From an uncultured archaeon (lineage in GTDB: Archaea > Thermoplasmatota > Penumbrarchaeia > JASLWR01): a DNA stretch of 64,000 nt. Position numbers and translations under genes: made by a program. The stretch is from NCBI GenBank assembly GCA_964342815.1, contig CAYFHS010000001.1, forward strand, positions 179,849-243,848, in the 5' to 3' direction. Below the pieces are notes generated by a model that was not told the origin of the DNA, made no database searches, and saw only the letters and a program-made list of their open reading frames with translations. Of this stretch, positions 1-64,000 are shown in pieces (the first letter of the stretch is position 1; every line of letters begins with the position of its first letter).

Positions 1-2
1 GC

Positions 3-2546
3 TTCAATTCGGATCCGGAAGCATTTTTTTACGTGATGATCGATAATGCCACCCCAACCCTTTCGAACCCTCACCCGGAAGAGGGAATGTGGTTTAACAG
101 CACAACGGTGAAGTGCACCATCGAGATCAACGACACAGAACAATCCGACGACCTAAGTATTGTGAAATGCTCCTATTCCATTGATGACAATCAAACCTGG
201 TCCAATTGGGTGGAAGTGGACAAAATTGAGAACGGGGTTGCAGAAAAGACCCTGACCCTTGCCCGGGGAAAAGTAAATCTGGTCAAATGGCAGGCCTGGG
301 ATCGTCTGGGGAACGGACCAATCATCTTCGGCCCAACTCCAGTCTGGATCGACAACGAGGGAGTGGATTTCAGTGATTTTTCAGCTAAGGTAGGCACTCT
401 CACGCCCATGTGTAAAATCAATGTCAGCGACAGGATCTCCGGTATAAACGAGCAGGAGCTGTGGGTGCGGCAATCCACAGACAGCGGAAATAATTGGGAG
501 GACTGGGTACATCCGGAAAAAACATCGGGAGACGAAGGGTTCGAATTAAGCTATATTGCTTCTTTGCAGGAAGGGAACGGGAACCGCATTCAGTGGAAAG
601 TGGGGGATGTCGCAGGAAATATGAATGTCAGCGAGCATTCAATAAACGTGGATGCCTCCTCCGCAAATCTCGAAGTGAAACTGGTCTCTCCAAAGGACGG
701 GGCAAACTCGAGTTTGAGACCAACGTTGGAGTGGAGTCTTTCTAGTGGTTCTGGAGCGACTTTCAAACTTTTCCTGTCACAAACTCCCGATATTGATGTC
801 GATATCGATACTCCGGAAACCGAAACCGATAACTTAACGTATACTTTCGACGAGGATATTTCCGATATGACCAGATATTACTGGACCGTAATACCCTTCA
901 AGGGCGATGACATTGGGACCTGCATTAGCGATATCTGGTCATTCACGGCGGTGGAAGGAACCCAACCGGAAGTTGTTTTACGATCTCCGGAGGATTCAAA
1001 AAATACAGGGCTGCATCCCAATTTTATGTGGGATTTGGCAAGACCGAAAGAGGATGTCCAGTACCGACTCTTTGTAAGCAATAAGAGCGATATAGATACC
1101 TCAAACGTTTCACTAGCGAAAAAGATCCTTCAAAGCACTTCGCATACATACGAAGACGATCTTCTGGATACTGAGACATATTACTGGACCGTAATCCCTT
1201 TCATTATGGATGGGGACGTGGAGACAGTCGGCACATGTCTTAGCGGGATATGGTCGTTCGTTGCAGACGCTAATTTTACCTCGAAATGGGAATTTAACAT
1301 TACGGTGGACCTCGAAGTAAAGAGTGCTGAGTTCCATGCGGGAGATTTCATGAACTTTACAGTTAATATTAATAATTCCGGAAATATTTTCGATAAATAC
1401 AATATCTCCCTTAGTGAGAGCTGGGACTATAACACAACCGGATCTTTCAATGTACAAGCGAACAAGATCGGTAAAATCAAGATATCGATAGTGCTGCCAT
1501 CGTTTATCGCCCTTGGGAACCACACTCTGGATATCACTGTTACTTCAGAGCACAATAACACCCTGTCGAGAAAAAGTCAGGTTTTTTATGCCGTAGTTCA
1601 GCCTGGGGGGACGAATACCCCAGGTGACACCAACGAGACGGAAGGGGGTTTCTTTTCGGAGATTTCCATGCTTTGGATCATTCTTGGAATCGTAGTTCTG
1701 CTGCTGATCATTGTGATAATAGTTATCATAATTAGAAGACGGGACGACGATTGGGATGAAGATGATGACGATGAATACGACGACGACGACGAATATGATG
1801 AGGACGAAGAGGATGAAGAGGAGGAATTCGGTCGTATTCGGAAGGATGCCGACGGAATCCAGACATCACCTATGCTGGCACAAGGCCTACAGATGACCCC
1901 ATGTACCAATTGCAGCAAACCCATCCCATCTAATACCCTTTTCTGTACGCACTGTGGAATGAAACAGAGCAAGGAAGCCGCATTACCAGCAGCTGCCGAT
2001 AAACCACTTCTAACCGAAGGGGAAACCGAACTGGAGATCGAGGACTTGGATGTGGAGGAGGATTCCGCCATTACCCTTGATGAGCTGATGAACCGAGCGT
2101 CATTGCTGATTGATACTCCCAAAAAGGAGGAGGAGCCCGTTAAGGAAACAGTGGAAGAACCGGACATAGAGGTTGTTGGCGATGTGAAAGAGGAAAAAGA
2201 ACTCACAATCGATGACGTAACTTCAGTCGACCAGCTTCTGGACATCATGGTGGTGGAGAGCGAACCCCTGGATGATGACGACGAGGACATTATAGAAGTC
2301 GTTGCCACTGCTCCCTTAGAGGAAGATGATGAAGTGCTACCCATGCCCACAATATCCGTTGCTCCGTTTGACGAGGAAGACGATGAGGATCTGGCGGCAC
2401 CTGAACCCGTGCTCTCCATCGAAGATGTGATGATGGAGATAGCCGGCGAACCCGACTTGGATGAGCCACCGGAACCTGAATCCGTGGCGCCACCGGCTCA
2501 AGCGCCTCCTGGTCACGCACCACCTCCTCCGCCACCCCCCGAGTAA
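3..2546 (+). CDS. Large single-pass surface protein (5' truncated by window edge): Ig/FN3-like modules, TM helix, acidic cytoplasmic tail with zinc ribbon and C-terminal polyproline
   Basis: The frame is open from base 3 (FNSDPEAFFYV...), so the true start lies upstream of the window. Two ~95-aa modules end in YYWTVIP...GTC.S.IWSF. TM is MLWIILGIVVLLLIIVIIVIII followed by RRR. Tail has D/E runs, CTNC...FCTHCG and PPPPPPPE. Confidence 0.85.
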   Translation, partial: FNSDPEAFFYVMIDNATPTLSNPHPEEGMWFNSTTVKCTIEINDTEQSDDLSIVKCSYSIDDNQTWSNWVEVDKIENGVAEKTLTLARGKVNLVKWQAWDRLGNGPIIFGPTPVWIDNEGVDFSDFSAKVGTLTPMCKINVSDRISGINEQELWVRQSTDSGNNWEDWVHPEKTSGDEGFELSYIASLQEGNGNRIQWKVGDVAGNMNVSEHSINVDASSANLEVKLVSPKDGANSSLRPTLEWSLSSGSGATFKLFLSQTPDIDVDIDTPETETDNLTYTFDEDISDMTRYYWTVIPFKGDDIGTCISDIWSFTAVEGTQPEVVLRSPEDSKNTGLHPNFMWDLARPKEDVQYRLFVSNKSDIDTSNVSLAKKILQSTSHTYEDDLLDTETYYWTVIPFIMDGDVETVGTCLSGIWSFVADANFTSKWEFNITVDLEVKSAEFHAGDFMNFTVNINNSGNIFDKYNISLSESWDYNTTGSFNVQANKIGKIKISIVLPSFIALGNHTLDITVTSEHNNTLSRKSQVFYAVVQPGGTNTPGDTNETEGGFFSEISMLWIILGIVVLLLIIVIIVIIIRRRDDDWDEDDDDEYDDDDEYDEDEEDEEEEFGRIRKDADGIQTSPMLAQGLQMTPCTNCSKPIPSNTLFCTHCGMKQSKEAALPAAADKPLLTEGETELEIEDLDVEEDSAITLDELMNRASLLIDTPKKEEEPVKETVEEPDIEVVGDVKEEKELTIDDVTSVDQLLDIMVVESEPLDDDDEDIIEVVATAPLEEDDEVLPMPTISVAPFDEEDDEDLAAPEPVLSIEDVMMEIAGEPDLDEPPEPESVAPPAQAPPGHAPPPPPPPE

Positions 2547-2898
2547 GAATTCATCGGTCTGTTTAGGGCCCCAGGTGGAAATTACGGATAGTATAACCAT
2601 ATCTGATTCAAGTGTATGCGCTCTTCGCCTTGGTTCCGGGTCCATTAGCACAATTTTAGAAAATCCTTAATAATACAAAATCCTTAATTATCTAATCCCC
2701 CATTTCTCCGATGTTTCCGCTCGCCGGGATTTAATATTCCTTTTTGATCGACAATAATCAAGGTGAATGATTTGTCCATGGAAAACCACTTTTTAGAACC
2801 CACCCCGTACTCCTTGCCAAGTCAGATGTGCAGTCAGGTACATCGAGACCGCCCCAAAAAGCGACCCAAAAAAGAATAGGAGGGATTGTATTTCCGAT

Positions 2899-4446
2899 GT
2901 GATGAAAAATAAGATCGAGGAGCTTAGAAGAAAGAAAGAAGAAATGAAGCTGGGGGGCGGCAGGGAGCGTATAGTTCAGCAGCATAACAAGGGTAAATTA
3001 ACGGCAAGAGAGAGGATCGATCTTTTGCTGGATGCTGGTAGTTTTGTGGAGATGGATGCTTTCGCACTTCATCACTGCACCGATTTCGGTATGGAGAAGA
3101 AACGTGTGTTGGGAGATGGAGTGGTCACAGGCTACGGCACCGTGGACGGCCGCCTAGTTTATGTATTTTCTCAGGACTTTACCGTATTCGGCGGATCCCT
3201 TGGTTGGAAATTCGCCGAAAAAGTCTGCAAGGTCATGGATATGGCAATGAAGAACGGCGCACCCATGATAGGCCTGAACGATTCGGGTGGTGCCCGGATC
3301 CAGGAAGGGGTTATATCGCTGGGGGGTTATGCCGAGATATTTTTCAGAAATGTCATGGCTTCAGGTGTTATTCCCCAGATTTCCGCAGTAATGGGACCCT
3401 GCGCCGGAGGTGCGGTCTATTCTCCTGCAATAACGGATTTCATCTTCATGGTAAAGGAAACAAGCCACATGTTCATTACGGGCCCAAACGTGATAAAGGC
3501 TGTCACCGGTGAGAAGGTCAGTTTTGAACAGCTCGGCGGAGCCATGACACACAATGAGAAGAGCGGTGTGGCACACTTTGCTGCCGAGAGCGAGGAGAAC
3601 TGCATCGAATATATCAAAACCCTTCTCGCCTATCTTCCATCGAATAATGTTGATGATCCGCCCAGAGTCGTGCTCGGTGACGACCCGAACCGTATGGACC
3701 CCGAACTGCTGAGCATAATTCCGGACGAATCGGACAAACCATACGATATGAAGGATATAATCAATCGTGTGGTAGACAATGGAGAATTTCTTGAAGTACA
3801 CCAGCATTGGGCAAAGAATATCATCGTGGGTTTTGCCAGGTTAGACGGTTATAGTGTAGGTATTATCGGCAACCAACCCAAAGTGTTGGCCGGTACTCTC
3901 GACATCAACTCCTCCACCAAGGCTGCGAGATTCGTAAGGTTCTGCGATGCTTTCAACATTCCTCTCTTAACCTTCGAGGATGTCCCGGGTTTCCTTCCCG
4001 GCACTTCACAGGAATACGGCGGAATAATCCGAAACGGGGCCAAATTGTTATATGCCTACAGCGAGGCAACCGTTCCCAAGATGACGGTCATTACCAGAAA
4101 GGCATACGGCGGTGCCTATGACGTTATGTGCTCTAAACACATCCGGTCCGATATCAACTATGCATGGCCGTCGGCAGAGCTTGCGGTAATGGGGCCGGGG
4201 GGCGCCGTAAATATAATTTTCCGAAAGGAAATTCAGGCATCCGAGGAACCTGAACGAAGGGCTGAGGAGCTGGTGGGGCAGTACCGTGAAAAATTCGCCA
4301 ATCCCTACATTGCGGCAGAGATGGGGTACATAGACGACATAATCGAACCGCAGGAGACACGGCCGAGGATAATCAACGCTTTAAAAACTCTGTTGAATAA
4401 GAGGGAATCCCGTCCGGCCAAGAAACATGGAAATATACCTTTGTGA
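2899..4446 (+). CDS. pccB: Acyl-CoA (propionyl/acetyl-CoA) carboxylase, carboxyltransferase subunit
   Basis: [48 protein letters not shown] and C-terminal KKHGNIPL motifs; 515 aa. Confidence 0.96.
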
Positions 4447-4450
4447 TCAC

Positions 4451-5986
4451 ATGTTCCGAAAGATACTTGTTGCCAATCGGGGGGAGATTGCTCTCCGGGT
4501 CATGAGGACCTGCAGGGAAATGGGAATCTCCACCGTGGGAATTTATTCTGATATCGATGCGTATGCTCTTCATTCACGATACGCCGACGAATCATATCGT
4601 GTCGGGGACAATCCATCCCGTAAAAGTTACCTGAATGCCGAAAGGATCCTCGAAATAGCGAAGGAGACCGGGTCGGAGGCAATTCATCCCGGTTACGGTT
4701 TTCTCGCGGAAAATGCCGATTTTGCCCGGAAATGCGAGACGAAAGACATAATTTTCATCGGGCCTTCTTCAGATTCCATGGCAAGTGTCGGGGACAAGAT
4801 CGCCTCACGTCGATTAGTGAAGAAGGCAGGGATACCAATAACCGCTGGTAGTGAAGGGGCCGTTGACGAGAACAACGCCCACGAAATTGCCAGGGAAATC
4901 GGTTATCCCGTCATCCTGAAATCCTCGGCCGGAGGGGGTGGGATAAGCATGGGGGTGGTGGAGGAGCCCGGGGATCTGATCAATAAACTCGAAATCGCTC
5001 GTTCCTCATCGTTATCGTCTTTTGGTGACCCGAACATATTCATGGAAAAATATCTCCTTCGACCAAGACACATCGAATTTCAGATACTTGCAGATAGACA
5101 AGGGAACGTGATTCATCTTGGTGAGCGTGAATGCTCCATCCAACGCAGGTTCCAGAAGCTTATAGAAGAAGCTCCCAGCGTTGTTGTGGATGATGAGAAA
5201 AGAGATCTTGTTGGGGAGAGGGCGGTGGAAATTGCGAGATTGGCAGGCTATGTGAACGCGGGGACAATGGAATTTCTTTACCAGGACGGGGAATTCTATT
5301 TCAATGAGGTCAATGCAAGGCTGCAGGTCGAGCATCCCATCACGGAGCTGGTGACCGGTGTGGACCTCGTAAAGGAGCAGATTCGAATTGCCGACGGAGA
5401 GCCGCTGGCTTTTTCACAGAGCGACATAAAATTTCGTGGATGGGCCATGGAGTGCCGGATCAACGCAGAGAACCCCTTCAATAACTTCATCCCTTCGCCC
5501 GGAACGGTGGTGGACTACCAGCTTCCCGGCTCCATAGGTGTCCGGGTGGATTCGGGTATTGTTTCCGGTTCCGTGATCCCGACGTTTTACGATTCTCTCT
5601 TCGCAAAGGTCGTGGTTCATGCGGATACAAGGGAAAGCGCCTTGGAGAGGATGAGAAGAGCATTGAGTGAGATGAAGGTAGAGGGAATCGATACGAACAT
5701 TCCGTTCCATTTGCATGTGCTGGACGATGTATCATTCAAGAAGGGTGACTTCGATACGAACTTCATTGTAAAAAGAAAAATCATTGAGGATCTATGCGAA
5801 AAAGGGGAAGAGCTGAGACGTGAAATGAATCGAAGAGCTGCGGCGGTCTCGGTTGCGCTTGCTTTGTCAAAAGAAGGGATGGCAAAATTTCACCGGTCCG
5901 AGGATGAAAAGATATCGGTGGATACTGTCAGCAAATGGAAAATGGCGGGTAGGTTGGAGCGGCTCGGCGGGGGGTTGAGCTCATGA
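4451..5986 (+). CDS. accC: Biotin carboxylase subunit of acyl-CoA carboxylase
   Basis: KILVANRGEIA, HPGYGFLAEN, GGGG loop, ERECSIQRR, EVNARLQVEHP and RVDSG motifs. ATG at 4451 follows the pccB stop and is preferred over the ORF-track start at 4427. Confidence 0.95.
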   Translation: MFRKILVANRGEIALRVMRTCREMGISTVGIYSDIDAYALHSRYADESYRVGDNPSRKSYLNAERILEIAKETGSEAIHPGYGFLAENADFARKCETKDIIFIGPSSDSMASVGDKIASRRLVKKAGIPITAGSEGAVDENNAHEIAREIGYPVILKSSAGGGGISMGVVEEPGDLINKLEIARSSSLSSFGDPNIFMEKYLLRPRHIEFQILADRQGNVIHLGERECSIQRRFQKLIEEAPSVVVDDEKRDLVGERAVEIARLAGYVNAGTMEFLYQDGEFYFNEVNARLQVEHPITELVTGVDLVKEQIRIADGEPLAFSQSDIKFRGWAMECRINAENPFNNFIPSPGTVVDYQLPGSIGVRVDSGIVSGSVIPTFYDSLFAKVVVHADTRESALERMRRALSEMKVEGIDTNIPFHLHVLDDVSFKKGDFDTNFIVKRKIIEDLCEKGEELRREMNRRAAAVSVALALSKEGMAKFHRSEDEKISVDTVSKWKMAGRLERLGGGLSS

Positions 5987-6513
5987 AATTCGACCTTTTA
6001 TTGGATGGAAAAACATACGACGTGGAGCTGAAGCTCGGCAAAACCGTGGTTGTTAAACTCAATGGTGAAACATTCCAGGCAGAAATGGGCCAAAGTGAAA
6101 AGGGTTTCAATATTTTATTGGACGGAAAGAAATCTCTTGTACTGCTGACAGGTTCCCATGTTTCGGTTGACGGCCATCGACATCTGGTGGAAGTGAGGAA
6201 TCTGAGGAGAGGGACGCCTTCATGGTGTAATAATTCTGAAGAAGGTAAAGAAGGTCCGGCACCCAACCCTTCAAGGATAATCTCTTGTGGTGAAGGCGTG
6301 GTTTATCCACCCATGCCAGGGAGGGTAGTTGCCATAAACGTCACGGAAGGCGATCAGGTAAAGATCGGCTCTTCGATCCTGATACTTGAAGCCATGAAGA
6401 TGCAAAATGAGATTTGTTCGAAATGGAGTGGGCGCGTGCGGGAGATAAAGGTATCCGTAGGCGATATGGTTGAATCGGGGGATGTATTGATGGTAATAGG
6501 AAATAAACCTTAA
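5983..6513 (+). CDS. accB: Biotin carboxyl carrier protein with N-terminal BT-like beta-strand region
   Basis: PMPGRVV...EAMKMQNEI biotinylation motif; ATGA overlap with the accC stop. Confidence 0.93.
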   Translation: MKFDLLLDGKTYDVELKLGKTVVVKLNGETFQAEMGQSEKGFNILLDGKKSLVLLTGSHVSVDGHRHLVEVRNLRRGTPSWCNNSEEGKEGPAPNPSRIISCGEGVVYPPMPGRVVAINVTEGDQVKIGSSILILEAMKMQNEICSKWSGRVREIKVSVGDMVESGDVLMVIGNKP

Positions 6514-9500
6514 ATCACGTCGAATTCCTCTTCCTCAACCCTCTCATCCTCTGCCATCTCCTCATCAATCTCATTTTCTTTATCCTCGGCCCACACTTCA
6601 TCCACAATTTCCTCTTGCATCTGATTCTCTTCATCCTCGGCCCACACTTCGTCTACAATTTCCTCTTGCATCTGATTCTCTTCATCCTCGGCCCACACTT
6701 CGTCTACAATTTCCTCTTGCATCTGATTCTCTTCATCCTCGGCCCACACTTCGTCCACAATTTCATCGTCTCCCTCAATATCTTTGTCTGCGATCTCCTC
6801 TTCCATCCCATTACTTTCCCCCCCTGCCTCTTCATCATCAATTATCCTATCCTCCGATTCAGTTTCTTCATCCAAAAATTCCTCGTCTTCTTCCTCTTCC
6901 ATGTCAATACTATCTACCTCCACTAACTTGTCATCCATTATCTCCTTCTCGTCTTCTTCCTCTTCCTCCTCTTCCATGTCAATACTATCTACCTCCGCTA
7001 TTTCGTCATCCATTATCCCCTCCTCGTCTTCTTCCCCTGTCTCATCAACCATATCAATACTATCTTCTTCCTCTATTTCGTCATCCATTATCTCCTTCCC
7101 GTCTTCTTCCCCTGTCTCATCATCCAAGTCAATACTATCTTTCTCCGCTATTTCGTCATCGATTATCTCCTCCTCGTCTTCTTCCCCTGTCTCATCATCA
7201 CTGTCAATACTATCTTTCTTCGCTATTTCGTCATCGATTATCTCCTCCTCGTCTTCTTCCCCTGTCTCATCATCCATGTCAATACTATCTTCCTCCGCTA
7301 TTTCGTCATCCATTATCCCTTCCTCGTCTTCTTCCTCCTGCTCCTTGCGCTTTCTCGCGTAGAAGAAAACCCCTATCATTACGATGACAAGCAGAATCAC
7401 TATCACAATGATAATAATCCCCGTCCCGCTCTTGTACCAGGCCTCCTCGGCCTTCTCTCCTCCTACCCCGTCTCCACCGTCATCGTCATCCCCTACTTCT
7501 TCACTAGGAAGTGCAAATGCTGAGAAAATGGTAAAATGGCTTACATTCGCCCATACGATCCTGTTTTCTTCATCTATCCCAGTATTATCCGCCTTTTTCC
7601 ATTCGCCACCATCGAAATAGAATATTGTGGCTGAAGCATAGTTTACAGTCTCATTCGTTTTCACATCCGCATAAGATATTGTTATATTGGTCCACTTCAG
7701 ATCACCGGTAAAATCCAGCATTACATAGAAACCAATGTGAATATAACCCGCGGGTTCACCATCTACATATACTGGAGGATCGTTCACTCTTGCGGCCACG
7801 AGAGTCCCATTGCCGGAAACCGATATTTCGATCGACGTTCCCGTTTGGTCATCGGTATAATTAAGGAATCGTACATCGCCTTCCTCAACTGTAATTTCGC
7901 CTATTGGGGTGGTGTCACTGTCCTCTACGGCTATTACTGTGACAACAAAGGTATCGGTGCCGGTATTCCCCATTAAATCTATTACAGTGAGGTTTATTAT
8001 GTAATTTCCAGGAATACTGAAAGTGTATCTGGGTGTAGAGCCATTAAGGATCACTTCGCTCCCATCATAAAGAAAGATCCAACTAAAATTGATGATACCA
8101 ATATTGTCGGTGGAGCCGCTGCCATCGAAGAGAATCTCGGTATTCTGATCAGCTGTCACATCAAGACCTGCATTGGCAACAGGCACATCGGAATCTGTTA
8201 CATTGACGTAAATTACACCTGAAGCAAGGTTATTTGCGCCATCCGAAACAGTCAATGTAATCTCAAATGATCCAGCCGTGTGGAAAGTAAAATTTACCGT
8301 GACACCATAAAGTGTGATATTGGATTTGTCAAGGAATGTCCATGTCCAATTCAAGATTCCAATATTATCAGAGCTTTGGCTGCCATTGAAAATAATTGTA
8401 GTATGCTGTGGTATTGTCTTATTGCTTGTTGCGATCACAGTGGGTTTGTCATTATCACCTATATTTATTGATTTTATCGAACTCATAATATAGTTATCGG
8501 AAGAATCACAAACTATGATCCGATATGTCAGATTGGAAAGATCATGATCAACCGTAATGTTTGCCCACCAATAATTTCCAATTTTATTTAATGAGATATT
8601 ATCCATCAATTCGCCATGGCCCCAGTCCGCAAATACCGAAAAAACATCAATGTTGTCAACAGCACTAACATTAAACTGGAAGATATCTCCGGTTGTTCCT
8701 GTTGTTTGTGTGTTATCAATGTAAGTAGGTCGGTCGTTATCAGTTATGTCAACGGAACGAAGACTGCTTATGGCGTAATTATCGGATGCATCATTCACGT
8801 ATATTGTATAGTTTAGATCGTTAAGACTCTGGTCCAGCATAATGCTGCTTGTCCAGTAGTTTCCTATCCTAATAAGTGAGACATTTCCTGTGAGAGTGTC
8901 ATGACGCCAATTAACGTAAATCGAATCAACATCTATATTATCCGAAGCGGAAACATTGAATACGAAATCATCGCCGGTTGTCCCAGTATTCGCGCTATTC
9001 TCAGAAACGAGCGCCGGAGCATCATTATCGCTTACAGAAACGGACTGAGCCACACTGTAATTGTAGTTATTTGACGTATCATTGAAGTAGATTATGTAGC
9101 TAAGCTCGCCGAGATCGTCGTCCAGTTTGATCGTTCCAATCCAGAAACCACCTGCCAAGGCCAGGGACTTATTTCCGCTCAAAATACCATGGGTCCAATT
9201 CACATAAATCGTATCCAACTCTATGTTATCTGACGCGCTGACATTAAATTCGAAATTGTCGCCGGTTGTTCCCGTATTCGCGCTGTTATCAGTACCAATA
9301 ACCGGGGCATCATTATCACTTACGGAAACTGTCTGCACCGCACTGGAATTGTAGTTATTGGATGTATCATTGATATGGATGACATAACTAAGATCACTAA
9401 GATTGTTATCAAGAGTAATCGTAGCTAACCAAAAGGCCCCGCTCAAGCTCAATGAATTATTCCCGCTCAAACTACCGTGACTCCAGTTCACATGAACCGT

Positions 9501-12500
9501 ATCGACCTCTAGGTTGTCATAAGCGCTGATGTTAAAAATAAAATTGTTCCCGGTAAAACCGTTATCTGAACTGTTGTCGGTAAAATAGGGTAACTCGTTG
9601 TCTGTCACGTTCACATTTTGGATCGCACTGATATTGTAATTATTTGATGTGTCGTTTATATAAATGATATAACTAAGGTCACTGACATTATCATCAAGTA
9701 TTATAGTTGCCAACCAATATGCATCCGTCAAGCTCAATGATATATTTCCACTCAAACTACCGTGACCCCAGTTCACAAAAACCTTGTGAACCTCTATGTT
9801 GTCAGAAGCGCTGATATTTAACTCGAATTTTTTTCCGGTATAACCGTTATTGGGACTGTTGTCGGTAAAATCAGGTGCCTCGTTATCGGTGACATTTACA
9901 GTTTGGACGTCACTGATATTGTAATTATTTGATGTGTCGTTGACATAGATAGTATAATTCAGCTGACCTGTATCATTATCAAGGCTTATTGTTCCAAGCC
10001 AAAAATTGTTCGTCTCCGTTAGAGAGATATTATCCTTAAAATTCCCATGACTCCAGTTCACATAAACCGTATCGACCTCTGAGTTGTCCGAAGCGCTGAT
10101 ATTGAAATCAAAATTTTCGCCAGTTATTCCCTCATTCGGGCTGTTATCGGCATCGATGGATGGAGTGATATCATCATGGCCCCCGGCAGGATCTACGAGA
10201 GGATAGCGATCCACACTCCCTTCGTTCCCATCGATCTGGTATGAAATATTCCAAACAGTACCGTTATCGGATGCGCTTGGATATCGGGAGCTATAATCCG
10301 ACCAGTAATTACCCTCGCTGATATTATCATCCCAAAGATTGTCCTTTCCGTCATCAAATGCCTGAACTCCTCCGCCGTTATTATCACTGAACCAGTTGTG
10401 GTGAATAGTGTTATTATCCGAAGCTGCGTTGGCGATCTTTATTCCTACATCCGTATTGTTCGAGAATACGTTTAGGTCGATAGTATTGTTATCAGAGGAG
10501 AGGAGATACATGCCCCGGGTGTTATTGTCGCATGTATTGTTAGTAATATTATTGGAGAGAGATGAGGAGAAGAATATACCATCGGTGTTATTGTTGCACG
10601 TGCTATTGCTAATATTATTGTTATCGGAACTGGAGAAATAGATTCCCAAATTGTTGGAATTACCAGTGTTGTTCATCAAGTCGTTGCTGTTTGATGAAGT
10701 AAGCTGGAACCCATAGTTAGTATTCGAGTTTGCGGTGTTACCGATTATGATGTTTTGATCGGAAGAAGCTAGTCGGATGCCTGTGTTGCTGTTGGAGCTT
10801 GCCGTGTTATTCGTCAGGTTGTTGCTGTTGCTGGAAGAGGTAAGGTAGATACCAAATGAATTCGAGTTGACAGTGTTGTTGAATATTATGTTGTTATTGC
10901 TAGTCGAGAGGTAGATTCCATTGTCGTTCGAGGACAAAAGGTTGTTCATTAATATATTGCTGCTCGATGAGCTGACGTAGATCCCATCGAAGGTATTGGA
11001 GTTAGCAGTATTGTTGGTTACATTGTTGCCGCCGGAAGAAGACAGGTAAATGCCAAATGAATTCGAGCTTGCTGTATTGTTATCTATATTATTATTCGTG
11101 GAAGAAAAGATGTAAATTCCATTGGTATTGGAAGTAAGGTCATTATAGCCAATATCATTATTGTTGCAGGAGGAGGAAAGATAAATCCCGTTGGTATTGT
11201 TCGAGGCATTGTTACCAGCGATATTATTATAACAATTTGACGAATGGAAGTAAATCCCATAATCGCTGTTCGAGCTTGCTGTATTGTTTAATAGAAAGTT
11301 GTAGCCATTGGATTCAAGGTAAATTCCATTGGTATTCAGGTTTGCGGTATTATTGATAAAGGTGTCATTGATGGAGGAAGAAAATCTGAATCCGGTATCG
11401 TTATTCGAATTTGCAGTGTTGTTTATAAGGATGTTGTCATTTGAAGTTGTGACATAGAATCCACGATAGTTATAGTTACAAATTGAGTCGGAGATATTGC
11501 TATTATTGGAAAAATGGCTATAGATACCGTAATAGTTCGAGTTGCAGCTAATATTGCTCAACGTATTATTATTTGAATAATAGAGGTAAACCCCATAGTT
11601 GCTATTCGCGCTGCTGGTGATATTTGCAACAGTATTGTTTTCCGAAAAACCGAGAAGAACCCCTACAGAGCCATCGCTGACATTCTGCCCTTCAATTTTA
11701 ACATCCGTACAATTAACGAGAATAATCTGCCCTCCCCCGGGAGGGATATTTCCACCGGAAACGTTCACCCAATAATATACCGGATTACCATTGACTGTGT
11801 TAGAGGTGTTTATTGAATGTGTATTCCAATGCAGAGGGGATGAGCCGGAAAGGAATATCCCGTTTTCAAACATATGATTATAGCTAAATGAGTTGCCCAT
11901 GGAATCAAATAATAGGATACCATCGGAATTATTTGAGTTGAAAGTATTATTTGTCATTGTGTTGTAGTTTGAAGAGTCGATATAGACCGCATAGTTGTTC
12001 AAGTTCAAGGTATTGTTAATTAAGGTGTTATTTTCTGACGAATGAAGATAAATACCAAAGAAATTCGTTCCCACAGTATTGTTATCGATACTCCCGTTGA
12101 TTACACTATTACAATATATCCCATATTTGTTTTTGTAGCAGATGTTATTATATATACGATAGTAGTCGTTTTGGACATCGATCCCTGCATCATTTCCGCT
12201 GGAACCGCTATTTGTTACATTAAAACCCGTTATATTAACCCAGGCAGATGTGATCCGTACCACATCACCGTTTCCGTCTCCGTCGATAGTGGTATTCGCA
12301 CTTCCGTTACCGATTATAGTAACAGTACGGTTAATGATCACGTTTTCGCTGTAATTCCCTGCAAATACGTATATTGTGTCGCCGGGATTGGAAGCATTTA
12401 TGGCATCTTGAATTGTAACATGATCTTGTCCACCACTGGCGTCAACGATAATGTTCCCACGTTTTCCACTGATAATACCTTTATGATCGCAATCTTTAAT

Positions 12501-12617
12501 AATTCTGGATTCCTGGTGATGTTTCTCGTTTCTTAGCCACTCAGTATTATTGACGAGGCCAATGAATATTCCGTTGAGTAAGATAAACACAAATATAATG
12601 CTTAAAACTTTTTTCAT
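6510..12617 (-). CDS. Giant surface glycoprotein/adhesin: NosD/pectin-lyase-like right-handed beta-helix, six Ig-like repeats, two PKD domains, juxtamembrane domain, TM helix, acidic repeat tail
   Basis: Signal/anchor MKKVLSIIFVFILL preceded by GGAGG RBS (start 12617). Many GIYL.SS.NN.I..NT..SN beta-helix turns. PKD motifs FNGSQSSD...WTWTF and FDGSGSTD...FSWIF. TM IIIIVIVILLVIVMIGVFFY followed by RKRK. Confidence 0.9.
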   Translation of the reverse strand: MKKVLSIIFVFILLNGIFIGLVNNTEWLRNEKHHQESRIIKDCDHKGIISGKRGNIIVDASGGQDHVTIQDAINASNPGDTIYVFAGNYSENVIINRTVTIIGNGSANTTIDGDGNGDVVRITSAWVNITGFNVTNSGSSGNDAGIDVQNDYYRIYNNICYKNKYGIYCNSVINGSIDNNTVGTNFFGIYLHSSENNTLINNTLNLNNYAVYIDSSNYNTMTNNTFNSNNSDGILLFDSMGNSFSYNHMFENGIFLSGSSPLHWNTHSINTSNTVNGNPVYYWVNVSGGNIPPGGGQIILVNCTDVKIEGQNVSDGSVGVLLGFSENNTVANITSSANSNYGVYLYYSNNNTLSNISCNSNYYGIYSHFSNNSNISDSICNYNYRGFYVTTSNDNILINNTANSNNDTGFRFSSSINDTFINNTANLNTNGIYLESNGYNFLLNNTASSNSDYGIYFHSSNCYNNIAGNNASNNTNGIYLSSSCNNNDIGYNDLTSNTNGIYIFSSTNNNIDNNTASSNSFGIYLSSSGGNNVTNNTANSNTFDGIYVSSSSSNILMNNLLSSNDNGIYLSTSNNNIIFNNTVNSNSFGIYLTSSSNSNNLTNNTASSNSNTGIRLASSDQNIIIGNTANSNTNYGFQLTSSNSNDLMNNTGNSNNLGIYFSSSDNNNISNSTCNNNTDGIFFSSSLSNNITNNTCDNNTRGMYLLSSDNNTIDLNVFSNNTDVGIKIANAASDNNTIHHNWFSDNNGGGVQAFDDGKDNLWDDNISEGNYWSDYSSRYPSASDNGTVWNISYQIDGNEGSVDRYPLVDPAGGHDDITPSIDADNSPNEGITGENFDFNISASDNSEVDTVYVNWSHGNFKDNISLTETNNFWLGTISLDNDTGQLNYTIYVNDTSNNYNISDVQTVNVTDNEAPDFTDNSPNNGYTGKKFELNISASDNIEVHKVFVNWGHGSLSGNISLSLTDAYWLATIILDDNVSDLSYIIYINDTSNNYNISAIQNVNVTDNELPYFTDNSSDNGFTGNNFIFNISAYDNLEVDTVHVNWSHGSLSGNNSLSLSGAFWLATITLDNNLSDLSYVIHINDTSNNYNSSAVQTVSVSDNDAPVIGTDNSANTGTTGDNFEFNVSASDNIELDTIYVNWTHGILSGNKSLALAGGFWIGTIKLDDDLGELSYIIYFNDTSNNYNYSVAQSVSVSDNDAPALVSENSANTGTTGDDFVFNVSASDNIDVDSIYVNWRHDTLTGNVSLIRIGNYWTSSIMLDQSLNDLNYTIYVNDASDNYAISSLRSVDITDNDRPTYIDNTQTTGTTGDIFQFNVSAVDNIDVFSVFADWGHGELMDNISLNKIGNYWWANITVDHDLSNLTYRIIVCDSSDNYIMSSIKSINIGDNDKPTVIATSNKTIPQHTTIIFNGSQSSDNIGILNWTWTFLDKSNITLYGVTVNFTFHTAGSFEITLTVSDGANNLASGVIYVNVTDSDVPVANAGLDVTADQNTEILFDGSGSTDNIGIINFSWIFLYDGSEVILNGSTPRYTFSIPGNYIINLTVIDLMGNTGTDTFVVTVIAVEDSDTTPIGEITVEEGDVRFLNYTDDQTGTSIEISVSGNGTLVAARVNDPPVYVDGEPAGYIHIGFYVMLDFTGDLKWTNITISYADVKTNETVNYASATIFYFDGGEWKKADNTGIDEENRIVWANVSHFTIFSAFALPSEEVGDDDDGGDGVGGEKAEEAWYKSGTGIIIIVIVILLVIVMIGVFFYARKRKEQEEEDEEGIMDDEIAEEDSIDMDDETGEEDEEEIIDDEIAKKDSIDSDDETGEEDEEEIIDDEIAEKDSIDLDDETGEEDGKEIMDDEIEEEDSIDMVDETGEEDEEGIMDDEIAEVDSIDMEEEEEEEDEKEIMDDKLVEVDSIDMEEEEDEEFLDEETESEDRIIDDEEAGGESNGMEEEIADKDIEGDDEIVDEVWAEDEENQMQEEIVDEVWAEDEENQMQEEIVDEVWAEDEENQMQEEIVDEVWAEDKENEIDEEMAEDERVEEEEFDVI
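6582..6765 (-). repeat. 51-bp in-frame tandem repeat, ~3.7 copies (EEIVDEVWAEDEENQMQ)
   Basis: TCCTCGGCCCACACTTC recurs at 6583, 6634, 6685 and 6736 (period 51). Confidence 0.95.
6885..7334 (-). repeat. 75-bp in-frame tandem repeat, 6 copies (EEDEEGIMDDEIAEEDSIDMDDETG)
   Basis: TCAATACTATCT recurs at 6904, 6979, 7054, 7129, 7204 and 7279 (period 75). Confidence 0.95.
8461..10175 (-). repeat. Six tandem ~95-aa Ig-like domain repeats (285-288 bp period)
   Basis: DNxxP...DNS...G.TG..F.FN(I/V)SA.DN..V..V.VNW.HG repeats six times; AGCGCTGAT occurs at 9522, 9807 and 10092. Confidence 0.9.
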
Positions 12618-12633
12618 AACATTCCTCCATACC

Positions 12634-12651
12634 ACTTAACAATTGTTAAGT
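12634..12651. promoter_or_regulatory. Perfect 18-bp palindrome (operator candidate) between the TATA box and RBS of the giant adhesin gene
   Basis: ACTTAACAATTGTTAAGT is its own reverse complement. Minus-strand TTTATA lies at 12671-12676 and the RBS at ~12623-12628. Confidence 0.6.
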
Positions 12652-12905
12652 CAACGAAAATCTCTTTTTCTATAAATCTTTTCTTAGGCTAATAATTATA
12701 ATATCGACAATACATTTCTTAGGTAAAAAAATAGTTTTTATCACGGTACGGACAAACAATACCAGGTGAAAAATGAAACAAGCTTATATTCTAAAAGTGA
12801 GAGCGGAGTGGACAGGAACTACCACGAATTATGGAGCCTAGTGCCCTATAACCCGGGAAATCCTAAACGAATCCAAATATCGTATAGACTTATGAATGGT
12901 TTTTT

Positions 12906-14282
12906 TTATATCGCTTTCGGCGTCGGAGGGATCAATCCCCTATCCATCAGAGCCCTGGTTTTGTTCCGCGATTGTTCGATTATTTCCCGTGCCCTATCAC
13001 GTATCTCCTGCGTGGACAGCTTCCGCCTCGCTATACCCTGCTCGATGGCTTTACGTCCCACATATTCAGCCTCCTTGATGAAAACCTCCCAGTCATCCAT
13101 TGTGGGAACGATGTAATCCTCGTGTATTCCCTTTTCCACGGCGGTCTCCGCGATGGCGTCCGCAGCGGCAATGGCCATCTCATCGGTGATGGTGGTTGCA
13201 CGTACATCCAGTGTACCCCGGAAGATTCCCGGGAAACCTATTGAATTGTTTATCTGGTTGGGGAAGTCGCTCCTACCAGTACCCACAATTCTTGCTCCTG
13301 CTTCCTTTGCTTCCCAGGGCCAGATCTCCGGAACCGGGTTAGCAACCGGGAATACGATGGCATCATCGTTCATGTCCCGAACCCAATCTTTCTTGATAAT
13401 TCCCGGCCCCGGTCTGGATGCAGCCACGAGAACATCGGCCCCTTTCATTGCCTCTTTGATCCCACCGGTCAAACCGTCCGGATTCGTTGTGGAAGCGAAA
13501 TCGTATTTCCAGGGATTTATTTCCTTCATTCGAGCAAGGTCCTCTCTTCCGTGATGAAGTATTCCCTTGCTGTCCACCAGGGTAATATTTCTTCTAGGAA
13601 CACCATATTTCGTGAGAACCCTGAGATAGGCGATGTTGGCGGCTCCCACGCCATTTACGGCAAATTTTGCTTCATCTATCTTTTTTCCAACGACCTTGAG
13701 TGCGTTAATGGTACCGGCAAGGGTTATGCTTGCAGTACCCTGCTGGTCATCGTGCCACACGGGAATGTCCATTTCTTTTCGTAACCTTTCAAGTATGTAG
13801 AAGCAATCAGGCACTTTTATATCTTCGAGGTTGATACCGCCGAACGTGGGTTCCACAAGTTTTACGGTTTCAATGAACTTATCGGGGTCCTCCGTATCTA
13901 TCATCAGAGGCTGAGCATCCACTCCCCCGAGATATTTAAAAAGAAGCCCCTTCCCCTCCATTACCGGAAGACCTGCATAGGGACCGATGTTTCCAAGGCC
14001 AAGTACTCTTGTGCCGTTGCTGGCCACCGCCACCGTATTCCACCGGTTGGTCAATTCGTTTACCTCGGAGATATCTTCCTTGATGGCGAGGCATGGCTGG
14101 GCAACGCCAGGAGTATAATAAACCGCGAAATCACTGAACGAACTTATGGAACACTTGGAAATGATTTCTATTTTACCTTGAAAATGTCTATGCCAGGGTA
14201 TTCCCTTGCGGACCGGTTCTTTCGCTTTTTCCAGTAATTTTGAAGCATCGATAGGTGAATTCTTTTCACTTTCTTCTGCCAT
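12906..14282 (-). CDS. mae: NAD(P)-dependent malic enzyme (no PTA fusion)
   Basis: YYTPGVA, VASNGTRVLGLGNIG, PVMEGKGLLFK, GGINLEDI, WHDDQQGTA, ANPVPEI and GRSDFPNQINN motifs. Confidence 0.95.
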   Translation of the reverse strand: MAEESEKNSPIDASKLLEKAKEPVRKGIPWHRHFQGKIEIISKCSISSFSDFAVYYTPGVAQPCLAIKEDISEVNELTNRWNTVAVASNGTRVLGLGNIGPYAGLPVMEGKGLLFKYLGGVDAQPLMIDTEDPDKFIETVKLVEPTFGGINLEDIKVPDCFYILERLRKEMDIPVWHDDQQGTASITLAGTINALKVVGKKIDEAKFAVNGVGAANIAYLRVLTKYGVPRRNITLVDSKGILHHGREDLARMKEINPWKYDFASTTNPDGLTGGIKEAMKGADVLVAASRPGPGIIKKDWVRDMNDDAIVFPVANPVPEIWPWEAKEAGARIVGTGRSDFPNQINNSIGFPGIFRGTLDVRATTITDEMAIAAADAIAETAVEKGIHEDYIVPTMDDWEVFIKEAEYVGRKAIEQGIARRKLSTQEIRDRAREIIEQSRNKTRALMDRGLIPPTPKAI

Positions 14283-14574
14283 ATTGCTACCATCCTAGCG
14301 TGATTTAAGTGCTTATCTCTTTCGGATATATAAAAACCACTTTTGTATTTATTTATTACATGATTCAATTGATGTAAAGTTAGGTATACTGAAGGATGGA
14401 TAGGGAAAAAATCACGCTTCAATCACTTTCTTGTCTAAAACGATATATGATGCTAAAATATCTATAGACGGTTACTTTTCACCTATCTTTAGTCCAGGTA
14501 TAATTGTCTTAGCTTTGTTTCCCCCTTTTTCATGCACCAGCGTTACATCATCGTACTTTCGGAGGTAATGATCC

Positions 14575-15129
14575 ATGAAAGACCTTGTTGTTTACTTTTC
14601 CAGAACCGGAAACAATCGATTTCTCGCAGAACGTATAGCCCGCGACCTTAACGCCGATATAGAACCCATCCGGCCACGGTTGAATGTATTCTTTTTCCTG
14701 CTCATATCCTCCCTAACGCATGTGACCTTCGGTATACGCAAACTTAAAAAGGATGTTGCCTCGTACGAATGCGTTATTCTTGTTGGCCCAATCTGGATGG
14801 GGAGCCTCATAACGCCCTTTCGGTCCTTTCTTAAGAAATACAAAATGGCTCTCAAATCGGTCTATTTCGTCACCTGCTGCGGCAGCGACGAGAAAGAAAA
14901 GGACGGCAAGTTTGGTTATAATAGAGTTTTTAAAAAAGCTGAAAAATACGCAGGTAGACCATGTGAATTGTGCGAGGCTTTCTCCATCAAGCTGGTGGTG
15001 CCAGAAGATAAGCGGGATGATGATAAGGCCATTATGGAGGCTCGTTTGACAAATGAATCATTCAAAGGACCTTTTAAGCAAAAATACGACCAGTTCCTCT
15101 CAAAATTATTCAGAATCTCAAAAGGATGA
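14575..15129 (+). CDS. Flavodoxin-like protein
   Basis: VVYFSRTGNN phosphate loop, VILVGPIW and YFVTCCG motifs; GGAGG RBS upstream. Confidence 0.8.
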   Translation: MKDLVVYFSRTGNNRFLAERIARDLNADIEPIRPRLNVFFFLLISSLTHVTFGIRKLKKDVASYECVILVGPIWMGSLITPFRSFLKKYKMALKSVYFVTCCGSDEKEKDGKFGYNRVFKKAEKYAGRPCELCEAFSIKLVVPEDKRDDDKAIMEARLTNESFKGPFKQKYDQFLSKLFRISKG

Positions 15130-15196
15130 GGTTTAAATCAAATTTCGGGGAAATGAACAGTTGATTTTTTCTTTTTCGATATCTTTAATTACAATA

Positions 15197-16204
15197 TCAT
15201 AACTCGGCCCCTTCCCACCAGTTTTTTGGCTCAAAGGGCGTGTTGATAGTCTGACCTATTTGAGGTGCCATGAATGGAAGGTTATTATTATTCGCTGCTT
15301 TGGAAAATCTCTGTATGGGTTCCAGCCAGGCATGGTAGGCCAGGTTGAATTTGCCCCAATGGATAGGCATGGCCATTTTGCTTTTGAGATCAAGACAAGC
15401 TTGAACGGATTCTTCAGGCAGAAGATGGATCAACTTCCAATCCCTTGAATAAGCTCCGCATTCAATGAGCGAAAGGTCGAAAGGTCCGTACCGATCACCG
15501 ATTTTCATAAACTCAGGGGAGTAACCCCCATCACCGCTGAAGAACACGGAATGATCTTTCCCTTTAATTACCCAAGATCCCCAAAGACTGGTATTGGAAC
15601 TTAAAGCTCCTCGACCGGAGAAATGACGGCTGGGAGTAAAAGTGTAATTAAAATCATCACGCTCCATTTCCTGATACCACTCAAACTCAGTTATCCGATC
15701 CGCTTCAATTCCATATTTTTCTAGCCATTTTCCGACATTTTTTGGTGCGAAAAAAGCATTCGCTTTTTTCAAGAGAAGAGATATAGTTATCTTGTCAAGA
15801 TGGTCGTAATGGTTGTGAGATAACAGAACAATATCTATCTCGGGCATATCATTTGCCAGGAAGGTCCTGCTATAGTCGAAGGGTTTGGAACCCGGCAACC
15901 TTGATGGACCCACGGATTTTCCGGATAGAACCGGATCCGTAATAATGATTCTGCCTTCAATATTGATAAGCACTGTGGAATGACCGAACCAGGCAATACC
16001 GAGACCTTTTTTCGAATTGGTGAATTTCTTAGCGTTAAAATCACCTGTTTTTATCGGATACGAAGGCCTCCTTTCCTTTCTGGACCCGAAAATGAATTTC
16101 CCCATCATCTTTGTCATGGGTGTCTTGTTGGGATTCATTGGGGTTTTCAAAAGATTCTTGAACTTCTTTTCATTACCATGCTTGCACAATTTCTTTATGG
16201 TCAT
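15197..16204 (-). CDS. Metallo-beta-lactamase-fold hydrolase (NAPE-PLD/RomA-like)
   Basis: WFGHSTVL, TDPV, SHNHYDHLD, RHFSGR, FSGDGGY and PIHWG motifs. Confidence 0.9.
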   Translation of the reverse strand: MTIKKLCKHGNEKKFKNLLKTPMNPNKTPMTKMMGKFIFGSRKERRPSYPIKTGDFNAKKFTNSKKGLGIAWFGHSTVLINIEGRIIITDPVLSGKSVGPSRLPGSKPFDYSRTFLANDMPEIDIVLLSHNHYDHLDKITISLLLKKANAFFAPKNVGKWLEKYGIEADRITEFEWYQEMERDDFNYTFTPSRHFSGRGALSSNTSLWGSWVIKGKDHSVFFSGDGGYSPEFMKIGDRYGPFDLSLIECGAYSRDWKLIHLLPEESVQACLDLKSKMAMPIHWGKFNLAYHAWLEPIQRFSKAANNNNLPFMAPQIGQTINTPFEPKNWWEGAEL

Positions 16205-16256
16205 TCATTCACCCGTCTTATCGAATCTTGATGGGCATTATGCAAACCTGGACAAA

Positions 16257-17129
16257 TTAATGCTCATCCAAATCCTCTTTACTCAACAACCCAGGTATCT
16301 CACCGGGAGTCATGGCAACCATAACTCCGGCAGCCTGCAACGCCTCTATCTTTGACTGTGCAGTTCCTTTCCCTCCTGATATGATGGCTCCGGCATGCCC
16401 CATGGTCTTACCCCTTGGAGCTGCCCGGCCTGCGATGTAGGCCACCACAGGTTTCGTAATATTGCTCTTTATGTACTCCGCCGCTTCTTCCTCGGCGCTG
16501 CCTCCGATCTCTCCGATCAGCACAATTCCCGCTGTATCCGTGTCACTTTCGAAACGCGCCAGCAGCTCGATGAAATTCAACCCCACTATTGGGTCGCCGC
16601 CCAGCCCTATTGCAGTGGACTGACCCATGCCCGCCTTACTTAGATCGTCCACTATCTCGTATGTAAGAGTGCCGCTCCGTGATATGAGACCGATGTTTCC
16701 GGGACTGAATACGTGGGCTGGCATTACTCCCATCTTGCATTTCCCCGGACTGATGATGCCGGGAGTGTTCGGGCCTACGACGACTATTTCTTTTTTACTG
16801 GCCCGGTGGACGATCTCCAGAGAATCATGTATCGGAATGTGCTCAGTAATAACCACAACCGGATCCAGTCCGAATTCGATTGCTTCCAGAGCAGCGTCTT
16901 TCGCAAAGGCTGCTGGAACGAAGATAATGGATGCCGTGGGTTTTTCGGGAATCTCATCGAATGAATCATAGACCATTATATCTCCCACCTTTTCACCACC
17001 CTTTCCCGGCGTCACTCCTGCCACGACATTTGTTCCGTAATCGATCAATCTTTCAGTATGGAACCTCCCTTGGCCTCCTGTAATTCCCTGGACAACCACT
17101 TTGGTCGCTTCGTCGATTATTATTGACAT
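16257..17129 (-). CDS. sucD: Succinyl-CoA synthetase alpha subunit
   Basis: VVVQGITG, GVTPGKGG, GPNTPG, SRSGTLTYE, IGEIGG and MGHAGA (phospho-His) motifs. Confidence 0.97.
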   Translation of the reverse strand: MSIIIDEATKVVVQGITGGQGRFHTERLIDYGTNVVAGVTPGKGGEKVGDIMVYDSFDEIPEKPTASIIFVPAAFAKDAALEAIEFGLDPVVVITEHIPIHDSLEIVHRASKKEIVVVGPNTPGIISPGKCKMGVMPAHVFSPGNIGLISRSGTLTYEIVDDLSKAGMGQSTAIGLGGDPIVGLNFIELLARFESDTDTAGIVLIGEIGGSAEEEAAEYIKSNITKPVVAYIAGRAAPRGKTMGHAGAIISGGKGTAQSKIEALQAAGVMVAMTPGEIPGLLSKEDLDEH

Positions 17130-18371
17130 TTAAGCCCCCTCCCTGAATTCAGCGGAATCGGTCCCCTTTGAGGCTGCGATTCCGCGAACATTGTCACAAG
17201 TGCAAACTTCGACATTTTTTCGAGCTTCGCACTTATGACAATATGCTCTTGCCTGTTCCACAGCATTTTTCGCGGAGTCCTCCATGTTCTCGTAAACATG
17301 ATAACCGTTATCAGTTAAAATTTTCTTACCTTCTTCCTCGTTCGTACCCATCATTCGCACCGAGATAGGTATACTTGGCGCGATATCAACGATGCCCTTT
17401 GCGATCTCGTCGCATTTCGTTATACCGCCGAAGATGTTGATAAAGATGGATCTTACCCCCGGTTTTTTCAGAACAATACTCAGAGCTTTACTCATATTTC
17501 TAGCATTGGCACCGCCGCCCACATCCAGAAAATTGGCCGGTTCGCCATTATACTGTTGAAGTATATCCAATGAGGCCATGACGAGACCTGCGCCACAGCC
17601 GATTATAGCGATATTTCCCGGTAGATCCACATATGCCAACCCCGCTTCCCGCGCCTCTTTTTCGAGAGCGGTAAACTCTTCGGTTGTTTCCCCTTCAGTC
17701 TTGAATTCCAGATGACGGAAAACTGCATTGTTATCGATATTCAGAACTGCATCAACGGCCACGACATTTCCATTATTCGTGAGAATCAGGGGATTTATTT
17801 CGGCCAATTCCCCGTCGTACGCTTTGAATACTTCGTAAAGCTTTATAGTAATTACCGCAACCTTCAACATAGCTCTTGCGGAAAGACCAATCTGCTTTGC
17901 CATTTTACGGGCGTGATATTGTTGAAATCCGACATCAGGATCGATATCGAACCTTGCGATGGCCTTGGGATTCTCTCGGGCGACCTCTTCAATATCCACA
18001 CCTCCCCTGGAGGACAATATGCAGGTGAAACTTCTTGACTTGCGGTTTACAGTAAATCCCACGTACAGCTCTCTCGCATGGATCAGGTCTGCCTTTTCTT
18101 CGATCAAAAGTTGTCGGACAGTGTATCCTTTTAGTTCCATTCCAAGCAATTCGGGGATTATCTTCATGGCCTCACTTTTCGTGCTAGCGAATTTTATCCC
18201 GCCGGCTTTGCCCCGTCCGCCAACCAGGACCTGGGCTTTCAGGGCTACCGGAAATTTAAGCTCCTTCAGTAAGGCCTCTGCATCACCTTCATTATCGATA
18301 ACGATACCCTTGGGTATCGGTATCCCATATTGTGAAAATATCTCCTTTGCCCTGTATTCATGTAATTTCAT
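17130..18371 (-). CDS. sucC: Succinyl-CoA synthetase beta subunit with a Cys-rich C-terminal extension
   Basis: [50 protein letters not shown] and [10 protein letters not shown] motifs; stop abuts the sucD start. Confidence 0.96.
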
Positions 18372-18556
18372 ATGCTGTCGCCCCGTTATGTTATATTAAT
18401 ATTATCTTTTGGTGGAGGGAAGGAGGAAATATAAAAGGGTTTTGCGGTGGATTGACAAACACGGAACCGATTTCGTGAGAATTTACGTTGTAGGCGTTAC
18501 GAGCCAGGATGAGTTGTCGGTTACGGCGGAATAACAAATACTTTATGTAATCGAAA

Positions 18557-18870
18557 CTCGATGAGCAAATCGACAATTATACTGAAGAGTTAAACATTGT
18601 AAACTTCATCGAAGAAAGATGGGGACGGCTTCAAAAAGAAAAGGATGAATATATTGCCTTGGGTGAGATATAGATGGGAGTTTTTATACTCCCTCCTTTT
18701 CAAAAATATATCTATGAAAATGGCGGAAGAAACGAATCTTTGAATATCTGAATAAATATGTCTCAGATCACACAATTCAAGGGCAGTGGTGGATATTTGG
18801 AGATCTAAGGAAAACGGACGCTTTCTCGAAATACCTAAGTTGTGAACAATATAGGAACTGCGTTAGATAG
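18557..18870 (+). pseudogene. Decayed RelB/RelE-type toxin-antitoxin module
   Basis: The frame from 18557 gives ...IEERWGRLQKEKDEYIALGEI* (stop 18671), then ATG 18674 MGVFILPPFQK. These match the intact pair at 57720-58168 (LDERWNRILEEDEFISLDEL* / MYTVLVSHTFQK). The remainder is broken by stops and frameshifts. Confidence 0.6.
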
Positions 18871-19031
18871 ACGTATCCGGCGATAAAAATTCTGCGGACC
18901 CCCCTCTGTCTGAGATCCATCAAAACCCCATAGAATAATCTTAAGCCCAAGAATAAATACGAACGCAATAGAAAAAGTAGCAAAAGAATAAAATATTATT
19001 ATAAATCTGAGTAAGGGAAGAAGGTGCTATT

Positions 19032-20669
19032 ATGAGAAAGCTGATATTGCCATTACTTGTCATGATTGTTTTAATACCTAGTGCATTTGTCAATTCTACT
19101 CCCAACTATTGGGGCGTTTCATTCCCTGAAAGTGATTTTGATTTTGCCATAAACCAAAGCCTTGATCCTCAGTTCGACACAAAGTATGAAAAAATGGTCC
19201 ATCATGAAACAGGTTTATATGCAGTAGGGGAGCGAGGTATGGAAAGAAAATCCGTGGACGATCCCCATGCGCTTGGAATATATCGATTCGATTATGGTGG
19301 GGTTCTTGTCTGGGAAACCATCTGGGAACCTCCCTCTCAAGAATTCGATTATGAATGTTTCTATACCGCCCCTCACATTATGATATATGATGATATTATC
19401 TATATCTTATTGGAAACCCGTGATTTTGATGATTGGTATTATTATATTCTTTCTTTTGACCTAGAGGGTGCACCCTTATTGGAATCCAGATATCATAGAG
19501 ATATGGATACGGAATTCAATGACCTTATTGTAAATGAGTATGGCATTTACGTTATTGGTACCGTACTGTCAGATGAGGACCTATGTCGGGACATTAATAT
19601 TAGGCTTTTTGATTTCAATGGAAATATGAAAAATAATATAACATGGGAAAAAAGCGTTTCCCTCGATGAAGATATGATAATAAGTCAGGTGAAACATGAT
19701 ACCGATAATATTTTCGTATTGGGTTACTCCGTTCCGGATATGAAGGATAATAGTACCGGTCTTTTTGTAATCTCTTTGGAGATGTCTTTAAACGTAATAT
19801 GGGAATACTGGTATCATAATACATACGCGGACGATCCTGATATATTTTACAAATATGAAGACCAATTTCTTATACTGAATGAAGATAAAATCCTCATTGT
19901 TTCTTCAACGAATTACTGTGTAGGTGAGTGGTATAGTTTCACAAACCACCCCGGATTGAATTTTTTAATTGCATTGAATCTCGATGGTACATTGGCATAC
20001 AACGTAACATTGAAAAACAATGCCGACAAACTCTTATCATTTGAGGATGTTAAACTTTTTAATAATATAATCTATTGCATTGGAACTCAATATATTTTTC
20101 CTGATGAGAATTTTTTTATCATTGCCTACAATACGATGGGTGAAATCCAGTGGGAATCTTATTTCAACGATCAACATGATTTTGATGGCGATTATTTTAA
20201 CACAGTAATATCAGATAAGGGTATATTTTTATTTACTACTGATACAAAATACATGTACGAAGAATGGGTCGACAATGAAGTATATGCATATTATAACGGC
20301 AGTTTTGTCCTGCACAGCCTGCATCTTAATGGTACTATAATAAATAAGAATGGAATGTTAACACCCCTTACCTATCGGATCACTACCGCCTTCCAACATA
20401 ATGATACCATATATATTTCTGGATATATTCATGAAGCATACAGTACGGCAAATCCGATTTTCGGCACTGAAAGATATAGATATACGTCAGCATTCATACT
20501 AGGATTCGATTTATCTGAAGAGGATGAACTGGATGACGAGGGTGATAGTGCGCCTGAAAAGAGCAGCAGCGGGGAAATTTATCCCATTATTTTTATATTA
20601 ATAATTTTTGTTTTAATCCTTTTATTAATAATTTTCAATAAAATAAAAAAAACAAGGGGAAATACTTAA
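19032..20669 (+). CDS. Exported, C-terminally anchored protein with beta-propeller-like repeats (AT-rich)
   Basis: Signal peptide MRKLILPLLVMIVLIPSAF; repeated blades (YRFDYGGVLVWE, RLFDFNGNMK, IALNLDGTLAY, IAYNTMGEIQWE); C-terminal TM followed by KIKK. Confidence 0.75.
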   Translation: MRKLILPLLVMIVLIPSAFVNSTPNYWGVSFPESDFDFAINQSLDPQFDTKYEKMVHHETGLYAVGERGMERKSVDDPHALGIYRFDYGGVLVWETIWEPPSQEFDYECFYTAPHIMIYDDIIYILLETRDFDDWYYYILSFDLEGAPLLESRYHRDMDTEFNDLIVNEYGIYVIGTVLSDEDLCRDINIRLFDFNGNMKNNITWEKSVSLDEDMIISQVKHDTDNIFVLGYSVPDMKDNSTGLFVISLEMSLNVIWEYWYHNTYADDPDIFYKYEDQFLILNEDKILIVSSTNYCVGEWYSFTNHPGLNFLIALNLDGTLAYNVTLKNNADKLLSFEDVKLFNNIIYCIGTQYIFPDENFFIIAYNTMGEIQWESYFNDQHDFDGDYFNTVISDKGIFLFTTDTKYMYEEWVDNEVYAYYNGSFVLHSLHLNGTIINKNGMLTPLTYRITTAFQHNDTIYISGYIHEAYSTANPIFGTERYRYTSAFILGFDLSEEDELDDEGDSAPEKSSSGEIYPIIFILIIFVLILLLIIFNKIKKTRGNT

Positions 20670-20853
20670 GCCTCAACATGGCGTTAAAAAGATAGAACTA
20701 ATGATCAATATATTTGTGCATCGATATGGTTTACCCGACCTTTTGAGGCAGCGGCAGGGGTTAGACGGAACGATATAAAAAAAATTTCCAACCAATAATT
20801 ATCTGCAATAAAGCCTATCGCCTATCGAATATAACCGCTACTGAGGCAATAGA

Positions 20854-21285
20854 ATGAATCGTGATATCTCCCTGGAATTGAACCTGGCAGCCCCATGCGG
20901 ATTCTACTGCGGAACGTGCAGACACTATCTGGCAAGGACGAAGGGATTATTGGGAGAAAAAAAACTTAAACATGGATGCAGGGGCTGCAGAATACAAGAT
21001 AAAAATTGTGCCTGGGTGAAAAAAGATTGTGTATTATTGAGAAAAAAACAAATAGATTTCTGTTTTGAATGCAAGGATTTCCCCTGTGCCAATCTAAAAA
21101 AGCTCGATGAACGTCATATTCGCGATGATAATGTGAGCCTCATCGATAATTTACTGAGGATAAAAAAGTTCGGCCCAAAGCAATGGCTCGCAGAAGAAGA
21201 TGAAAAATGGAGATGCCGAAATTGCGGCGGGAGAATATGCGTCATAGATAAGGAATGTTATGATTGTCGGTGTAAGATCGATTGA
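20854..21285 (+). CDS. DUF3795-family Cys-rich protein
   Basis: AAPCGFYCGTC, CRGCR, FCFECKDFPC and CRNCGG...C..C pattern. Confidence 0.85.
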   Translation: MNRDISLELNLAAPCGFYCGTCRHYLARTKGLLGEKKLKHGCRGCRIQDKNCAWVKKDCVLLRKKQIDFCFECKDFPCANLKKLDERHIRDDNVSLIDNLLRIKKFGPKQWLAEEDEKWRCRNCGGRICVIDKECYDCRCKID

Positions 21286-21461
21286 AAGATGCTAGGTCCC
21301 GGCACTCCGGGTGAATCATTGTCTCGCCCAAATTAATTGCGTTTCGCTTCAAAAACTCTAGATATGGGCGTGGCGTAAGGAGAAATCATGGCGCTAAATA
21401 GATAATTACATAATCATATGTAAGGACCAGCAGTTATATCACCACCAAATGTGAGATTGAG

Positions 21462-22145
21462 ATGTCAGGTATTGGATTGCTGAATGAAAAGCCGCTTCAT
21501 GCATCGCTGAAGGAGTGGTACGCCCAACCGGGAGACCGATTCGAGGTTGAGGTTGATGGATTTGTCATCGATATCGTTCGAGAGGATCTGCTGCTGGAAA
21601 TTCAGACCGGCAATTTCGCATCCATAAAATCGAAGCTGAAAGAGCTGATAGCTAGGCATCCGATACGATTGATCTATCCGATAGCTCAGGAGAAATGGAT
21701 CGTCAAGCAACCTAAGGATAACAGCAGTGCCGTGACACGCCGCAAGTCGCCCAAAAGGGGGCGGGTGGAGGATATGTTCTGGGAAATGGTGAGTTTCCCT
21801 CATATGTTTATGAATACTAACTTCTCCCTCGAAATATTGTTGATAAGGGAAGAAGAGCAAAGACGGTTCGAGGGGAAACGTAAATGGCGCACTAGGGGAT
21901 GGGGCATTGAGGAGCGTCGCTTGCTGGAAGTGGTGTACCGTAAATTATTCGAGGAGCCCGCAGATTTATTAGAGCTGATTCCGGAGAACTTAGAAGAACC
22001 ATTTAGCACAAAAGATTTGGCCGAAGCGATGGGCATCAGGAGACAATTGGCGCAGAAGATGGCCTATTGTTTACGTAAAGCGGGAGTGATCAATGTGATA
22101 GGAAAGCGGGGACGGTTTATTCTATACAGGGTGGCTGGCGCCTAA
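21462..22145 (+). CDS. Hypothetical protein, PD-(D/E)XK nuclease-like N-terminus plus C-terminal winged HTH
   Basis: EKPLH...EVEVDGFVIDIV...LLEIQT nuclease-like core; FSTKDLAEAMGI...AQKMAYCLRKAGVI..IGKRGR wHTH. Confidence 0.65.
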   Translation: MSGIGLLNEKPLHASLKEWYAQPGDRFEVEVDGFVIDIVREDLLLEIQTGNFASIKSKLKELIARHPIRLIYPIAQEKWIVKQPKDNSSAVTRRKSPKRGRVEDMFWEMVSFPHMFMNTNFSLEILLIREEEQRRFEGKRKWRTRGWGIEERRLLEVVYRKLFEEPADLLELIPENLEEPFSTKDLAEAMGIRRQLAQKMAYCLRKAGVINVIGKRGRFILYRVAGA

Positions 22146-22215
22146 TGTCTTGTGGATTCCCGAAGTTGCAACGGAGCCGACAGGCGAGAGTCTGAAACTC
22201 GCGAGTTATGCGAGG
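22140..22215 (+). mobile_element. attC-like (integron cassette) recombination site, degenerate
   Basis: The gene stop lies inside GCCTAAT (R''-like, consensus RYYYAAC) and the site ends in GTTATGCGAG (R'-like). Internal complementarity is only partial. Confidence 0.35.
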
Positions 22216-22387
22216 ACGTTAGTCCCGAGCATGACGGGGGGCGCTAGACCCTCGACATGCGCAGTTTGCAATGTGTTCCTTCAATATATTTCTATTATTT
22301 TTCGGAAAATCTAAATATTAAGAAAGTTAATCTATCCTAACTATATGCATATAAAAAGACATTATTTTTAATTCTGGGAATGTAACT

Positions 22388-23470
22388 ATGAGTGAATCAC
22401 AAGACATTGGATACCATTGTTTTCACGAATCAGATTGGGATTATTTTAAAGATTCAATCGGGGATTTTGATAAACAATGGGAAGAAGTAACAAATAACCT
22501 GGGGAGTGATTTTTTATCTTATTTACAATCATTTCTTTTCGAAAACCAATATTTCTTTTCTGAAGATTGTACTTTTCAAGTTGAACTAATCATTGATACA
22601 AATATAGTGTTTGGGGAAATAAGAGCAATATTGAAAGGGAAACCCTCATTCCTAATGTCTATTATTGGAAATCCATTCTTAAAATTGTATGCTCCACCCG
22701 AAATAGTAGAAGAAACTATCTCGACAATAGAAAATGACTTGCCAAGAAATTTAAACCAAATCAAAGCAAAAGAAGTAGCTATGAACATCTTATCTCAAAT
22801 CGAGATATTACGGGGACAACGTCTTGAATCATGGATTCATGCATATCATTTGATAGGAGAGCGCGATAAGAAAGATGTCCCCTTTTTATCCCTCGCATTT
22901 TCATTGGAATCTCATGGAATTATGACCCGGGATAAAGATTTCGAAGATCAAACGGATGTGAGAATATGGAAATTGGGGGAAGCAGGAAGAATGGTATCCG
23001 ATTTTAGTAAAGGATCGTTCTCATTTTTCATATTAGGTAATTTCATACCAAGATTGATACAATTTTGTTATTGGTTGTGTGTAAGTTTTTTAAAATTCGT
23101 TGCTGATGTAGTTAAAGGATTTATTTCCGTTATTACAGCCCTAATAAAGGGGGGAGCAGATGCATTATCACGAATTCCAAAATGGATTTTATTCAGTGCA
23201 TTAGGTTTAGTTGCAATTACATTAATCTGTTCTGAAAAAGCAAGAGAACGAATTGGAAATTTTATGAAAGATATTGGTAAAATAGCCTTATTTGCTTTTA
23301 ATGAAATTAAGAAATTATTTAAAAGAGTAATTGAGGGCATTCGACAAATGATTCAATTATTAATGCCTTTCATTTCAGTCGTTATTAATGCGGTTGGCTA
23401 TCTATTTTATCATGTCCAACGACTCATTAATAGAATTCATGAGCTCGAAGAATCTAGAGCCGAATTGTAA
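22388..23470 (+). CDS. PIN-domain ribonuclease fused to a hydrophobic/amphipathic C-terminal helical region
   Basis: LIIDTNIV, VEET, DKKDVPFLSLA and IMTRDKDF supply the PIN acidic residues. The C-terminal ~150 aa are long hydrophobic/amphipathic helices. AT-rich. Confidence 0.8.
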   Translation: MSESQDIGYHCFHESDWDYFKDSIGDFDKQWEEVTNNLGSDFLSYLQSFLFENQYFFSEDCTFQVELIIDTNIVFGEIRAILKGKPSFLMSIIGNPFLKLYAPPEIVEETISTIENDLPRNLNQIKAKEVAMNILSQIEILRGQRLESWIHAYHLIGERDKKDVPFLSLAFSLESHGIMTRDKDFEDQTDVRIWKLGEAGRMVSDFSKGSFSFFILGNFIPRLIQFCYWLCVSFLKFVADVVKGFISVITALIKGGADALSRIPKWILFSALGLVAITLICSEKARERIGNFMKDIGKIALFAFNEIKKLFKRVIEGIRQMIQLLMPFISVVINAVGYLFYHVQRLINRIHELEESRAEL

Positions 23471-23596
23471 TTTTCCAAATCCCCTGATGCTTAATAATTA
23501 TGAGTTTTGTCATATAAAGTGAAACTTATGTTGTAGAATAAAAATAATTGAGGTTGAATATAGGTATATTCCTAGATATATAAGGAACACAATGCA

Positions 23597-23655
23597 TTTC
23601 GCCATAACTCCGCTATTGACGAACAAAAAGTTCAGAAAGGTGGAGTTATGCGAAA
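23597..23655 (+). mobile_element. attC-like imperfect hairpin
   Basis: TTTCGCCATAACTCC...GAAC-AAAAA-GTTC...GGAGTTATGCGAAA; R''-like CCATAAC at 23602-23608 and R'-like GTTATGC at 23645-23651. Confidence 0.45.
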
Positions 23656-23924
23656 TTATTACGAATCATTCGCCTAAATCCTAAAAACCTTCCTTGGATT
23701 CCAAACTACAACAGCTTTTTCCGCTACATCTTTCACTACTTCGTCACCCACCTGTCACAAGATATAACTGCATCTAATTGGCTCCTCATATCTGGGAACT
23801 CCAAAGGTCGTAATTATGGATATATTTATTCTGGGTCCAAGCTTTGCAATTATGATGAATATCAAAATAACAAACCCTTGCGAAATCTTTATTGATTTTA
23901 ACTTGTATCAAACAGGTCGATCAT

Positions 23925-24794
23925 ATGTCCGAGCAAATAAAAAATGCTACTTTGGAACTTTTGAGAAGAGCCGCCACATCGTTGCCCACCGACGTCATGA
24001 ACGCCTTAAACCATACCTATGAGAGTGAAGAATCACCCGCCGCGAAGATGAACCTGAAGGCTATTCTTGAAAATGTGAATGTTGCTGAAGAACAGTCGCT
24101 ACCCATGTGCCAAGATACGGGAGCACCCATTTTTTGGATATATTATCCCAAGTCCTATTCCCAGTTAGAGCTTCGTAAGCAGATCAACAAAGCGGTAAGA
24201 GTTGCTTCGGAAATTCCTTATCTTCGACCCAATGCCGTCGATTCCATTACCGGCAAGAATTCCGGGGATAATATCGGTAATGGCGTTCCGGTATTTCATT
24301 TCAAAGAATGGGCTGAAAATCATATCATGGTCGAGCTGATGCTGAAGGGCGGCGGCTCAGAGAATGTATCCCCCCAGTACAAGTTACCCGACTCGTCACT
24401 GGGGGCGGGCCGCAACCTGGAGGGTGTAAGAAAATGCGTTATCGATGCCGTTTTCAGGGCTCAGGGATTGGGCTGTGCTCCGGGGGTGATAGGAGTGGCC
24501 ATTGGGGGTAACCGAGACACCGCGTATGCAGCGGCAAAAAGAGCTCTTATGCGGCCTTTCGATTATCAGAATCACGTACCCGAATTGAACGAACTGGAAC
24601 AAAGATTAATGAAGGAATTGAACGAGCTGGGTATCGGTCCAATGGGTTTTGGGGGGAAAACAACCGTGCTCGCCGTCAAGGCCGTGGCTTTACATCGGCT
24701 TCCCGCCTGCTTCTTCGTTACAATTGCATATAACTGCTGGGCCCTGCGCCGTCAGACAATGATCATCAAGGGAGGTGTGGTTAGCTATGACTGA
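23925..24794 (+). CDS. fumA: Fe-S hydro-lyase alpha subunit (class I fumarate hydratase / tartrate dehydratase family)
   Basis: PMCQDTG, LRPNAVD, KGGGSEN, GCAPGVIGVAIGG and GIGPMGFGGKTT motifs. ATG 23925 preferred. Confidence 0.9.
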   Translation: MSEQIKNATLELLRRAATSLPTDVMNALNHTYESEESPAAKMNLKAILENVNVAEEQSLPMCQDTGAPIFWIYYPKSYSQLELRKQINKAVRVASEIPYLRPNAVDSITGKNSGDNIGNGVPVFHFKEWAENHIMVELMLKGGGSENVSPQYKLPDSSLGAGRNLEGVRKCVIDAVFRAQGLGCAPGVIGVAIGGNRDTAYAAAKRALMRPFDYQNHVPELNELEQRLMKELNELGIGPMGFGGKTTVLAVKAVALHRLPACFFVTIAYNCWALRRQTMIIKGGVVSYD

Positions 24795-25365
24795 GCTGAG
24801 ATTACCCACCGATGAAGCTACCGTTAGAGAGCTGAACGTAGGAGATTTCGTCGAAATAACGGGTATCATGTTTACTGGACGGGATGCCGCCCATACTTTT
24901 TTGATGGAAAAAGACCGGGAAAAATTCAAGGAGTTGCTGAAAGGCAGAATAATATATCACTGTGGACCCGTCGTAAAAAAAGTCCACGGGGAGTGGAAGT
25001 TCATTTCAGCCGGACCTACAACGAGCATTCGTGAAGAACCGTATCAGGCGGATGTTTTCAAACGGTACGGTCTAAGAGGGGCACTGGGTAAAGGCGGGAT
25101 GGGGAAAAAAACCATTGCAGGGTGCAAGGAATTCGGTGCGGTTTACCTGCATGCCGTAGGCGGGGCGGGAGCGCTGGCAGCCGCCTCAGTAAAAAGAGTG
25201 AAAAATGTATACATGCTCGAGGAATTCGGCGTACCGGAAGCTTTCTGGGAGATCGACGTGGAGCGGTTTCCAGCAGTGGTGACCATTGATTCCAAGGGCC
25301 GGAGCCTTCACGAAACGGTAAGGAGAAATTCTAAAACAGAATACCGAAGACTTCTGGGAATCTGA
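24787..25365 (+). CDS. fumB: Fe-S hydro-lyase beta subunit (class I fumarate hydratase)
   Basis: TGRDAAH, IYHCGPVV, GPTTSIR, GKGGMG and VTIDSKG motifs; overlaps the alpha-subunit stop. Confidence 0.9.
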   Translation: MTELRLPTDEATVRELNVGDFVEITGIMFTGRDAAHTFLMEKDREKFKELLKGRIIYHCGPVVKKVHGEWKFISAGPTTSIREEPYQADVFKRYGLRGALGKGGMGKKTIAGCKEFGAVYLHAVGGAGALAAASVKRVKNVYMLEEFGVPEAFWEIDVERFPAVVTIDSKGRSLHETVRRNSKTEYRRLLGI

Positions 25366-25549
25366 TTTTTTATCGGCCTTTTTATTGATATTGATAATTA
25401 TCGTGTGGCACCATTTTCCGATAGGTCTCGAAATAATGTAAATGTCTGGGAAAATTATATATTTCGGTATTTCCGGGAAAAAATCTATTTAAAAATGCAT
25501 CATTAACCATCACTGACCCCAGTGTGATGTCCCAGGAGGAAACTACCAG

Positions 25550-27511
25550 ATGAGGATTGGTGTGTACGTCTGTCATTGCGGAGGAAATATATCCGAAGTT
25601 GTGGATGTGGAAGCCGTTTCGATGTTTGCGGACGATCAACAAGACGTCGTATTGGCCCGGGATTATTCACATATGTGCTCGGAAGCGGGACAGAAACTTA
25701 TTTTGGACGATATACGAGATCATGAGTTGGATCGGGTCGTGGTGGCTGCCTGTTCACCTCAATTTCATGAAAGGACCTTTATGACACTTATGGAAAGGGC
25801 GGGTCTATCCCCCTATCTTCTGGAGATCGTCAATCTGCGTGAGCACTGTTCGTGGCCCCATTTTGGAAAGCCAGTAGAGGCCACTGAAAAGGCCAAGGAT
25901 CTGACCAGTATTGGAATCGCAAAGGTACGTCTTGACGAGCCATTGGAAAAGAAATCCATGCCAATAGGTAAGAGAGTACTGGTCATAGGGGCCGGAGTGG
26001 CTGGGATCCAGGCAGCTCTTGACCTGGGGGACGCGGGCTTCGAAGTATCTCTAGTTGAACGGGAACCCACCATCGGCGGAAAGATGGCCCAGCTTTCAAA
26101 GACATTTCCCACTGAAGACTGCGCCGCTTGTATCCTCTCACCCAAGATGGCAGATGTTCCAGCAAATCCGAACATTACTCTGTATACTTATTCAGAAGTT
26201 GAGAGCATCAGCGGTTCTCTTGGAAATTATGAGGTGACTATTGAAAAAAAACCCCGATATGTTGATACGGAAAAATGCGTAGGGTGCGGGATTTGTGTGG
26301 CGAAATGCCCCGTAAAGGTTCCGAATAGATTCGATGAAGGATTGGAAAACCGGAAAGCTATTTATCTTCCAAGTGATCTGGCCGTCCCCTACAAATACCT
26401 CATTGATGAAACCGCATGTCTTCATCTCACCAAGGATAAATGCGGGCTCTGTGAAAAATTCTGCCCACAAGATGCGGTAGATTTCGAACAGGAACCCGAA
26501 AGAATAACATTTACAGTGGATACCATCATAGTCGCTACCGGTTTTGACGTTTTCGATGCCGCGGAAAAAAAGGTATACGGTTACGGAAAGTATGAAAATG
26601 TTCTAACCGCATTAGAGATGGAACGGATATTATCGCATATCTCCAATGGTAACGAGATAAAGGAGATCGGCAATAGGATTGCCTTCATTCAATGTGTGGG
26701 ATCACGTGACGAGCAGGTCGGAAATGAATACTGTTCAAAGATCTGCTGTATGTACGCGAGTAAACAGGCTCAATTGCTCAAACGTGCCGATCCCGACAGG
26801 GATATCTATGTGTTCTACACCGATCTGCGGGCAACTGGAAAGGGATTTGAGGAATATTACAAGAGAGCACAGAAGGAAGGGGTCAAATTCATACGTGGAA
26901 GGGTGGCTGAGGCCTTAGAGGATTCCAATACGAAGAAAGTGACGCTGAAGGCGGAAGACACGCTAACCCGCAGCCTGATCGAATCGGAATTCGATACGGT
27001 AGTCCTATCAGTGGGTTTGATACCCAACAAGGGTACCGAGAAGGTCGCCGATATTCTAAGGTTGGCAAAGTCCCCGGACGGTTTTTTAAAGGAAGCTCAC
27101 CTGAAGTTCAAACCGGTAGACACCATTACCGAGGGAGTTTTCATCTGCGGGTGCGCGCAGAGCCCAAAGGATATTCCCGATACGGTGGCCCAGGCCAGTG
27201 CCGCCGCGGCAAGGGCCATGAGGCTCATGAACCGTGGTGTGTACGAAATGGACCCGGTAAAATCATTCGTCTTGGATGATCATTGTGACGGGTGCGCCTA
27301 CTGCGTGGACCCCTGTCCATATAAGGCTCTGACTCTCATAGAGTACATGAGGGATGGGGAGATAAAGAAGACTGTTGAAACAAATGAAGTTGCTTGCAGG
27401 GGCTGCGGAGTTTGCATGGCGACATGCCCCCACGAGGGTATCTACGTGAAACACTTCCGAACGGACATGATTTCAGCAATGGTGGATGCTGCCCTGGTAA
27501 GAAACGGGTGA
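25550..27511 (+). CDS. hdrA: Heterodisulfide reductase subunit A (FAD, electron-bifurcating family)
   Basis: IGVYVCHCGGNI, VAACSP, NLREHCSW, GAGVAG, FPTEDCAACIL, CVGSRD, CSKICCMY and GCAQSPKDI motifs; inserted and C-terminal 2x[4Fe-4S] domains; no MvhD fusion. Confidence 0.96.
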   Translation: MRIGVYVCHCGGNISEVVDVEAVSMFADDQQDVVLARDYSHMCSEAGQKLILDDIRDHELDRVVVAACSPQFHERTFMTLMERAGLSPYLLEIVNLREHCSWPHFGKPVEATEKAKDLTSIGIAKVRLDEPLEKKSMPIGKRVLVIGAGVAGIQAALDLGDAGFEVSLVEREPTIGGKMAQLSKTFPTEDCAACILSPKMADVPANPNITLYTYSEVESISGSLGNYEVTIEKKPRYVDTEKCVGCGICVAKCPVKVPNRFDEGLENRKAIYLPSDLAVPYKYLIDETACLHLTKDKCGLCEKFCPQDAVDFEQEPERITFTVDTIIVATGFDVFDAAEKKVYGYGKYENVLTALEMERILSHISNGNEIKEIGNRIAFIQCVGSRDEQVGNEYCSKICCMYASKQAQLLKRADPDRDIYVFYTDLRATGKGFEEYYKRAQKEGVKFIRGRVAEALEDSNTKKVTLKAEDTLTRSLIESEFDTVVLSVGLIPNKGTEKVADILRLAKSPDGFLKEAHLKFKPVDTITEGVFICGCAQSPKDIPDTVAQASAAAARAMRLMNRGVYEMDPVKSFVLDDHCDGCAYCVDPCPYKALTLIEYMRDGEIKKTVETNEVACRGCGVCMATCPHEGIYVKHFRTDMISAMVDAALVRNG

Positions 27512-27580
27512 GACAAATGCTCGACAATGAAATGATATCAAGATTTACCAATAATTCCTTCAAAATAGGAGGGTGCCGTT

Positions 27581-27985
27581 ATGGTAGATAAGATAGTTTT
27601 CTCCTCGGATAACGTGAAATTTCAGGAAAAAATATCTAAATTGAGCGGAGAGGTAATTACTCTGTGCGACCAGTGCGGTACATGTTCCGGGGGCTGTCCA
27701 TTTATGGCAGATATGGATATAACTCCATCTCAGATCATGAGAATGGTTCAACTGGGTCAGAAAGAGGTTATGGAAACCTTTGCCATATGGATCTGTGCTT
27801 CATGTTTCACCTGCACAATTCGATGTCCCCGGGGATTGGACATTTCTAAAGTTGCGGAAGCCTTGAGACAGGTGATCCTGAGACGAGCTGCAGACCATGT
27901 GGACCTTAAGTCCCTTTCGGAGGATGAAGTGGCGAAACTACCTCAAATAGCCGTAATAAGTGCCTGCCGCAAGTTAACTGGATAG
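27581..27985 (+). CDS. hdrC: Heterodisulfide reductase subunit C
   Basis: CDQCGTCSGGCP and CASCFTCTIRCP; GGAGGGTG RBS. Confidence 0.92.
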   Translation: MVDKIVFSSDNVKFQEKISKLSGEVITLCDQCGTCSGGCPFMADMDITPSQIMRMVQLGQKEVMETFAIWICASCFTCTIRCPRGLDISKVAEALRQVILRRAADHVDLKSLSEDEVAKLPQIAVISACRKLTG

Positions 27986-27996
27986 GTGAAAAAGGA

Positions 27997-28896
27997 ATGA
28001 AGATACCGTATTTTCCCGGATGCACCCTCAAAACAACGGCGAGGAACTTTGACGTCACAGCCAGAGCCGCAGCCAAGATACTGGATGTGGAGTTAGTGGA
28101 GCTGGACAAATGGAATTGCTGTGGAACGGTATACTCATTACTTGCTGACAACCTGATGAATCATCTTGCCCCCGTGAGAAACTTCATAAGGGTGCAGGGT
28201 ATGAAGGATGAAGGGATCATTGATGATGGGAACAAGCTGGTCACATTATGTTCAATGTGTTTCAATACAATGAAGAGTGCGAACCATCGGATGAAAAATT
28301 CACCTGGAGACCTAAGGAAGATCAATGAATTCATGTATCGGGAAAAGGATTATAACAGAAATGTGGAGGTTGTCCACTTTCTAGAACTGATAAAAGAAAT
28401 CGGTTACGAAAAAGTCAGGGAAAAGGTCAGCAAACCTCTCGGGAACATGAAAATTTCCCCGTATTACGGATGCATGTTATTGAGGCCGAAAGAGATATCC
28501 ATCGATGATCCTGAGGACCCTATGATTCTTGAGGAATTAATGACGTCGCTTGGGGCAGTCATTGTGGACAATCCCCTCAAAAAGATGTGTTGTGGGACAT
28601 ACCAGACGGCAAGGGACAAAGGGATAGTGGTACGGTTGGCCGGGGATATTCTTTCCCGCTCGGTATACGAGGGAGCCGATGCAATAATCACCAGCTGCCC
28701 GCTTTGTGCCTTCAATCTCGATGACAGGCAGAAGGATATTGTCCAAAAGGAGCCGACTTTTAAAAAGATTCCTGTATTCTATTTCACCCAGTTGATGGCC
28801 CTGGCCTTCGGCCTTGGCCAGGAAATATGCCTCTTTGATCTGAATTATGTTGATCCCAGGCCGCTGCTACTAGAAAAAGGACTTTTGGAGAGATGA
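27997..28896 (+). CDS. hdrB: Heterodisulfide reductase subunit B (two CCG domains)
   Basis: YFPGCT, WNCCG, CSMC, YYGC, CCG and CPLC motifs. Confidence 0.93.
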   Translation: MKIPYFPGCTLKTTARNFDVTARAAAKILDVELVELDKWNCCGTVYSLLADNLMNHLAPVRNFIRVQGMKDEGIIDDGNKLVTLCSMCFNTMKSANHRMKNSPGDLRKINEFMYREKDYNRNVEVVHFLELIKEIGYEKVREKVSKPLGNMKISPYYGCMLLRPKEISIDDPEDPMILEELMTSLGAVIVDNPLKKMCCGTYQTARDKGIVVRLAGDILSRSVYEGADAIITSCPLCAFNLDDRQKDIVQKEPTFKKIPVFYFTQLMALAFGLGQEICLFDLNYVDPRPLLLEKGLLER

Positions 28897-29666
28897 CAAA
28901 GGTGGAAATAATGACTAACAATATGGATATCATGGACCGGATCACACAAGCTAACGAATCGGTAATATCCGGGATCGACGCTAAGGATGTCGAGCATTGG
29001 GTGACAATATACATAATGGGAAAGGCATACGAGGTTCCAGCAGGTTTGACCATCATGCAGGCAATGGAGTACGCAGGATACCAGTTCGTGAGATCGGCGG
29101 GATGCCGGGCGGGATTCTGCGGAGCTTGTGCCACTGTATTTCGGAAAAAGGGCAATTACAAACTCTCGTCAGCCATGGCATGTCAGACAGTGGCGGAAGA
29201 GGGAATGTATCTTGTCCAGATTCCCTTTACGCCCGGGGAGAAAGCAATCTACGACATAGGGAAAGAAAGTTACGATGTATCTGTCTTTTTCCGTCACTAC
29301 CCCGAGATTGCGCGATGTTTATCATGCAATACCTGCACAAAAGCATGCCCCCAGGACCTGGAAGTGATGGATTATATACAGGCAGCTATAAGGGGAGATT
29401 TCAGCGATATTGCACACGGTTCTTTCGACTGTATTCAGTGCGGTCTTTGCGCCATGAGATGCCCCGCGGAGATGGTGCAATATCATATAGCCCAGTTGGC
29501 AAGGAGAATGTACGGGCGCTACGGCAATCCGGAACCGGACCATCTAAGGGATAGGTTGAACGAGTTGAAGGAATGTAAATTCGAAGGGGAACTTGATGAA
29601 CTTGTAAAGGCCGATCGAGATGAACTTGCAAGGCGATATGCCCAGCGGGATATGAAAATAAAGTGA
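28893..29666 (+). CDS. frdB: Fumarate reductase/succinate dehydrogenase-type iron-sulfur subunit ([2Fe-2S] + 2x[4Fe-4S])
   Basis: GCRAGFCGAC...AMAC (2Fe-2S), CLSCNTCTKACP and CIQCGLCAMRCP; ATGA overlap with hdrB. Confidence 0.82.
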   Translation: MTKVEIMTNNMDIMDRITQANESVISGIDAKDVEHWVTIYIMGKAYEVPAGLTIMQAMEYAGYQFVRSAGCRAGFCGACATVFRKKGNYKLSSAMACQTVAEEGMYLVQIPFTPGEKAIYDIGKESYDVSVFFRHYPEIARCLSCNTCTKACPQDLEVMDYIQAAIRGDFSDIAHGSFDCIQCGLCAMRCPAEMVQYHIAQLARRMYGRYGNPEPDHLRDRLNELKECKFEGELDELVKADRDELARRYAQRDMKIK

Positions 29667-29686
29667 TTAGCGGAGGAGGATACGAT

Positions 29687-31348
29687 ATGTCCGAGTTGAA
29701 GTTAATAAGGGGCTACCCCCAGTATATTCGCGAGCTTATAGATGTTGTGAACAGGACCAGGGAGGAACGAGAGAATTTCACACCTCAGGCCATGAGCAAG
29801 GAAGAGAGATTGGATGTTCTGAACAACTATCATCCTGATTTTACACCTGGCGGAAAAAGAAACATAAAATTGGGCCAGAACGCTGGCGATCTCGGTCCTA
29901 ATCCGGTGGTGGATCTTCTTGAAGCTTATCCGCTAATCGAAGAAAGAGAGATCGGTCTTTCGAAGGTGGATCACCGCGTTGACCTCCTGATAATCGGAGG
30001 GGGTCTGGCCGGCACGGCTGCTGCCATATCGGCCAATGAAAATGGAATTCCGGCTGACCGGATTTTACTTGTAAATAAACTGAGGCACGGCGATGCTAAC
30101 TCTATAATGGCGGAGGGTGGAACCCAGGCGGCAGATCTTCCGGAGGATTCCCCGGCCATACATTATCTGGACACCATGGGCGGCGGCCACTATACCAATA
30201 AACCTGACGTTCTCAGAGCTCTCGTTGAAGATGCACCCATGATAATGCATTGGCTCTGTGATATGGGGGCGTTGATCGATCGTGAGGATAACGGAGATTT
30301 TGTCGAGAGGCCCGGAGGGGGCACCTCGAGAAAACGCATGCACGCCTGCCGGGATTACACCGGTTTGGAAGAATTCAGAGTGCTCCGGGACGAGTTCAGG
30401 AATCGAGCTATCCCTTCACTAGAGTATTATCCCGTGATCGAGCTTATAAAAGATACTGAGGGGAAGGTGGCGGGAGGGGTTATCTGGAACTTCGAGACCG
30501 GCGAATACCGTATAGTAAAGGCAAATGCCACGATACTTGCTACTGGAGGTTTCGGGCGGCTTCATATCAGAGGTTTCCCCACCACCAATCACTATGGTGC
30601 AACTTGCGATGGTGTCGTCATCGCTTACCGGGCCGGAGCCAAATTGAGGGACGTGGATACGGTCCAGTATCACCCCACGGGAGCTGCCTACCCGCAGCAA
30701 ATAATAGGGCTTCTTCTGACCGAGAAACTGAGAAGTATGGGCGCACAGCCCGTGAACAAGGATGGGGAAGCATTCGTCTTTCCTCTGGAGCCACGGGATG
30801 TGGAAGCTTCTTCCTTTATAAGAGAATGCTACGAACACGAAAAGGGGATAAAAACTCCCACAGGTATGATGGGGATATGGCTGGATACTCCCTTGATCGA
30901 ACTGAAACACGGAAAAGGCGCTATCGATGCTTCCTTCCCCGGTATGGTGAGGATGTTCGAACGTTTCGGAATCGACATGAAAAAGGATCCAGTACTAGTT
31001 TTCCCCACCCTACATTATCAGAACGGCGGAGTTGAGACGGACCCCAAGGGCCGTAGCACCGTACCCGGACTTTGGGTGGCGGGGGAGGTTTCAGGAGGTG
31101 TGCATGGGAAGAACAGGCTAATGGGGAATTCAACCCTGGACTGCATGGTCTTCGGTAGAAGGGCGGGTATTGATGCAGCGGAATATGTGAGATCGGGAAA
31201 GAAGGCAGGGGAACTGACCCTGGCGCATATCACAGAATATACAAAAATGCTTGAGGAGGCTGGTATAGAACCAGTGAGAAAAGCCCCGATACTATTACCG
31301 GACTACCGAGGGAAGGCGGTGCTGGCGAGAATGATCGACGTGTTTTGA
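29687..31348 (+). CDS. frdA: Fumarate reductase flavoprotein subunit (TfrA-like, predicted non-covalent FAD)
   Basis: IIGGGLAG, MAEGG, ATGGFG, QYHPTG, TEKLR, EPRD, PTLHYQNGG and HGKNRLMGNS motifs; GGAGGAGG RBS before ATG 29687. Confidence 0.85.
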   Translation: MSELKLIRGYPQYIRELIDVVNRTREERENFTPQAMSKEERLDVLNNYHPDFTPGGKRNIKLGQNAGDLGPNPVVDLLEAYPLIEEREIGLSKVDHRVDLLIIGGGLAGTAAAISANENGIPADRILLVNKLRHGDANSIMAEGGTQAADLPEDSPAIHYLDTMGGGHYTNKPDVLRALVEDAPMIMHWLCDMGALIDREDNGDFVERPGGGTSRKRMHACRDYTGLEEFRVLRDEFRNRAIPSLEYYPVIELIKDTEGKVAGGVIWNFETGEYRIVKANATILATGGFGRLHIRGFPTTNHYGATCDGVVIAYRAGAKLRDVDTVQYHPTGAAYPQQIIGLLLTEKLRSMGAQPVNKDGEAFVFPLEPRDVEASSFIRECYEHEKGIKTPTGMMGIWLDTPLIELKHGKGAIDASFPGMVRMFERFGIDMKKDPVLVFPTLHYQNGGVETDPKGRSTVPGLWVAGEVSGGVHGKNRLMGNSTLDCMVFGRRAGIDAAEYVRSGKKAGELTLAHITEYTKMLEEAGIEPVRKAPILLPDYRGKAVLARMIDVF

Positions 31349-31554
31349 GTGTATCCCGTGTCCTTCTGTTTTATATAAACCCGGACCTGGATATCTATCA
31401 ATGGATTCGGTCGATATTTGCCATTGATACACAATAAATATCACCATAGGATCTCAATTTTCTGATAGATTCCAGATTTGTGAAAGACCTGGAGATTTGA
31501 AAGGACAATCTTGAAAAAAATATTGATACTTATTATTTTGAAAAATGCGTTATA

Positions 31555-33339
31555 TTATTTTTTTAATAACTTAATTGTGATGAAAATAAACGAACCAATC
31601 GAAACAAAAATAACACAAAAGATCAGGTATGGTGAAAAAATTAATTTTTCGTCAGTTACTTCTTCCTCATCCCCCTTTTCAACATTCACAACTTTACTGT
31701 TTGATATTTTAATATCTTTTACTTTTTTCTGTCCATTTTGGTTTACCTTCATGTAGTATACTTCCACCTCCCCCGATCTCCTATCGAGCCATACGATATT
31801 CATTGCATTGTCGATATCCAAACAGAATGCCGGATCGAAAGATTTTCCCTTTTTAAACGTTAACTGTTTTTTGGAAAGTACATTATTTCCTGAGAAATCG
31901 CATTTTAACATGAAAAGTTCACTTTTTGATCCAGTATGGTTATACCATACAATACAGACATTCCCGTGCTGATCCACACAAACTGCCGGTTCATAAACAT
32001 TTTCAGTACATAATGTTATACTGTCCTCAACTTCAATAGTGTCCTCATTATTAATGTAAACCTCTTCCGGGGGTACGGAGACTAATTGTACGTTGATTAT
32101 TTCAAAATCAATAAAATCATAATCCTTCTCCAGCATAATACGATATTTTCCGTTGCCGGTTACGATCTCAGTTACATCATATATAAAAGAAACATTATCG
32201 GGTGATTTGTAAATCCTTAGTAAGTAATCCCCAATCGTTTGAAATTCACCTTCATCCTGATTCAGAAAGACCTCACCGGAAACTCTTCCATAATTATTCT
32301 TTTTCATGGTTATTTCCACAAAATACTCATGTTCCTTTTTAAAATCATCCAAATACAGTGTAAATTGATTCTCCTTTTCAAAAGAAAAATTTAGCAATAA
32401 TGGTTCCAAATCTATAGGTTCCGGGTTGTATGATTCTTCATTTATTGGGGGAATATCATCGATTGGAAGCAAAACCAAATCCCTGTTCTTTGTCCATACT
32501 ATACTTATTTCATCATTTGAATTTATTAACATTTCCAATGAAAATTGTCCCGTTCTTTCGCGGTTGACCCCAATCGATTTTCCTCCAATAATTTTTCCCT
32601 GAAGATCCGTTTCAATGATCTCTATGAACCAATTATTACTCAGTTCATCATTTCTATACCAGCTCATATAGATATTCCCATTAGGATCAATTATTATCGA
32701 CGGATCGAAGGAATCGGGGTAACTAATAGTTTGAACCGGATACAGCGTCGAGCCAACACGATTTAATTTTAAATACTGTATTGTCGCGTGAGAATAATTC
32801 AGTGCTGTCCAAACAATATGAAGATTGTCCTCAGGGTCCAATGCAATATCCGCATCTGTGGATTTATAGGAATTATTGCTTAATGTTTTTGGCTTTACAA
32901 GGATTTTTCCTTCATTATTTTGTTTTGTGTAATATATTGTACTATCTATTTCGAAAACGATATGCACGTCATCCCTTTTATCCACAATGATATCTGGATC
33001 GAGCGTTCCACCACCAGTATTAAAACTGATTGGTTGTCTGATTTTCAAATCGTTCAAACCCCCGGTGGCAATTTTTTTATCATCTATTATCGTTTTTCCA
33101 TTTCCATTTAATTTTGTGTAATAAATATTAATTTGATTATCGTTAATACCCTCTTCAGCCCAAACCACATGAAGATTATTTTTGCTATCTCGGGCAATGT
33201 TTATACTTTCAGAATCCAATTGATAATCATGGTAAGGATCATCAATACAACCGCTGGAAGAAAGAATTACAAGGAATAAGAGAATAATTGAAATAATTAC
33301 TTTGTTGATATTTTTTGTAAAAACTTGTTTCTTTTTCAT
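31555..33339 (-). CDS. Lipoprotein-like beta-propeller protein with C-terminal TM anchor (AT-rich)
   Basis: MKKK...ILLFLVILSSSGC lipobox-like signal (start 33339 preferred over 33498); seven D..(G/D)N(L/V)H(I/V)VW blades; C-terminal TM. Confidence 0.7.
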   Translation of the reverse strand: MKKKQVFTKNINKVIISIILLFLVILSSSGCIDDPYHDYQLDSESINIARDSKNNLHVVWAEEGINDNQINIYYTKLNGNGKTIIDDKKIATGGLNDLKIRQPISFNTGGGTLDPDIIVDKRDDVHIVFEIDSTIYYTKQNNEGKILVKPKTLSNNSYKSTDADIALDPEDNLHIVWTALNYSHATIQYLKLNRVGSTLYPVQTISYPDSFDPSIIIDPNGNIYMSWYRNDELSNNWFIEIIETDLQGKIIGGKSIGVNRERTGQFSLEMLINSNDEISIVWTKNRDLVLLPIDDIPPINEESYNPEPIDLEPLLLNFSFEKENQFTLYLDDFKKEHEYFVEITMKKNNYGRVSGEVFLNQDEGEFQTIGDYLLRIYKSPDNVSFIYDVTEIVTGNGKYRIMLEKDYDFIDFEIINVQLVSVPPEEVYINNEDTIEVEDSITLCTENVYEPAVCVDQHGNVCIVWYNHTGSKSELFMLKCDFSGNNVLSKKQLTFKKGKSFDPAFCLDIDNAMNIVWLDRRSGEVEVYYMKVNQNGQKKVKDIKISNSKVVNVEKGDEEEVTDEKLIFSPYLIFCVIFVSIGSFIFITIKLLKK

Positions 33340-33540
33340 TACCAAATATCTGGTTTTATTATTTTTAATCATGATATCATATACTTTCTTCTTGCCGATA
33401 TATAAAATTTTTGTGTTATTATACAATGGAGACTTGGAATGGAATTTTTTTTCGATAGGTAATAAGTGTGTCTCGTTAGTAAATGGAAAGAGGGACATCG
33501 TTTTTTACGAATGAAAATTGGGTAAATAATCGGTTTTTCT

Positions 33541-34023
33541 TCACGGATTTTTATCTACATTGTTCAATATCATTTCCAGTTTTTGAAAAAAATCATCAAC
33601 CGTCCCCTCCAATAACTCCACCATCCTCTTGTAATGTCCTCTCCCCATCCCGTAGGGGTCCTCCACTTCCTTTCCGTTTGTCCCGTATACCCAATCAAGA
33701 TATGTATGAGTATTCTCATGCGGGTAAATGTGAAGAATACCTTTCATCTCGTAGATTCCCATGGGCAGTATCAGGTCGTTTTCCTTCATCATTCCCGGAG
33801 AGGCCACTCTCGATCTATGTTCGTGGATGGAGGAGATACACATTTCCCCTTCAAGTATATTTCGTACCGTCCCGGCAGCCCGGTTTCCGGGATTTATGAG
33901 GCCTGCAGAAGAAATTTTTATCAATTTTTCCAAAGGATGTCCATTAAGACGATGGAGTATCAGATGCTCGGCAGCAGGCGACCGACAAATGTTACCCAGG
34001 CAGGTAATCAAAATTTTGTACAT
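33541..34023 (-). CDS. Low-molecular-weight protein-tyrosine phosphatase family protein
   Basis: CLGNICRSP P-loop and DPYG general-acid loop. Confidence 0.9.
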   Translation of the reverse strand: MYKILITCLGNICRSPAAEHLILHRLNGHPLEKLIKISSAGLINPGNRAAGTVRNILEGEMCISSIHEHRSRVASPGMMKENDLILPMGIYEMKGILHIYPHENTHTYLDWVYGTNGKEVEDPYGMGRGHYKRMVELLEGTVDDFFQKLEMILNNVDKNP

Positions 34024-34210
34024 AATGCAACCTCTAACGCTGAGGTATTGGTCATCCTGCTATATAAGAAATGTTCATTTTCAATGAAGATTCACATTAA
34101 TACCCTTTGATAATTGTCACCATAAAGGTAATAAAGGGGTAGTCGATAGAGGAGGAACACAAATTTCTCCTTGATAATCCCCTAAACCAGTAGGATTCAA
34201 ACGTTCCTAG

Positions 34211-34840
34211 ATGTTCCATAAGGAAGGTGATGTGTTGGCCTGGTTAGAAACCATAATGCAATGGTTCTCCGAGGAAGATGTCGGTGGCGACCGGATCATC
34301 GATGAAAAATGGCAAATGCTAGAACTGAACGGAGATCCGTCCCGTTTTGCAGTTTCTAATGCTAATCTTCCATTTGAGATAGGTATCTATATCAATGAAG
34401 AGTTTGCTCATTTGAATGTTTTCACGAACCTTGAGACCATGGATTGGGAAGTGAAGGACCAGCGTGATATTTATCACGATCTTCTAGTCCAGAATAATAA
34501 AAACCTTTTCGTCAAATTTTATCTTTCAGGTGAGAAAGATACGGTAGCACTCCGGACCGAGCTTGACCTTGCCTATCTCAATAAGAGAGAGTTCAATGAC
34601 GCTCTTCAAGCTGTAATAGTTGGCACAATGTGGCTTATGAAGAAAATGGGGCTTCTGGATGAGAAATCCTGTGACCCAGATTCAGATGAAGAGATCATGG
34701 ATATTATATTGAATATGTTCAAAAAGGGTGTTTCCAAACACGAGATCATAAACCACCTGATAAATGACTGCGGTATTAATGCGGAAGAGGCCACGGAAAA
34801 GGTTTTCTCTATTGCCAAGAATGGTAATAATTCGGGCTAG
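34211..34840 (+). CDS. YbjN / type III chaperone-like fold protein with a small C-terminal helical domain
   Basis: Alpha-beta pattern with YHDLLVQNNKNLFVKFYLSGEKDTVALRTELD typical of YbjN-like proteins. Confidence 0.55.
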   Translation: MFHKEGDVLAWLETIMQWFSEEDVGGDRIIDEKWQMLELNGDPSRFAVSNANLPFEIGIYINEEFAHLNVFTNLETMDWEVKDQRDIYHDLLVQNNKNLFVKFYLSGEKDTVALRTELDLAYLNKREFNDALQAVIVGTMWLMKKMGLLDEKSCDPDSDEEIMDIILNMFKKGVSKHEIINHLINDCGINAEEATEKVFSIAKNGNNSG

Positions 34841-34923
34841 ATTTCTGAATACCGAGGATGAACTTTATATAATATGGCAAAATGGTTCCAAATCCTTAAT
34901 ATAATTCTGAAAACCATAATCGT

Positions 34924-36783
34924 TTGAATAGCATGGGATCATTTCGCAAACTTATCCTGGGAACTATATTTATCGTTTTTATAATTGGCCCAGCGTTCAT
35001 TTTATTGGCGCCCCTAGCCTCCGCTTCGGTAGCAAAGGTCACCCTCGCCATGGATTCACCAACATCCAAGGTAGCGGAGATGGGATACGGTGTGAAGACC
35101 GAAGTGGATTTCACAGGAAAGTTAACCACCACCACGGTAGGAAATGATGGGATCGTGGTCACGCTGGAAGCTGTTGGTACGGTTCCAGAGGACGTGACGG
35201 TGGAATTTCACCCGTCGGTTTTTACCATTACCCAGTCCGGTACTCATACTTCAGTATTCTCCGTCCTCGTAATGGTAGGTTATCAGGTCGAAGGTGGGGA
35301 TCCATTTGTAATTAGCCTCAGGGGCAAATGGCACAGTGTGGGAAGTACCACCCTTTTCACCACGAACACCGAACATGTGGAAATCAATCCAAGCATATAT
35401 TATGGGATCGCTGCTGCACCTCGAACATTAATCAGCTCTGCCCCGGTTGACGACCCCCTCACTTTTCCCGTAACACTCGAGAGTCGATCCAATATCGATT
35501 TCGATTTTTCAGTAGGTCTGGACCACTTGATTTATGATACCTACGGTTCCATGCATTTAATTGATGCCGCTTCCCGTCCGGAAGGCTTGATCTCCATCAC
35601 ACAGCAGAGACAGAACTTGCCCCGACTATCCACTGACACCGTGGAGGTAATGGTGGACGGTACCGAATATCCTGATGAATGGAGTGTTCTGGAAATCGGA
35701 CTCAATATCTCCATAAAGGGAACTGAAATTGTTGAGCAGTTTTCTCTTCATGCCCAGCCTATCGGCGGTCATTTTGTATTGTTCGTTCCTGGAACGAGCT
35801 TCCTGGTAGCACAGGCTGCACCCTCGGGGATCGTGCCGGCCCTTGAAGACATAACTCTCCCTGAAAGCTGGACTCCAGATAGAAATTGGGTGAGTGATTA
35901 CCGACCTGGAATCCTTGGCAGCGGAAGAACTTTTTCTCTTACGTTGGCGGTATTACTGATCGGCGAAGAAAAAGAGGTAGTGCTTGATAGTGAAATACCT
36001 CAAGGATATGGGTTGGTCTACGAACCAAATTCACTAAAACTGGGAAACCTCGATGTTGGATTCTTCAATATCACACTCAACAGAGAAAGTACCCGCGGTG
36101 GGATGCTCGGATCCGGTGAGCTCGTCACCATCATCCCAACAGCACCCGATTCTCATTCAACCAAGGTATTCATTGTGGTACCGCCCCTTGCAAAGAGCGG
36201 GTCCGACGGATTGTCAAACATGGAAATAGGAGCGATTGCTGGCGGGATATTCATTCTAACCGTTCTGGGATTTGGAAAGATGGAGTTCTCGAGATATCAC
36301 CTTTTATGGCTTTTTTTCATTCCTCTTTACACTTATATACACGAGGAGAATGCATTGGACCACTTCACCCGTGGCAGGATCTACCAGTATATCAAGGACA
36401 ATCCTGGTGCATATTACTCGATAATAAAGAGGGAATTGGGTCTCAATAACGGGGTTCTGTCTTACCATCTCCAGACATTGAAACGTGTAGAACTGATCCG
36501 ATCCAGGCGATCGGGGATCCGAAAGATGTTTTTCATAACCGGAACGCCGCTTCCGCGGGAAATTACTGCTAAACTAAACTACATGGAGACCTCCATCAGA
36601 TCATTGGTATGTGAGAATCCGGGCATCACTCACAGTGAGATTGGGGAGAAGTTTCCAGACAAGAGCAGAAGGACTATTTCCCATTACGTGAAAAAGCTAT
36701 CGAGGAAGGATTATATCTACCTTGTTAAGGAAGGGAAATGCTCCAGATGCTACCCGAAGGAAAAACCCATCCCGGCGGGATAA
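34924..36783 (+). CDS. Membrane-tethered transcription regulator: signal peptide, ectodomain, TM, tandem winged-HTH
   Basis: N-terminal hydrophobic signal and TM near aa 430-470; ALDHFTRGRIYQYIKDNPG...LSYHL..L and IRSLVCENPGIT.SEI...TISHYVKKL wHTH pair. Confidence 0.82.
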   Translation: MNSMGSFRKLILGTIFIVFIIGPAFILLAPLASASVAKVTLAMDSPTSKVAEMGYGVKTEVDFTGKLTTTTVGNDGIVVTLEAVGTVPEDVTVEFHPSVFTITQSGTHTSVFSVLVMVGYQVEGGDPFVISLRGKWHSVGSTTLFTTNTEHVEINPSIYYGIAAAPRTLISSAPVDDPLTFPVTLESRSNIDFDFSVGLDHLIYDTYGSMHLIDAASRPEGLISITQQRQNLPRLSTDTVEVMVDGTEYPDEWSVLEIGLNISIKGTEIVEQFSLHAQPIGGHFVLFVPGTSFLVAQAAPSGIVPALEDITLPESWTPDRNWVSDYRPGILGSGRTFSLTLAVLLIGEEKEVVLDSEIPQGYGLVYEPNSLKLGNLDVGFFNITLNRESTRGGMLGSGELVTIIPTAPDSHSTKVFIVVPPLAKSGSDGLSNMEIGAIAGGIFILTVLGFGKMEFSRYHLLWLFFIPLYTYIHEENALDHFTRGRIYQYIKDNPGAYYSIIKRELGLNNGVLSYHLQTLKRVELIRSRRSGIRKMFFITGTPLPREITAKLNYMETSIRSLVCENPGITHSEIGEKFPDKSRRTISHYVKKLSRKDYIYLVKEGKCSRCYPKEKPIPAG

Positions 36784-36795
36784 TGCACTTCAATC

Positions 36796-39700
36796 TCATT
36801 CGAGGATTATGTGTTCATCCTCGTGAGACGTCTCCTCGTTCACGCGGAAACCAAATTTCTCAGCCACACTTTTAATTTCCCGGTTTTCCTCCATAAGCAA
36901 TTCGGCCTGTTTCAGAGCTTCAGCGGTATTGATGGATATAAGAGCTTTCAATGCAGCCCGCCTATCTTCTCTCTCCACGGAGCTTTTCAACATCTTAACC
37001 AACGAAGGGATCACACGTTCGTCCTTCAATTCTCCCAGTACTTTCAAAACAGTTGGTCGTGTTCCCTTTGGAACTGTAAAAAGGATACCGGCCAGGGCGG
37101 GGGCCGTGTAGCTGTTCACGACATTACTCAAACGGCTAAGGGTTGCCGCTGCCTCAATTTTTGATTGATATAAAATATTTTCAAGATTAGGTTTCGTGAT
37201 CAGCTCGAATATGCATTCCTTCAATGGAGAACGGGATATATGCTGTAATAAAAAATATTTTATGTCACTTTCCGGAGGATCTGCGAGATGAATTCTTGAT
37301 CTGGTACTAATGCAGGCACTCGATAATACCTTTCCGGGAATTGTGTTTTCTAGGAATGAATTCAAATCATAATCCACTATGAATCTTTTCACATCCTTAG
37401 GTTCCATTTCCACTAAGGTCGAGACCAGCCCCTTGAAGGTATTGACCGGCCTGTTTCCCGGAAGAATGATCTCGTCTTTCTTCCCTGTAAAGTGCTTGGA
37501 GACCTCTTTTACCAGGATTGAGGTAATTTCTGTTGATATTGATCTCGCTTCCGTGGAATCCGCAGTTTTATCCATTAAATCGGAAAGAAGATCTTTGGCT
37601 TGGGGTCTTACTGGAATGAACACTCGTTTTTCAGAGCCTGACCTTTTCACTCCAGGCATTTCCTGAAGTATTTTTATGTAAACCGACAAGACCCTTGCAG
37701 CTGTAACACGATGTTTGCTTGCTTCGGGAAGCAGTCCCCGGGGGCTTTCCATCAGTGTCTCATGGATTTCTTTCGACGTGGCAAAGCGTATGTAGTGGGA
37801 CACTACTGTGCGCAACCTTAAAAAACCACCCTTCACTGCTACATCGGACAGTTTGAACAGCTTCGATTCTTTCAAGATATCATAGAGTTTCTTCCTGTGC
37901 ATCCCCATCTTTTTGGCTGTGTCATCCAAGAGTAGTTCCTTTTCCACTTTATATCCTATTGACTCCTTGCCAATTTCTGCATAACGTCCGGGCCTTATCA
38001 GCGCGCCTGCGATATGTTTTATAATGTTCTCGTCCAGGAGAACGCTTCCAATTTCCGTGTGTGGATCCGCTTTTTTTGTCCACTCCGTGAAGCTCGAATC
38101 CATCGATCCATAGGCAGGCGTATTATCACGGGCTACGAGATTACCTTTTCTTGGATGAGCGAGGATTTTGATCTCCGGCAAATGATCCGGCAATGATGTT
38201 GGGAGTTCGATCCTGAAAGGAATGTTATTTGTACCTGGCGCCAGGCGAAATCCCTCTATATAGTTGTTCTCCCCAATGGTCTTGGCGGGAGGCCAGTGGA
38301 CATTGTAGTCTTTTCCAGGTAGAATTATGCTGTAATCCATCAATATGTCCTTTTTTGCATCACTTATGGCGGATATTGGTATCTCCAGAAGAGTCCCCTC
38401 TGCTCCCTCCGACCTGTCATAGTCAGATTGAATCTGAACATTGCTTCGAAATTCGGCCACTTTTTTCCTGATTTTCATATTCTTTTTATAATCCGAAAGG
38501 AATTTCAGTGTCTCATCAATTATCCTTGAATGGTTTCTGGTATTGCTTCGAAGACAATCTCTTAACCAAGTGCATGCCTTCACACACTTTGACTCCTGAG
38601 ACGGTATCACGAAACTTATTGTGGAAAAGAATAGATACAGATGAAGATAGCTCATGTTGAAATTGTAGATATGGGCCGCCAATCCCTCAGGCTCCATCTC
38701 CCCTCCGGAGAAAAAATCTTTTATACCTTTTGATACTTTTTTCAGAAAATACACCGACATGAAGCCTAGTGCTATGGGATAAATCTTTTCGTGACCCGGA
38801 TCATACTCTGGGTTGGCGGAATCCATTTTTCTTATTAGATTTTCTTTGAATGACCCCGAATCGAGCAGTGTAATGAGGTAATCCACGTTCTTGTTGAAAA
38901 ATGAAGCATAATCGAGGTCGAGTTGTTTGAGTCTCTCCGCTGCCATTTCCGTGTTCTTCAGTGATCTATTGCTTTTTTTTAATTCGTCACCGAGAGGATG
39001 GAAATGTTCAAACAAGGCCGATGTATCGAGTCTTTCGGATCCGCTTTTTTTCGATATTCTTTTTATAAGATTTTCCAGAACATAGACATCAGACCGTACT
39101 TTTTTTGCATACGTCAGCCTTTTTCTGCCCTTGGGCAGGCATCCGATCTTTTTTTGTAACGCTCTTCTGTGCCCATTAATCATTTTCACCGTATAGCTGC
39201 CGCGAGTTTCCAATGCAGGTCTGTTCTTATCCGGTACCTGTAATAAAGAAAAGTCCTCCCGATATGAATAAATGATGGACTCAACCAGGAAGGTCGTACG
39301 GTCTATATTGTGTCTCAGTTTCTCAAGATAATACCTATCGAACCCCATATTGGCCGCAGTTCTTGCGAGGACGGCTGAATTTATAATTTTCATTTCATCC
39401 GGTTCGGCTATCACCTTTCCTTGGTGAAGGTTCAGGTATGTTCCATTATCCAGCTTGATGGTGGAAAATTTTTTATCATGGACTGTGTCAGCCACCTTTT
39501 CCCCGTGGAACAAATAATTTCTGATTTCCCTTTTCAGGTCCTCCGGAAGCCCAGCTCCTATATCAACGGGCGCCTTTTCCTTTACGACTTTAACGGAAAA
39601 CTGCCGGGTCCCCTTAATCGAGAACATATATGGAAGCCTGAGAACGCTTAGTTGAGTATTATCCGGCTCGACGAATATTTCGAAGGTCACATTCATGTAC

Positions 39701-40977
39701 CCGGATGATATTTTATCGTCTAGGTATACTACCCATTCCACTTCTCCGCTATCCTTCGGTTCTTCCCGATTTATGTCCAAAACTTCATCTGAAGTATGAA
39801 CTATCTTTCCTTTTACCGATTTTGCGGTGACCCTCGCAGTGAATCTTTCATCCCGTAACCGCCCTCCGATCCGGTAAAGGGCTGTAAGATGTACGGATTC
39901 TCCTGAACAATAAGAATATTTATCCGTGGTTGCACCGAATAATTCGATCTCCGTTCCGCCGGTCACTTCGATGCCCCCTTTCTCGGAGGTTTCAACATCG
40001 CCCATTATCTCCAGCAGTAAATCATATTTTCCAGGGGACAGTTCTTGTGTCTCCTCCACGATGAAACGGTATTCTTTGGGAATGATCTTTCTGTCGCTGT
40101 TCGGTTCCAATATCATTTTCCCTAAAGGTACCGATAAAATGTCTTCCCCGTTTTTTCTGAGGCGAAGTCTTGCGGAAATGTCGAGGGGTTCGATACCAAT
40201 GTTTGCAATCCCCGCAGTGACCGTCATTACGTTGCCGGCGAGAATGGAGCGGGGTTCGATATCGGTTATGGAGAGTGAAATATCTTTTTGGTCCACGAGG
40301 CGCAATACATTATCAAAACGTTTTGAAGTTTTTATACCATAATGGAGGAGGAATATCTCGACCCCCATTTCACCCTTATTTCCGTTATCCGGGATACTGG
40401 CCAGAAATGTTTCGGTGTGCTCTCCCGAAAATGTTACTCTTTTTCTGTTGAAATCAATTATTTTTTTTCCTTCAGCGTCGATGATATTTCCACTTAGATC
40501 AACAGTACTCTCATTTCCTGGAGCCTCCAGGGTGATTTTCACCTCCACGGGCTCTCCCGCCAATACTCTGTATTTACAGGTATCGGCCCTTTTGATCGTG
40601 ACCTCCTGCGGTGTGCATGAGTATGTTCTAATCATATCGGGAAGGATCGTGGTGTAGTATACGCCATGTTTCAGGACAACTTTCAGCTCATGCTCTGACG
40701 TATCGGAAAATAATGTGTCCAGTATCATTCTGTGTTCAAATTCCTTGGATTCCGGTACAACCGTAGATTTTTCGGGTGATTTAACCGGTCCCGAAATGTT
40801 GATCTCAATTTTTTTAGGAATATCGTTTTCAGGAAATGATAATAAAAGATCCATGGTTACGGGCTCTCCCGGAGGTCCCGCAGTAAGTTTCACCTCTCCA
40901 GTGATGTCTGGTTTTGCACTGTTTGTGAAAATATCAAGATTGATTACAATTCTTTCGGCCCCTTTTCCCTTTAGCAT
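36796..40977 (-). CDS. Large hypothetical protein: tandem Ig-like beta-sandwiches, helical middle, C-terminal HEAT repeats
   Basis: 1393 aa with no signal peptide or TM; beta-strand-rich N-terminal ~450 aa; VLKVLGELKDERVIPSLVKML...RRAALKALISI HEAT-like repeats. Confidence 0.75.
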   Translation of the reverse strand: MLKGKGAERIVINLDIFTNSAKPDITGEVKLTAGPPGEPVTMDLLLSFPENDIPKKIEINISGPVKSPEKSTVVPESKEFEHRMILDTLFSDTSEHELKVVLKHGVYYTTILPDMIRTYSCTPQEVTIKRADTCKYRVLAGEPVEVKITLEAPGNESTVDLSGNIIDAEGKKIIDFNRKRVTFSGEHTETFLASIPDNGNKGEMGVEIFLLHYGIKTSKRFDNVLRLVDQKDISLSITDIEPRSILAGNVMTVTAGIANIGIEPLDISARLRLRKNGEDILSVPLGKMILEPNSDRKIIPKEYRFIVEETQELSPGKYDLLLEIMGDVETSEKGGIEVTGGTEIELFGATTDKYSYCSGESVHLTALYRIGGRLRDERFTARVTAKSVKGKIVHTSDEVLDINREEPKDSGEVEWVVYLDDKISSGYMNVTFEIFVEPDNTQLSVLRLPYMFSIKGTRQFSVKVVKEKAPVDIGAGLPEDLKREIRNYLFHGEKVADTVHDKKFSTIKLDNGTYLNLHQGKVIAEPDEMKIINSAVLARTAANMGFDRYYLEKLRHNIDRTTFLVESIIYSYREDFSLLQVPDKNRPALETRGSYTVKMINGHRRALQKKIGCLPKGRKRLTYAKKVRSDVYVLENLIKRISKKSGSERLDTSALFEHFHPLGDELKKSNRSLKNTEMAAERLKQLDLDYASFFNKNVDYLITLLDSGSFKENLIRKMDSANPEYDPGHEKIYPIALGFMSVYFLKKVSKGIKDFFSGGEMEPEGLAAHIYNFNMSYLHLYLFFSTISFVIPSQESKCVKACTWLRDCLRSNTRNHSRIIDETLKFLSDYKKNMKIRKKVAEFRSNVQIQSDYDRSEGAEGTLLEIPISAISDAKKDILMDYSIILPGKDYNVHWPPAKTIGENNYIEGFRLAPGTNNIPFRIELPTSLPDHLPEIKILAHPRKGNLVARDNTPAYGSMDSSFTEWTKKADPHTEIGSVLLDENIIKHIAGALIRPGRYAEIGKESIGYKVEKELLLDDTAKKMGMHRKKLYDILKESKLFKLSDVAVKGGFLRLRTVVSHYIRFATSKEIHETLMESPRGLLPEASKHRVTAARVLSVYIKILQEMPGVKRSGSEKRVFIPVRPQAKDLLSDLMDKTADSTEARSISTEITSILVKEVSKHFTGKKDEIILPGNRPVNTFKGLVSTLVEMEPKDVKRFIVDYDLNSFLENTIPGKVLSSACISTRSRIHLADPPESDIKYFLLQHISRSPLKECIFELITKPNLENILYQSKIEAAATLSRLSNVVNSYTAPALAGILFTVPKGTRPTVLKVLGELKDERVIPSLVKMLKSSVEREDRRAALKALISINTAEALKQAELLMEENREIKSVAEKFGFRVNEETSHEDEHIILE

Positions 40978-41022
40978 GGCCTCAATCCCTTTTACTTTTA
41001 TTTTATCGGACCGTGAAGTTGT

Positions 41023-41829
41023 TTAGGTTCCGATCCATACCCCTGATACGATATTACGAAGCGTTGCGATTCCCGAGAGACCTGCGAGATAACTGGTCTT
41101 GGGATTGCTGATGGCGGGGAAGTTCTTCAGTTTTACCGAAAAACTACCGAATCTTCCTGATACAGAGAGATAATGGTGGTTCCTGGTGGCTCCCGGATCG
41201 GCAATGATCTTCACGGTTGTTTTATCGAATCCTATTCCGGCAAGCGAAACTGCGGCTGCAACATTGACATTCTTGGGGAACTGTTTTACCGCTTCCCGGG
41301 CGCTCCCTTCATATATAACTTCAGCTTCCTTAAGCTCATAAAGATTTATACCCTTTTTGTGAATGTATTCGGCACCTTCGAGGCTGGGTATGGATTTTAT
41401 AGTTGTCAGTTCGACTTTGTCCAGGTTTGCCACATTGGCTGATTTCAGACCGTCGATACCGGCGATTGCTCCTGAAGGGAGGTATAGATGACTGGAATGC
41501 ACCTTGGTCAGTTCTTTCAATTTATCGAAAAGAGCGTCGTTATTGAAGGCGCCAATACTCAATACCATCAGGTCTTTACCCTTGCCAAGGATCATGGGAC
41601 CAAAATGTTCAACCGCTTCATGGGATGCCGCTTCAATTACGAGGCTGGACTGGTCGATCAATTCAATGCAGTCATCCATGATTTGAGCTTTTGGGATTCG
41701 GGAGGCCAGTTGTCTGCACTTGGACTGTATCACATCGTACAGAAAAACATTTGAAATGTCGTCGATATCGTCGCATGCTTTTGCAAGCATGGAGCCTATG
41801 AATCCACAGCCGATTATCCCGATGTCCAT
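41023..41829 (-). CDS. nadX: L-aspartate dehydrogenase
   Basis: IGIIGCGFIG, IEAASHEAV, PSGAIAGIDG, FPKNVNVAA and NPKTSYLA motifs. Confidence 0.93.
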   Translation of the reverse strand: MDIGIIGCGFIGSMLAKACDDIDDISNVFLYDVIQSKCRQLASRIPKAQIMDDCIELIDQSSLVIEAASHEAVEHFGPMILGKGKDLMVLSIGAFNNDALFDKLKELTKVHSSHLYLPSGAIAGIDGLKSANVANLDKVELTTIKSIPSLEGAEYIHKKGINLYELKEAEVIYEGSAREAVKQFPKNVNVAAAVSLAGIGFDKTTVKIIADPGATRNHHYLSVSGRFGSFSVKLKNFPAISNPKTSYLAGLSGIATLRNIVSGVWIGT

Positions 41830-41961
41830 CCTATCACTTATTCTAATTTTTATGTACCTTTTTTAGGTTTGAAACGGTCCCGGGCGTGGTAAATTGTCTG
41901 TTCGATTATATACTTTCCTGTCTGTTTGCTGTGATCGAGAGCATCATTAGTAGATTATTTT

Positions 41962-42423
41962 TCAGAAGGATGGGCCGATTGAAATTGTTGAGTTTAGATA
42001 TCTGGTTTTGTTATTTTCATTTCTTTTAATCGATATCGACACTATAGCTAAACGGTATTGTTTCATTCTATCCTTTATGGCAAGCCCTGCCCTTATTATT
42101 CTTTCTTTGCACATATCAGCAAATCCCTTTACAAGGAAAAATAAGGTCCAGTTATCGGATTCCGATTTCCAGCGATCGATTGCCCCAATTGCCGCCATGG
42201 ATTTTAACACACTAGCAGTTCTTTTATTACCCCAGTGATACTTTGACGACATGTAGGAATTTATCAAATGTTGCTGACGTGCAAAACCATCGAAATAATA
42301 AATGAGAACGTGAAGCAATAATTTGGCCTCGTCTCTAGAAATTTTGTCTTTTAATTTTCTTTCGATGACCTTTACTTGTTTTCGGTATTCCTTTTGTTTC
42401 TGTTTTATCCTTCGTTTTTTCAT
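41962..42423 (-). CDS. Basic hypothetical protein with a winged-HTH-like segment
   Basis: Start 42423 (MKKRRIK) after a GGGGTTGA RBS-like sequence; QQHLINSY...NKRTASVLKSMAAIGAIDR...WTLFFL helix-helix-wing pattern. Confidence 0.55.
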   Translation of the reverse strand: MKKRRIKQKQKEYRKQVKVIERKLKDKISRDEAKLLLHVLIYYFDGFARQQHLINSYMSSKYHWGNKRTASVLKSMAAIGAIDRWKSESDNWTLFFLVKGFADMCKERIIRAGLAIKDRMKQYRLAIVSISIKRNENNKTRYLNSTISIGPSF

Positions 42424-42627
42424 GGTATCAACCCCGTTATTCTTTTTCAAATGGGTCACGGACAACGGAAATTCTGTGACCTGATGGACAAATGTTCAGA
42501 AAGTATATAATAGTATATGGAGGGGAGGGGGGTGAGTGAAAGTAAAATTATTTCGGTACTGGTCATTGATAAAAACGAGTGAAAGTAAAATGGGATTTCT
42601 TGGGGTCCGATAATGAGGTTGTTGGGG

Positions 42628-42705
42628 ACATTTGTTGGGTGCTTTTAGGGACATTTATCAAGTGGTATAGTGAACATTTGTCAGCGTTAGTAGTCAACAT
42701 TTATC
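42628..42705 (+). repeat. Four ACATTT(G/A)T(C/T) direct repeats at an exact 23-bp period (iteron/operator-like)
   Basis: Copies start at 42628, 42651, 42674 and 42697; an inverted copy GACAAATGT lies at 42487-42495. Confidence 0.8.
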
Positions 42706-42808
42706 GCATGGATTTGTCGAAACGCAGCTCACTGCGAAAAGTTGAATAGCCATCGGGTCATTAAGGAACCTCTCCTATCTCTCAGTGCGGATCGAGGTTA
42801 CAGTAATG

Positions 42809-43462
42809 TCATTCCCATTGAAAGCAAAGGCAGGTAAGATTTTAGACATACTTCAAGAACTCTACCCTGACGTCAAGGTGGGATTTCATTATACCAATCC
42901 TTTCAAGATTCTCATTGTCACTATGCTTTCGGCCCAGTCCACGGACCGGCAGACCGGGCCGGCGGCTGAACTTCTGTTCCAGGCTTATGACACTCCGGCG
43001 AAACTCTCTGGGGCACCTATAAGTGAAATAGAGACGAGAATAAAATCCGTTGGGATATACAAGAACAAGGCAAAGCACATCCGGAAAACTTCGGAAATTC
43101 TGCTTGGACGATTCTCAGGCAAGGTTCCGGATACTATGGACGGACTTCTAACGTTACCCGGAGTGGGCCGAAAGACCGCTAATATAGTCCTGTCCAAGGC
43201 CTTTGGATTGAACGTGGGGATCGCGGTTGATACGCACGTTTATCGTCTGGCCCACAGGCTGGGACTTGCCAGCGAAAAAGTGCGGGACCGCGTCGAGGAA
43301 GAACTGGTTTCTCTGTATCCACCGTCCCGGTATATGGATATCAACAGCCTTTTGATACACCATGGAAGGGTCGTTTGCAAGGCGAGGAAACCGTTGTGCG
43401 CGGAATGCGCGATTTCCGGTCTTTGCGAGTATTTTGCGGAAACGGATTCGTCGAAGAATTGA
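42809..43462 (+). CDS. nth: Endonuclease III
   Basis: LSAQSTD, LPGVGRKTANIVL (HhH), AVDTHVYR and CKARKPLCAECAISGLC (4Fe-4S) motifs. Confidence 0.95.
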   Translation, partial: SFPLKAKAGKILDILQELYPDVKVGFHYTNPFKILIVTMLSAQSTDRQTGPAAELLFQAYDTPAKLSGAPISEIETRIKSVGIYKNKAKHIRKTSEILLGRFSGKVPDTMDGLLTLPGVGRKTANIVLSKAFGLNVGIAVDTHVYRLAHRLGLASEKVRDRVEEELVSLYPPSRYMDINSLLIHHGRVVCKARKPLCAECAISGLCEYFAETDSSKN

Positions 43463-43562
43463 GATGCAGACGTTTCTATCTGAACCTTTTAGGTGTGCTT
43501 CTTGGGCTAAAAGGATTGACGATGTGGAGCAGAAAATTTCTATTTCCGATTGAGAATACTCA

Positions 43563-44270
43563 TTATTCTGATTTCCGTTTTCTTCGTTTTCGCTTTTTTA
43601 CAAGGTGAATTATGATAGTAATTCCCAAGATTGCAAGAATCGATGCGACCCCTGCGAATATGAGAATCCCATAGCTGTAATTTTCGTGCCAACTGTAGAT
43701 ATTCGTCTCATTTTCTAGAGGCCCTATCTCGTTCATTTTCCAGAAATAAGTGGTAATTTGAATGGTATCGCTCTGTTGTTCAATACTCTCAACCTGGCCC
43801 GGACCAAAACTATACGATCCATGTAGGGTCCAGATTATTTTAGTTCGATTTGAAGCGTAATCCTGATATCCTATGGTTAAGTTAAAAATATCCTGATGAT
43901 TTCCATAACCTGAAAATACAAAGGTGGAATCTGAAACGGAAGCAAAAACATGGTCTTTATTGGAATTCGCCTGAAAGTACAAATCAACTCTGCATTCGGA
44001 GTATGGGCCGGTAATATTACAAAATATGATCCCCTCACCATATATTAAATCGTTTTCTAGCGACCACGTGAATTCATTTGGCATATCTACGCTCAGTTCC
44101 ACGGTTGCACGTTGATCTCTGTTACCAGAATTCGACGGGGTTTGAAATAATCCGCCGGGTGAGATATCAGCCTTGAACTTATGGCGGACCGGTGGTTCGT
44201 AATGACTGGCTGCTATCAGACCGAAGATTAGCATTACTATAAGGTATATCAGAACAGTTTTGGCAGACAT
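43563..44270 (-). CDS. Exported hypothetical protein with C-terminal TM anchor
   Basis: N-terminal signal, beta-rich middle, TM followed by KKRKRRKRK. Confidence 0.7.
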   Translation of the reverse strand: MSAKTVLIYLIVMLIFGLIAASHYEPPVRHKFKADISPGGLFQTPSNSGNRDQRATVELSVDMPNEFTWSLENDLIYGEGIIFCNITGPYSECRVDLYFQANSNKDHVFASVSDSTFVFSGYGNHQDIFNLTIGYQDYASNRTKIIWTLHGSYSFGPGQVESIEQQSDTIQITTYFWKMNEIGPLENETNIYSWHENYSYGILIFAGVASILAILGITIIIHLVKKRKRRKRKSE

Positions 44271-44446
44271 AATTGGATTCCTCTTTTATATTGAAACTTA
44301 GTAATAGATGAGTTTGAATTGATATAAAATTTTCTTTTCCTTCGCAAACTGTATTTACGAATAAGCATGAGTCCCTGAAAATTCCAGAGGAGTAACAGTC
44401 GAGGCTAAATTTAAAAAGTAATTAGGCCCGGTATCTACCGGGCCAG

Positions 44447-44470
44447 AGGGCTTTTGCCCTTTTTTTTTTT
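44447..44470 (+). terminator. Hairpin plus poly-T terminator-like element
   Basis: AGGGC-TTTT-GCCCT followed by ten T. Confidence 0.5.
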
Positions 44471-44624
44471 ATTTTTATGTTATTATTTTTATATCGGGCC
44501 GACGTTCGCCTAAGGGCCGTCGGCCCTCTATAGCAAGAATTGTTCATCGATTTTACCTCGATCATTTTTCTGCAAACCAGGCCCCGCTCATGGATAAGGA
44601 TTGAATTAATCGTGAGATATCACT

Positions 44625-46661
44625 ATGAACGATACCGAAAACGACGCTGAACCTGTTAACGATGATGATGACGACGTGACTGCGCCGGTACGTAAAGATT
44701 ATATCTCGTCCGTGGTCATGGCGTTGATATTTACCATAGCAATCATCCTGGGATTGGCTCTTTCTCCCGTATATACTTCACAAGGAATGAAAGCCTTTAA
44801 AAACGAGGATGCGGTTGTCAATCCTCTTCTCTACATTATTTTTATTATAGTTTTTACGATAATAGTCCTCTTTGTAGTAAAAAGGGGCAAGCGGAGCTGG
44901 ATCAAGTATTTTTTCCTGGGAGCTATCTTTTTTACCATCATAAACGTGGTTTCACCGGTGCTGGACGGAGCGGTTTATGGGATCGGTGAGAAATGGGATA
45001 AGAGGAGCTATGGAGATGAAGTGGAGGCTTGGGATATATCTATTCTAAACGGGAACGAATACGAATTTTCCGTTTTCACAAACGGACGCTTTGCAGTTTA
45101 CGTTGATGGTGGGGAATTATTTTCCCGTAATGTGGGAATCCCACCAAATGGTCGTGCGGAAATAGATGTTTTTCCGTTATCACCCTCCGGTGGAGATGAC
45201 GCCGCGGCGGTAGCCGTCAAGGGTAGTTCCATCCAATTGTTCACACTTGAAAAACAGAATAAAATAATTCATCGTTATTCCGTTGCCGGGAATGTTTCTT
45301 CCTATCTTTTCGATTCCCATGGTAGCGACAATAAGACGTTCACCTCTTGCGTTATAGAAAATTCCAAGAATAATCTTGTTCTCAACCTGAGCAGCATTGA
45401 CCTGGGTATGAACTCCACCGGGAAAATTACCGTATCCTCCCCCCTTGTGACGGAATATTTGCTGGATTACGTTACGTGCTCGGATGGGAAACAAACCCGG
45501 ATAGGTTCTGTAAACGTCACAACAACATTATTGATTCCCGGAAAGGACAGCGAATTGAAGATCAGTCTATCCAATAATGACTTTACTTATATATTGGATT
45601 TTTCGGACCCGGGCAACTGTTCAAAGGTGGAATTCCCCACGCCTCTTGGCTCAACGTTCATATCAGGAGTTGGCGGGCATAATGAGCTGGTTCTATACAA
45701 TAGTGAAAAGTTCGAGGTTTTTTCTCTGAACGATGACGGTGCGCTATCCTCAGCAAAAAAAGTGATTGATGAAAAGATAGACGATCTTGAAGTGGCAAAG
45801 GGGATAAAGGGAGACGACACCGAAGCGGTTTATGTTCTAAGCCATGGCCGGGTACATCTTTTTGGCCCAAGGGATTGGAAAGAGGGGTATGGATATACCG
45901 AGGAGCGGCAGGAAGGTGCAAGCAGGCTATCTGTGGGTGACGCGGACGGTGACCGCCAAATGGAGATAGCTCTTGTCACCGGTTTCAGCGTGAGGAAATA
46001 CGAAATATCCCCGGTGGAAAGACACATCTGGGTATGGGCCATCGGTACCGTGGTCGCACTTGCCCTGGTGGGGGCAATCCGCTTCTACCCGGAATGGTTC
46101 GTGGTGGACAGCGTGGGAATTCTCGTTGCTGTGGGCGCAATGGCGCTGATAGGAATATCACTTGCCATTCTACCTTCCCTGGTCCTCCTGGCAGTGTTGG
46201 CCGTTTACGACGCCATATCCGTATACAAGACAAAACACATGATCGATCTTGCTGACGGCGTTATGGAAATGAGACTCCCGGTGCTTCTCGTGATACCAAA
46301 GGACGGCAAATATTCCTTCAGAAAACAGAAAAGATTAACCGAACAGCTGGATACAGGCGAGCCGCGTGGCGCCATGTTCATGGGCCTAGGAGATATTATC
46401 ATACCTGGTATCCTGGTGATATCCGCTTTTACATACCTTCCCGACGGTGTTCTATTTGGGGTGGGCAAAGCACTTATCGTCGCGCTGGGTGCTCTCGTGG
46501 GCGGTCTGGTGGGCTTTGTCGCATTGATGAGATTTGTGTTGAAGGGAAATCCCCAGGCCGGGCTGCCTCTCCTGAACAGTGGTACGATACTTGGGTTTCT
46601 GATCACTTATTTGATCGTTTATGGTGATTTCGGTTTTGGCCTGACTTTCAGCCTTTTTTGA
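44625..46661 (+). CDS. Presenilin/SPP-family intramembrane aspartyl protease with a large loop insertion
   Basis: Nine TM segments; YD in AVYDAISV, GxGD in MGLGDIII and PAL-equivalent QAGLPLL; ~350-aa hydrophilic insert after TM3. Confidence 0.92.
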   Translation: MNDTENDAEPVNDDDDDVTAPVRKDYISSVVMALIFTIAIILGLALSPVYTSQGMKAFKNEDAVVNPLLYIIFIIVFTIIVLFVVKRGKRSWIKYFFLGAIFFTIINVVSPVLDGAVYGIGEKWDKRSYGDEVEAWDISILNGNEYEFSVFTNGRFAVYVDGGELFSRNVGIPPNGRAEIDVFPLSPSGGDDAAAVAVKGSSIQLFTLEKQNKIIHRYSVAGNVSSYLFDSHGSDNKTFTSCVIENSKNNLVLNLSSIDLGMNSTGKITVSSPLVTEYLLDYVTCSDGKQTRIGSVNVTTTLLIPGKDSELKISLSNNDFTYILDFSDPGNCSKVEFPTPLGSTFISGVGGHNELVLYNSEKFEVFSLNDDGALSSAKKVIDEKIDDLEVAKGIKGDDTEAVYVLSHGRVHLFGPRDWKEGYGYTEERQEGASRLSVGDADGDRQMEIALVTGFSVRKYEISPVERHIWVWAIGTVVALALVGAIRFYPEWFVVDSVGILVAVGAMALIGISLAILPSLVLLAVLAVYDAISVYKTKHMIDLADGVMEMRLPVLLVIPKDGKYSFRKQKRLTEQLDTGEPRGAMFMGLGDIIIPGILVISAFTYLPDGVLFGVGKALIVALGALVGGLVGFVALMRFVLKGNPQAGLPLLNSGTILGFLITYLIVYGDFGFGLTFSLF

Positions 46662-46754
46662 TAAATAAAAGGAAACTCCTGGGTTTTCCTTCAAAGGTAA
46701 AGACAAATAATTATATGGAAACAGTAAAAAAGGGTAAGCAGTTTATTTAGGTAT

Positions 46755-47093
46755 ATGCCATCTCTGGTAAATGCATCCTCGGGCCAAATTCTAGGACTGG
46801 AACCCACAATCTTCTGGGCAGCACTCTTATTTATACTGGTGTTGGTTGCGGCATCCGTCATTATCGTCTACAAGTATCTTTTACGGAAAAAAAGGCGTTT
46901 GCTGGAAGATCCGGATGAAGACCCATTTGAAAGGGAAATCGGGCCTTACGGGATATATGACGACAAAGCTCTGATCTCGAGAAAAGTGGACCGCACCACA
47001 AAAAAGATGCAGAGACTGCTGAGTTCCGGGGCCACGAAAGATGCAAGGTTCCTGAAAATGAACGCCCAGAAGAGGAAATTGCGACGAAAATGA
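46755..47093 (+). CDS. Small single-pass membrane protein
   Basis: One TM (IFWAALLFILVLVAASVIIVY) and a basic cytoplasmic tail. Confidence 0.6.
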   Translation: MPSLVNASSGQILGLEPTIFWAALLFILVLVAASVIIVYKYLLRKKRRLLEDPDEDPFEREIGPYGIYDDKALISRKVDRTTKKMQRLLSSGATKDARFLKMNAQKRKLRRK

Positions 47094-47168
47094 ACATTTT
47101 CTTCATACGGCATCACACAATACAACTGACATGACTGCATAAATATCTATCATCAACGAGGAATACAA

Positions 47169-48050
47169 ATGGCGCTGATCCCCCTTTTCTTTCCGGACTG
47201 CGTGGTTGCCATTGGAGTGGGCGACGATGCGAGCAAGCGAGAATGGAAAGCCTCCGGTTTCCTATACGGTCATCTGTCCGAGGTAAACGGCTCCGGAGAA
47301 AAAAAATACCGGATCTATCTCATCACGAACCGATATGTTATCGATGATATTAGAGAATCTCATATATATCTCAGGTTCAACCCTCAGGAAATAGACGAAC
47401 CGGTGCACGACTACAATCTTCCGTTCTATGACAAGGAGGGAAAGAGTGTCTGGGTCGCACATCCGGATTCCGATATCGACGTTGCCGTTACCAATATCAA
47501 CTACATGATGCTCCGCGAGCATGCAATGCAGGTGAATTTCTTCAGAAGCGATGTGCATGCGGCGGGTATAGAAAAGCTCGTCAAACTTGGGACAATGGAG
47601 GGTGACTTCTGTTACGTGCTCGGTTTCCCAATGGGGCTCGTGAGCAATCGAAGGAACACTGTAATAGTCCGCAACGGGACCATAGCCCGCATCCGGGGTA
47701 CCTTACTTAAGAGAACCCCTAATCCTGAATATCTCATCGACTCTTTCGTATTTCCTGGAAACAGCGGCGGGCCTCTGGTATCCAAACCGGAATCCATTGC
47801 TATCAAGGGAACAAAATCGCAGAGCTCGGCTTATCTGATTGGAATAATAACATCCTCCGTCAGGTACCGGGATGCCGCTGTGAGTACCCAAACCAAGAGG
47901 GTTCGGATCATTTTCGAGGAGAATTCAGGACTTGCCGGGGTGCACCCTGTGGATTACATTGACGAGGCTATCGAAGAACACATTAGACGTTTCGGAGACC
48001 GTGGGCGTAAAACAGAGGTCTACCATGACCGACATGCTAAGGTAAGTTAA
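47169..48050 (+). CDS. Trypsin-like serine protease-family protein, catalytic His apparently replaced by Tyr
   Basis: ASGF, LITNRYV (family TN.HV), DVAV, VLGFP and FPGNSGGPL motifs. Confidence 0.82.
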   Translation: MALIPLFFPDCVVAIGVGDDASKREWKASGFLYGHLSEVNGSGEKKYRIYLITNRYVIDDIRESHIYLRFNPQEIDEPVHDYNLPFYDKEGKSVWVAHPDSDIDVAVTNINYMMLREHAMQVNFFRSDVHAAGIEKLVKLGTMEGDFCYVLGFPMGLVSNRRNTVIVRNGTIARIRGTLLKRTPNPEYLIDSFVFPGNSGGPLVSKPESIAIKGTKSQSSAYLIGIITSSVRYRDAAVSTQTKRVRIIFEENSGLAGVHPVDYIDEAIEEHIRRFGDRGRKTEVYHDRHAKVS

Positions 48051-48604
48051 TCCTTTTCCCGCCGATTTACCCTATCTCCGGACCGAGTTGGCAGATCTTC
48101 AAGCTGCATCAACGCCCCGTCTATCACTCTTAGCTGAAGGGTATGATCCCTTTTTAGGTCCGAGTATATCTTTCCTGTTAAAAGTCCGTCCTTTCGCTGT
48201 TCCTCTATTTCCTCCAGGAACCTGATGTTCTCCTCACGCTTCTCCCTCATCCGCTCCACAGCCATTTTGCGTTTTTTCTCCACCATCTCCGGCGGCATCC
48301 ATGAATTGTAAACCGGACCTTGTATGGGTGCTGACGGGTTAATCTTTCTAATTCTTAACCTGTTGAAAAAGAATGCAAGCGCAAGAAAGATCAGCGAAAC
48401 GGTCATCGCTGGAATGAGACAGAAGAAAACCGGCATCTGCTTCGATATCACTCGTTCGTAGTATTTATACCCTAAAAGCCCGATCAGTATGAAAAGAATC
48501 GAAAGGAAAAGTAGAATGATCATTATTAATGCCGAGGGTTTCCGAATCTGCCCCATTGGGCCTATTTGAATTTCCTGGGAAAGTGGTATTTTTCTCGCGG
48601 ACAA
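48047..48604 (-). CDS. Two-TM membrane protein with a C-terminal SHOCT-like helix
   Basis: Two hydrophobic segments; EEQRKDGLLTGKIYSDLKR. Confidence 0.6.
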   Translation of the reverse strand: MSARKIPLSQEIQIGPMGQIRKPSALIMIILLFLSILFILIGLLGYKYYERVISKQMPVFFCLIPAMTVSLIFLALAFFFNRLRIRKINPSAPIQGPVYNSWMPPEMVEKKRKMAVERMREKREENIRFLEEIEEQRKDGLLTGKIYSDLKRDHTLQLRVIDGALMQLEDLPTRSGDRVNRREKD

Positions 48605-48626
48605 AACGGCCAGCCCCCGTGATGAA

Positions 48627-51600
48627 TCAGATACTTACGAGTTTTTCCATCAGGTTTGAGGCGCTTTCCTTTGCCAGTTCTATGGCTTTTTGATATTCCC
48701 CGTCCTTGATGGTATTTCTCGCCTCCTCAAGCATGCCTTCCGCCTCGCTTGAATCGGTGCCTATTGCCTTTGCATCGGATAACTTGGCCCAGGTAAGTCT
48801 CAGAAGACGGATGGCTTCATTGTGGAGTTTTGTCAGGTTCTCTATGGTATCGAGAACACCGTCCGCCTCTTTCTGGGCCAATTCGTAATCCCCCTCGTCC
48901 ATGAGGCGTCCCACTTTTTTGAAAGATGCCAGCACATGGGTGACGTTAGTCCCCCTCTGCCTAGCTTCGGTCATTCTGTTCTGGGCGATCCCTATAAGCT
49001 CCATCAGGTAATCGTATTTCTGCTCAACGTGTTCTGACTCCCGGACGGCACCATTGGCCAGCTCAATAGCTCTATCGAAATCGTTTTCATCCATACAGGG
49101 GATTATATCGTTGAATATCTTTTCGGCTCTTTTGAGAACCGCCCCCCTGCCTTTAAGAGAGAAAATCATTTCCTGAGCTTTTTGCACGTGTTCGATCATC
49201 CTCTTGTAACCGGAGCTTATCCCATCGGCGGATTCCTGAGCCAGTTTTATGTTTCTATTCACATCATCCAATCGGTTTTCGTCGAGGGCGGTCTTGATAA
49301 GTTTGAAAAATTCCAAGGGCTCTTCAACACTGGCCCCTAGATTTCTAGCCATATTGATTTTGGATTGGGTTACCTGTATAGCTCCCAGCATTTTCTGGAA
49401 ATTTCTCTTTAAATTTTTAGTTTCCTCAAGACAGATATTAGCCAGTTCCAGCCCTTCGCCGTACCGCCCCTCGTTCACAGCTGCAATTGCATTTTCATTG
49501 TTTTCTTCGAGCTTTTTTGTGTCGCCCCCGATGGCCCTGACATTCTCCATCAGCTCTCCGGCTTCCTTCAGAAGTGTGGTGGCGGAAACGTAATCCTCGA
49601 GACTCTTCTCGGATAAGGTAACGCATTTTTTACCCAGGCCCTCGGCCTGGTCCATTTCCCTCCGCTCGAAGCTGCCTGTCAATTCGTCGAAAAGTGCATC
49701 CACCTCGTCGGTATTGCATCCGTAGTCCGCCATTTTCGAAATATAATATTGGGCCCTTTGTATAAGAGTGATCACCGCAGGATATTCTTCGCGAAGGTCG
49801 TCGATTTCCGCGGAAATTCCTTCCAATTTCTCCTTTGCTTCATTCTCTCCCTCTTCGTCGGGTATGCCAATGTCTTCAAGAACGGCCTCATACCGGGAGA
49901 CATCCATGCCCACGTCCTTTAACTCCTCGATACTCTCCCGAATTCGGTCTAAAAATGCCGTAAAGGCACCTTTCCGAACGATTTCCTCACACATTTCTCT
50001 GGTCTTGCCAATTATACTCTGAACCGCCTCGTAATTATTGGCCTCCAGTTCATTTCTCGCCATAAGCATGGTCTCGTGAGCTTCACTCATATCGTACCCA
50101 TCATCCGCCATCTTTCTCATTTCGTCTCTTGCTTCCATGATGGCTTGAACACAGTGTTTATGCTGTATCGCGTCGTTAATGTCGGTTTCGGTTTTGTTTA
50201 AAATATCTACAGAACTTGAGTACTCACCCTTTTCAGCTAGAGCCTGGCTCTTGATGATATCTTCTCGGTATCCCTCGATATCAATTTCATCGTCCTGCGC
50301 ATCCACCATCAGTCCCTTCAATCTTGCCATTACCGAGATGTAATAGAACGGATAAATCCTTTCCTTGATCTCTATCGATTTTTCCAAGGCCAGTGTGAAA
50401 TCCCCCTGATCCAGTGCCTTAAGCCCTTCCGCCAGGACCTCATCTGCATCCCCTATGTCCTCCCCACCGGCTTTTGCCTGGGCGAGAATTTCTTCGCTTT
50501 CCTTGATTTCTCTCCGCGCCTCGTTCCCCCTGTACTCGATTAATTTCTTGTCGGCCTCTTCCCGAATGATCTCGATCTCTGTGATTAGTTCATTGTATTT
50601 TCTTTCCCGGAGAAGTTCCTGGGTTTCCCGGAATCTGTCTTCGAGTAGAGATATGTCAATCCCCTTGTTCTTCAGGTCAGAAAGTTCCTTCCGCGTATTA
50701 AGTAGTGCAATAAGAGATTTATCATATTCCTTCCATATTTCGCCCGATTCTTTTATCTTCTCGATAATCCGTTCAATATCCTCATGATCATCGTTCTCGA
50801 ATTTCGACGCCAGCATATCGTAGAGTTCCCATGTCTCCCCGATATCTATGCCGCTGTTCTCCAGTACCGCGAGGTAATTTTGAAGATCTATTATCTTTTC
50901 CCGGACCTCTTCCTTTCGTTCGTTGAATGCCGTCAACTTCCCCTCTATCTCATCCACGATCTTCGGAACCATATCCACCACTTGTGAATACTCCTTCTGC
51001 TGATAGAGATTTTTTGCCTCGGTGTAGATTTTTTTCTCTTCGCCCATGGCCAGCTGAGATCTACTTTCCTTGAGTATCGCTTTCACCCATATTAAAGTAG
51101 CAAAGGCCGCAGCCCTTTCCTCCTCCTGCTTCAATTTATTTTGTGCAATTATTTCTTCCTCTTTCACCTTGGTCTTTTCGTCGGACTCGCTCTCTTCCGT
51201 CTCGGCATCGCTTGCCGATACCTCGTCTTCAGCTATGATCTCCAGACTGATGACAGGCTCTGTTTCCTCTTCTGTTTCTTCCCCAGCATCTCCCTCGCTT
51301 TCAGCGTCAGCGGCTTCTGCGCCCCCTTCAATTTCAGCCAGCGCTCCTTTCTCCTCGGTTTCCTCTTCCTCGATCAGTTCCACCCGTTCGCTTTCCTCAG
51401 CCTCTTCTTCTGACTGTTCCTTTTCATCATCCTTATCTTTCTCTTCCTCCACTTCCTTTTCTTCGTCATCCGTTATCTCGCTGCTTTCTTCTTTTTGCTC
51501 GCTTTTTTCAGGTTCAGCCGCTTCGGTCTCGATTGCTTTCTCTTCCTCTGTATCTTTCTTTTTTTCATCTGCCTCTTTGCTTTGATCCTTGTCGGTCTCT

Positions 51601-51845
51601 TTCCACGCTTTTATACTTTCCACCAGTTTCTTCTTTGATCTGGCTGCAAGCATCTTGGCACGTTTTATATCATTGGATTCAAGTGCCTCCCTTGCCTGAG
51701 AAAGCAGTTCGCTTGATTCACCAACATCAATTCCCTTCTTCTCTGCCGACCGTAGTTTCTTTTCCATTAGATTAAGAATGTTTTCCAGCTTATTCTTCAT
51801 CTTCTCGATCTTCTTGCCTTTTGATGTCGAGGGCTCTTTAGCCAT
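48627..51845 (-). CDS. Long alpha-helical/coiled-coil repeat protein with an acidic linker
   Basis: About 14 helical hairpin repeats with G.D...A...L..A...L...D(Y/F)..A; E/K-rich linker at aa ~90-240; ATG 51845 preferred. Confidence 0.85.
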   Translation of the reverse strand: MAKEPSTSKGKKIEKMKNKLENILNLMEKKLRSAEKKGIDVGESSELLSQAREALESNDIKRAKMLAARSKKKLVESIKAWKETDKDQSKEADEKKKDTEEEKAIETEAAEPEKSEQKEESSEITDDEEKEVEEEKDKDDEKEQSEEEAEESERVELIEEEETEEKGALAEIEGGAEAADAESEGDAGEETEEETEPVISLEIIAEDEVSASDAETEESESDEKTKVKEEEIIAQNKLKQEEERAAAFATLIWVKAILKESRSQLAMGEEKKIYTEAKNLYQQKEYSQVVDMVPKIVDEIEGKLTAFNERKEEVREKIIDLQNYLAVLENSGIDIGETWELYDMLASKFENDDHEDIERIIEKIKESGEIWKEYDKSLIALLNTRKELSDLKNKGIDISLLEDRFRETQELLRERKYNELITEIEIIREEADKKLIEYRGNEARREIKESEEILAQAKAGGEDIGDADEVLAEGLKALDQGDFTLALEKSIEIKERIYPFYYISVMARLKGLMVDAQDDEIDIEGYREDIIKSQALAEKGEYSSSVDILNKTETDINDAIQHKHCVQAIMEARDEMRKMADDGYDMSEAHETMLMARNELEANNYEAVQSIIGKTREMCEEIVRKGAFTAFLDRIRESIEELKDVGMDVSRYEAVLEDIGIPDEEGENEAKEKLEGISAEIDDLREEYPAVITLIQRAQYYISKMADYGCNTDEVDALFDELTGSFERREMDQAEGLGKKCVTLSEKSLEDYVSATTLLKEAGELMENVRAIGGDTKKLEENNENAIAAVNEGRYGEGLELANICLEETKNLKRNFQKMLGAIQVTQSKINMARNLGASVEEPLEFFKLIKTALDENRLDDVNRNIKLAQESADGISSGYKRMIEHVQKAQEMIFSLKGRGAVLKRAEKIFNDIIPCMDENDFDRAIELANGAVRESEHVEQKYDYLMELIGIAQNRMTEARQRGTNVTHVLASFKKVGRLMDEGDYELAQKEADGVLDTIENLTKLHNEAIRLLRLTWAKLSDAKAIGTDSSEAEGMLEEARNTIKDGEYQKAIELAKESASNLMEKLVSI

Positions 51846-52031
51846 GATATTCTCCCCAAAATTATTTGACAATCTAGTGAATCAAACGGAACATATTGTC
51901 AAAAGAGTGAAACTCGACAAAATGTCGAAGTTTGACCTTGTGACAATGTTCGCGGAATCGCAACCACGAAGGGGACCGATTCCGTTGAATCTATTAATGT
52001 ATTTTTATTTAATACCTTTTCTCTTGATAAT

Positions 52032-53339
52032 CTATAACATTATCTGAATTATCTTCGCCGCAGCGAGGTACGTACCCACTACGGAACCGATATTTGCGAA
52101 GGCCGCAACCATGAGAACTCTAACCAGTCTGTTATTGAAAAAGTCTCTGATACGCTCGAAAGTGGCCAGCTCTTCAAGGTCAGCCACTCGTGGGGTCCTG
52201 ATATTCGCCTCCACCATGCCTGCGAACCATCCTGCCGCCAGCAGAGGATTCAAAGAAGTTAGTGGGGCCGCGGCAAAGGCCGTAATAATGGAAAGAATAT
52301 GTCCCCTGGCGGCAATGGCACCCAGTGCCGAGCAAACGCCGTTGATGAGGAGCCACCACAGAAAAATATCACCTAATTTGGAATAATCCCCCTGGTATAT
52401 GAGATATCCCACGAGGAATAGAAGAAGAAGCGGTACCGCATATCCCAGACACTTTCCCACGGAAAAGCGTTTCTTTTTAATATTGTTGAGCCTATTGAGC
52501 TCTTCCCCCTGTGATTTTCCTTGGTATTTATTGACATTCTTCTCGATGCCATCCAGGTGACCGGCTCCCACTATCCCAAGAACCGTTCTTGAATTTTTTC
52601 GTTCCCCACCGTTCTGAATTTTATGACGCGCCGCCTTTTCCTTTCTTCTTTCTGTTGGTAAGCCGTCTTTTTCCCTGTTTTTAAGTACCCTTAACTTTGG
52701 TCCGGTTTGTTTCATGGGTTGTTCCGTCTCATCACGCAAAGCCATCAGCTTGAGGGCGATGAACGTGTCCCTCTCATCGATGAAAGCTTTCCCGATTCCC
52801 GGCGCCACTTCTTTGAGTTCCCCGATCATCACAGTTATAACATCGTCTTTCATCATCTTTTCTATCTCAAGCTTGTCAAGCTCTTCATCGCTTCCTCCGA
52901 AAATGGCCATGGTTCCGTACCAGAAAAGCCGGACCTTCTCGAAGAATCCCATGCAATGCCACCCTCTCTTGAAGGTGACGGTTATATCTCGATCCACAAG
53001 AGCTACTGGTATCCCTTTCTTTCGGGCTGTATTGATCGCCGCGATCATCTCAGCTCCGGGACGCATCTTTTCTTTTAAGCCAAGCTTTTTCTGGATGGTG
53101 CCGAGAATTATCTGGACTAGCATAAGGCTGGCCCTGCCTGAGCGGATTACCTTTAAAAGTGAGGTTTTCTCCCAACGCCGCTGTCTAGTAATGGCCAGAT
53201 ATCGCTTCTCATCCAGCTCCACCGCAACTATGGACGGCCTGATATCCTCAATGGCCTTTGCCACTTCCCTTGCGCTTTTTTCGGATATGTGGGCCGTGCC
53301 AACGAGGGTGATGTCGTCATCGATCTTCCGTAACATCAT
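52032..53339 (-). CDS. traB: TraB/PrgY (Tiki/GumN superfamily) membrane protein
   Basis: LVGTAHIS, VAVELD, PGAEM, LVDRDI.VT, IDERD and VGAGHL motifs; C-terminal TMs with AAPLTSLNP and ANIGS. Confidence 0.92.
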   Translation of the reverse strand: MMLRKIDDDITLVGTAHISEKSAREVAKAIEDIRPSIVAVELDEKRYLAITRQRRWEKTSLLKVIRSGRASLMLVQIILGTIQKKLGLKEKMRPGAEMIAAINTARKKGIPVALVDRDITVTFKRGWHCMGFFEKVRLFWYGTMAIFGGSDEELDKLEIEKMMKDDVITVMIGELKEVAPGIGKAFIDERDTFIALKLMALRDETEQPMKQTGPKLRVLKNREKDGLPTERRKEKAARHKIQNGGERKNSRTVLGIVGAGHLDGIEKNVNKYQGKSQGEELNRLNNIKKKRFSVGKCLGYAVPLLLLFLVGYLIYQGDYSKLGDIFLWWLLINGVCSALGAIAARGHILSIITAFAAAPLTSLNPLLAAGWFAGMVEANIRTPRVADLEELATFERIRDFFNNRLVRVLMVAAFANIGSVVGTYLAAAKIIQIML

Positions 53340-53473
53340 ATCAACTGCTTGGTTGCGGGATTATTATGGAACGGGCGAAAAAATATTAATCCTTTTCCTG
53401 AAATATTGCTTAATAAAAAAACGGTCCCGGATTTCAGCCGTAATAAACGGATCTCAGTTAGTTTGCAAGATTA

Positions 53474-53887
53474 TTAATCCATCCTCTTGCCGAAGAGCTT
53501 TCTTTCCTGAGCCCTGATCTCGCTCAACGTCTTCAGGAGTTTGGCGGTGTCCGTTCCAAGCTCGAGACGCTTTGCCCTGCCGTCCATCTCATCCATGGTA
53601 TGCAGTATTTTCTTGGTAAGAATGCTGCTGTCCAGGCTGATGGCGTCTATTTTGTCCCTCTCGCCGTCTGTGGGAACCCGGGCACTGGTCTTCAGATCGT
53701 CGATCATCATCCTCTTTGCCATCAGCTCGAGTTTCTTACGTTCGAGGTCCAGTTCGGCCATCTTGATGGTACTGCCTCTGGACCGTATCTTGCTCACCGA
53801 GGTAATGATTATCAGTGCAAGTGCCAATAGCGCTATCCCTGTAAGTATCCAGAATAGCGGTGCGGTTACAATTCCCTCCAATGCCAT
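53474..53887 (-). CDS. Membrane-anchored coiled-coil hypothetical protein
   Basis: N-terminal TM followed by heptad-rich helices. Confidence 0.7.
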   Translation of the reverse strand: MALEGIVTAPLFWILTGIALLALALIIITSVSKIRSRGSTIKMAELDLERKKLELMAKRMMIDDLKTSARVPTDGERDKIDAISLDSSILTKKILHTMDEMDGRAKRLELGTDTAKLLKTLSEIRAQERKLFGKRMD

Positions 53888-54147
53888 ATTATCCGTATCT
53901 ATGTTATGTTTTTATAAATAGTTTGCCTTCAAAGAATTAGTGTAGTTATCTGAATGAGGAACTGGTTTTTCATTCGGATTATGATTACAACCAACTGCCC
54001 CACGCTAAGAAATGTCAATCCAAGAGATGAAAACAAATCTTTAAATATACTCTGTACTCTATAGTTTATACATATTTTTCAAAGCTCATTACTACAAATC
54101 GCAGGAATGGCGATCTCATCTATTTTTATTGAATCGGGGGAACCAAG

Positions 54148-55953
54148 ATGATTAAAGGAAATAAGAGAGAAATTCTGACAGTATTCGTAACGATAACAAT
54201 GATCTTTGTTGCAGGCTCGGGGCTGTTTCCACACTGTCTTGTCAGCGCCCGATCTTCAACTGATCCTATCCGCTTTAATATTATTTTAAGGGACTTTTAT
54301 AGGGTGGGAGAACAAGATATCATTACGCTACAGGTATACGATGCTGATGATAATATGGTTGAAAATTACACCGGGACGGTGCTAATTTCCGTCATAAAGG
54401 GAAATATGGCCGTGGATGACGCAAACCCTTATAATTTTACTCTGGAAGACAAAGGAATGCATACGTTCATCGTCACCCCTTTGACCTTTGGAGAAAATTC
54501 AACGACGCTGCTATTCGAAGACCAAGCGGCGGGGATCAGGGAAAACGTTACGTTGAGCGTCATTGCCGGTCCCGTTAAAACTCTTGCCGCGAAACTGGAT
54601 TGGGATGCTATGGATTATGATGGATCGAACAAAATTTATTATGCTGGTGACGATCTTTTCTTAACGGTATACGGAATGGACGGTATGGGGAACCCATCTT
54701 CCACATATGACGCGCCGATAATCGTCACTCACAATTTTGAAACGGATGAGGAATATCTGGAGCCTGAACCCTGGCAGAGCAGTGTCGGTAACATTATACT
54801 GAACATGGTGGACGGTGTCGCGTCGAACTACCCCGATCTGCCCATCAAGCTTTTTGGAACCGGAGAGGTGAACCTTACTTTCTTCTCGCAGGTCAATTAT
54901 GGAATGAATGGCAGCATGATAGTAAACGTGAATCCAAGCTACCTTTACCATATCGAAGCAGTTCCCGGCGGTTCGGATACAAATCCTGTTACCGTGGACG
55001 TAAAAGCGGGTGCGACACAATTTTTTTCGGTCATTGGTTTCGATGAGTACGACAACCCTCTGGAGATGGAGAGCGTCACATGGCGCGTTGACCCGAACAT
55101 AAAGGCGATGGATACTCAGGACATCTTGGTTGACGGTGAGTTCAAAGCTATCGAGTTTTTCGGCTTAGGTGATATTGGTGTCGTTTACAACCATGACATA
55201 GATTATTCTTCGATGAATGGGACGGTTGAGGTTACTGCAATGTGCCCACGAGATGGCCACGAGGTAAAAGAGCTTATCTCCGTACGCGTTCTGAACGATA
55301 AAGACGTTTGGCTGAACGAAGATCAGATCGAACCTTATCAAATTCTGCTGGGCTATGACATGGAATTTCAGGCTAATATATACTATGATATGCCTGTAAT
55401 CGATTCAGGAACCGAAGATCAAAGTTCTGCCCTTGGAGAAATATTCGAGGTCACTGTCATAGCCTCTCTGGTGGACAAGGACGGCAATAAGCTCGTAGAA
55501 CTCGTAAACGAACAGGTGAGATTGGAAGACTTGAATTCAAAACCTTATGGTATCAGGATCATAAATGCAATAGTACCCTGGGAGAATATTAGCGAATACA
55601 TCAAGAAATGGGAGGCTGGCAACGACGACACGAAGAACTTTATAAGACTTGAGATAAAAGATGTTCTCGGGGGTACCGATTTGTCGGATTTCGAGAAATC
55701 GGGGGATAACAATGAGGTAATATCGGAATTATATGGTGTGGCTCAGCCCAATGTTCAAGACCCTCCAAAAACCGTCGTTTTGGAAGAAGGATTGCTGAAT
55801 TCGAGTATGGTTAGATTCCTTTTCATTCCTATTGGAATTCTACTTTTTCTCATAATTCTCGGGGTTATCTTGGCTATCATCTTTAAAAAAGAACCAGCGA
55901 CTGGTAATAAAGAAGAAAAATGCCTCGATATCGATAGACCAAAAGATCTATAA
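54148..55953 (+). CDS. Exported Ig-like multidomain protein with C-terminal TM anchor
   Basis: Signal peptide; D..GN....Y motif and P..L..I.V.P Ig-like repeats; C-terminal TM followed by KK. Confidence 0.8.
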   Translation: MIKGNKREILTVFVTITMIFVAGSGLFPHCLVSARSSTDPIRFNIILRDFYRVGEQDIITLQVYDADDNMVENYTGTVLISVIKGNMAVDDANPYNFTLEDKGMHTFIVTPLTFGENSTTLLFEDQAAGIRENVTLSVIAGPVKTLAAKLDWDAMDYDGSNKIYYAGDDLFLTVYGMDGMGNPSSTYDAPIIVTHNFETDEEYLEPEPWQSSVGNIILNMVDGVASNYPDLPIKLFGTGEVNLTFFSQVNYGMNGSMIVNVNPSYLYHIEAVPGGSDTNPVTVDVKAGATQFFSVIGFDEYDNPLEMESVTWRVDPNIKAMDTQDILVDGEFKAIEFFGLGDIGVVYNHDIDYSSMNGTVEVTAMCPRDGHEVKELISVRVLNDKDVWLNEDQIEPYQILLGYDMEFQANIYYDMPVIDSGTEDQSSALGEIFEVTVIASLVDKDGNKLVELVNEQVRLEDLNSKPYGIRIINAIVPWENISEYIKKWEAGNDDTKNFIRLEIKDVLGGTDLSDFEKSGDNNEVISELYGVAQPNVQDPPKTVVLEEGLLNSSMVRFLFIPIGILLFLIILGVILAIIFKKEPATGNKEEKCLDIDRPKDL

Positions 55954-56104
55954 ACCTATGGTCTCAATACCGGCATGGTAAATGAAAATAGTGTAAAACA
56001 ACAAATTAATAGACTACTTGGGAGGGCCTCCGTTCCCTCTTGTACCCTTTTGCTTGAAGTTTCTTACTTTCGTCCCCAGACTACTAATATTCCATATTTC
56101 AATC

Positions 56105-56590
56105 TTATTTGATCTGTTCTTCGAAGAGTAACCTTTCCCCAGCCCTCAGCTCGAAGAAGAAACCCGGCTCAGCAAATCCCGGTGAATCAGTGCTACCGTC
56201 GTCATCCACGTGCTCGAAACTTTTTATTATGAAACGATCTCCCATTGATAATTTACCATCATTGTCCGCGTCCCTGAATGAGATAAAATTCTTGTTGTTT
56301 ATCGGCTTTCCATAAATATTTACTACCTTATGAACGCCATTGGACATATCACGGCGGTCTGGACTGTAAAGCGTGAAAAGAAGGTCCTCTAAAGAAAGAT
56401 ATTCTTCACCTGTGCTCTCCACCTTCAGAACATAGTCCTTATTCAATGTTCTAGTATCTGGCTCTACATTCGTCAGACAAGGAGTGACTTCAATTTCGTT
56501 GATGGTTACCTCTGAATCGAAACAGCCCATCACTATCGTGAACGCTAAAGTGAAAAATATAATTAAAGAAACAATAGGTGTTGCCCTCAT
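56105..56590 (-). CDS. Small lipoprotein-like protein with a Dx[DN]xDG Ca-binding loop
   Basis: LAFTIVMGC lipobox-like signal; FRDADNDGKLSMGD loop. Confidence 0.7.
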   Translation of the reverse strand: MRATPIVSLIIFFTLAFTIVMGCFDSEVTINEIEVTPCLTNVEPDTRTLNKDYVLKVESTGEEYLSLEDLLFTLYSPDRRDMSNGVHKVVNIYGKPINNKNFISFRDADNDGKLSMGDRFIIKSFEHVDDDGSTDSPGFAEPGFFFELRAGERLLFEEQIK

Positions 56591-56765
56591 TTACTCACCT
56601 TAGTACTCTATTATACGAAAAATTATATATTTGTTTCCACATAGAAAAACGAATCTTTAAATATCTACGAACCTCTAATGATTATACATATTTCAACCGG
56701 GTCATTGCCGAAAATGGTAACATGATGGTGATCTAATCACATATCATCGAATTGGGGGAGCATAG

Positions 56766-57626
56766 ATGATTATTGGGAATAAGAGGGAATTATTGACATT
56801 TGTTACGCTGATAATGTTCCTTGTGGCAGGTCCGGCTCTCTCCACAGAGTATGGTACGATGGTAGTCGTCACGATACGCTCCCAAAGCAGTTGTGAGTTG
56901 ATACGTGATATCCCCTTGCGCGTGAGGAACGATAATGATGTGTGGCTTAATGCTAGCGGTATCGAACCGGATCATTTCCTTTTGGGCCATGACCTAAATC
57001 TGCAGGTGGACATCTATTACAATATACCCGTGACCCACAATGGAACCGATAATAAAAGTTCCGTGATTGGTGATATATTGGAGGTGTGTGTCATTGTTTC
57101 CATGGTGGAGAAGGACGGAACGGAACGGCTAGAATTCGTAAACGAAACGGTACGACTTGAGGAATTGAATACACGGCCAAAAGGAATCAAAATATTCAAT
57201 TACGTTGCCCCTTGGGAGAGTTTTGCTGATTCTCTCTTGAGATGGGAAGCTGGCAACAACGATACGATGAATTTCATGAAGGTAGAGATAAGAGATATTC
57301 CTGGTGGGGCTAATATGTCGTATTTCGAGGAATCCGAGGATAATAACGTCATAATTGTGGAATTATTTGCGGTCCCCCAAATCAATCAGGGTAGCCCAGG
57401 CGGGGGCCCCAACAACCAAGAAACGCCCAATCGAATCATTATTCTTTTTGTTGGCGTCGGGTTAATACTCTTTTTCTTTATTCCATGGTTCATAATGGTG
57501 ATCATCCCTAAATTTAAGCCCGGAATTAGTAACAAAGAGGAACCTCCTGATAAGCCAAGTCCCACAGATCCTTCAATCTACAAGGTTGATCCCGAAATTG
57601 AAAATGAAGGCAATCGCAAAAATTAG
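56766..57626 (+). CDS. Shortened paralogue of the 54148-55953 exported protein
   Basis: MIIGNKRELL vs MIKGNKREIL; VRNDNDVWLN vs VLNDKDVWLN; WEAGNNDTMNF vs WEAGNDDTKNF. Confidence 0.8.
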   Translation: MIIGNKRELLTFVTLIMFLVAGPALSTEYGTMVVVTIRSQSSCELIRDIPLRVRNDNDVWLNASGIEPDHFLLGHDLNLQVDIYYNIPVTHNGTDNKSSVIGDILEVCVIVSMVEKDGTERLEFVNETVRLEELNTRPKGIKIFNYVAPWESFADSLLRWEAGNNDTMNFMKVEIRDIPGGANMSYFEESEDNNVIIVELFAVPQINQGSPGGGPNNQETPNRIIILFVGVGLILFFFIPWFIMVIIPKFKPGISNKEEPPDKPSPTDPSIYKVDPEIENEGNRKN

Positions 57627-57719
57627 AATAATAGGTATATTCCTGAAGTGGCAGATTGTACGGCAGAAAAGCCTCACATGAAAATTATTTTTTCCGACCT
57701 GGACTATTAGGTTTATACA

Positions 57720-57983
57720 TTATCTATATCCTCTTCCCCTCTTAAATACCTCGATAACCCTCACCATAGTTTTCTCAATTAGATATATGATTCTATAATC
57801 CCCGATCCTCAGCCGATATTTCTGCGGTTTAGTGTCCTTAAGGGATTTAATATCCATACCCGGACGTGCTTCGTATGGATTCTTCTCCAGCTCTTTTAAG
57901 GCTGACCTGATGCGTAGCTGGAGATTGGTATCCAGAGTATTAAATTGCTTTTGAAAAGTATGAGATACAAGTACCGTATACAT
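57720..57983 (-). CDS. relE: RelE/ParE-family toxin
   Basis: Y.V....F.KQ...L...RI..AL..L..NP...YRLRIGDYRIIY; 1-nt overlap with the antitoxin stop. Confidence 0.92.
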   Translation of the reverse strand: MYTVLVSHTFQKQFNTLDTNLQLRIRSALKELEKNPYEARPGMDIKSLKDTKPQKYRLRIGDYRIIYLIEKTMVRVIEVFKRGRGYR

Positions 57984-58168
57984 TATAACTCATCCAGGGA
58001 TATGAACTCGTCTTCTTCAAGTATTCTATTCCATCGTTCATCTAACTTCTTCCATGCGGCTTTCTTGATCAGCTTTTGAATTATTTTGTCATAGCTGTCT
58101 CCTTTGTTACCTAGCTGACACAGAATCTCTTTTGTTTCAAGTGACACAGCGATTGTAGTTGTTGACAT
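57983..58168 (-). CDS. Cognate antitoxin (ribbon-helix-helix-like)
   Basis: MSTTTIAVSLETKE.L..L...GDSYDKII..L N-terminus and acidic C-terminus; directly upstream of relE. Confidence 0.85.
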   Translation of the reverse strand: MSTTTIAVSLETKEILCQLGNKGDSYDKIIQKLIKKAAWKKLDERWNRILEEDEFISLDEL

Positions 58169-58326
58169 TTATATTACCTATAACTATTATAGATTTCATA
58201 ATGTTTATAAGTTCTGCACAAAATCGGAGAAAACACAAATATCATTAAAATTTTTATCCTCAAAAGGGTTTCATTTTTCCAAAATTTTGATTCATAAAAC
58301 AATAGCCGGAACTACAACGGATACTT

Positions 58327-58920
58327 CTACCCGTCGAACGGATTATAAAAGAACCTCCGCTGATAGATCAGAAGACCTATTATCACAAAGGATATGGGAA
58401 AGAAATACAGTGAGAAGACGGCACCGCCAATGGCGAGAGAGAAATATTTTCTTTTGGAAACGAAGAACATGGAGATAGCCTGGCAGATGGAGGATATGAA
58501 GAATAGGATCATCATCAAAATGAAGCCTCCCAACATTCTCCCGGATAGCGAGGACATGAAAACCACCAGGATGATGGGCAGCGATAACGATATGGCAAGC
58601 GTCACTATCAATGAAATGAGCTGGAGAACGAACAGTACAGTTTTGTAGTCCTTCTCCTTTGCAGGCGGCAGCAGCACCGGCTGCTTTGGGAAAAACTCCC
58701 ACGAAAATTTATCGTCCGCAGGAATCCCCTTCGATAGCCGCCACCGTTTAGTGGTGGAGGAGAAGGGGAAGCATTTTTCTGCGTTTCCGAGGATGAAGCC
58801 CGCAGATTTATCCGTAGAAAACCCGTCTCGGGTTTTCGAGGATGCAGATGCATCTTTTGATGCATCGGAACGTATGTGGGCATCTGTGGGTGATTCATCC
58901 TCGACGTCAGGTTCGGTCAT
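58327..58920 (-). CDS. Membrane hypothetical protein (about three TM)
   Basis: Hydrophilic N-terminus then three hydrophobic segments; 4-nt overlap with the upstream gene stop. Confidence 0.65.
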   Translation of the reverse strand: MTEPDVEDESPTDAHIRSDASKDASASSKTRDGFSTDKSAGFILGNAEKCFPFSSTTKRWRLSKGIPADDKFSWEFFPKQPVLLPPAKEKDYKTVLFVLQLISLIVTLAISLSLPIILVVFMSSLSGRMLGGFILMMILFFISSICQAISMFFVSKRKYFSLAIGGAVFSLYFFPISFVIIGLLIYQRRFFYNPFDG

Positions 58921-61900
58921 TTTCTCTTCTCCAGCCTTGACAGAGCCCTGTTCACGGCGTTTCCCACTGCATTGCAGTAATCGAATATCTTAAGGTAATC
59001 TTTCGCGGTACTGGCTTCATCGAATTTTTCTTCTAACTCTACCAGCAGCTTACCGGCATCGGCTGTGTCGGCCCCTTCAGCTTCGGCGGCTCTTTCAAGT
59101 GAAAGCACGTAAGCGTAATACTCGCGGGCTCCCCTGCGGTACTCCTCCAGAGGCACCTGGTATGATCCGTACCCGTACTGCTGAATGTATGGATATTGTG
59201 AAAGGGCGGAGAATCGATACGGATTTTGCTCGTAAACGGGATACTGGTCACCGCCGCTTGCGTATGGACTCTTTTTGGGACTTGGGTCTTTTTGTTCCTT
59301 TTTTTTCTTGGTTAAAAGCTCTTTTGCCAGGGACGGTTCTTTCACAGGCGGCATAGCCTCCACTATGATCTCGGTCCCGTCTCTCAGCGAGTACGCCAGT
59401 GCAGGTGCGTCGCCCCGACCAGTGCTTTTTTCCAATAATTCCTCTTCTTCCTCGTATGCCAGGAACCTTGCCCTTCTTCGGGTAATTACCACGAAGAGGA
59501 CCAATGCCATCACGAGAATAACGAGGATCATGGGAATTACCCAGAAGTTGCTTTGAGCCGCATTCCCGCTCTCAATTCGTTCATCCTTTTCTTGAACCTC
59601 GCAAATTATGTCGAGTCCCTTACTGGCTTCTTCGTCACCCGAGAGAGCCGTTATTGTCACAGTGAATGTCCCTGCCTGGAAGTTCTCTGGTATCTGCATG
59701 TTCACGTGAACTGTAACATGTGATGCCGCAAAACCCGCCGGTTGAAGGATGAAGGACTCTCTTGAGAAGACCAGATTGCCGATTATACCCGGGTGTCCCA
59801 CCGCTACGAGGTCGATACGGCGTTTCACGGGCAGCAGGTTCCGCAGGGTTATATTGAATATTTTCTGACCACCTGGATAAACGATCAATCTTGCTTCAGT
59901 ATCCGCCGAACCTTCGAAAAGTATTTCCACGGGAAAAATATCCTCCGCGCCGTACAGCTGTCTGAACGAGTAGACTCCCGAGAGACATTCCCCCTGTATC
60001 TTCCCCGCCCTGGGTATTACCATCCAGTAATAGATCGTATCATTCTCGAGACCATTTATGGCCACGTAGTCCTCCGTTAGGTCGCTCAAATATACATGGG
60101 CTGTCGTATTTTTCTCATAAAGCAGTATATCGTAACTTACAGGTAGTTTTCCAGGGTAATCACATGACCATGATAGAGTTACGCGAGAGGATCCGACGGT
60201 AGCCCCGTCCTCCGGAAAAAGAAGAGTCACCTTTGGTACGTCCACATCCAGATCCACGTCGAAACTGTGTATTCCATCAATACACGTTCCAATTTCGAAA
60301 CGGTCGTGCGGGATCACCTGCCAGTAATAGGTAGCATCGTCTAGGATTCCGTCGATTATAATCGAGGTCTCTTTGTACCCTGTCCGATAGAATTTATCAC
60401 CCGATCTGCTGCGCGAAAAATACACATCATAGCTTATCCCGTCGCCATCGCTGTCGTTCCCCTCCCACATGAGAGTAACCGAGCTTGTAGGTATAATTAC
60501 ACCGTCATTTGGTATCAGAAGCGATGCAGTTGGAGGATTGTTCTTGGCCCTTACGAATATCTCGAAATCCCCTCTCACCTTGTACTCCCCGTCCCAAACG
60601 GAAATCACCACATGGCAGCTTCCCTCGAAGTTCTCACGTATTATGTTTATATCCACAAAATTGTTCCAATCAATTACAATCTCGAAGTTTTCTTCATCAC
60701 TGATATTCTCCACTTCGTAGATAAGTTCATCCGGGGGCGTATCCACATCCGTCACGTAATCAAAAATGTTGAATGCATCATTCAGGTCCTCGTTCATTGA
60801 CATATACACGTCGTCCATCTGTCTTAGTTGGGGTGGATCGTTGACGTTCCTTATGGTGACGAGTATCTTCTGGAAAACAAAATTCGCGTCCTTTCCCGGA
60901 GTGTTGACGTCCGCATCGTCATCGGCGAATATCCAGATGGGGACGTTTGAACAGGTTCCGTTATCCGTGGTGCTTAACCGGATCATCTCCCCGTCAATTG
61001 ATACCGTGAAATCGAGATTTTCCTCTATTTCCCCCAGGGGGTCGATCATTACGTCGTAATAGAGGAAATCTCCGTCTCCATCCACGAAATATCTCTCTTC
61101 CGTAATTGAAAACGCATGGTCCACGCTCTCGTATAATGAGATGTCGGGGATCGTCACGTCCGGGGCAGGTTCGTCGTTGACATTCATGATGTTAATGGTG
61201 AAGGGATCGGAAAGCACAGAAAGGTTCGAGGTATCTCGCGCTTCCACAACCAGTTCTATTGAACCTGTGTAATTGTCGTTCAGATTTCCCGTGAGAGCGT
61301 CAAGGACCAGATGATGACCGCCCTGCACATAGCAGTTGATAATGCCATCAAGAGAGTTTTCCACGACCTGGTAGCTCATCTCGTCTGCCCTGTCAATATC
61401 GTCGTAGAAGTATTCTGAAAGGTCCATCAATTCCAGCTCAAGAGAATCTTCATTTACGGAAAATATCGACGGAATGCCGTAGCACCCGGGGGCTATGGTA
61501 AATTCGAATCTCGGTTTTGTCAAGTATAAGCGGCCGGAGCCGGTGGATCTTATGTCTATAGGTATCGATAGATTACCCTGACGGTTTTCCTCACTCTCAA
61601 TATAATCATTCACAACGGATTCGATGCCCCCCAATCTCAAACGATTACCCATATTGGGGCAGAATAAATTCTCTTGGATGGTGGCCACGGCCAGGTCGGG
61701 ATACGCGTCGCTGTCGGCACGCGACACGGCAATTCGCGATACACTTGTATTGAGATCAAGGGCGCTGTCCAGGATAAATCCGCCGGCCCCGTCACCCTTG
61801 TACATCTCGATGATACCGTCGAAAGAGGCCATTAAAATATCGTAATTCCCATCGAGGTTGTAATCCACAGCTTCCATGGATTCTGCATCGAGATGTCCCA

Positions 61901-63944
61901 GAACATCCTCCTGTGAGAAACTTCCCCCGATATTCCGATAGAGAGCGTTTCGGTCCGCCTTGTGGCTGATCGCCAGGTCCAGGTCACCATCATTGTCGAA
62001 ATCGGCCCACGACATTGCGTTAACGGGTCGATTGCCAAAGGCGTCTGTCTCCTGGAAATTCTCCCCGTTCATGTTGCGGAACAGCTTGTTTGGTTCGCGG
62101 GAAAATTTACCCACCGCAATGTCCTGATCCCCATCACCGTCATAGTCCCCCACAGCGTAAGCTATGGAAGAACCGGTCCCAAAGGCGTCTATTTTTTCAA
62201 AATAAAGACCTTGATTAAGATACAGTTTGCCTTGGGAACCGTGATTTATCACAATCATGTCCAGGCGGCCGTCGATGTTAACGTCGACCCATTTCATTCC
62301 AATCGTGTGGTTTGTCCCGAATTCACTGCGCTGGTCAAAACTTGATCCGGTTCTCGTGAACAGGTGATTCTGTCCGTTATTACCTACTGCCAGATCGAGG
62401 TCACCATCATTATCGTAATCGCCCCAATCCATCACCAGAGGCATACCGCTGGAGAACTTCTGGGTGAGAACAAATGAAGCATTGCCGTCATTGGTACAAA
62501 TAAAGTTCTGTCCACCGTAATTGCCCAATGCCAGATCCATGTCGCCGTCGTTGTCGTAATCACCCCATGCCAGAGCGGTGGTGTTCAGCACTCCGAACTC
62601 GGACCTGAACATATCTTCCGGAAAATTATTTGCGAGATGAGCCTCATTGATACCGTCAGCACCCACATCAATATCAAAACGTACATTGGAATTATATTTT
62701 GATCGGTACAGAATAACATTCTCATTGGAATTGGCTGCCAGAACATCTGCGTCGCCATCTCCGTCGAAATCCCCCGGTATAAGCGAGCGTGTATTACCGG
62801 CTCCAAGTCCTCCCGCCGCCGGGATGAAAGCTCCGTATCCGTCATTTATCAGCAAACGGTTATCTCCATCACGGTTCCCTTCCACGAGATCTGGGAATCC
62901 ATCCAGATCCATATCCGCGGAAATCATCGAATAAGTGGATTGTGAACCTGGTATGTCGTCCTTTTTAAAGGTTCCACCGGTCTGGTAGTGGAAAATGTGG
63001 TTGGGCCCATCCTCACCGGTTATGATCTCCAAGGTCCCATCGCTATCAATATCGGCGAGATTGATCGAATTGGTATTCCCGGAACTGGAGAGCAGTACCT
63101 GTATGAAATGACCCGTGCCGAGATTGCGGAAGAAATAGTCCGGACCGTGATTTCCCGTCACAAGGTCAGGTAGTCCATCGTTGTTGACATCACCGCATTT
63201 GATGGCGTGTGTTTCGAAACTGCCTGTGAGGTCTAATCTTTCGAAACCGCTGCCGGTATTTATAAAAAGCTGGTTCACCCCGTCATTTCCCACTGCAGCG
63301 TCCAGCAGTCCGTCGTTGTTAATATCGCTCCAGTCTACGCAATAAGAGGATAGGTTGCCAAAATATTCCACGACCTGAAATGAACCGCCGTCTGTAATAA
63401 AGAGGTAATTCTGCCCTCCTGTCATCAACGCAAGATCCAGATCGCCGTCGTTGTCGTAATCACCCCATGCACCTCCCGTGGTGGCGATGGAGCCCTGTAG
63501 CGGGATTATCCCAAAATTTCCGCTGCCATCGTTATTGAGAACCACGTTTGCTTCGTTCCCGGAAGTGAAAAACACAATGTCGAGGTCACCATCGTTATCG
63601 TAATCCCCCGGTGCCGCGCCGGAGACGGCGGGAGCAGGAGCGATCACAGAGTTGGTGAATGCCAGTTCAGGCACTTTCTCGAGGAGGAAATGAGAGTCTA
63701 TGAGCCTGGTGTTAGGAGGAATGTCGAAGGCAATCTGCTGTGTGGAGGGACCGTTGAAAATCAGCTCAAGTTCTCTTTCACCGCCTGAGAATTCCTCCAC
63801 GGTACCGTTTCCCGGAACCAATTGTGACAGATCCATGGGATTGGCGGAGAAAATGACCAAAAGGCATAATATTAACAAAACAAAAAATCTGGGTCCGTTA
63901 ATTCGATGAGTGATGATAGTACCACACTCGATTATGTCTTTCAC
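58917..63944 (-). CDS. FG-GAP/VCBS double beta-propeller surface protein with cadherin/Ig-like and FN3-like domains, TM and cytoplasmic tail
   Basis: 14 (G/A/S/V)Dx(D/N)xDG-type loops in two sets of 7; NVND.P cadherin-like linkers; YYW.VIP FN3-like modules; TM then RRR. The start (GTG 63944 or slightly downstream) is uncertain. Confidence 0.9.
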   Translation of the reverse strand: MKDIIECGTIITHRINGPRFFVLLILCLLVIFSANPMDLSQLVPGNGTVEEFSGGERELELIFNGPSTQQIAFDIPPNTRLIDSHFLLEKVPELAFTNSVIAPAPAVSGAAPGDYDNDGDLDIVFFTSGNEANVVLNNDGSGNFGIIPLQGSIATTGGAWGDYDNDGDLDLALMTGGQNYLFITDGGSFQVVEYFGNLSSYCVDWSDINNDGLLDAAVGNDGVNQLFINTGSGFERLDLTGSFETHAIKCGDVNNDGLPDLVTGNHGPDYFFRNLGTGHFIQVLLSSSGNTNSINLADIDSDGTLEIITGEDGPNHIFHYQTGGTFKKDDIPGSQSTYSMISADMDLDGFPDLVEGNRDGDNRLLINDGYGAFIPAAGGLGAGNTRSLIPGDFDGDGDADVLAANSNENVILYRSKYNSNVRFDIDVGADGINEAHLANNFPEDMFRSEFGVLNTTALAWGDYDNDGDMDLALGNYGGQNFICTNDGNASFVLTQKFSSGMPLVMDWGDYDNDGDLDLAVGNNGQNHLFTRTGSSFDQRSEFGTNHTIGMKWVDVNIDGRLDMIVINHGSQGKLYLNQGLYFEKIDAFGTGSSIAYAVGDYDGDGDQDIAVGKFSREPNKLFRNMNGENFQETDAFGNRPVNAMSWADFDNDGDLDLAISHKADRNALYRNIGGSFSQEDVLGHLDAESMEAVDYNLDGNYDILMASFDGIIEMYKGDGAGGFILDSALDLNTSVSRIAVSRADSDAYPDLAVATIQENLFCPNMGNRLRLGGIESVVNDYIESEENRQGNLSIPIDIRSTGSGRLYLTKPRFEFTIAPGCYGIPSIFSVNEDSLELELMDLSEYFYDDIDRADEMSYQVVENSLDGIINCYVQGGHHLVLDALTGNLNDNYTGSIELVVEARDTSNLSVLSDPFTINIMNVNDEPAPDVTIPDISLYESVDHAFSITEERYFVDGDGDFLYYDVMIDPLGEIEENLDFTVSIDGEMIRLSTTDNGTCSNVPIWIFADDDADVNTPGKDANFVFQKILVTIRNVNDPPQLRQMDDVYMSMNEDLNDAFNIFDYVTDVDTPPDELIYEVENISDEENFEIVIDWNNFVDINIIRENFEGSCHVVISVWDGEYKVRGDFEIFVRAKNNPPTASLLIPNDGVIIPTSSVTLMWEGNDSDGDGISYDVYFSRSRSGDKFYRTGYKETSIIIDGILDDATYYWQVIPHDRFEIGTCIDGIHSFDVDLDVDVPKVTLLFPEDGATVGSSRVTLSWSCDYPGKLPVSYDILLYEKNTTAHVYLSDLTEDYVAINGLENDTIYYWMVIPRAGKIQGECLSGVYSFRQLYGAEDIFPVEILFEGSADTEARLIVYPGGQKIFNITLRNLLPVKRRIDLVAVGHPGIIGNLVFSRESFILQPAGFAASHVTVHVNMQIPENFQAGTFTVTITALSGDEEASKGLDIICEVQEKDERIESGNAAQSNFWVIPMILVILVMALVLFVVITRRRARFLAYEEEEELLEKSTGRGDAPALAYSLRDGTEIIVEAMPPVKEPSLAKELLTKKKKEQKDPSPKKSPYASGGDQYPVYEQNPYRFSALSQYPYIQQYGYGSYQVPLEEYRRGAREYYAYVLSLERAAEAEGADTADAGKLLVELEEKFDEASTAKDYLKIFDYCNAVGNAVNRALSRLEKRK

Positions 63945-64000
63945 GGAGGAGTTGGTGGAACCGGAGGCAAAGGTGGGGTTTGTATTGGCCCCCCCCCCGT

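What the first reader, a model, noticed from the sequence alone, without database searches (positions are those of the whole stretch)
25550..31348. HdrABC coupled to a soluble fumarate reductase: candidate electron-bifurcating Hdr-Frd complex
Seen: hdrA-hdrC-hdrB-frdB-frdA are co-directional and tightly spaced (hdrB/frdB overlap by ATGA), directly downstream of the fumarase genes. No cytochrome b or hydrophobic anchor (FrdC/D), MvhD, hydrogenase, Flx or mcr gene is present in the cluster. Established: methanogen thiol:fumarate reductase TfrAB carries CCG domains on TfrB, type E succinate dehydrogenases use a CCG subunit instead of a membrane anchor, and HdrA is the flavin-based bifurcating subunit. 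Inference: HdrB/C supply the CCG function that FrdB lacks. Adding HdrA could couple fumarate reduction (directly or through a thiol/disulfide shuttle) to ferredoxin reduction, or drive succinate oxidation by confurcation, in a non-methanogenic archaeon. I know of no biochemically characterised complex with this composition.
Basis: partly seen in the sequence, partly recalled or inferred. Interest (0 to 1): 0.85.

Follow-up and report, generated by a model that had tools for sequence, protein, structure and literature searches.

The report
Hdr-linked soluble fumarate reductase operon
An uncultured marine archaeon carries an operon that joins a heterodisulfide-reductase module to a membrane-free fumarate reductase, an enzyme type already proposed from bacterial genomes but never purified, so this is a new archaeal example and not a new kind of system.

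Summary
fumA-fumB, then hdrA-hdrC-hdrB-frdB*-frdA*, lie co-directionally at 23892-31348. hdrB and frdB* overlap by ATGA. The operon has no anchor, MvhD, hydrogenase or Flx gene.

The "Frd" pair is atypical. The flavoprotein keeps all fumarate-site residues, has Asn in place of the covalent-FAD His, and carries a ~95-aa N-terminal extension. The Fe-S subunit has one 2Fe-2S and two 4Fe-4S sites but is only distantly SdhB-like.

This pair occurs in more than 15 bacterial and archaeal phyla. Of 52 loci with enough flank, 34 had Hdr genes nearby, often with MvhD, Mvh hydrogenase or Flx-like genes, 2-oxoacid:ferredoxin oxidoreductase, fumarase or succinyl-CoA synthetase. A complex prediction places FrdB* on HdrB's first CCG cluster and on HdrC's tail (ipSAE 0.83, best control 0.01).

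Best reading: a cytoplasmic, quinone-independent fumarate reductase wired through HdrCB to a full-length bifurcation-type HdrA. Bifurcation itself is unproven, because no donor module is encoded here.

The idea is already published for bacteria: the P. thermosuccinogenes "succinate operon", Ca. Endoriftia and Thiomargarita. I found no purified enzyme in the papers searched. This scan has also noted the family in 44 other genomes.

Verdict: new member of a known (proposed) kind, moderate interest.

The parts
12906..14282 (-). Malic enzyme (pathway context, C4-dicarboxylate branch)
   Evidence: 55% identity over 443 residues to the malic enzyme of locus L082, which carries PF00390/PF03949. A relative's locus, L107, also has a 458-aa malic enzyme next to sucCD.
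16257..18371 (-). sucD (16257-17129) and sucC (17130-18371), succinyl-CoA synthetase (pathway context)
   Evidence: Pfam CoA_binding/Ligase_CoA and ATP-grasp_2/Ligase_CoA. The same pair lies directly next to fumAB in relative L107 and in several bacterial loci.
23892..25365 (+). fumA (23892-24794; gene callers start it 33 bp later) and fumB (24775-25365), two-subunit class I Fe-S fumarase
   Evidence: PF05681 at 6e-79 and PF05683 at 3e-49; TIGR00722 and TIGR00723 above cut-off.
25366..25549 (+). 184-bp intergenic region with T-runs just after the fumB stop and A/T-rich TATA-like boxes before hdrA; possibly a terminator plus a separate promoter for hdrA
   Evidence: Read directly from the sequence; an inference, with no RNA data.
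25550..27511 (+). hdrA, a full-length bifurcation-type HdrA flavo-Fe-S subunit without a fused MvhD domain
   Evidence: 731 bits to 5odc_A, with residues 2-645 aligned to 5-646. NF040770 HdrA2 scores 850 bits but covers only model positions 1-641 of 777, so the C-terminal part of that model is absent.
27581..27985 (+). hdrC, a short HdrC (134 aa) with two 4Fe-4S sites and a family-specific C-terminal tail
   Evidence: Eight invariant Cys. Residues 7-102 align to solved HdrC chains and the tail does not. Tail residues 109-133 touch FrdB* in the complex model.
27997..28896 (+). hdrB, a subunit with two CCG domains (two non-cubane 4Fe-4S sites); scores similarly to the HdrB and SdhE models
   Evidence: PF02754 twice. 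TIGR03288 151 bits and NF042965 (SdhE) 137 bits, both below cut-off. Ten invariant Cys: C9, C41, C42, C85, C88, C159, C198, C199, C234, C237.
28893..29666 (+). frdB*, the Fe-S subunit: a NuoG-type 2Fe-2S domain plus an HdrC-like two-cluster domain
   Evidence: Invariant Cys C71, C76, C79, C97; C142, C145, C148, C152; C180, C183, C186, C190. Fold: residues 34-113 resemble NuoG/HydA 2Fe-2S domains (Z 9-10) and residues 126-213 resemble HdrC (Z 11.5). Full-length but weak Foldseek matches to FrdB/SdhB.
29687..31348 (+). frdA*, a fumarate-reductase-type flavoprotein (553 aa) that cannot bind FAD covalently and has a ~95-aa N-terminal extension
   Evidence: PF00890 at 5.5e-67. Best fold match is E. 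coli FrdA 1kf6_A, TM 0.65. Invariant H329, E346, R349, R370, H443 and R477, with invariant N138 at the covalent-His position.

Best explanation
hdrA-hdrC-hdrB-frdB*-frdA* encode one cytoplasmic, quinone-independent fumarate reductase complex of the 'Hdr-linked' type.

FrdA* reduces fumarate to succinate at a non-covalently bound FAD. FrdB* carries electrons to it through one 2Fe-2S and two 4Fe-4S clusters. FrdB* sits directly on the first CCG (non-cubane cluster) domain of HdrB and on the C-terminal tail of HdrC. The proposed Fe-S wire is therefore HdrA-FAD, HdrC, HdrB, FrdB*, FrdA*-FAD, with no free thiol/disulfide shuttle.

HdrA is a complete methanogen-type bifurcating flavoprotein. The likeliest role is to use fumarate (about +30 mV) as the high-potential acceptor that pays for ferredoxin reduction from a mid-potential donor. 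That donor module is not in this operon. It would have to come from one of the MvhD/hydrogenase/FrhB-like loci elsewhere in the genome, or be bound by HdrA itself.

Together with malic enzyme, fumarase and succinyl-CoA synthetase nearby, the enzyme serves the reductive C4 branch: pyruvate/malate, fumarate, succinate, succinyl-CoA.

Shown: gene content, cofactor-binding residues, conserved synteny, and a predicted HdrBC-FrdB* interface. Inferred: the order of the wire, the direction, bifurcation and the donor.
For: 1. Domain and residue evidence.
- All fumarate-site residues are invariant in 22 homologues (H329, E346, R349, R370, H443, R477). By my own reading of the motifs these correspond to E. 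coli FrdA H232, E245, R248, R287, H355 and R390.
- The covalent-FAD His is Asn in every homologue.
- All cluster cysteines of FrdB*, HdrB and HdrC are invariant.
- HdrA aligns end to end with the solved bifurcating HdrA.

2. Pathway context. Fumarase lies directly upstream, and sucCD and malic enzyme are nearby. Related loci repeatedly carry fumarase (13 of 52), 2-oxoacid:ferredoxin oxidoreductase (19 of 52), sucCD and malic enzyme.

3. Hdr linkage.
- 34 of 52 well-flanked loci have Hdr genes and 18 have all three. MvhD is present in 22, and 19 have HdrA together with an Mvh-hydrogenase, Flx-like or FrhB-like donor gene.
- Archaea of the same class and phylum show HdrCB-FrdB*A*-Kor-HdrA arrangements.

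4. A dedicated HdrBC. Frd-linked HdrB from other phyla is 39-60% identical (mostly 48-60%), against 29-30% for this genome's own HdrB paralogues.

5. Predicted contact.
- HdrB + HdrC + FrdB* scored 0.83 against a best of 3 controls of 0.01. That mark was reached by 58 of 80 solved complexes and 2 of 110 mismatched pairs. Runs agree in at least 77% of contacts, and partner pLDDT is at least 68.
- The interface includes the HdrB cluster ligands C9 and C41 and the FrdB* ligands C142 and C145.
- My PDB sequence searches found no solved complex pairing an HdrB-like chain with an SdhB-like chain.

6. Relation to TfrB. FrdB* residues 44-107, HdrC 15-104 and HdrB 2-260 match TfrB model positions 19-82, 124-221 and 263-477. 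The three proteins together resemble a split, extended TfrB.

7. This is the only full-length PF00890 protein in the genome, and nadX (aspartate dehydrogenase) lies in the window. It is therefore not needed as NadB.
Against: - No donor module or MvhD is in the operon or within 10 kb, so bifurcation has no encoded third partner here.
- There is no expression or biochemical evidence.
- The complex score is a model's confidence, obtained with my own shallow alignments and with three chains, which differs from the tool's calibration.
- Both CCG sites are fully conserved, which is equally compatible with a retained thiol/disulfide chemistry.
- 18 of 52 loci, mainly Stahlbacteria/WOR-3 and Dehalococcoidia, have the Frd pair without Hdr genes nearby. 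The pair can therefore use other partners.
- The closest relatives in this genome's own genus and family (3 genomes, 91-93% complete) lack the flavoprotein.
Confidence: 0.6

Rival explanations
1. A non-bifurcating ferredoxin:fumarate oxidoreductase. Reduced ferredoxin from 2-oxoacid oxidoreductases enters at HdrA's ferredoxin domains. The electrons run downhill through HdrC, HdrB and FrdB* to fumarate, which acts as a simple electron sink for a fermenter.
For: - The operon encodes no third redox partner.
- Several related loci also have no stand-alone MvhD or donor gene, for example L038, L053, L057 and L103. In three of them the Kor genes sit between hdrB and hdrA.
Against: - HdrA is retained full-length and about as similar to methanogen bifurcating HdrA as those are to each other (731 bits). 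That would be superfluous for plain downhill transfer.
- The closest HdrA homologues (62-66% identity: L048, L051, L059) carry a fused or adjacent MvhD.
- It would waste roughly 480 mV (my estimate from textbook potentials).
Confidence: 0.2
2. A split thiol:fumarate reductase plus disulfide reductase. HdrBC-FrdB*A* acts like TfrAB, oxidising an unknown low-molecular-weight or protein dithiol (for example a DsrC-like protein). HdrA-HdrBC re-reduces the disulfide, so coupling runs through a thiol/disulfide shuttle.
For: - All ten CCG cysteines are conserved.
- The pieces map onto TfrB.
- A shuttle via a DsrC-like protein is one of the two options named for Ca. Endoriftia (PMC11636981).
Against: - There is only one HdrB for two opposite reactions.
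- The predicted direct FrdB*-HdrB contact lies at the first CCG cluster.
- ComA (coenzyme M synthesis) and McrA were not found in the 88.9%-complete genome.
- The TfrA and TfrB equivalog models score far below cut-off.
Confidence: 0.1
3. The complex runs in reverse. Succinate oxidation is driven by confurcation with reduced ferredoxin, serving an oxidative TCA cycle in an organism that has no other SdhA.
For: This is the only full-length PF00890 protein in the genome.
Against: - Asn replaces the covalent-FAD histidine in all 22 homologues.
- From established enzymology of E. coli FrdA His44 variants and soluble fumarate reductases (my knowledge, not tested here), non-covalent FAD supports fumarate reduction but very poor succinate oxidation.
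Confidence: 0.07
4. The flavoprotein acts on another substrate (L-aspartate as in NadB, or another enoate), and the proximity to fumarase is incidental.
For: NadB models score almost as well as TfrA/SdhA models (254-259 against 298 bits), and NadB also lacks covalent FAD.
Against: - The obligatory Fe-S partner gene is adjacent in 68 of 78 loci; NadB has none.
- Linkage to fumarase, sucCD, Kor and malic enzyme recurs across phyla.
- nadX is present in the window.
Confidence: 0.03

Closest known systems
Proposed electron-bifurcating Flx-Hdr-linked fumarate reductase: the 'succinate operon' of Pseudoclostridium thermosuccinogenes (Koendjbiharie & van Kranenburg 2019 preprint, cited in PMC7282089)
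   Same: Fumarase, then Hdr genes, then a two-gene anchorless fumarate reductase in one cluster, with fumarate proposed as the high-potential acceptor for ferredoxin reduction. Aminicenantes-type loci carry the window's own FrdA* family at 76% identity beside HdrA, MvhD and Flx-like genes.
   Different: That cluster includes FlxABCD (the NADH module and an MvhD-like protein); the window has none. That organism is a bacterium. I could not fetch its sequences, so orthology to FrdA* is inferred, not tested. Only transcript data exist for it, and no purified enzyme.
Ca. Endoriftia persephone rTCA cluster: tfrAB/frdAB with korABCD and Hdr-Flx (Rubin-Blum 2019 model; PMC13147460, PMC11636981)
   Same: An AB-only fumarate reductase co-located with Hdr and 2-oxoglutarate:ferredoxin oxidoreductase. 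The model is NADH to fumarate plus ferredoxin. Kor genes are embedded in many loci of the window's family.
   Different: There the cluster belongs to an autotrophic rTCA cycle with ATP-citrate lyase and Flx. Here there is no kor, Flx or acl in the operon. In that study tfrAB deviated from the expression pattern of the rest of the cluster.
Thiol:fumarate reductase TfrAB of Methanothermobacter (Heim et al. 1998, cited in PMC8163825)
   Same: Cytoplasmic and quinone-independent. CCG domains are linked to an SdhB-like Fe-S part and an FrdA-like flavoprotein. TfrA is the best-scoring NCBIfam model for FrdA*.
   Different: TfrB is one polypeptide. Here its parts are spread over FrdB*, HdrC and HdrB, with one extra two-cluster domain and with HdrA added. 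Scores are far below the Tfr equivalog cut-offs (298 against 718; 24-32 against 385). No coenzyme M synthesis gene (ComA) was found.
MvhAGD-HdrABC of methanogens (solved: 5odc, 8rvu, 7bkb)
   Same: HdrA is full length and highly similar (731 bits). HdrB has both non-cubane cluster sites and HdrC both cubane sites.
   Different: There is no MvhD or hydrogenase in the operon, and no methanogenesis. HdrC is truncated with a new tail. HdrB and HdrC score below their equivalog cut-offs. The proposed acceptor is an Fe-S protein leading to fumarate, not CoM-S-S-CoB.
Type E succinate:quinone reductase / methylmenaquinol:fumarate reductase with the SdhE CCG subunit
   Same: A CCG-domain subunit attached to the Fe-S subunit of a complex-II-like enzyme. 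The window's HdrB scores 137 bits on the SdhE model, nearly as high as on the HdrB model.
   Different: Those enzymes are membrane-associated and quinone-linked and have no HdrA or HdrC. The score is far below the SdhE cut-off of 500.
Five-subunit soluble NADH:fumarate reductase of Hydrogenobacter thermophilus (Miura et al. 2008, cited in PMC13147460)
   Same: A soluble multi-subunit fumarate reductase of the reductive TCA branch with an FrdA-like A subunit.
   Different: According to that paper the enzyme is NADH-dependent with C, D and E subunits. The window's operon contains no NAD(P)H-binding subunit. I made no sequence comparison.

Membership tests
Hdr-linked (putatively bifurcating) fumarate reductase gene clusters as proposed in the literature | Anchorless two-subunit fumarate reductase (flavoprotein plus Fe-S protein) encoded in one cluster with hdrA, hdrB and hdrC | tested here: met
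   Gaps between genes are 69, 11, -4 and 20 bp.
Hdr-linked (putatively bifurcating) fumarate reductase gene clusters as proposed in the literature | An electron-donor module (FlxABCD or MvhADG, including an MvhD-like protein) in the same cluster | tested here: not met
   No FlpD, NiFe hydrogenase or NAD-binding gene lies within 10 kb. The nearest MvhD hits lie beyond the window's end, about 39 kb downstream of the operon on the same contig.
Hdr-linked (putatively bifurcating) fumarate reductase gene clusters as proposed in the literature | Co-location with fumarase or other TCA-branch genes | tested here: met
   fumAB directly upstream; sucCD and malic enzyme within 12 kb.
Hdr-linked (putatively bifurcating) fumarate reductase gene clusters as proposed in the literature | Fumarate-dependent ferredoxin reduction, or co-purification of Hdr and Frd | not testable with these tools
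   Only a structure prediction is available. I found no biochemical report.
SdhA/FrdA/NadB flavoprotein superfamily (PF00890) | FAD-binding fold with the dicarboxylate site (two His, two Arg, and a Glu/Arg pair) | tested here: met
   PF00890 at 5.5e-67. Invariant H329, E346, R349, R370, H443 and R477. Fold TM 0.65 to 1kf6_A.
Respiratory complex II flavoproteins (SdhA/FrdA proper) | Histidine for covalent 8-alpha-FAD attachment | tested here: not met
   Asn aligns with the His of 7d6v_A, and N138 is invariant in 22 homologues.
Respiratory complex II flavoproteins (SdhA/FrdA proper) | C-terminal Succ_DH_flav_C domain (PF02910) and a membrane anchor | tested here: not met
   No PF02910 hit at E<=0.001. 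Only about 60 residues follow the FAD domain. No anchor gene is present.
SdhB/FrdB iron-sulfur subunits | N-terminal 2Fe-2S domain plus C-terminal two-cluster domain, recognisable by the family models | tested here: inconclusive
   The same cofactor layout is present, and full-length Foldseek matches to FrdB/SdhB exist at E about 1e-4 but with TM of only 0.25-0.28. Domain by domain it is closer to NuoG-type 2Fe-2S domains and to HdrC. TIGR00384 scores 24 bits against a cut-off of 88.
Thiol:fumarate reductase TfrAB | TfrA and TfrB equivalog scores, with TfrB as one fused polypeptide | tested here: not met
   NF004900 scores 297.7 against a cut-off of 718. NF004898 scores 24-32 against 385, split over three proteins.
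Thiol:fumarate reductase TfrAB | CoM-SH/CoB-SH as electron donors | tested here: inconclusive
   ComA and McrA were not found, but the genome is only 88.9% complete and other thiols are possible.
Methanogen-type HdrABC | Full-length HdrA with FAD and all ferredoxin domains; HdrB with two CCG sites; HdrC with two 4Fe-4S sites | tested here: met
   All three nevertheless score below the NCBIfam equivalog cut-offs (850 against 1100, 151 against 345, 71 against 160), so they form a separate subfamily.
Type E complex II (SdhE CCG subunit) | SdhE equivalog score and quinone/membrane association | tested here: not met
   NF042965 scores 136.8 against a cut-off of 500. There is no sign of membrane association.

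The most novel reading that the evidence does not exclude
In this donor-less form, the two non-cubane clusters of HdrB no longer catalyse thiol/disulfide chemistry. They act as a plain electron relay between HdrC and a docked Fe-S protein (FrdB*). HdrA either takes a mid-potential donor directly or exchanges MvhD-type donor modules encoded elsewhere. That would make the Hdr core a plug-in bifurcation unit, with a protein-wired terminal reductase in place of a disulfide substrate.
Probability: 0.3. Interest if true: 0.65.

Novelty: new member of a known kind. Interest (0 to 1): 0.45.

Why it matters
The FrdB*/FrdA* pair is very widespread in uncultured anaerobes. My protein search hit the 8000-candidate scoring cap, though that total includes other FAD-binding flavoproteins. 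Close relatives of the pair (48-78% identity) occur in Aminicenantes, Aerophobetes, WOR-3/Stahlbacteria, Sumerlaeota, Dehalococcoidia, Planctomycetota, Bathyarchaeia, Thorarchaeota and others.

In those organisms it is probably the fumarate/succinate step of the TCA branch, because they lack a quinone-linked complex II. Whether that step conserves energy by bifurcation changes the ATP and ferredoxin budgets assumed in metabolic reconstructions of these lineages and of rTCA autotrophs.

This archaeal operon is the minimal five-gene version. Together with the predicted HdrB-FrdB* docking site, that makes it a convenient construct for the first biochemical and structural test of an idea that has stayed hypothetical since 2016-2019.

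Tried and rejected
- RNA evidence for co-transcription: no RNA holder was listed for 23800-31500.
- The 2019 preprint that first named this enzyme type is not held. I rely on how PMC7282089 cites it.
- Global Foldseek search with the FrdB* model gave only low TM scores (0.22-0.32) to anything. The domain-wise second look was more informative.
- NadB reading: considered and rejected. The Fe-S partner gene is adjacent in most loci, the TCA gene context recurs, and nadX is present.
- AprAB/Qmo-type reading (APS reductase with HdrA-like Qmo): considered from memory. AprA was not among the 25 best NCBIfam families shown for FrdA* and no sulfate-reduction genes are nearby. I did not pursue it further.
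- Whether HdrBC is truly absent from loci that show only HdrA: not resolved, because many such loci are cut by the 8-kb flank or by a contig end.
- I did not determine the taxonomy myself. An earlier follow-up note calls the genome Thermoplasmatota. The contig comes from a TARA marine metagenome.
- Lateral transfer is suggested but no tree was built. FrdA* is 74-78% identical to bacterial homologues, against 51-59% to the full-length matches in archaea of the same class and phylum, and it was not found in 3 genomes of the same genus and family.

Full report
**1. What is there**

Between 23892 and 31348 seven co-directional genes are present.
- fumA and fumB encode a two-subunit class I fumarase.
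- A 184-bp spacer follows, with T-runs and A/T boxes.
- hdrA (653 aa), hdrC (134 aa) and hdrB (299 aa) come next.
- Last are an Fe-S protein (257 aa, here FrdB*) and a flavoprotein (here FrdA*).

The gaps inside the hdrA-frdA* block are 69, 11, -4 (ATGA) and 20 bp. FrdA* most likely starts at ATG 29687 behind GGAGGAGG, not at GTG 29663. Homologues align from that Met, and a public gene call chose the same start.

No membrane anchor, MvhD, hydrogenase, Flx-like or mcr gene lies within 10 kb. Upstream on the other strand lie sucC/sucD and a malic enzyme. A related archaeal contig has the same fumAB-hdrACB-frdB*A* block with sucCD and malic enzyme directly adjacent, and also no MvhD; its FrdA* is 83% identical.

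**2. The parts**

HdrA aligns end to end with the solved bifurcating HdrA of the Mvh-Hdr complex: 731 bits, residues 2-645 on 5-646 of 5odc_A. It lacks the C-terminal part of the HdrA2 model, matching only positions 1-641 of 777. By my recollection that part is the fused MvhD domain. Some homologues in related loci are about 140 aa longer (760-796 aa).

HdrB keeps all ten cysteines of the two CCG sites, and HdrC keeps its eight. Only residues 7-102 of HdrC resemble solved HdrC chains. Its last ~30 residues are specific to this family. HdrB scores about equally on the HdrB model (151 bits) and on the SdhE model of type E complex II (137 bits), below both cut-offs.

FrdA* has the FAD fold and every residue of the dicarboxylate site: H329, E346, R349, R370, H443 and R477, all invariant in 22 homologues. 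I read these as E. coli FrdA H232, E245, R248, R287, H355 and R390. The histidine that binds FAD covalently is an invariant Asn. Its best structural match is E. coli FrdA, TM 0.65 at 31% identity. It has a well-predicted ~95-residue N-terminal extension and no Pfam Succ_DH_flav_C hit.

FrdB* binds one 2Fe-2S and two 4Fe-4S clusters, judged by twelve invariant Cys. Overall it aligns full-length but weakly with FrdB/SdhB. Domain by domain it resembles NuoG/HydA-type 2Fe-2S domains and the two-cluster domain of HdrC. In the NCBIfam TfrB model, FrdB* 44-107, HdrC 15-104 and HdrB 2-260 hit positions 19-82, 124-221 and 263-477. Together the three proteins look like a split and extended TfrB.

**3. 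Comparative evidence**

- The protein search for FrdA* hit the 8000-candidate scoring cap. The 120 best are 73-85% identical, and those that carry a source's name come from Thermoplasmatota, Aminicenantes, Aerophobetes and WOR-3.
- Eighty genome loci from more than 15 phyla were fetched. FrdB* lies next to FrdA* in 68 of 78.
- Of 52 loci with at least 6 kb upstream, 34 have Hdr genes and 18 have all three. 22 have MvhD, 19 a 2-oxoacid:ferredoxin oxidoreductase and 13 fumarase. 19 have HdrA together with an Mvh-hydrogenase, Flx-like or FrhB-like donor gene.
- Eighteen loci, mainly Stahlbacteria/WOR-3 and Dehalococcoidia, show no Hdr nearby.
- In archaea of the same class and phylum, clusters such as HdrC-HdrB-FrdB*-FrdA*-KorDABG-HdrA(fusion), or HdrA-MvhD-MvhGA-HdrCB-FrdB*A*, occur.
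- Frd-linked HdrB proteins from other phyla are 39-60% identical to the window's HdrB (mostly 48-60%). The genome's own HdrB paralogues are only 29-30% identical. This is a dedicated HdrBC subfamily that travels with the Frd pair.
- The window's FrdA* is closer to bacterial homologues (74-78%) than to the full-length matches in archaea of its own class and phylum (51-59%). It was not found in three genomes of its genus and family. This suggests lateral acquisition of the module; that is inference, and no tree was built.

**4. Predicted contact**

HdrB + HdrC + FrdB* (partner FrdB*) scored 0.83 against a best of 3 controls of 0.01. That mark was reached by 58 of 80 solved complexes and 2 of 110 mismatched pairs. 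The runs agree in at least 77% of contacts, and partner pLDDT is at least 68.

Confident contacts involve three surfaces:
- HdrB residues 8-9, 12-13 and 38-43, which include the cluster ligands C9 and C41;
- the HdrC tail, residues 109-133;
- FrdB* residues 126-146 and 159-169, which include the ligands C142 and C145.

This supports binding but does not show it. My own shallow alignments and a three-chain job differ from the tool's calibration. My PDB sequence searches turned up only Hdr complexes for HdrB, and no SdhB-type chain among the 60 best matches shown for FrdB*. A pass from memory of a like complex therefore seems unlikely for the HdrB-FrdB* interface.

**5. Mechanism**

The most economical reading is a single soluble complex with the wire HdrA-FAD, HdrC, HdrB non-cubane clusters, FrdB* 4Fe-4S, 4Fe-4S, 2Fe-2S, FrdA*-FAD, fumarate.

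Loss of covalent FAD is typical of unidirectional fumarate reductases (established enzymology, recalled and not tested here). The pathway context (malic enzyme, fumarase, sucCD) fits a reductive C4 branch.

A complete bifurcation-type HdrA argues that fumarate, at about +30 mV, serves as the high-potential acceptor that allows ferredoxin reduction from a mid-potential donor. In many related loci that donor is encoded in the cluster as Mvh hydrogenase or Flx-like NAD(P)H modules with MvhD. Here it is not.

The genome has 7 MvhD-domain hits, one NiFe hydrogenase next to MvhD and HdrA on contig C15, and an FrhB-like/MvhD/Hdr cluster on C4. Whether any of them serves this operon is unknown.

The main rival is therefore plain ferredoxin:fumarate reduction. 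A Tfr-like thiol shuttle, confurcating succinate oxidation and another substrate are less likely, for the reasons given under the rival explanations.

**6. What is known**

The idea is not new.
- P. thermosuccinogenes has a 'succinate operon' of fumarase, Flx-Hdr and a two-gene fumarate reductase. It was proposed to couple succinate formation to ferredoxin reduction, and the operon is co-regulated (PMC7282089, citing a 2019 preprint).
- In Ca. Endoriftia an AB-type fumarate reductase is clustered with korABCD and Hdr-Flx. A model of NADH to fumarate plus ferredoxin has been put forward, and there is operon-level expression evidence (PMC13147460, PMC11636981).
- Thiomargarita genomes have frdA beside hdrA-hdrA-mvhD (PMC4914600).
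- A 2024 preprint lists HdrA-succinate dehydrogenase associations from STRING.

I found no purified or structurally solved enzyme of this composition. For Asgard archaea a cytoplasmic Tfr-like fumarate reductase has been mentioned without the Hdr link (PMC8163825).

This scan has already noted the same flavoprotein family in 44 other genomes. One is a followed-up WOR-3 case with a hydrogenase-free Hdr-Frd module.

**7. Verdict**

Hdr-Frd coupling and the CCG role have good comparative and modelling support. Bifurcation remains an inference and lacks an encoded donor here.
- This is a new, archaeal and minimal member of an already proposed but biochemically untested enzyme class.
- Interest is moderate (0.45).

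Noticed in passing
window 19032-23470: Four genes sit between sucC and fumA in a low-GC stretch (0.36-0.40): a 545-aa protein with no Pfam hit, a DUF3795 protein, a DUF8091 protein and a 360-aa PIN-domain protein. In the related contig L107, sucC and fumA are direct divergent neighbours. This block therefore looks like an insertion into the TCA gene cluster.
   Followed up: partly
window 31555-33498 (-): A 647-aa protein lies in a 0.355-GC stretch directly after frdA*. It has an N-terminal hydrophobic segment, repeated beta-rich units and a C-terminal transmembrane helix. It gives only a faint PDIAV-lipoprotein/GH43 hit. The gene is absent at this position in relative L107, so it may be a second insertion.
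   Followed up: no
L037, L045, L118, L120, L121 (related loci): HdrA-like fusion proteins of 1000-1200 aa, apparently two HdrA-like halves, lie beside MvhD, an FrhB-like protein and a second, divergent HdrCB pair, next to the Frd genes. This may be a second Hdr-type module sharing the same fumarate reductase.
   Followed up: no
L075, L078, L082, L085, L087, L090, L094 (Dehalococcoidia/Chloroflexi loci): Here the FrdB*/FrdA* pair has no Hdr genes nearby. It is followed by a small two-cluster ferredoxin and an acyl-CoA dehydrogenase, with fumA upstream and fumB downstream. This is a different partner set for the same reductase.
   Followed up: no
G000 contig C41:5624-13913 and C1:250021-261784: The genome holds several further Hdr-like loci, including open frames of 1477-1638 aa with multiple HdrA-type FAD sites fused to MvhD. 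That is an unusually large Hdr paralogue set for a non-methanogen.
   Followed up: no
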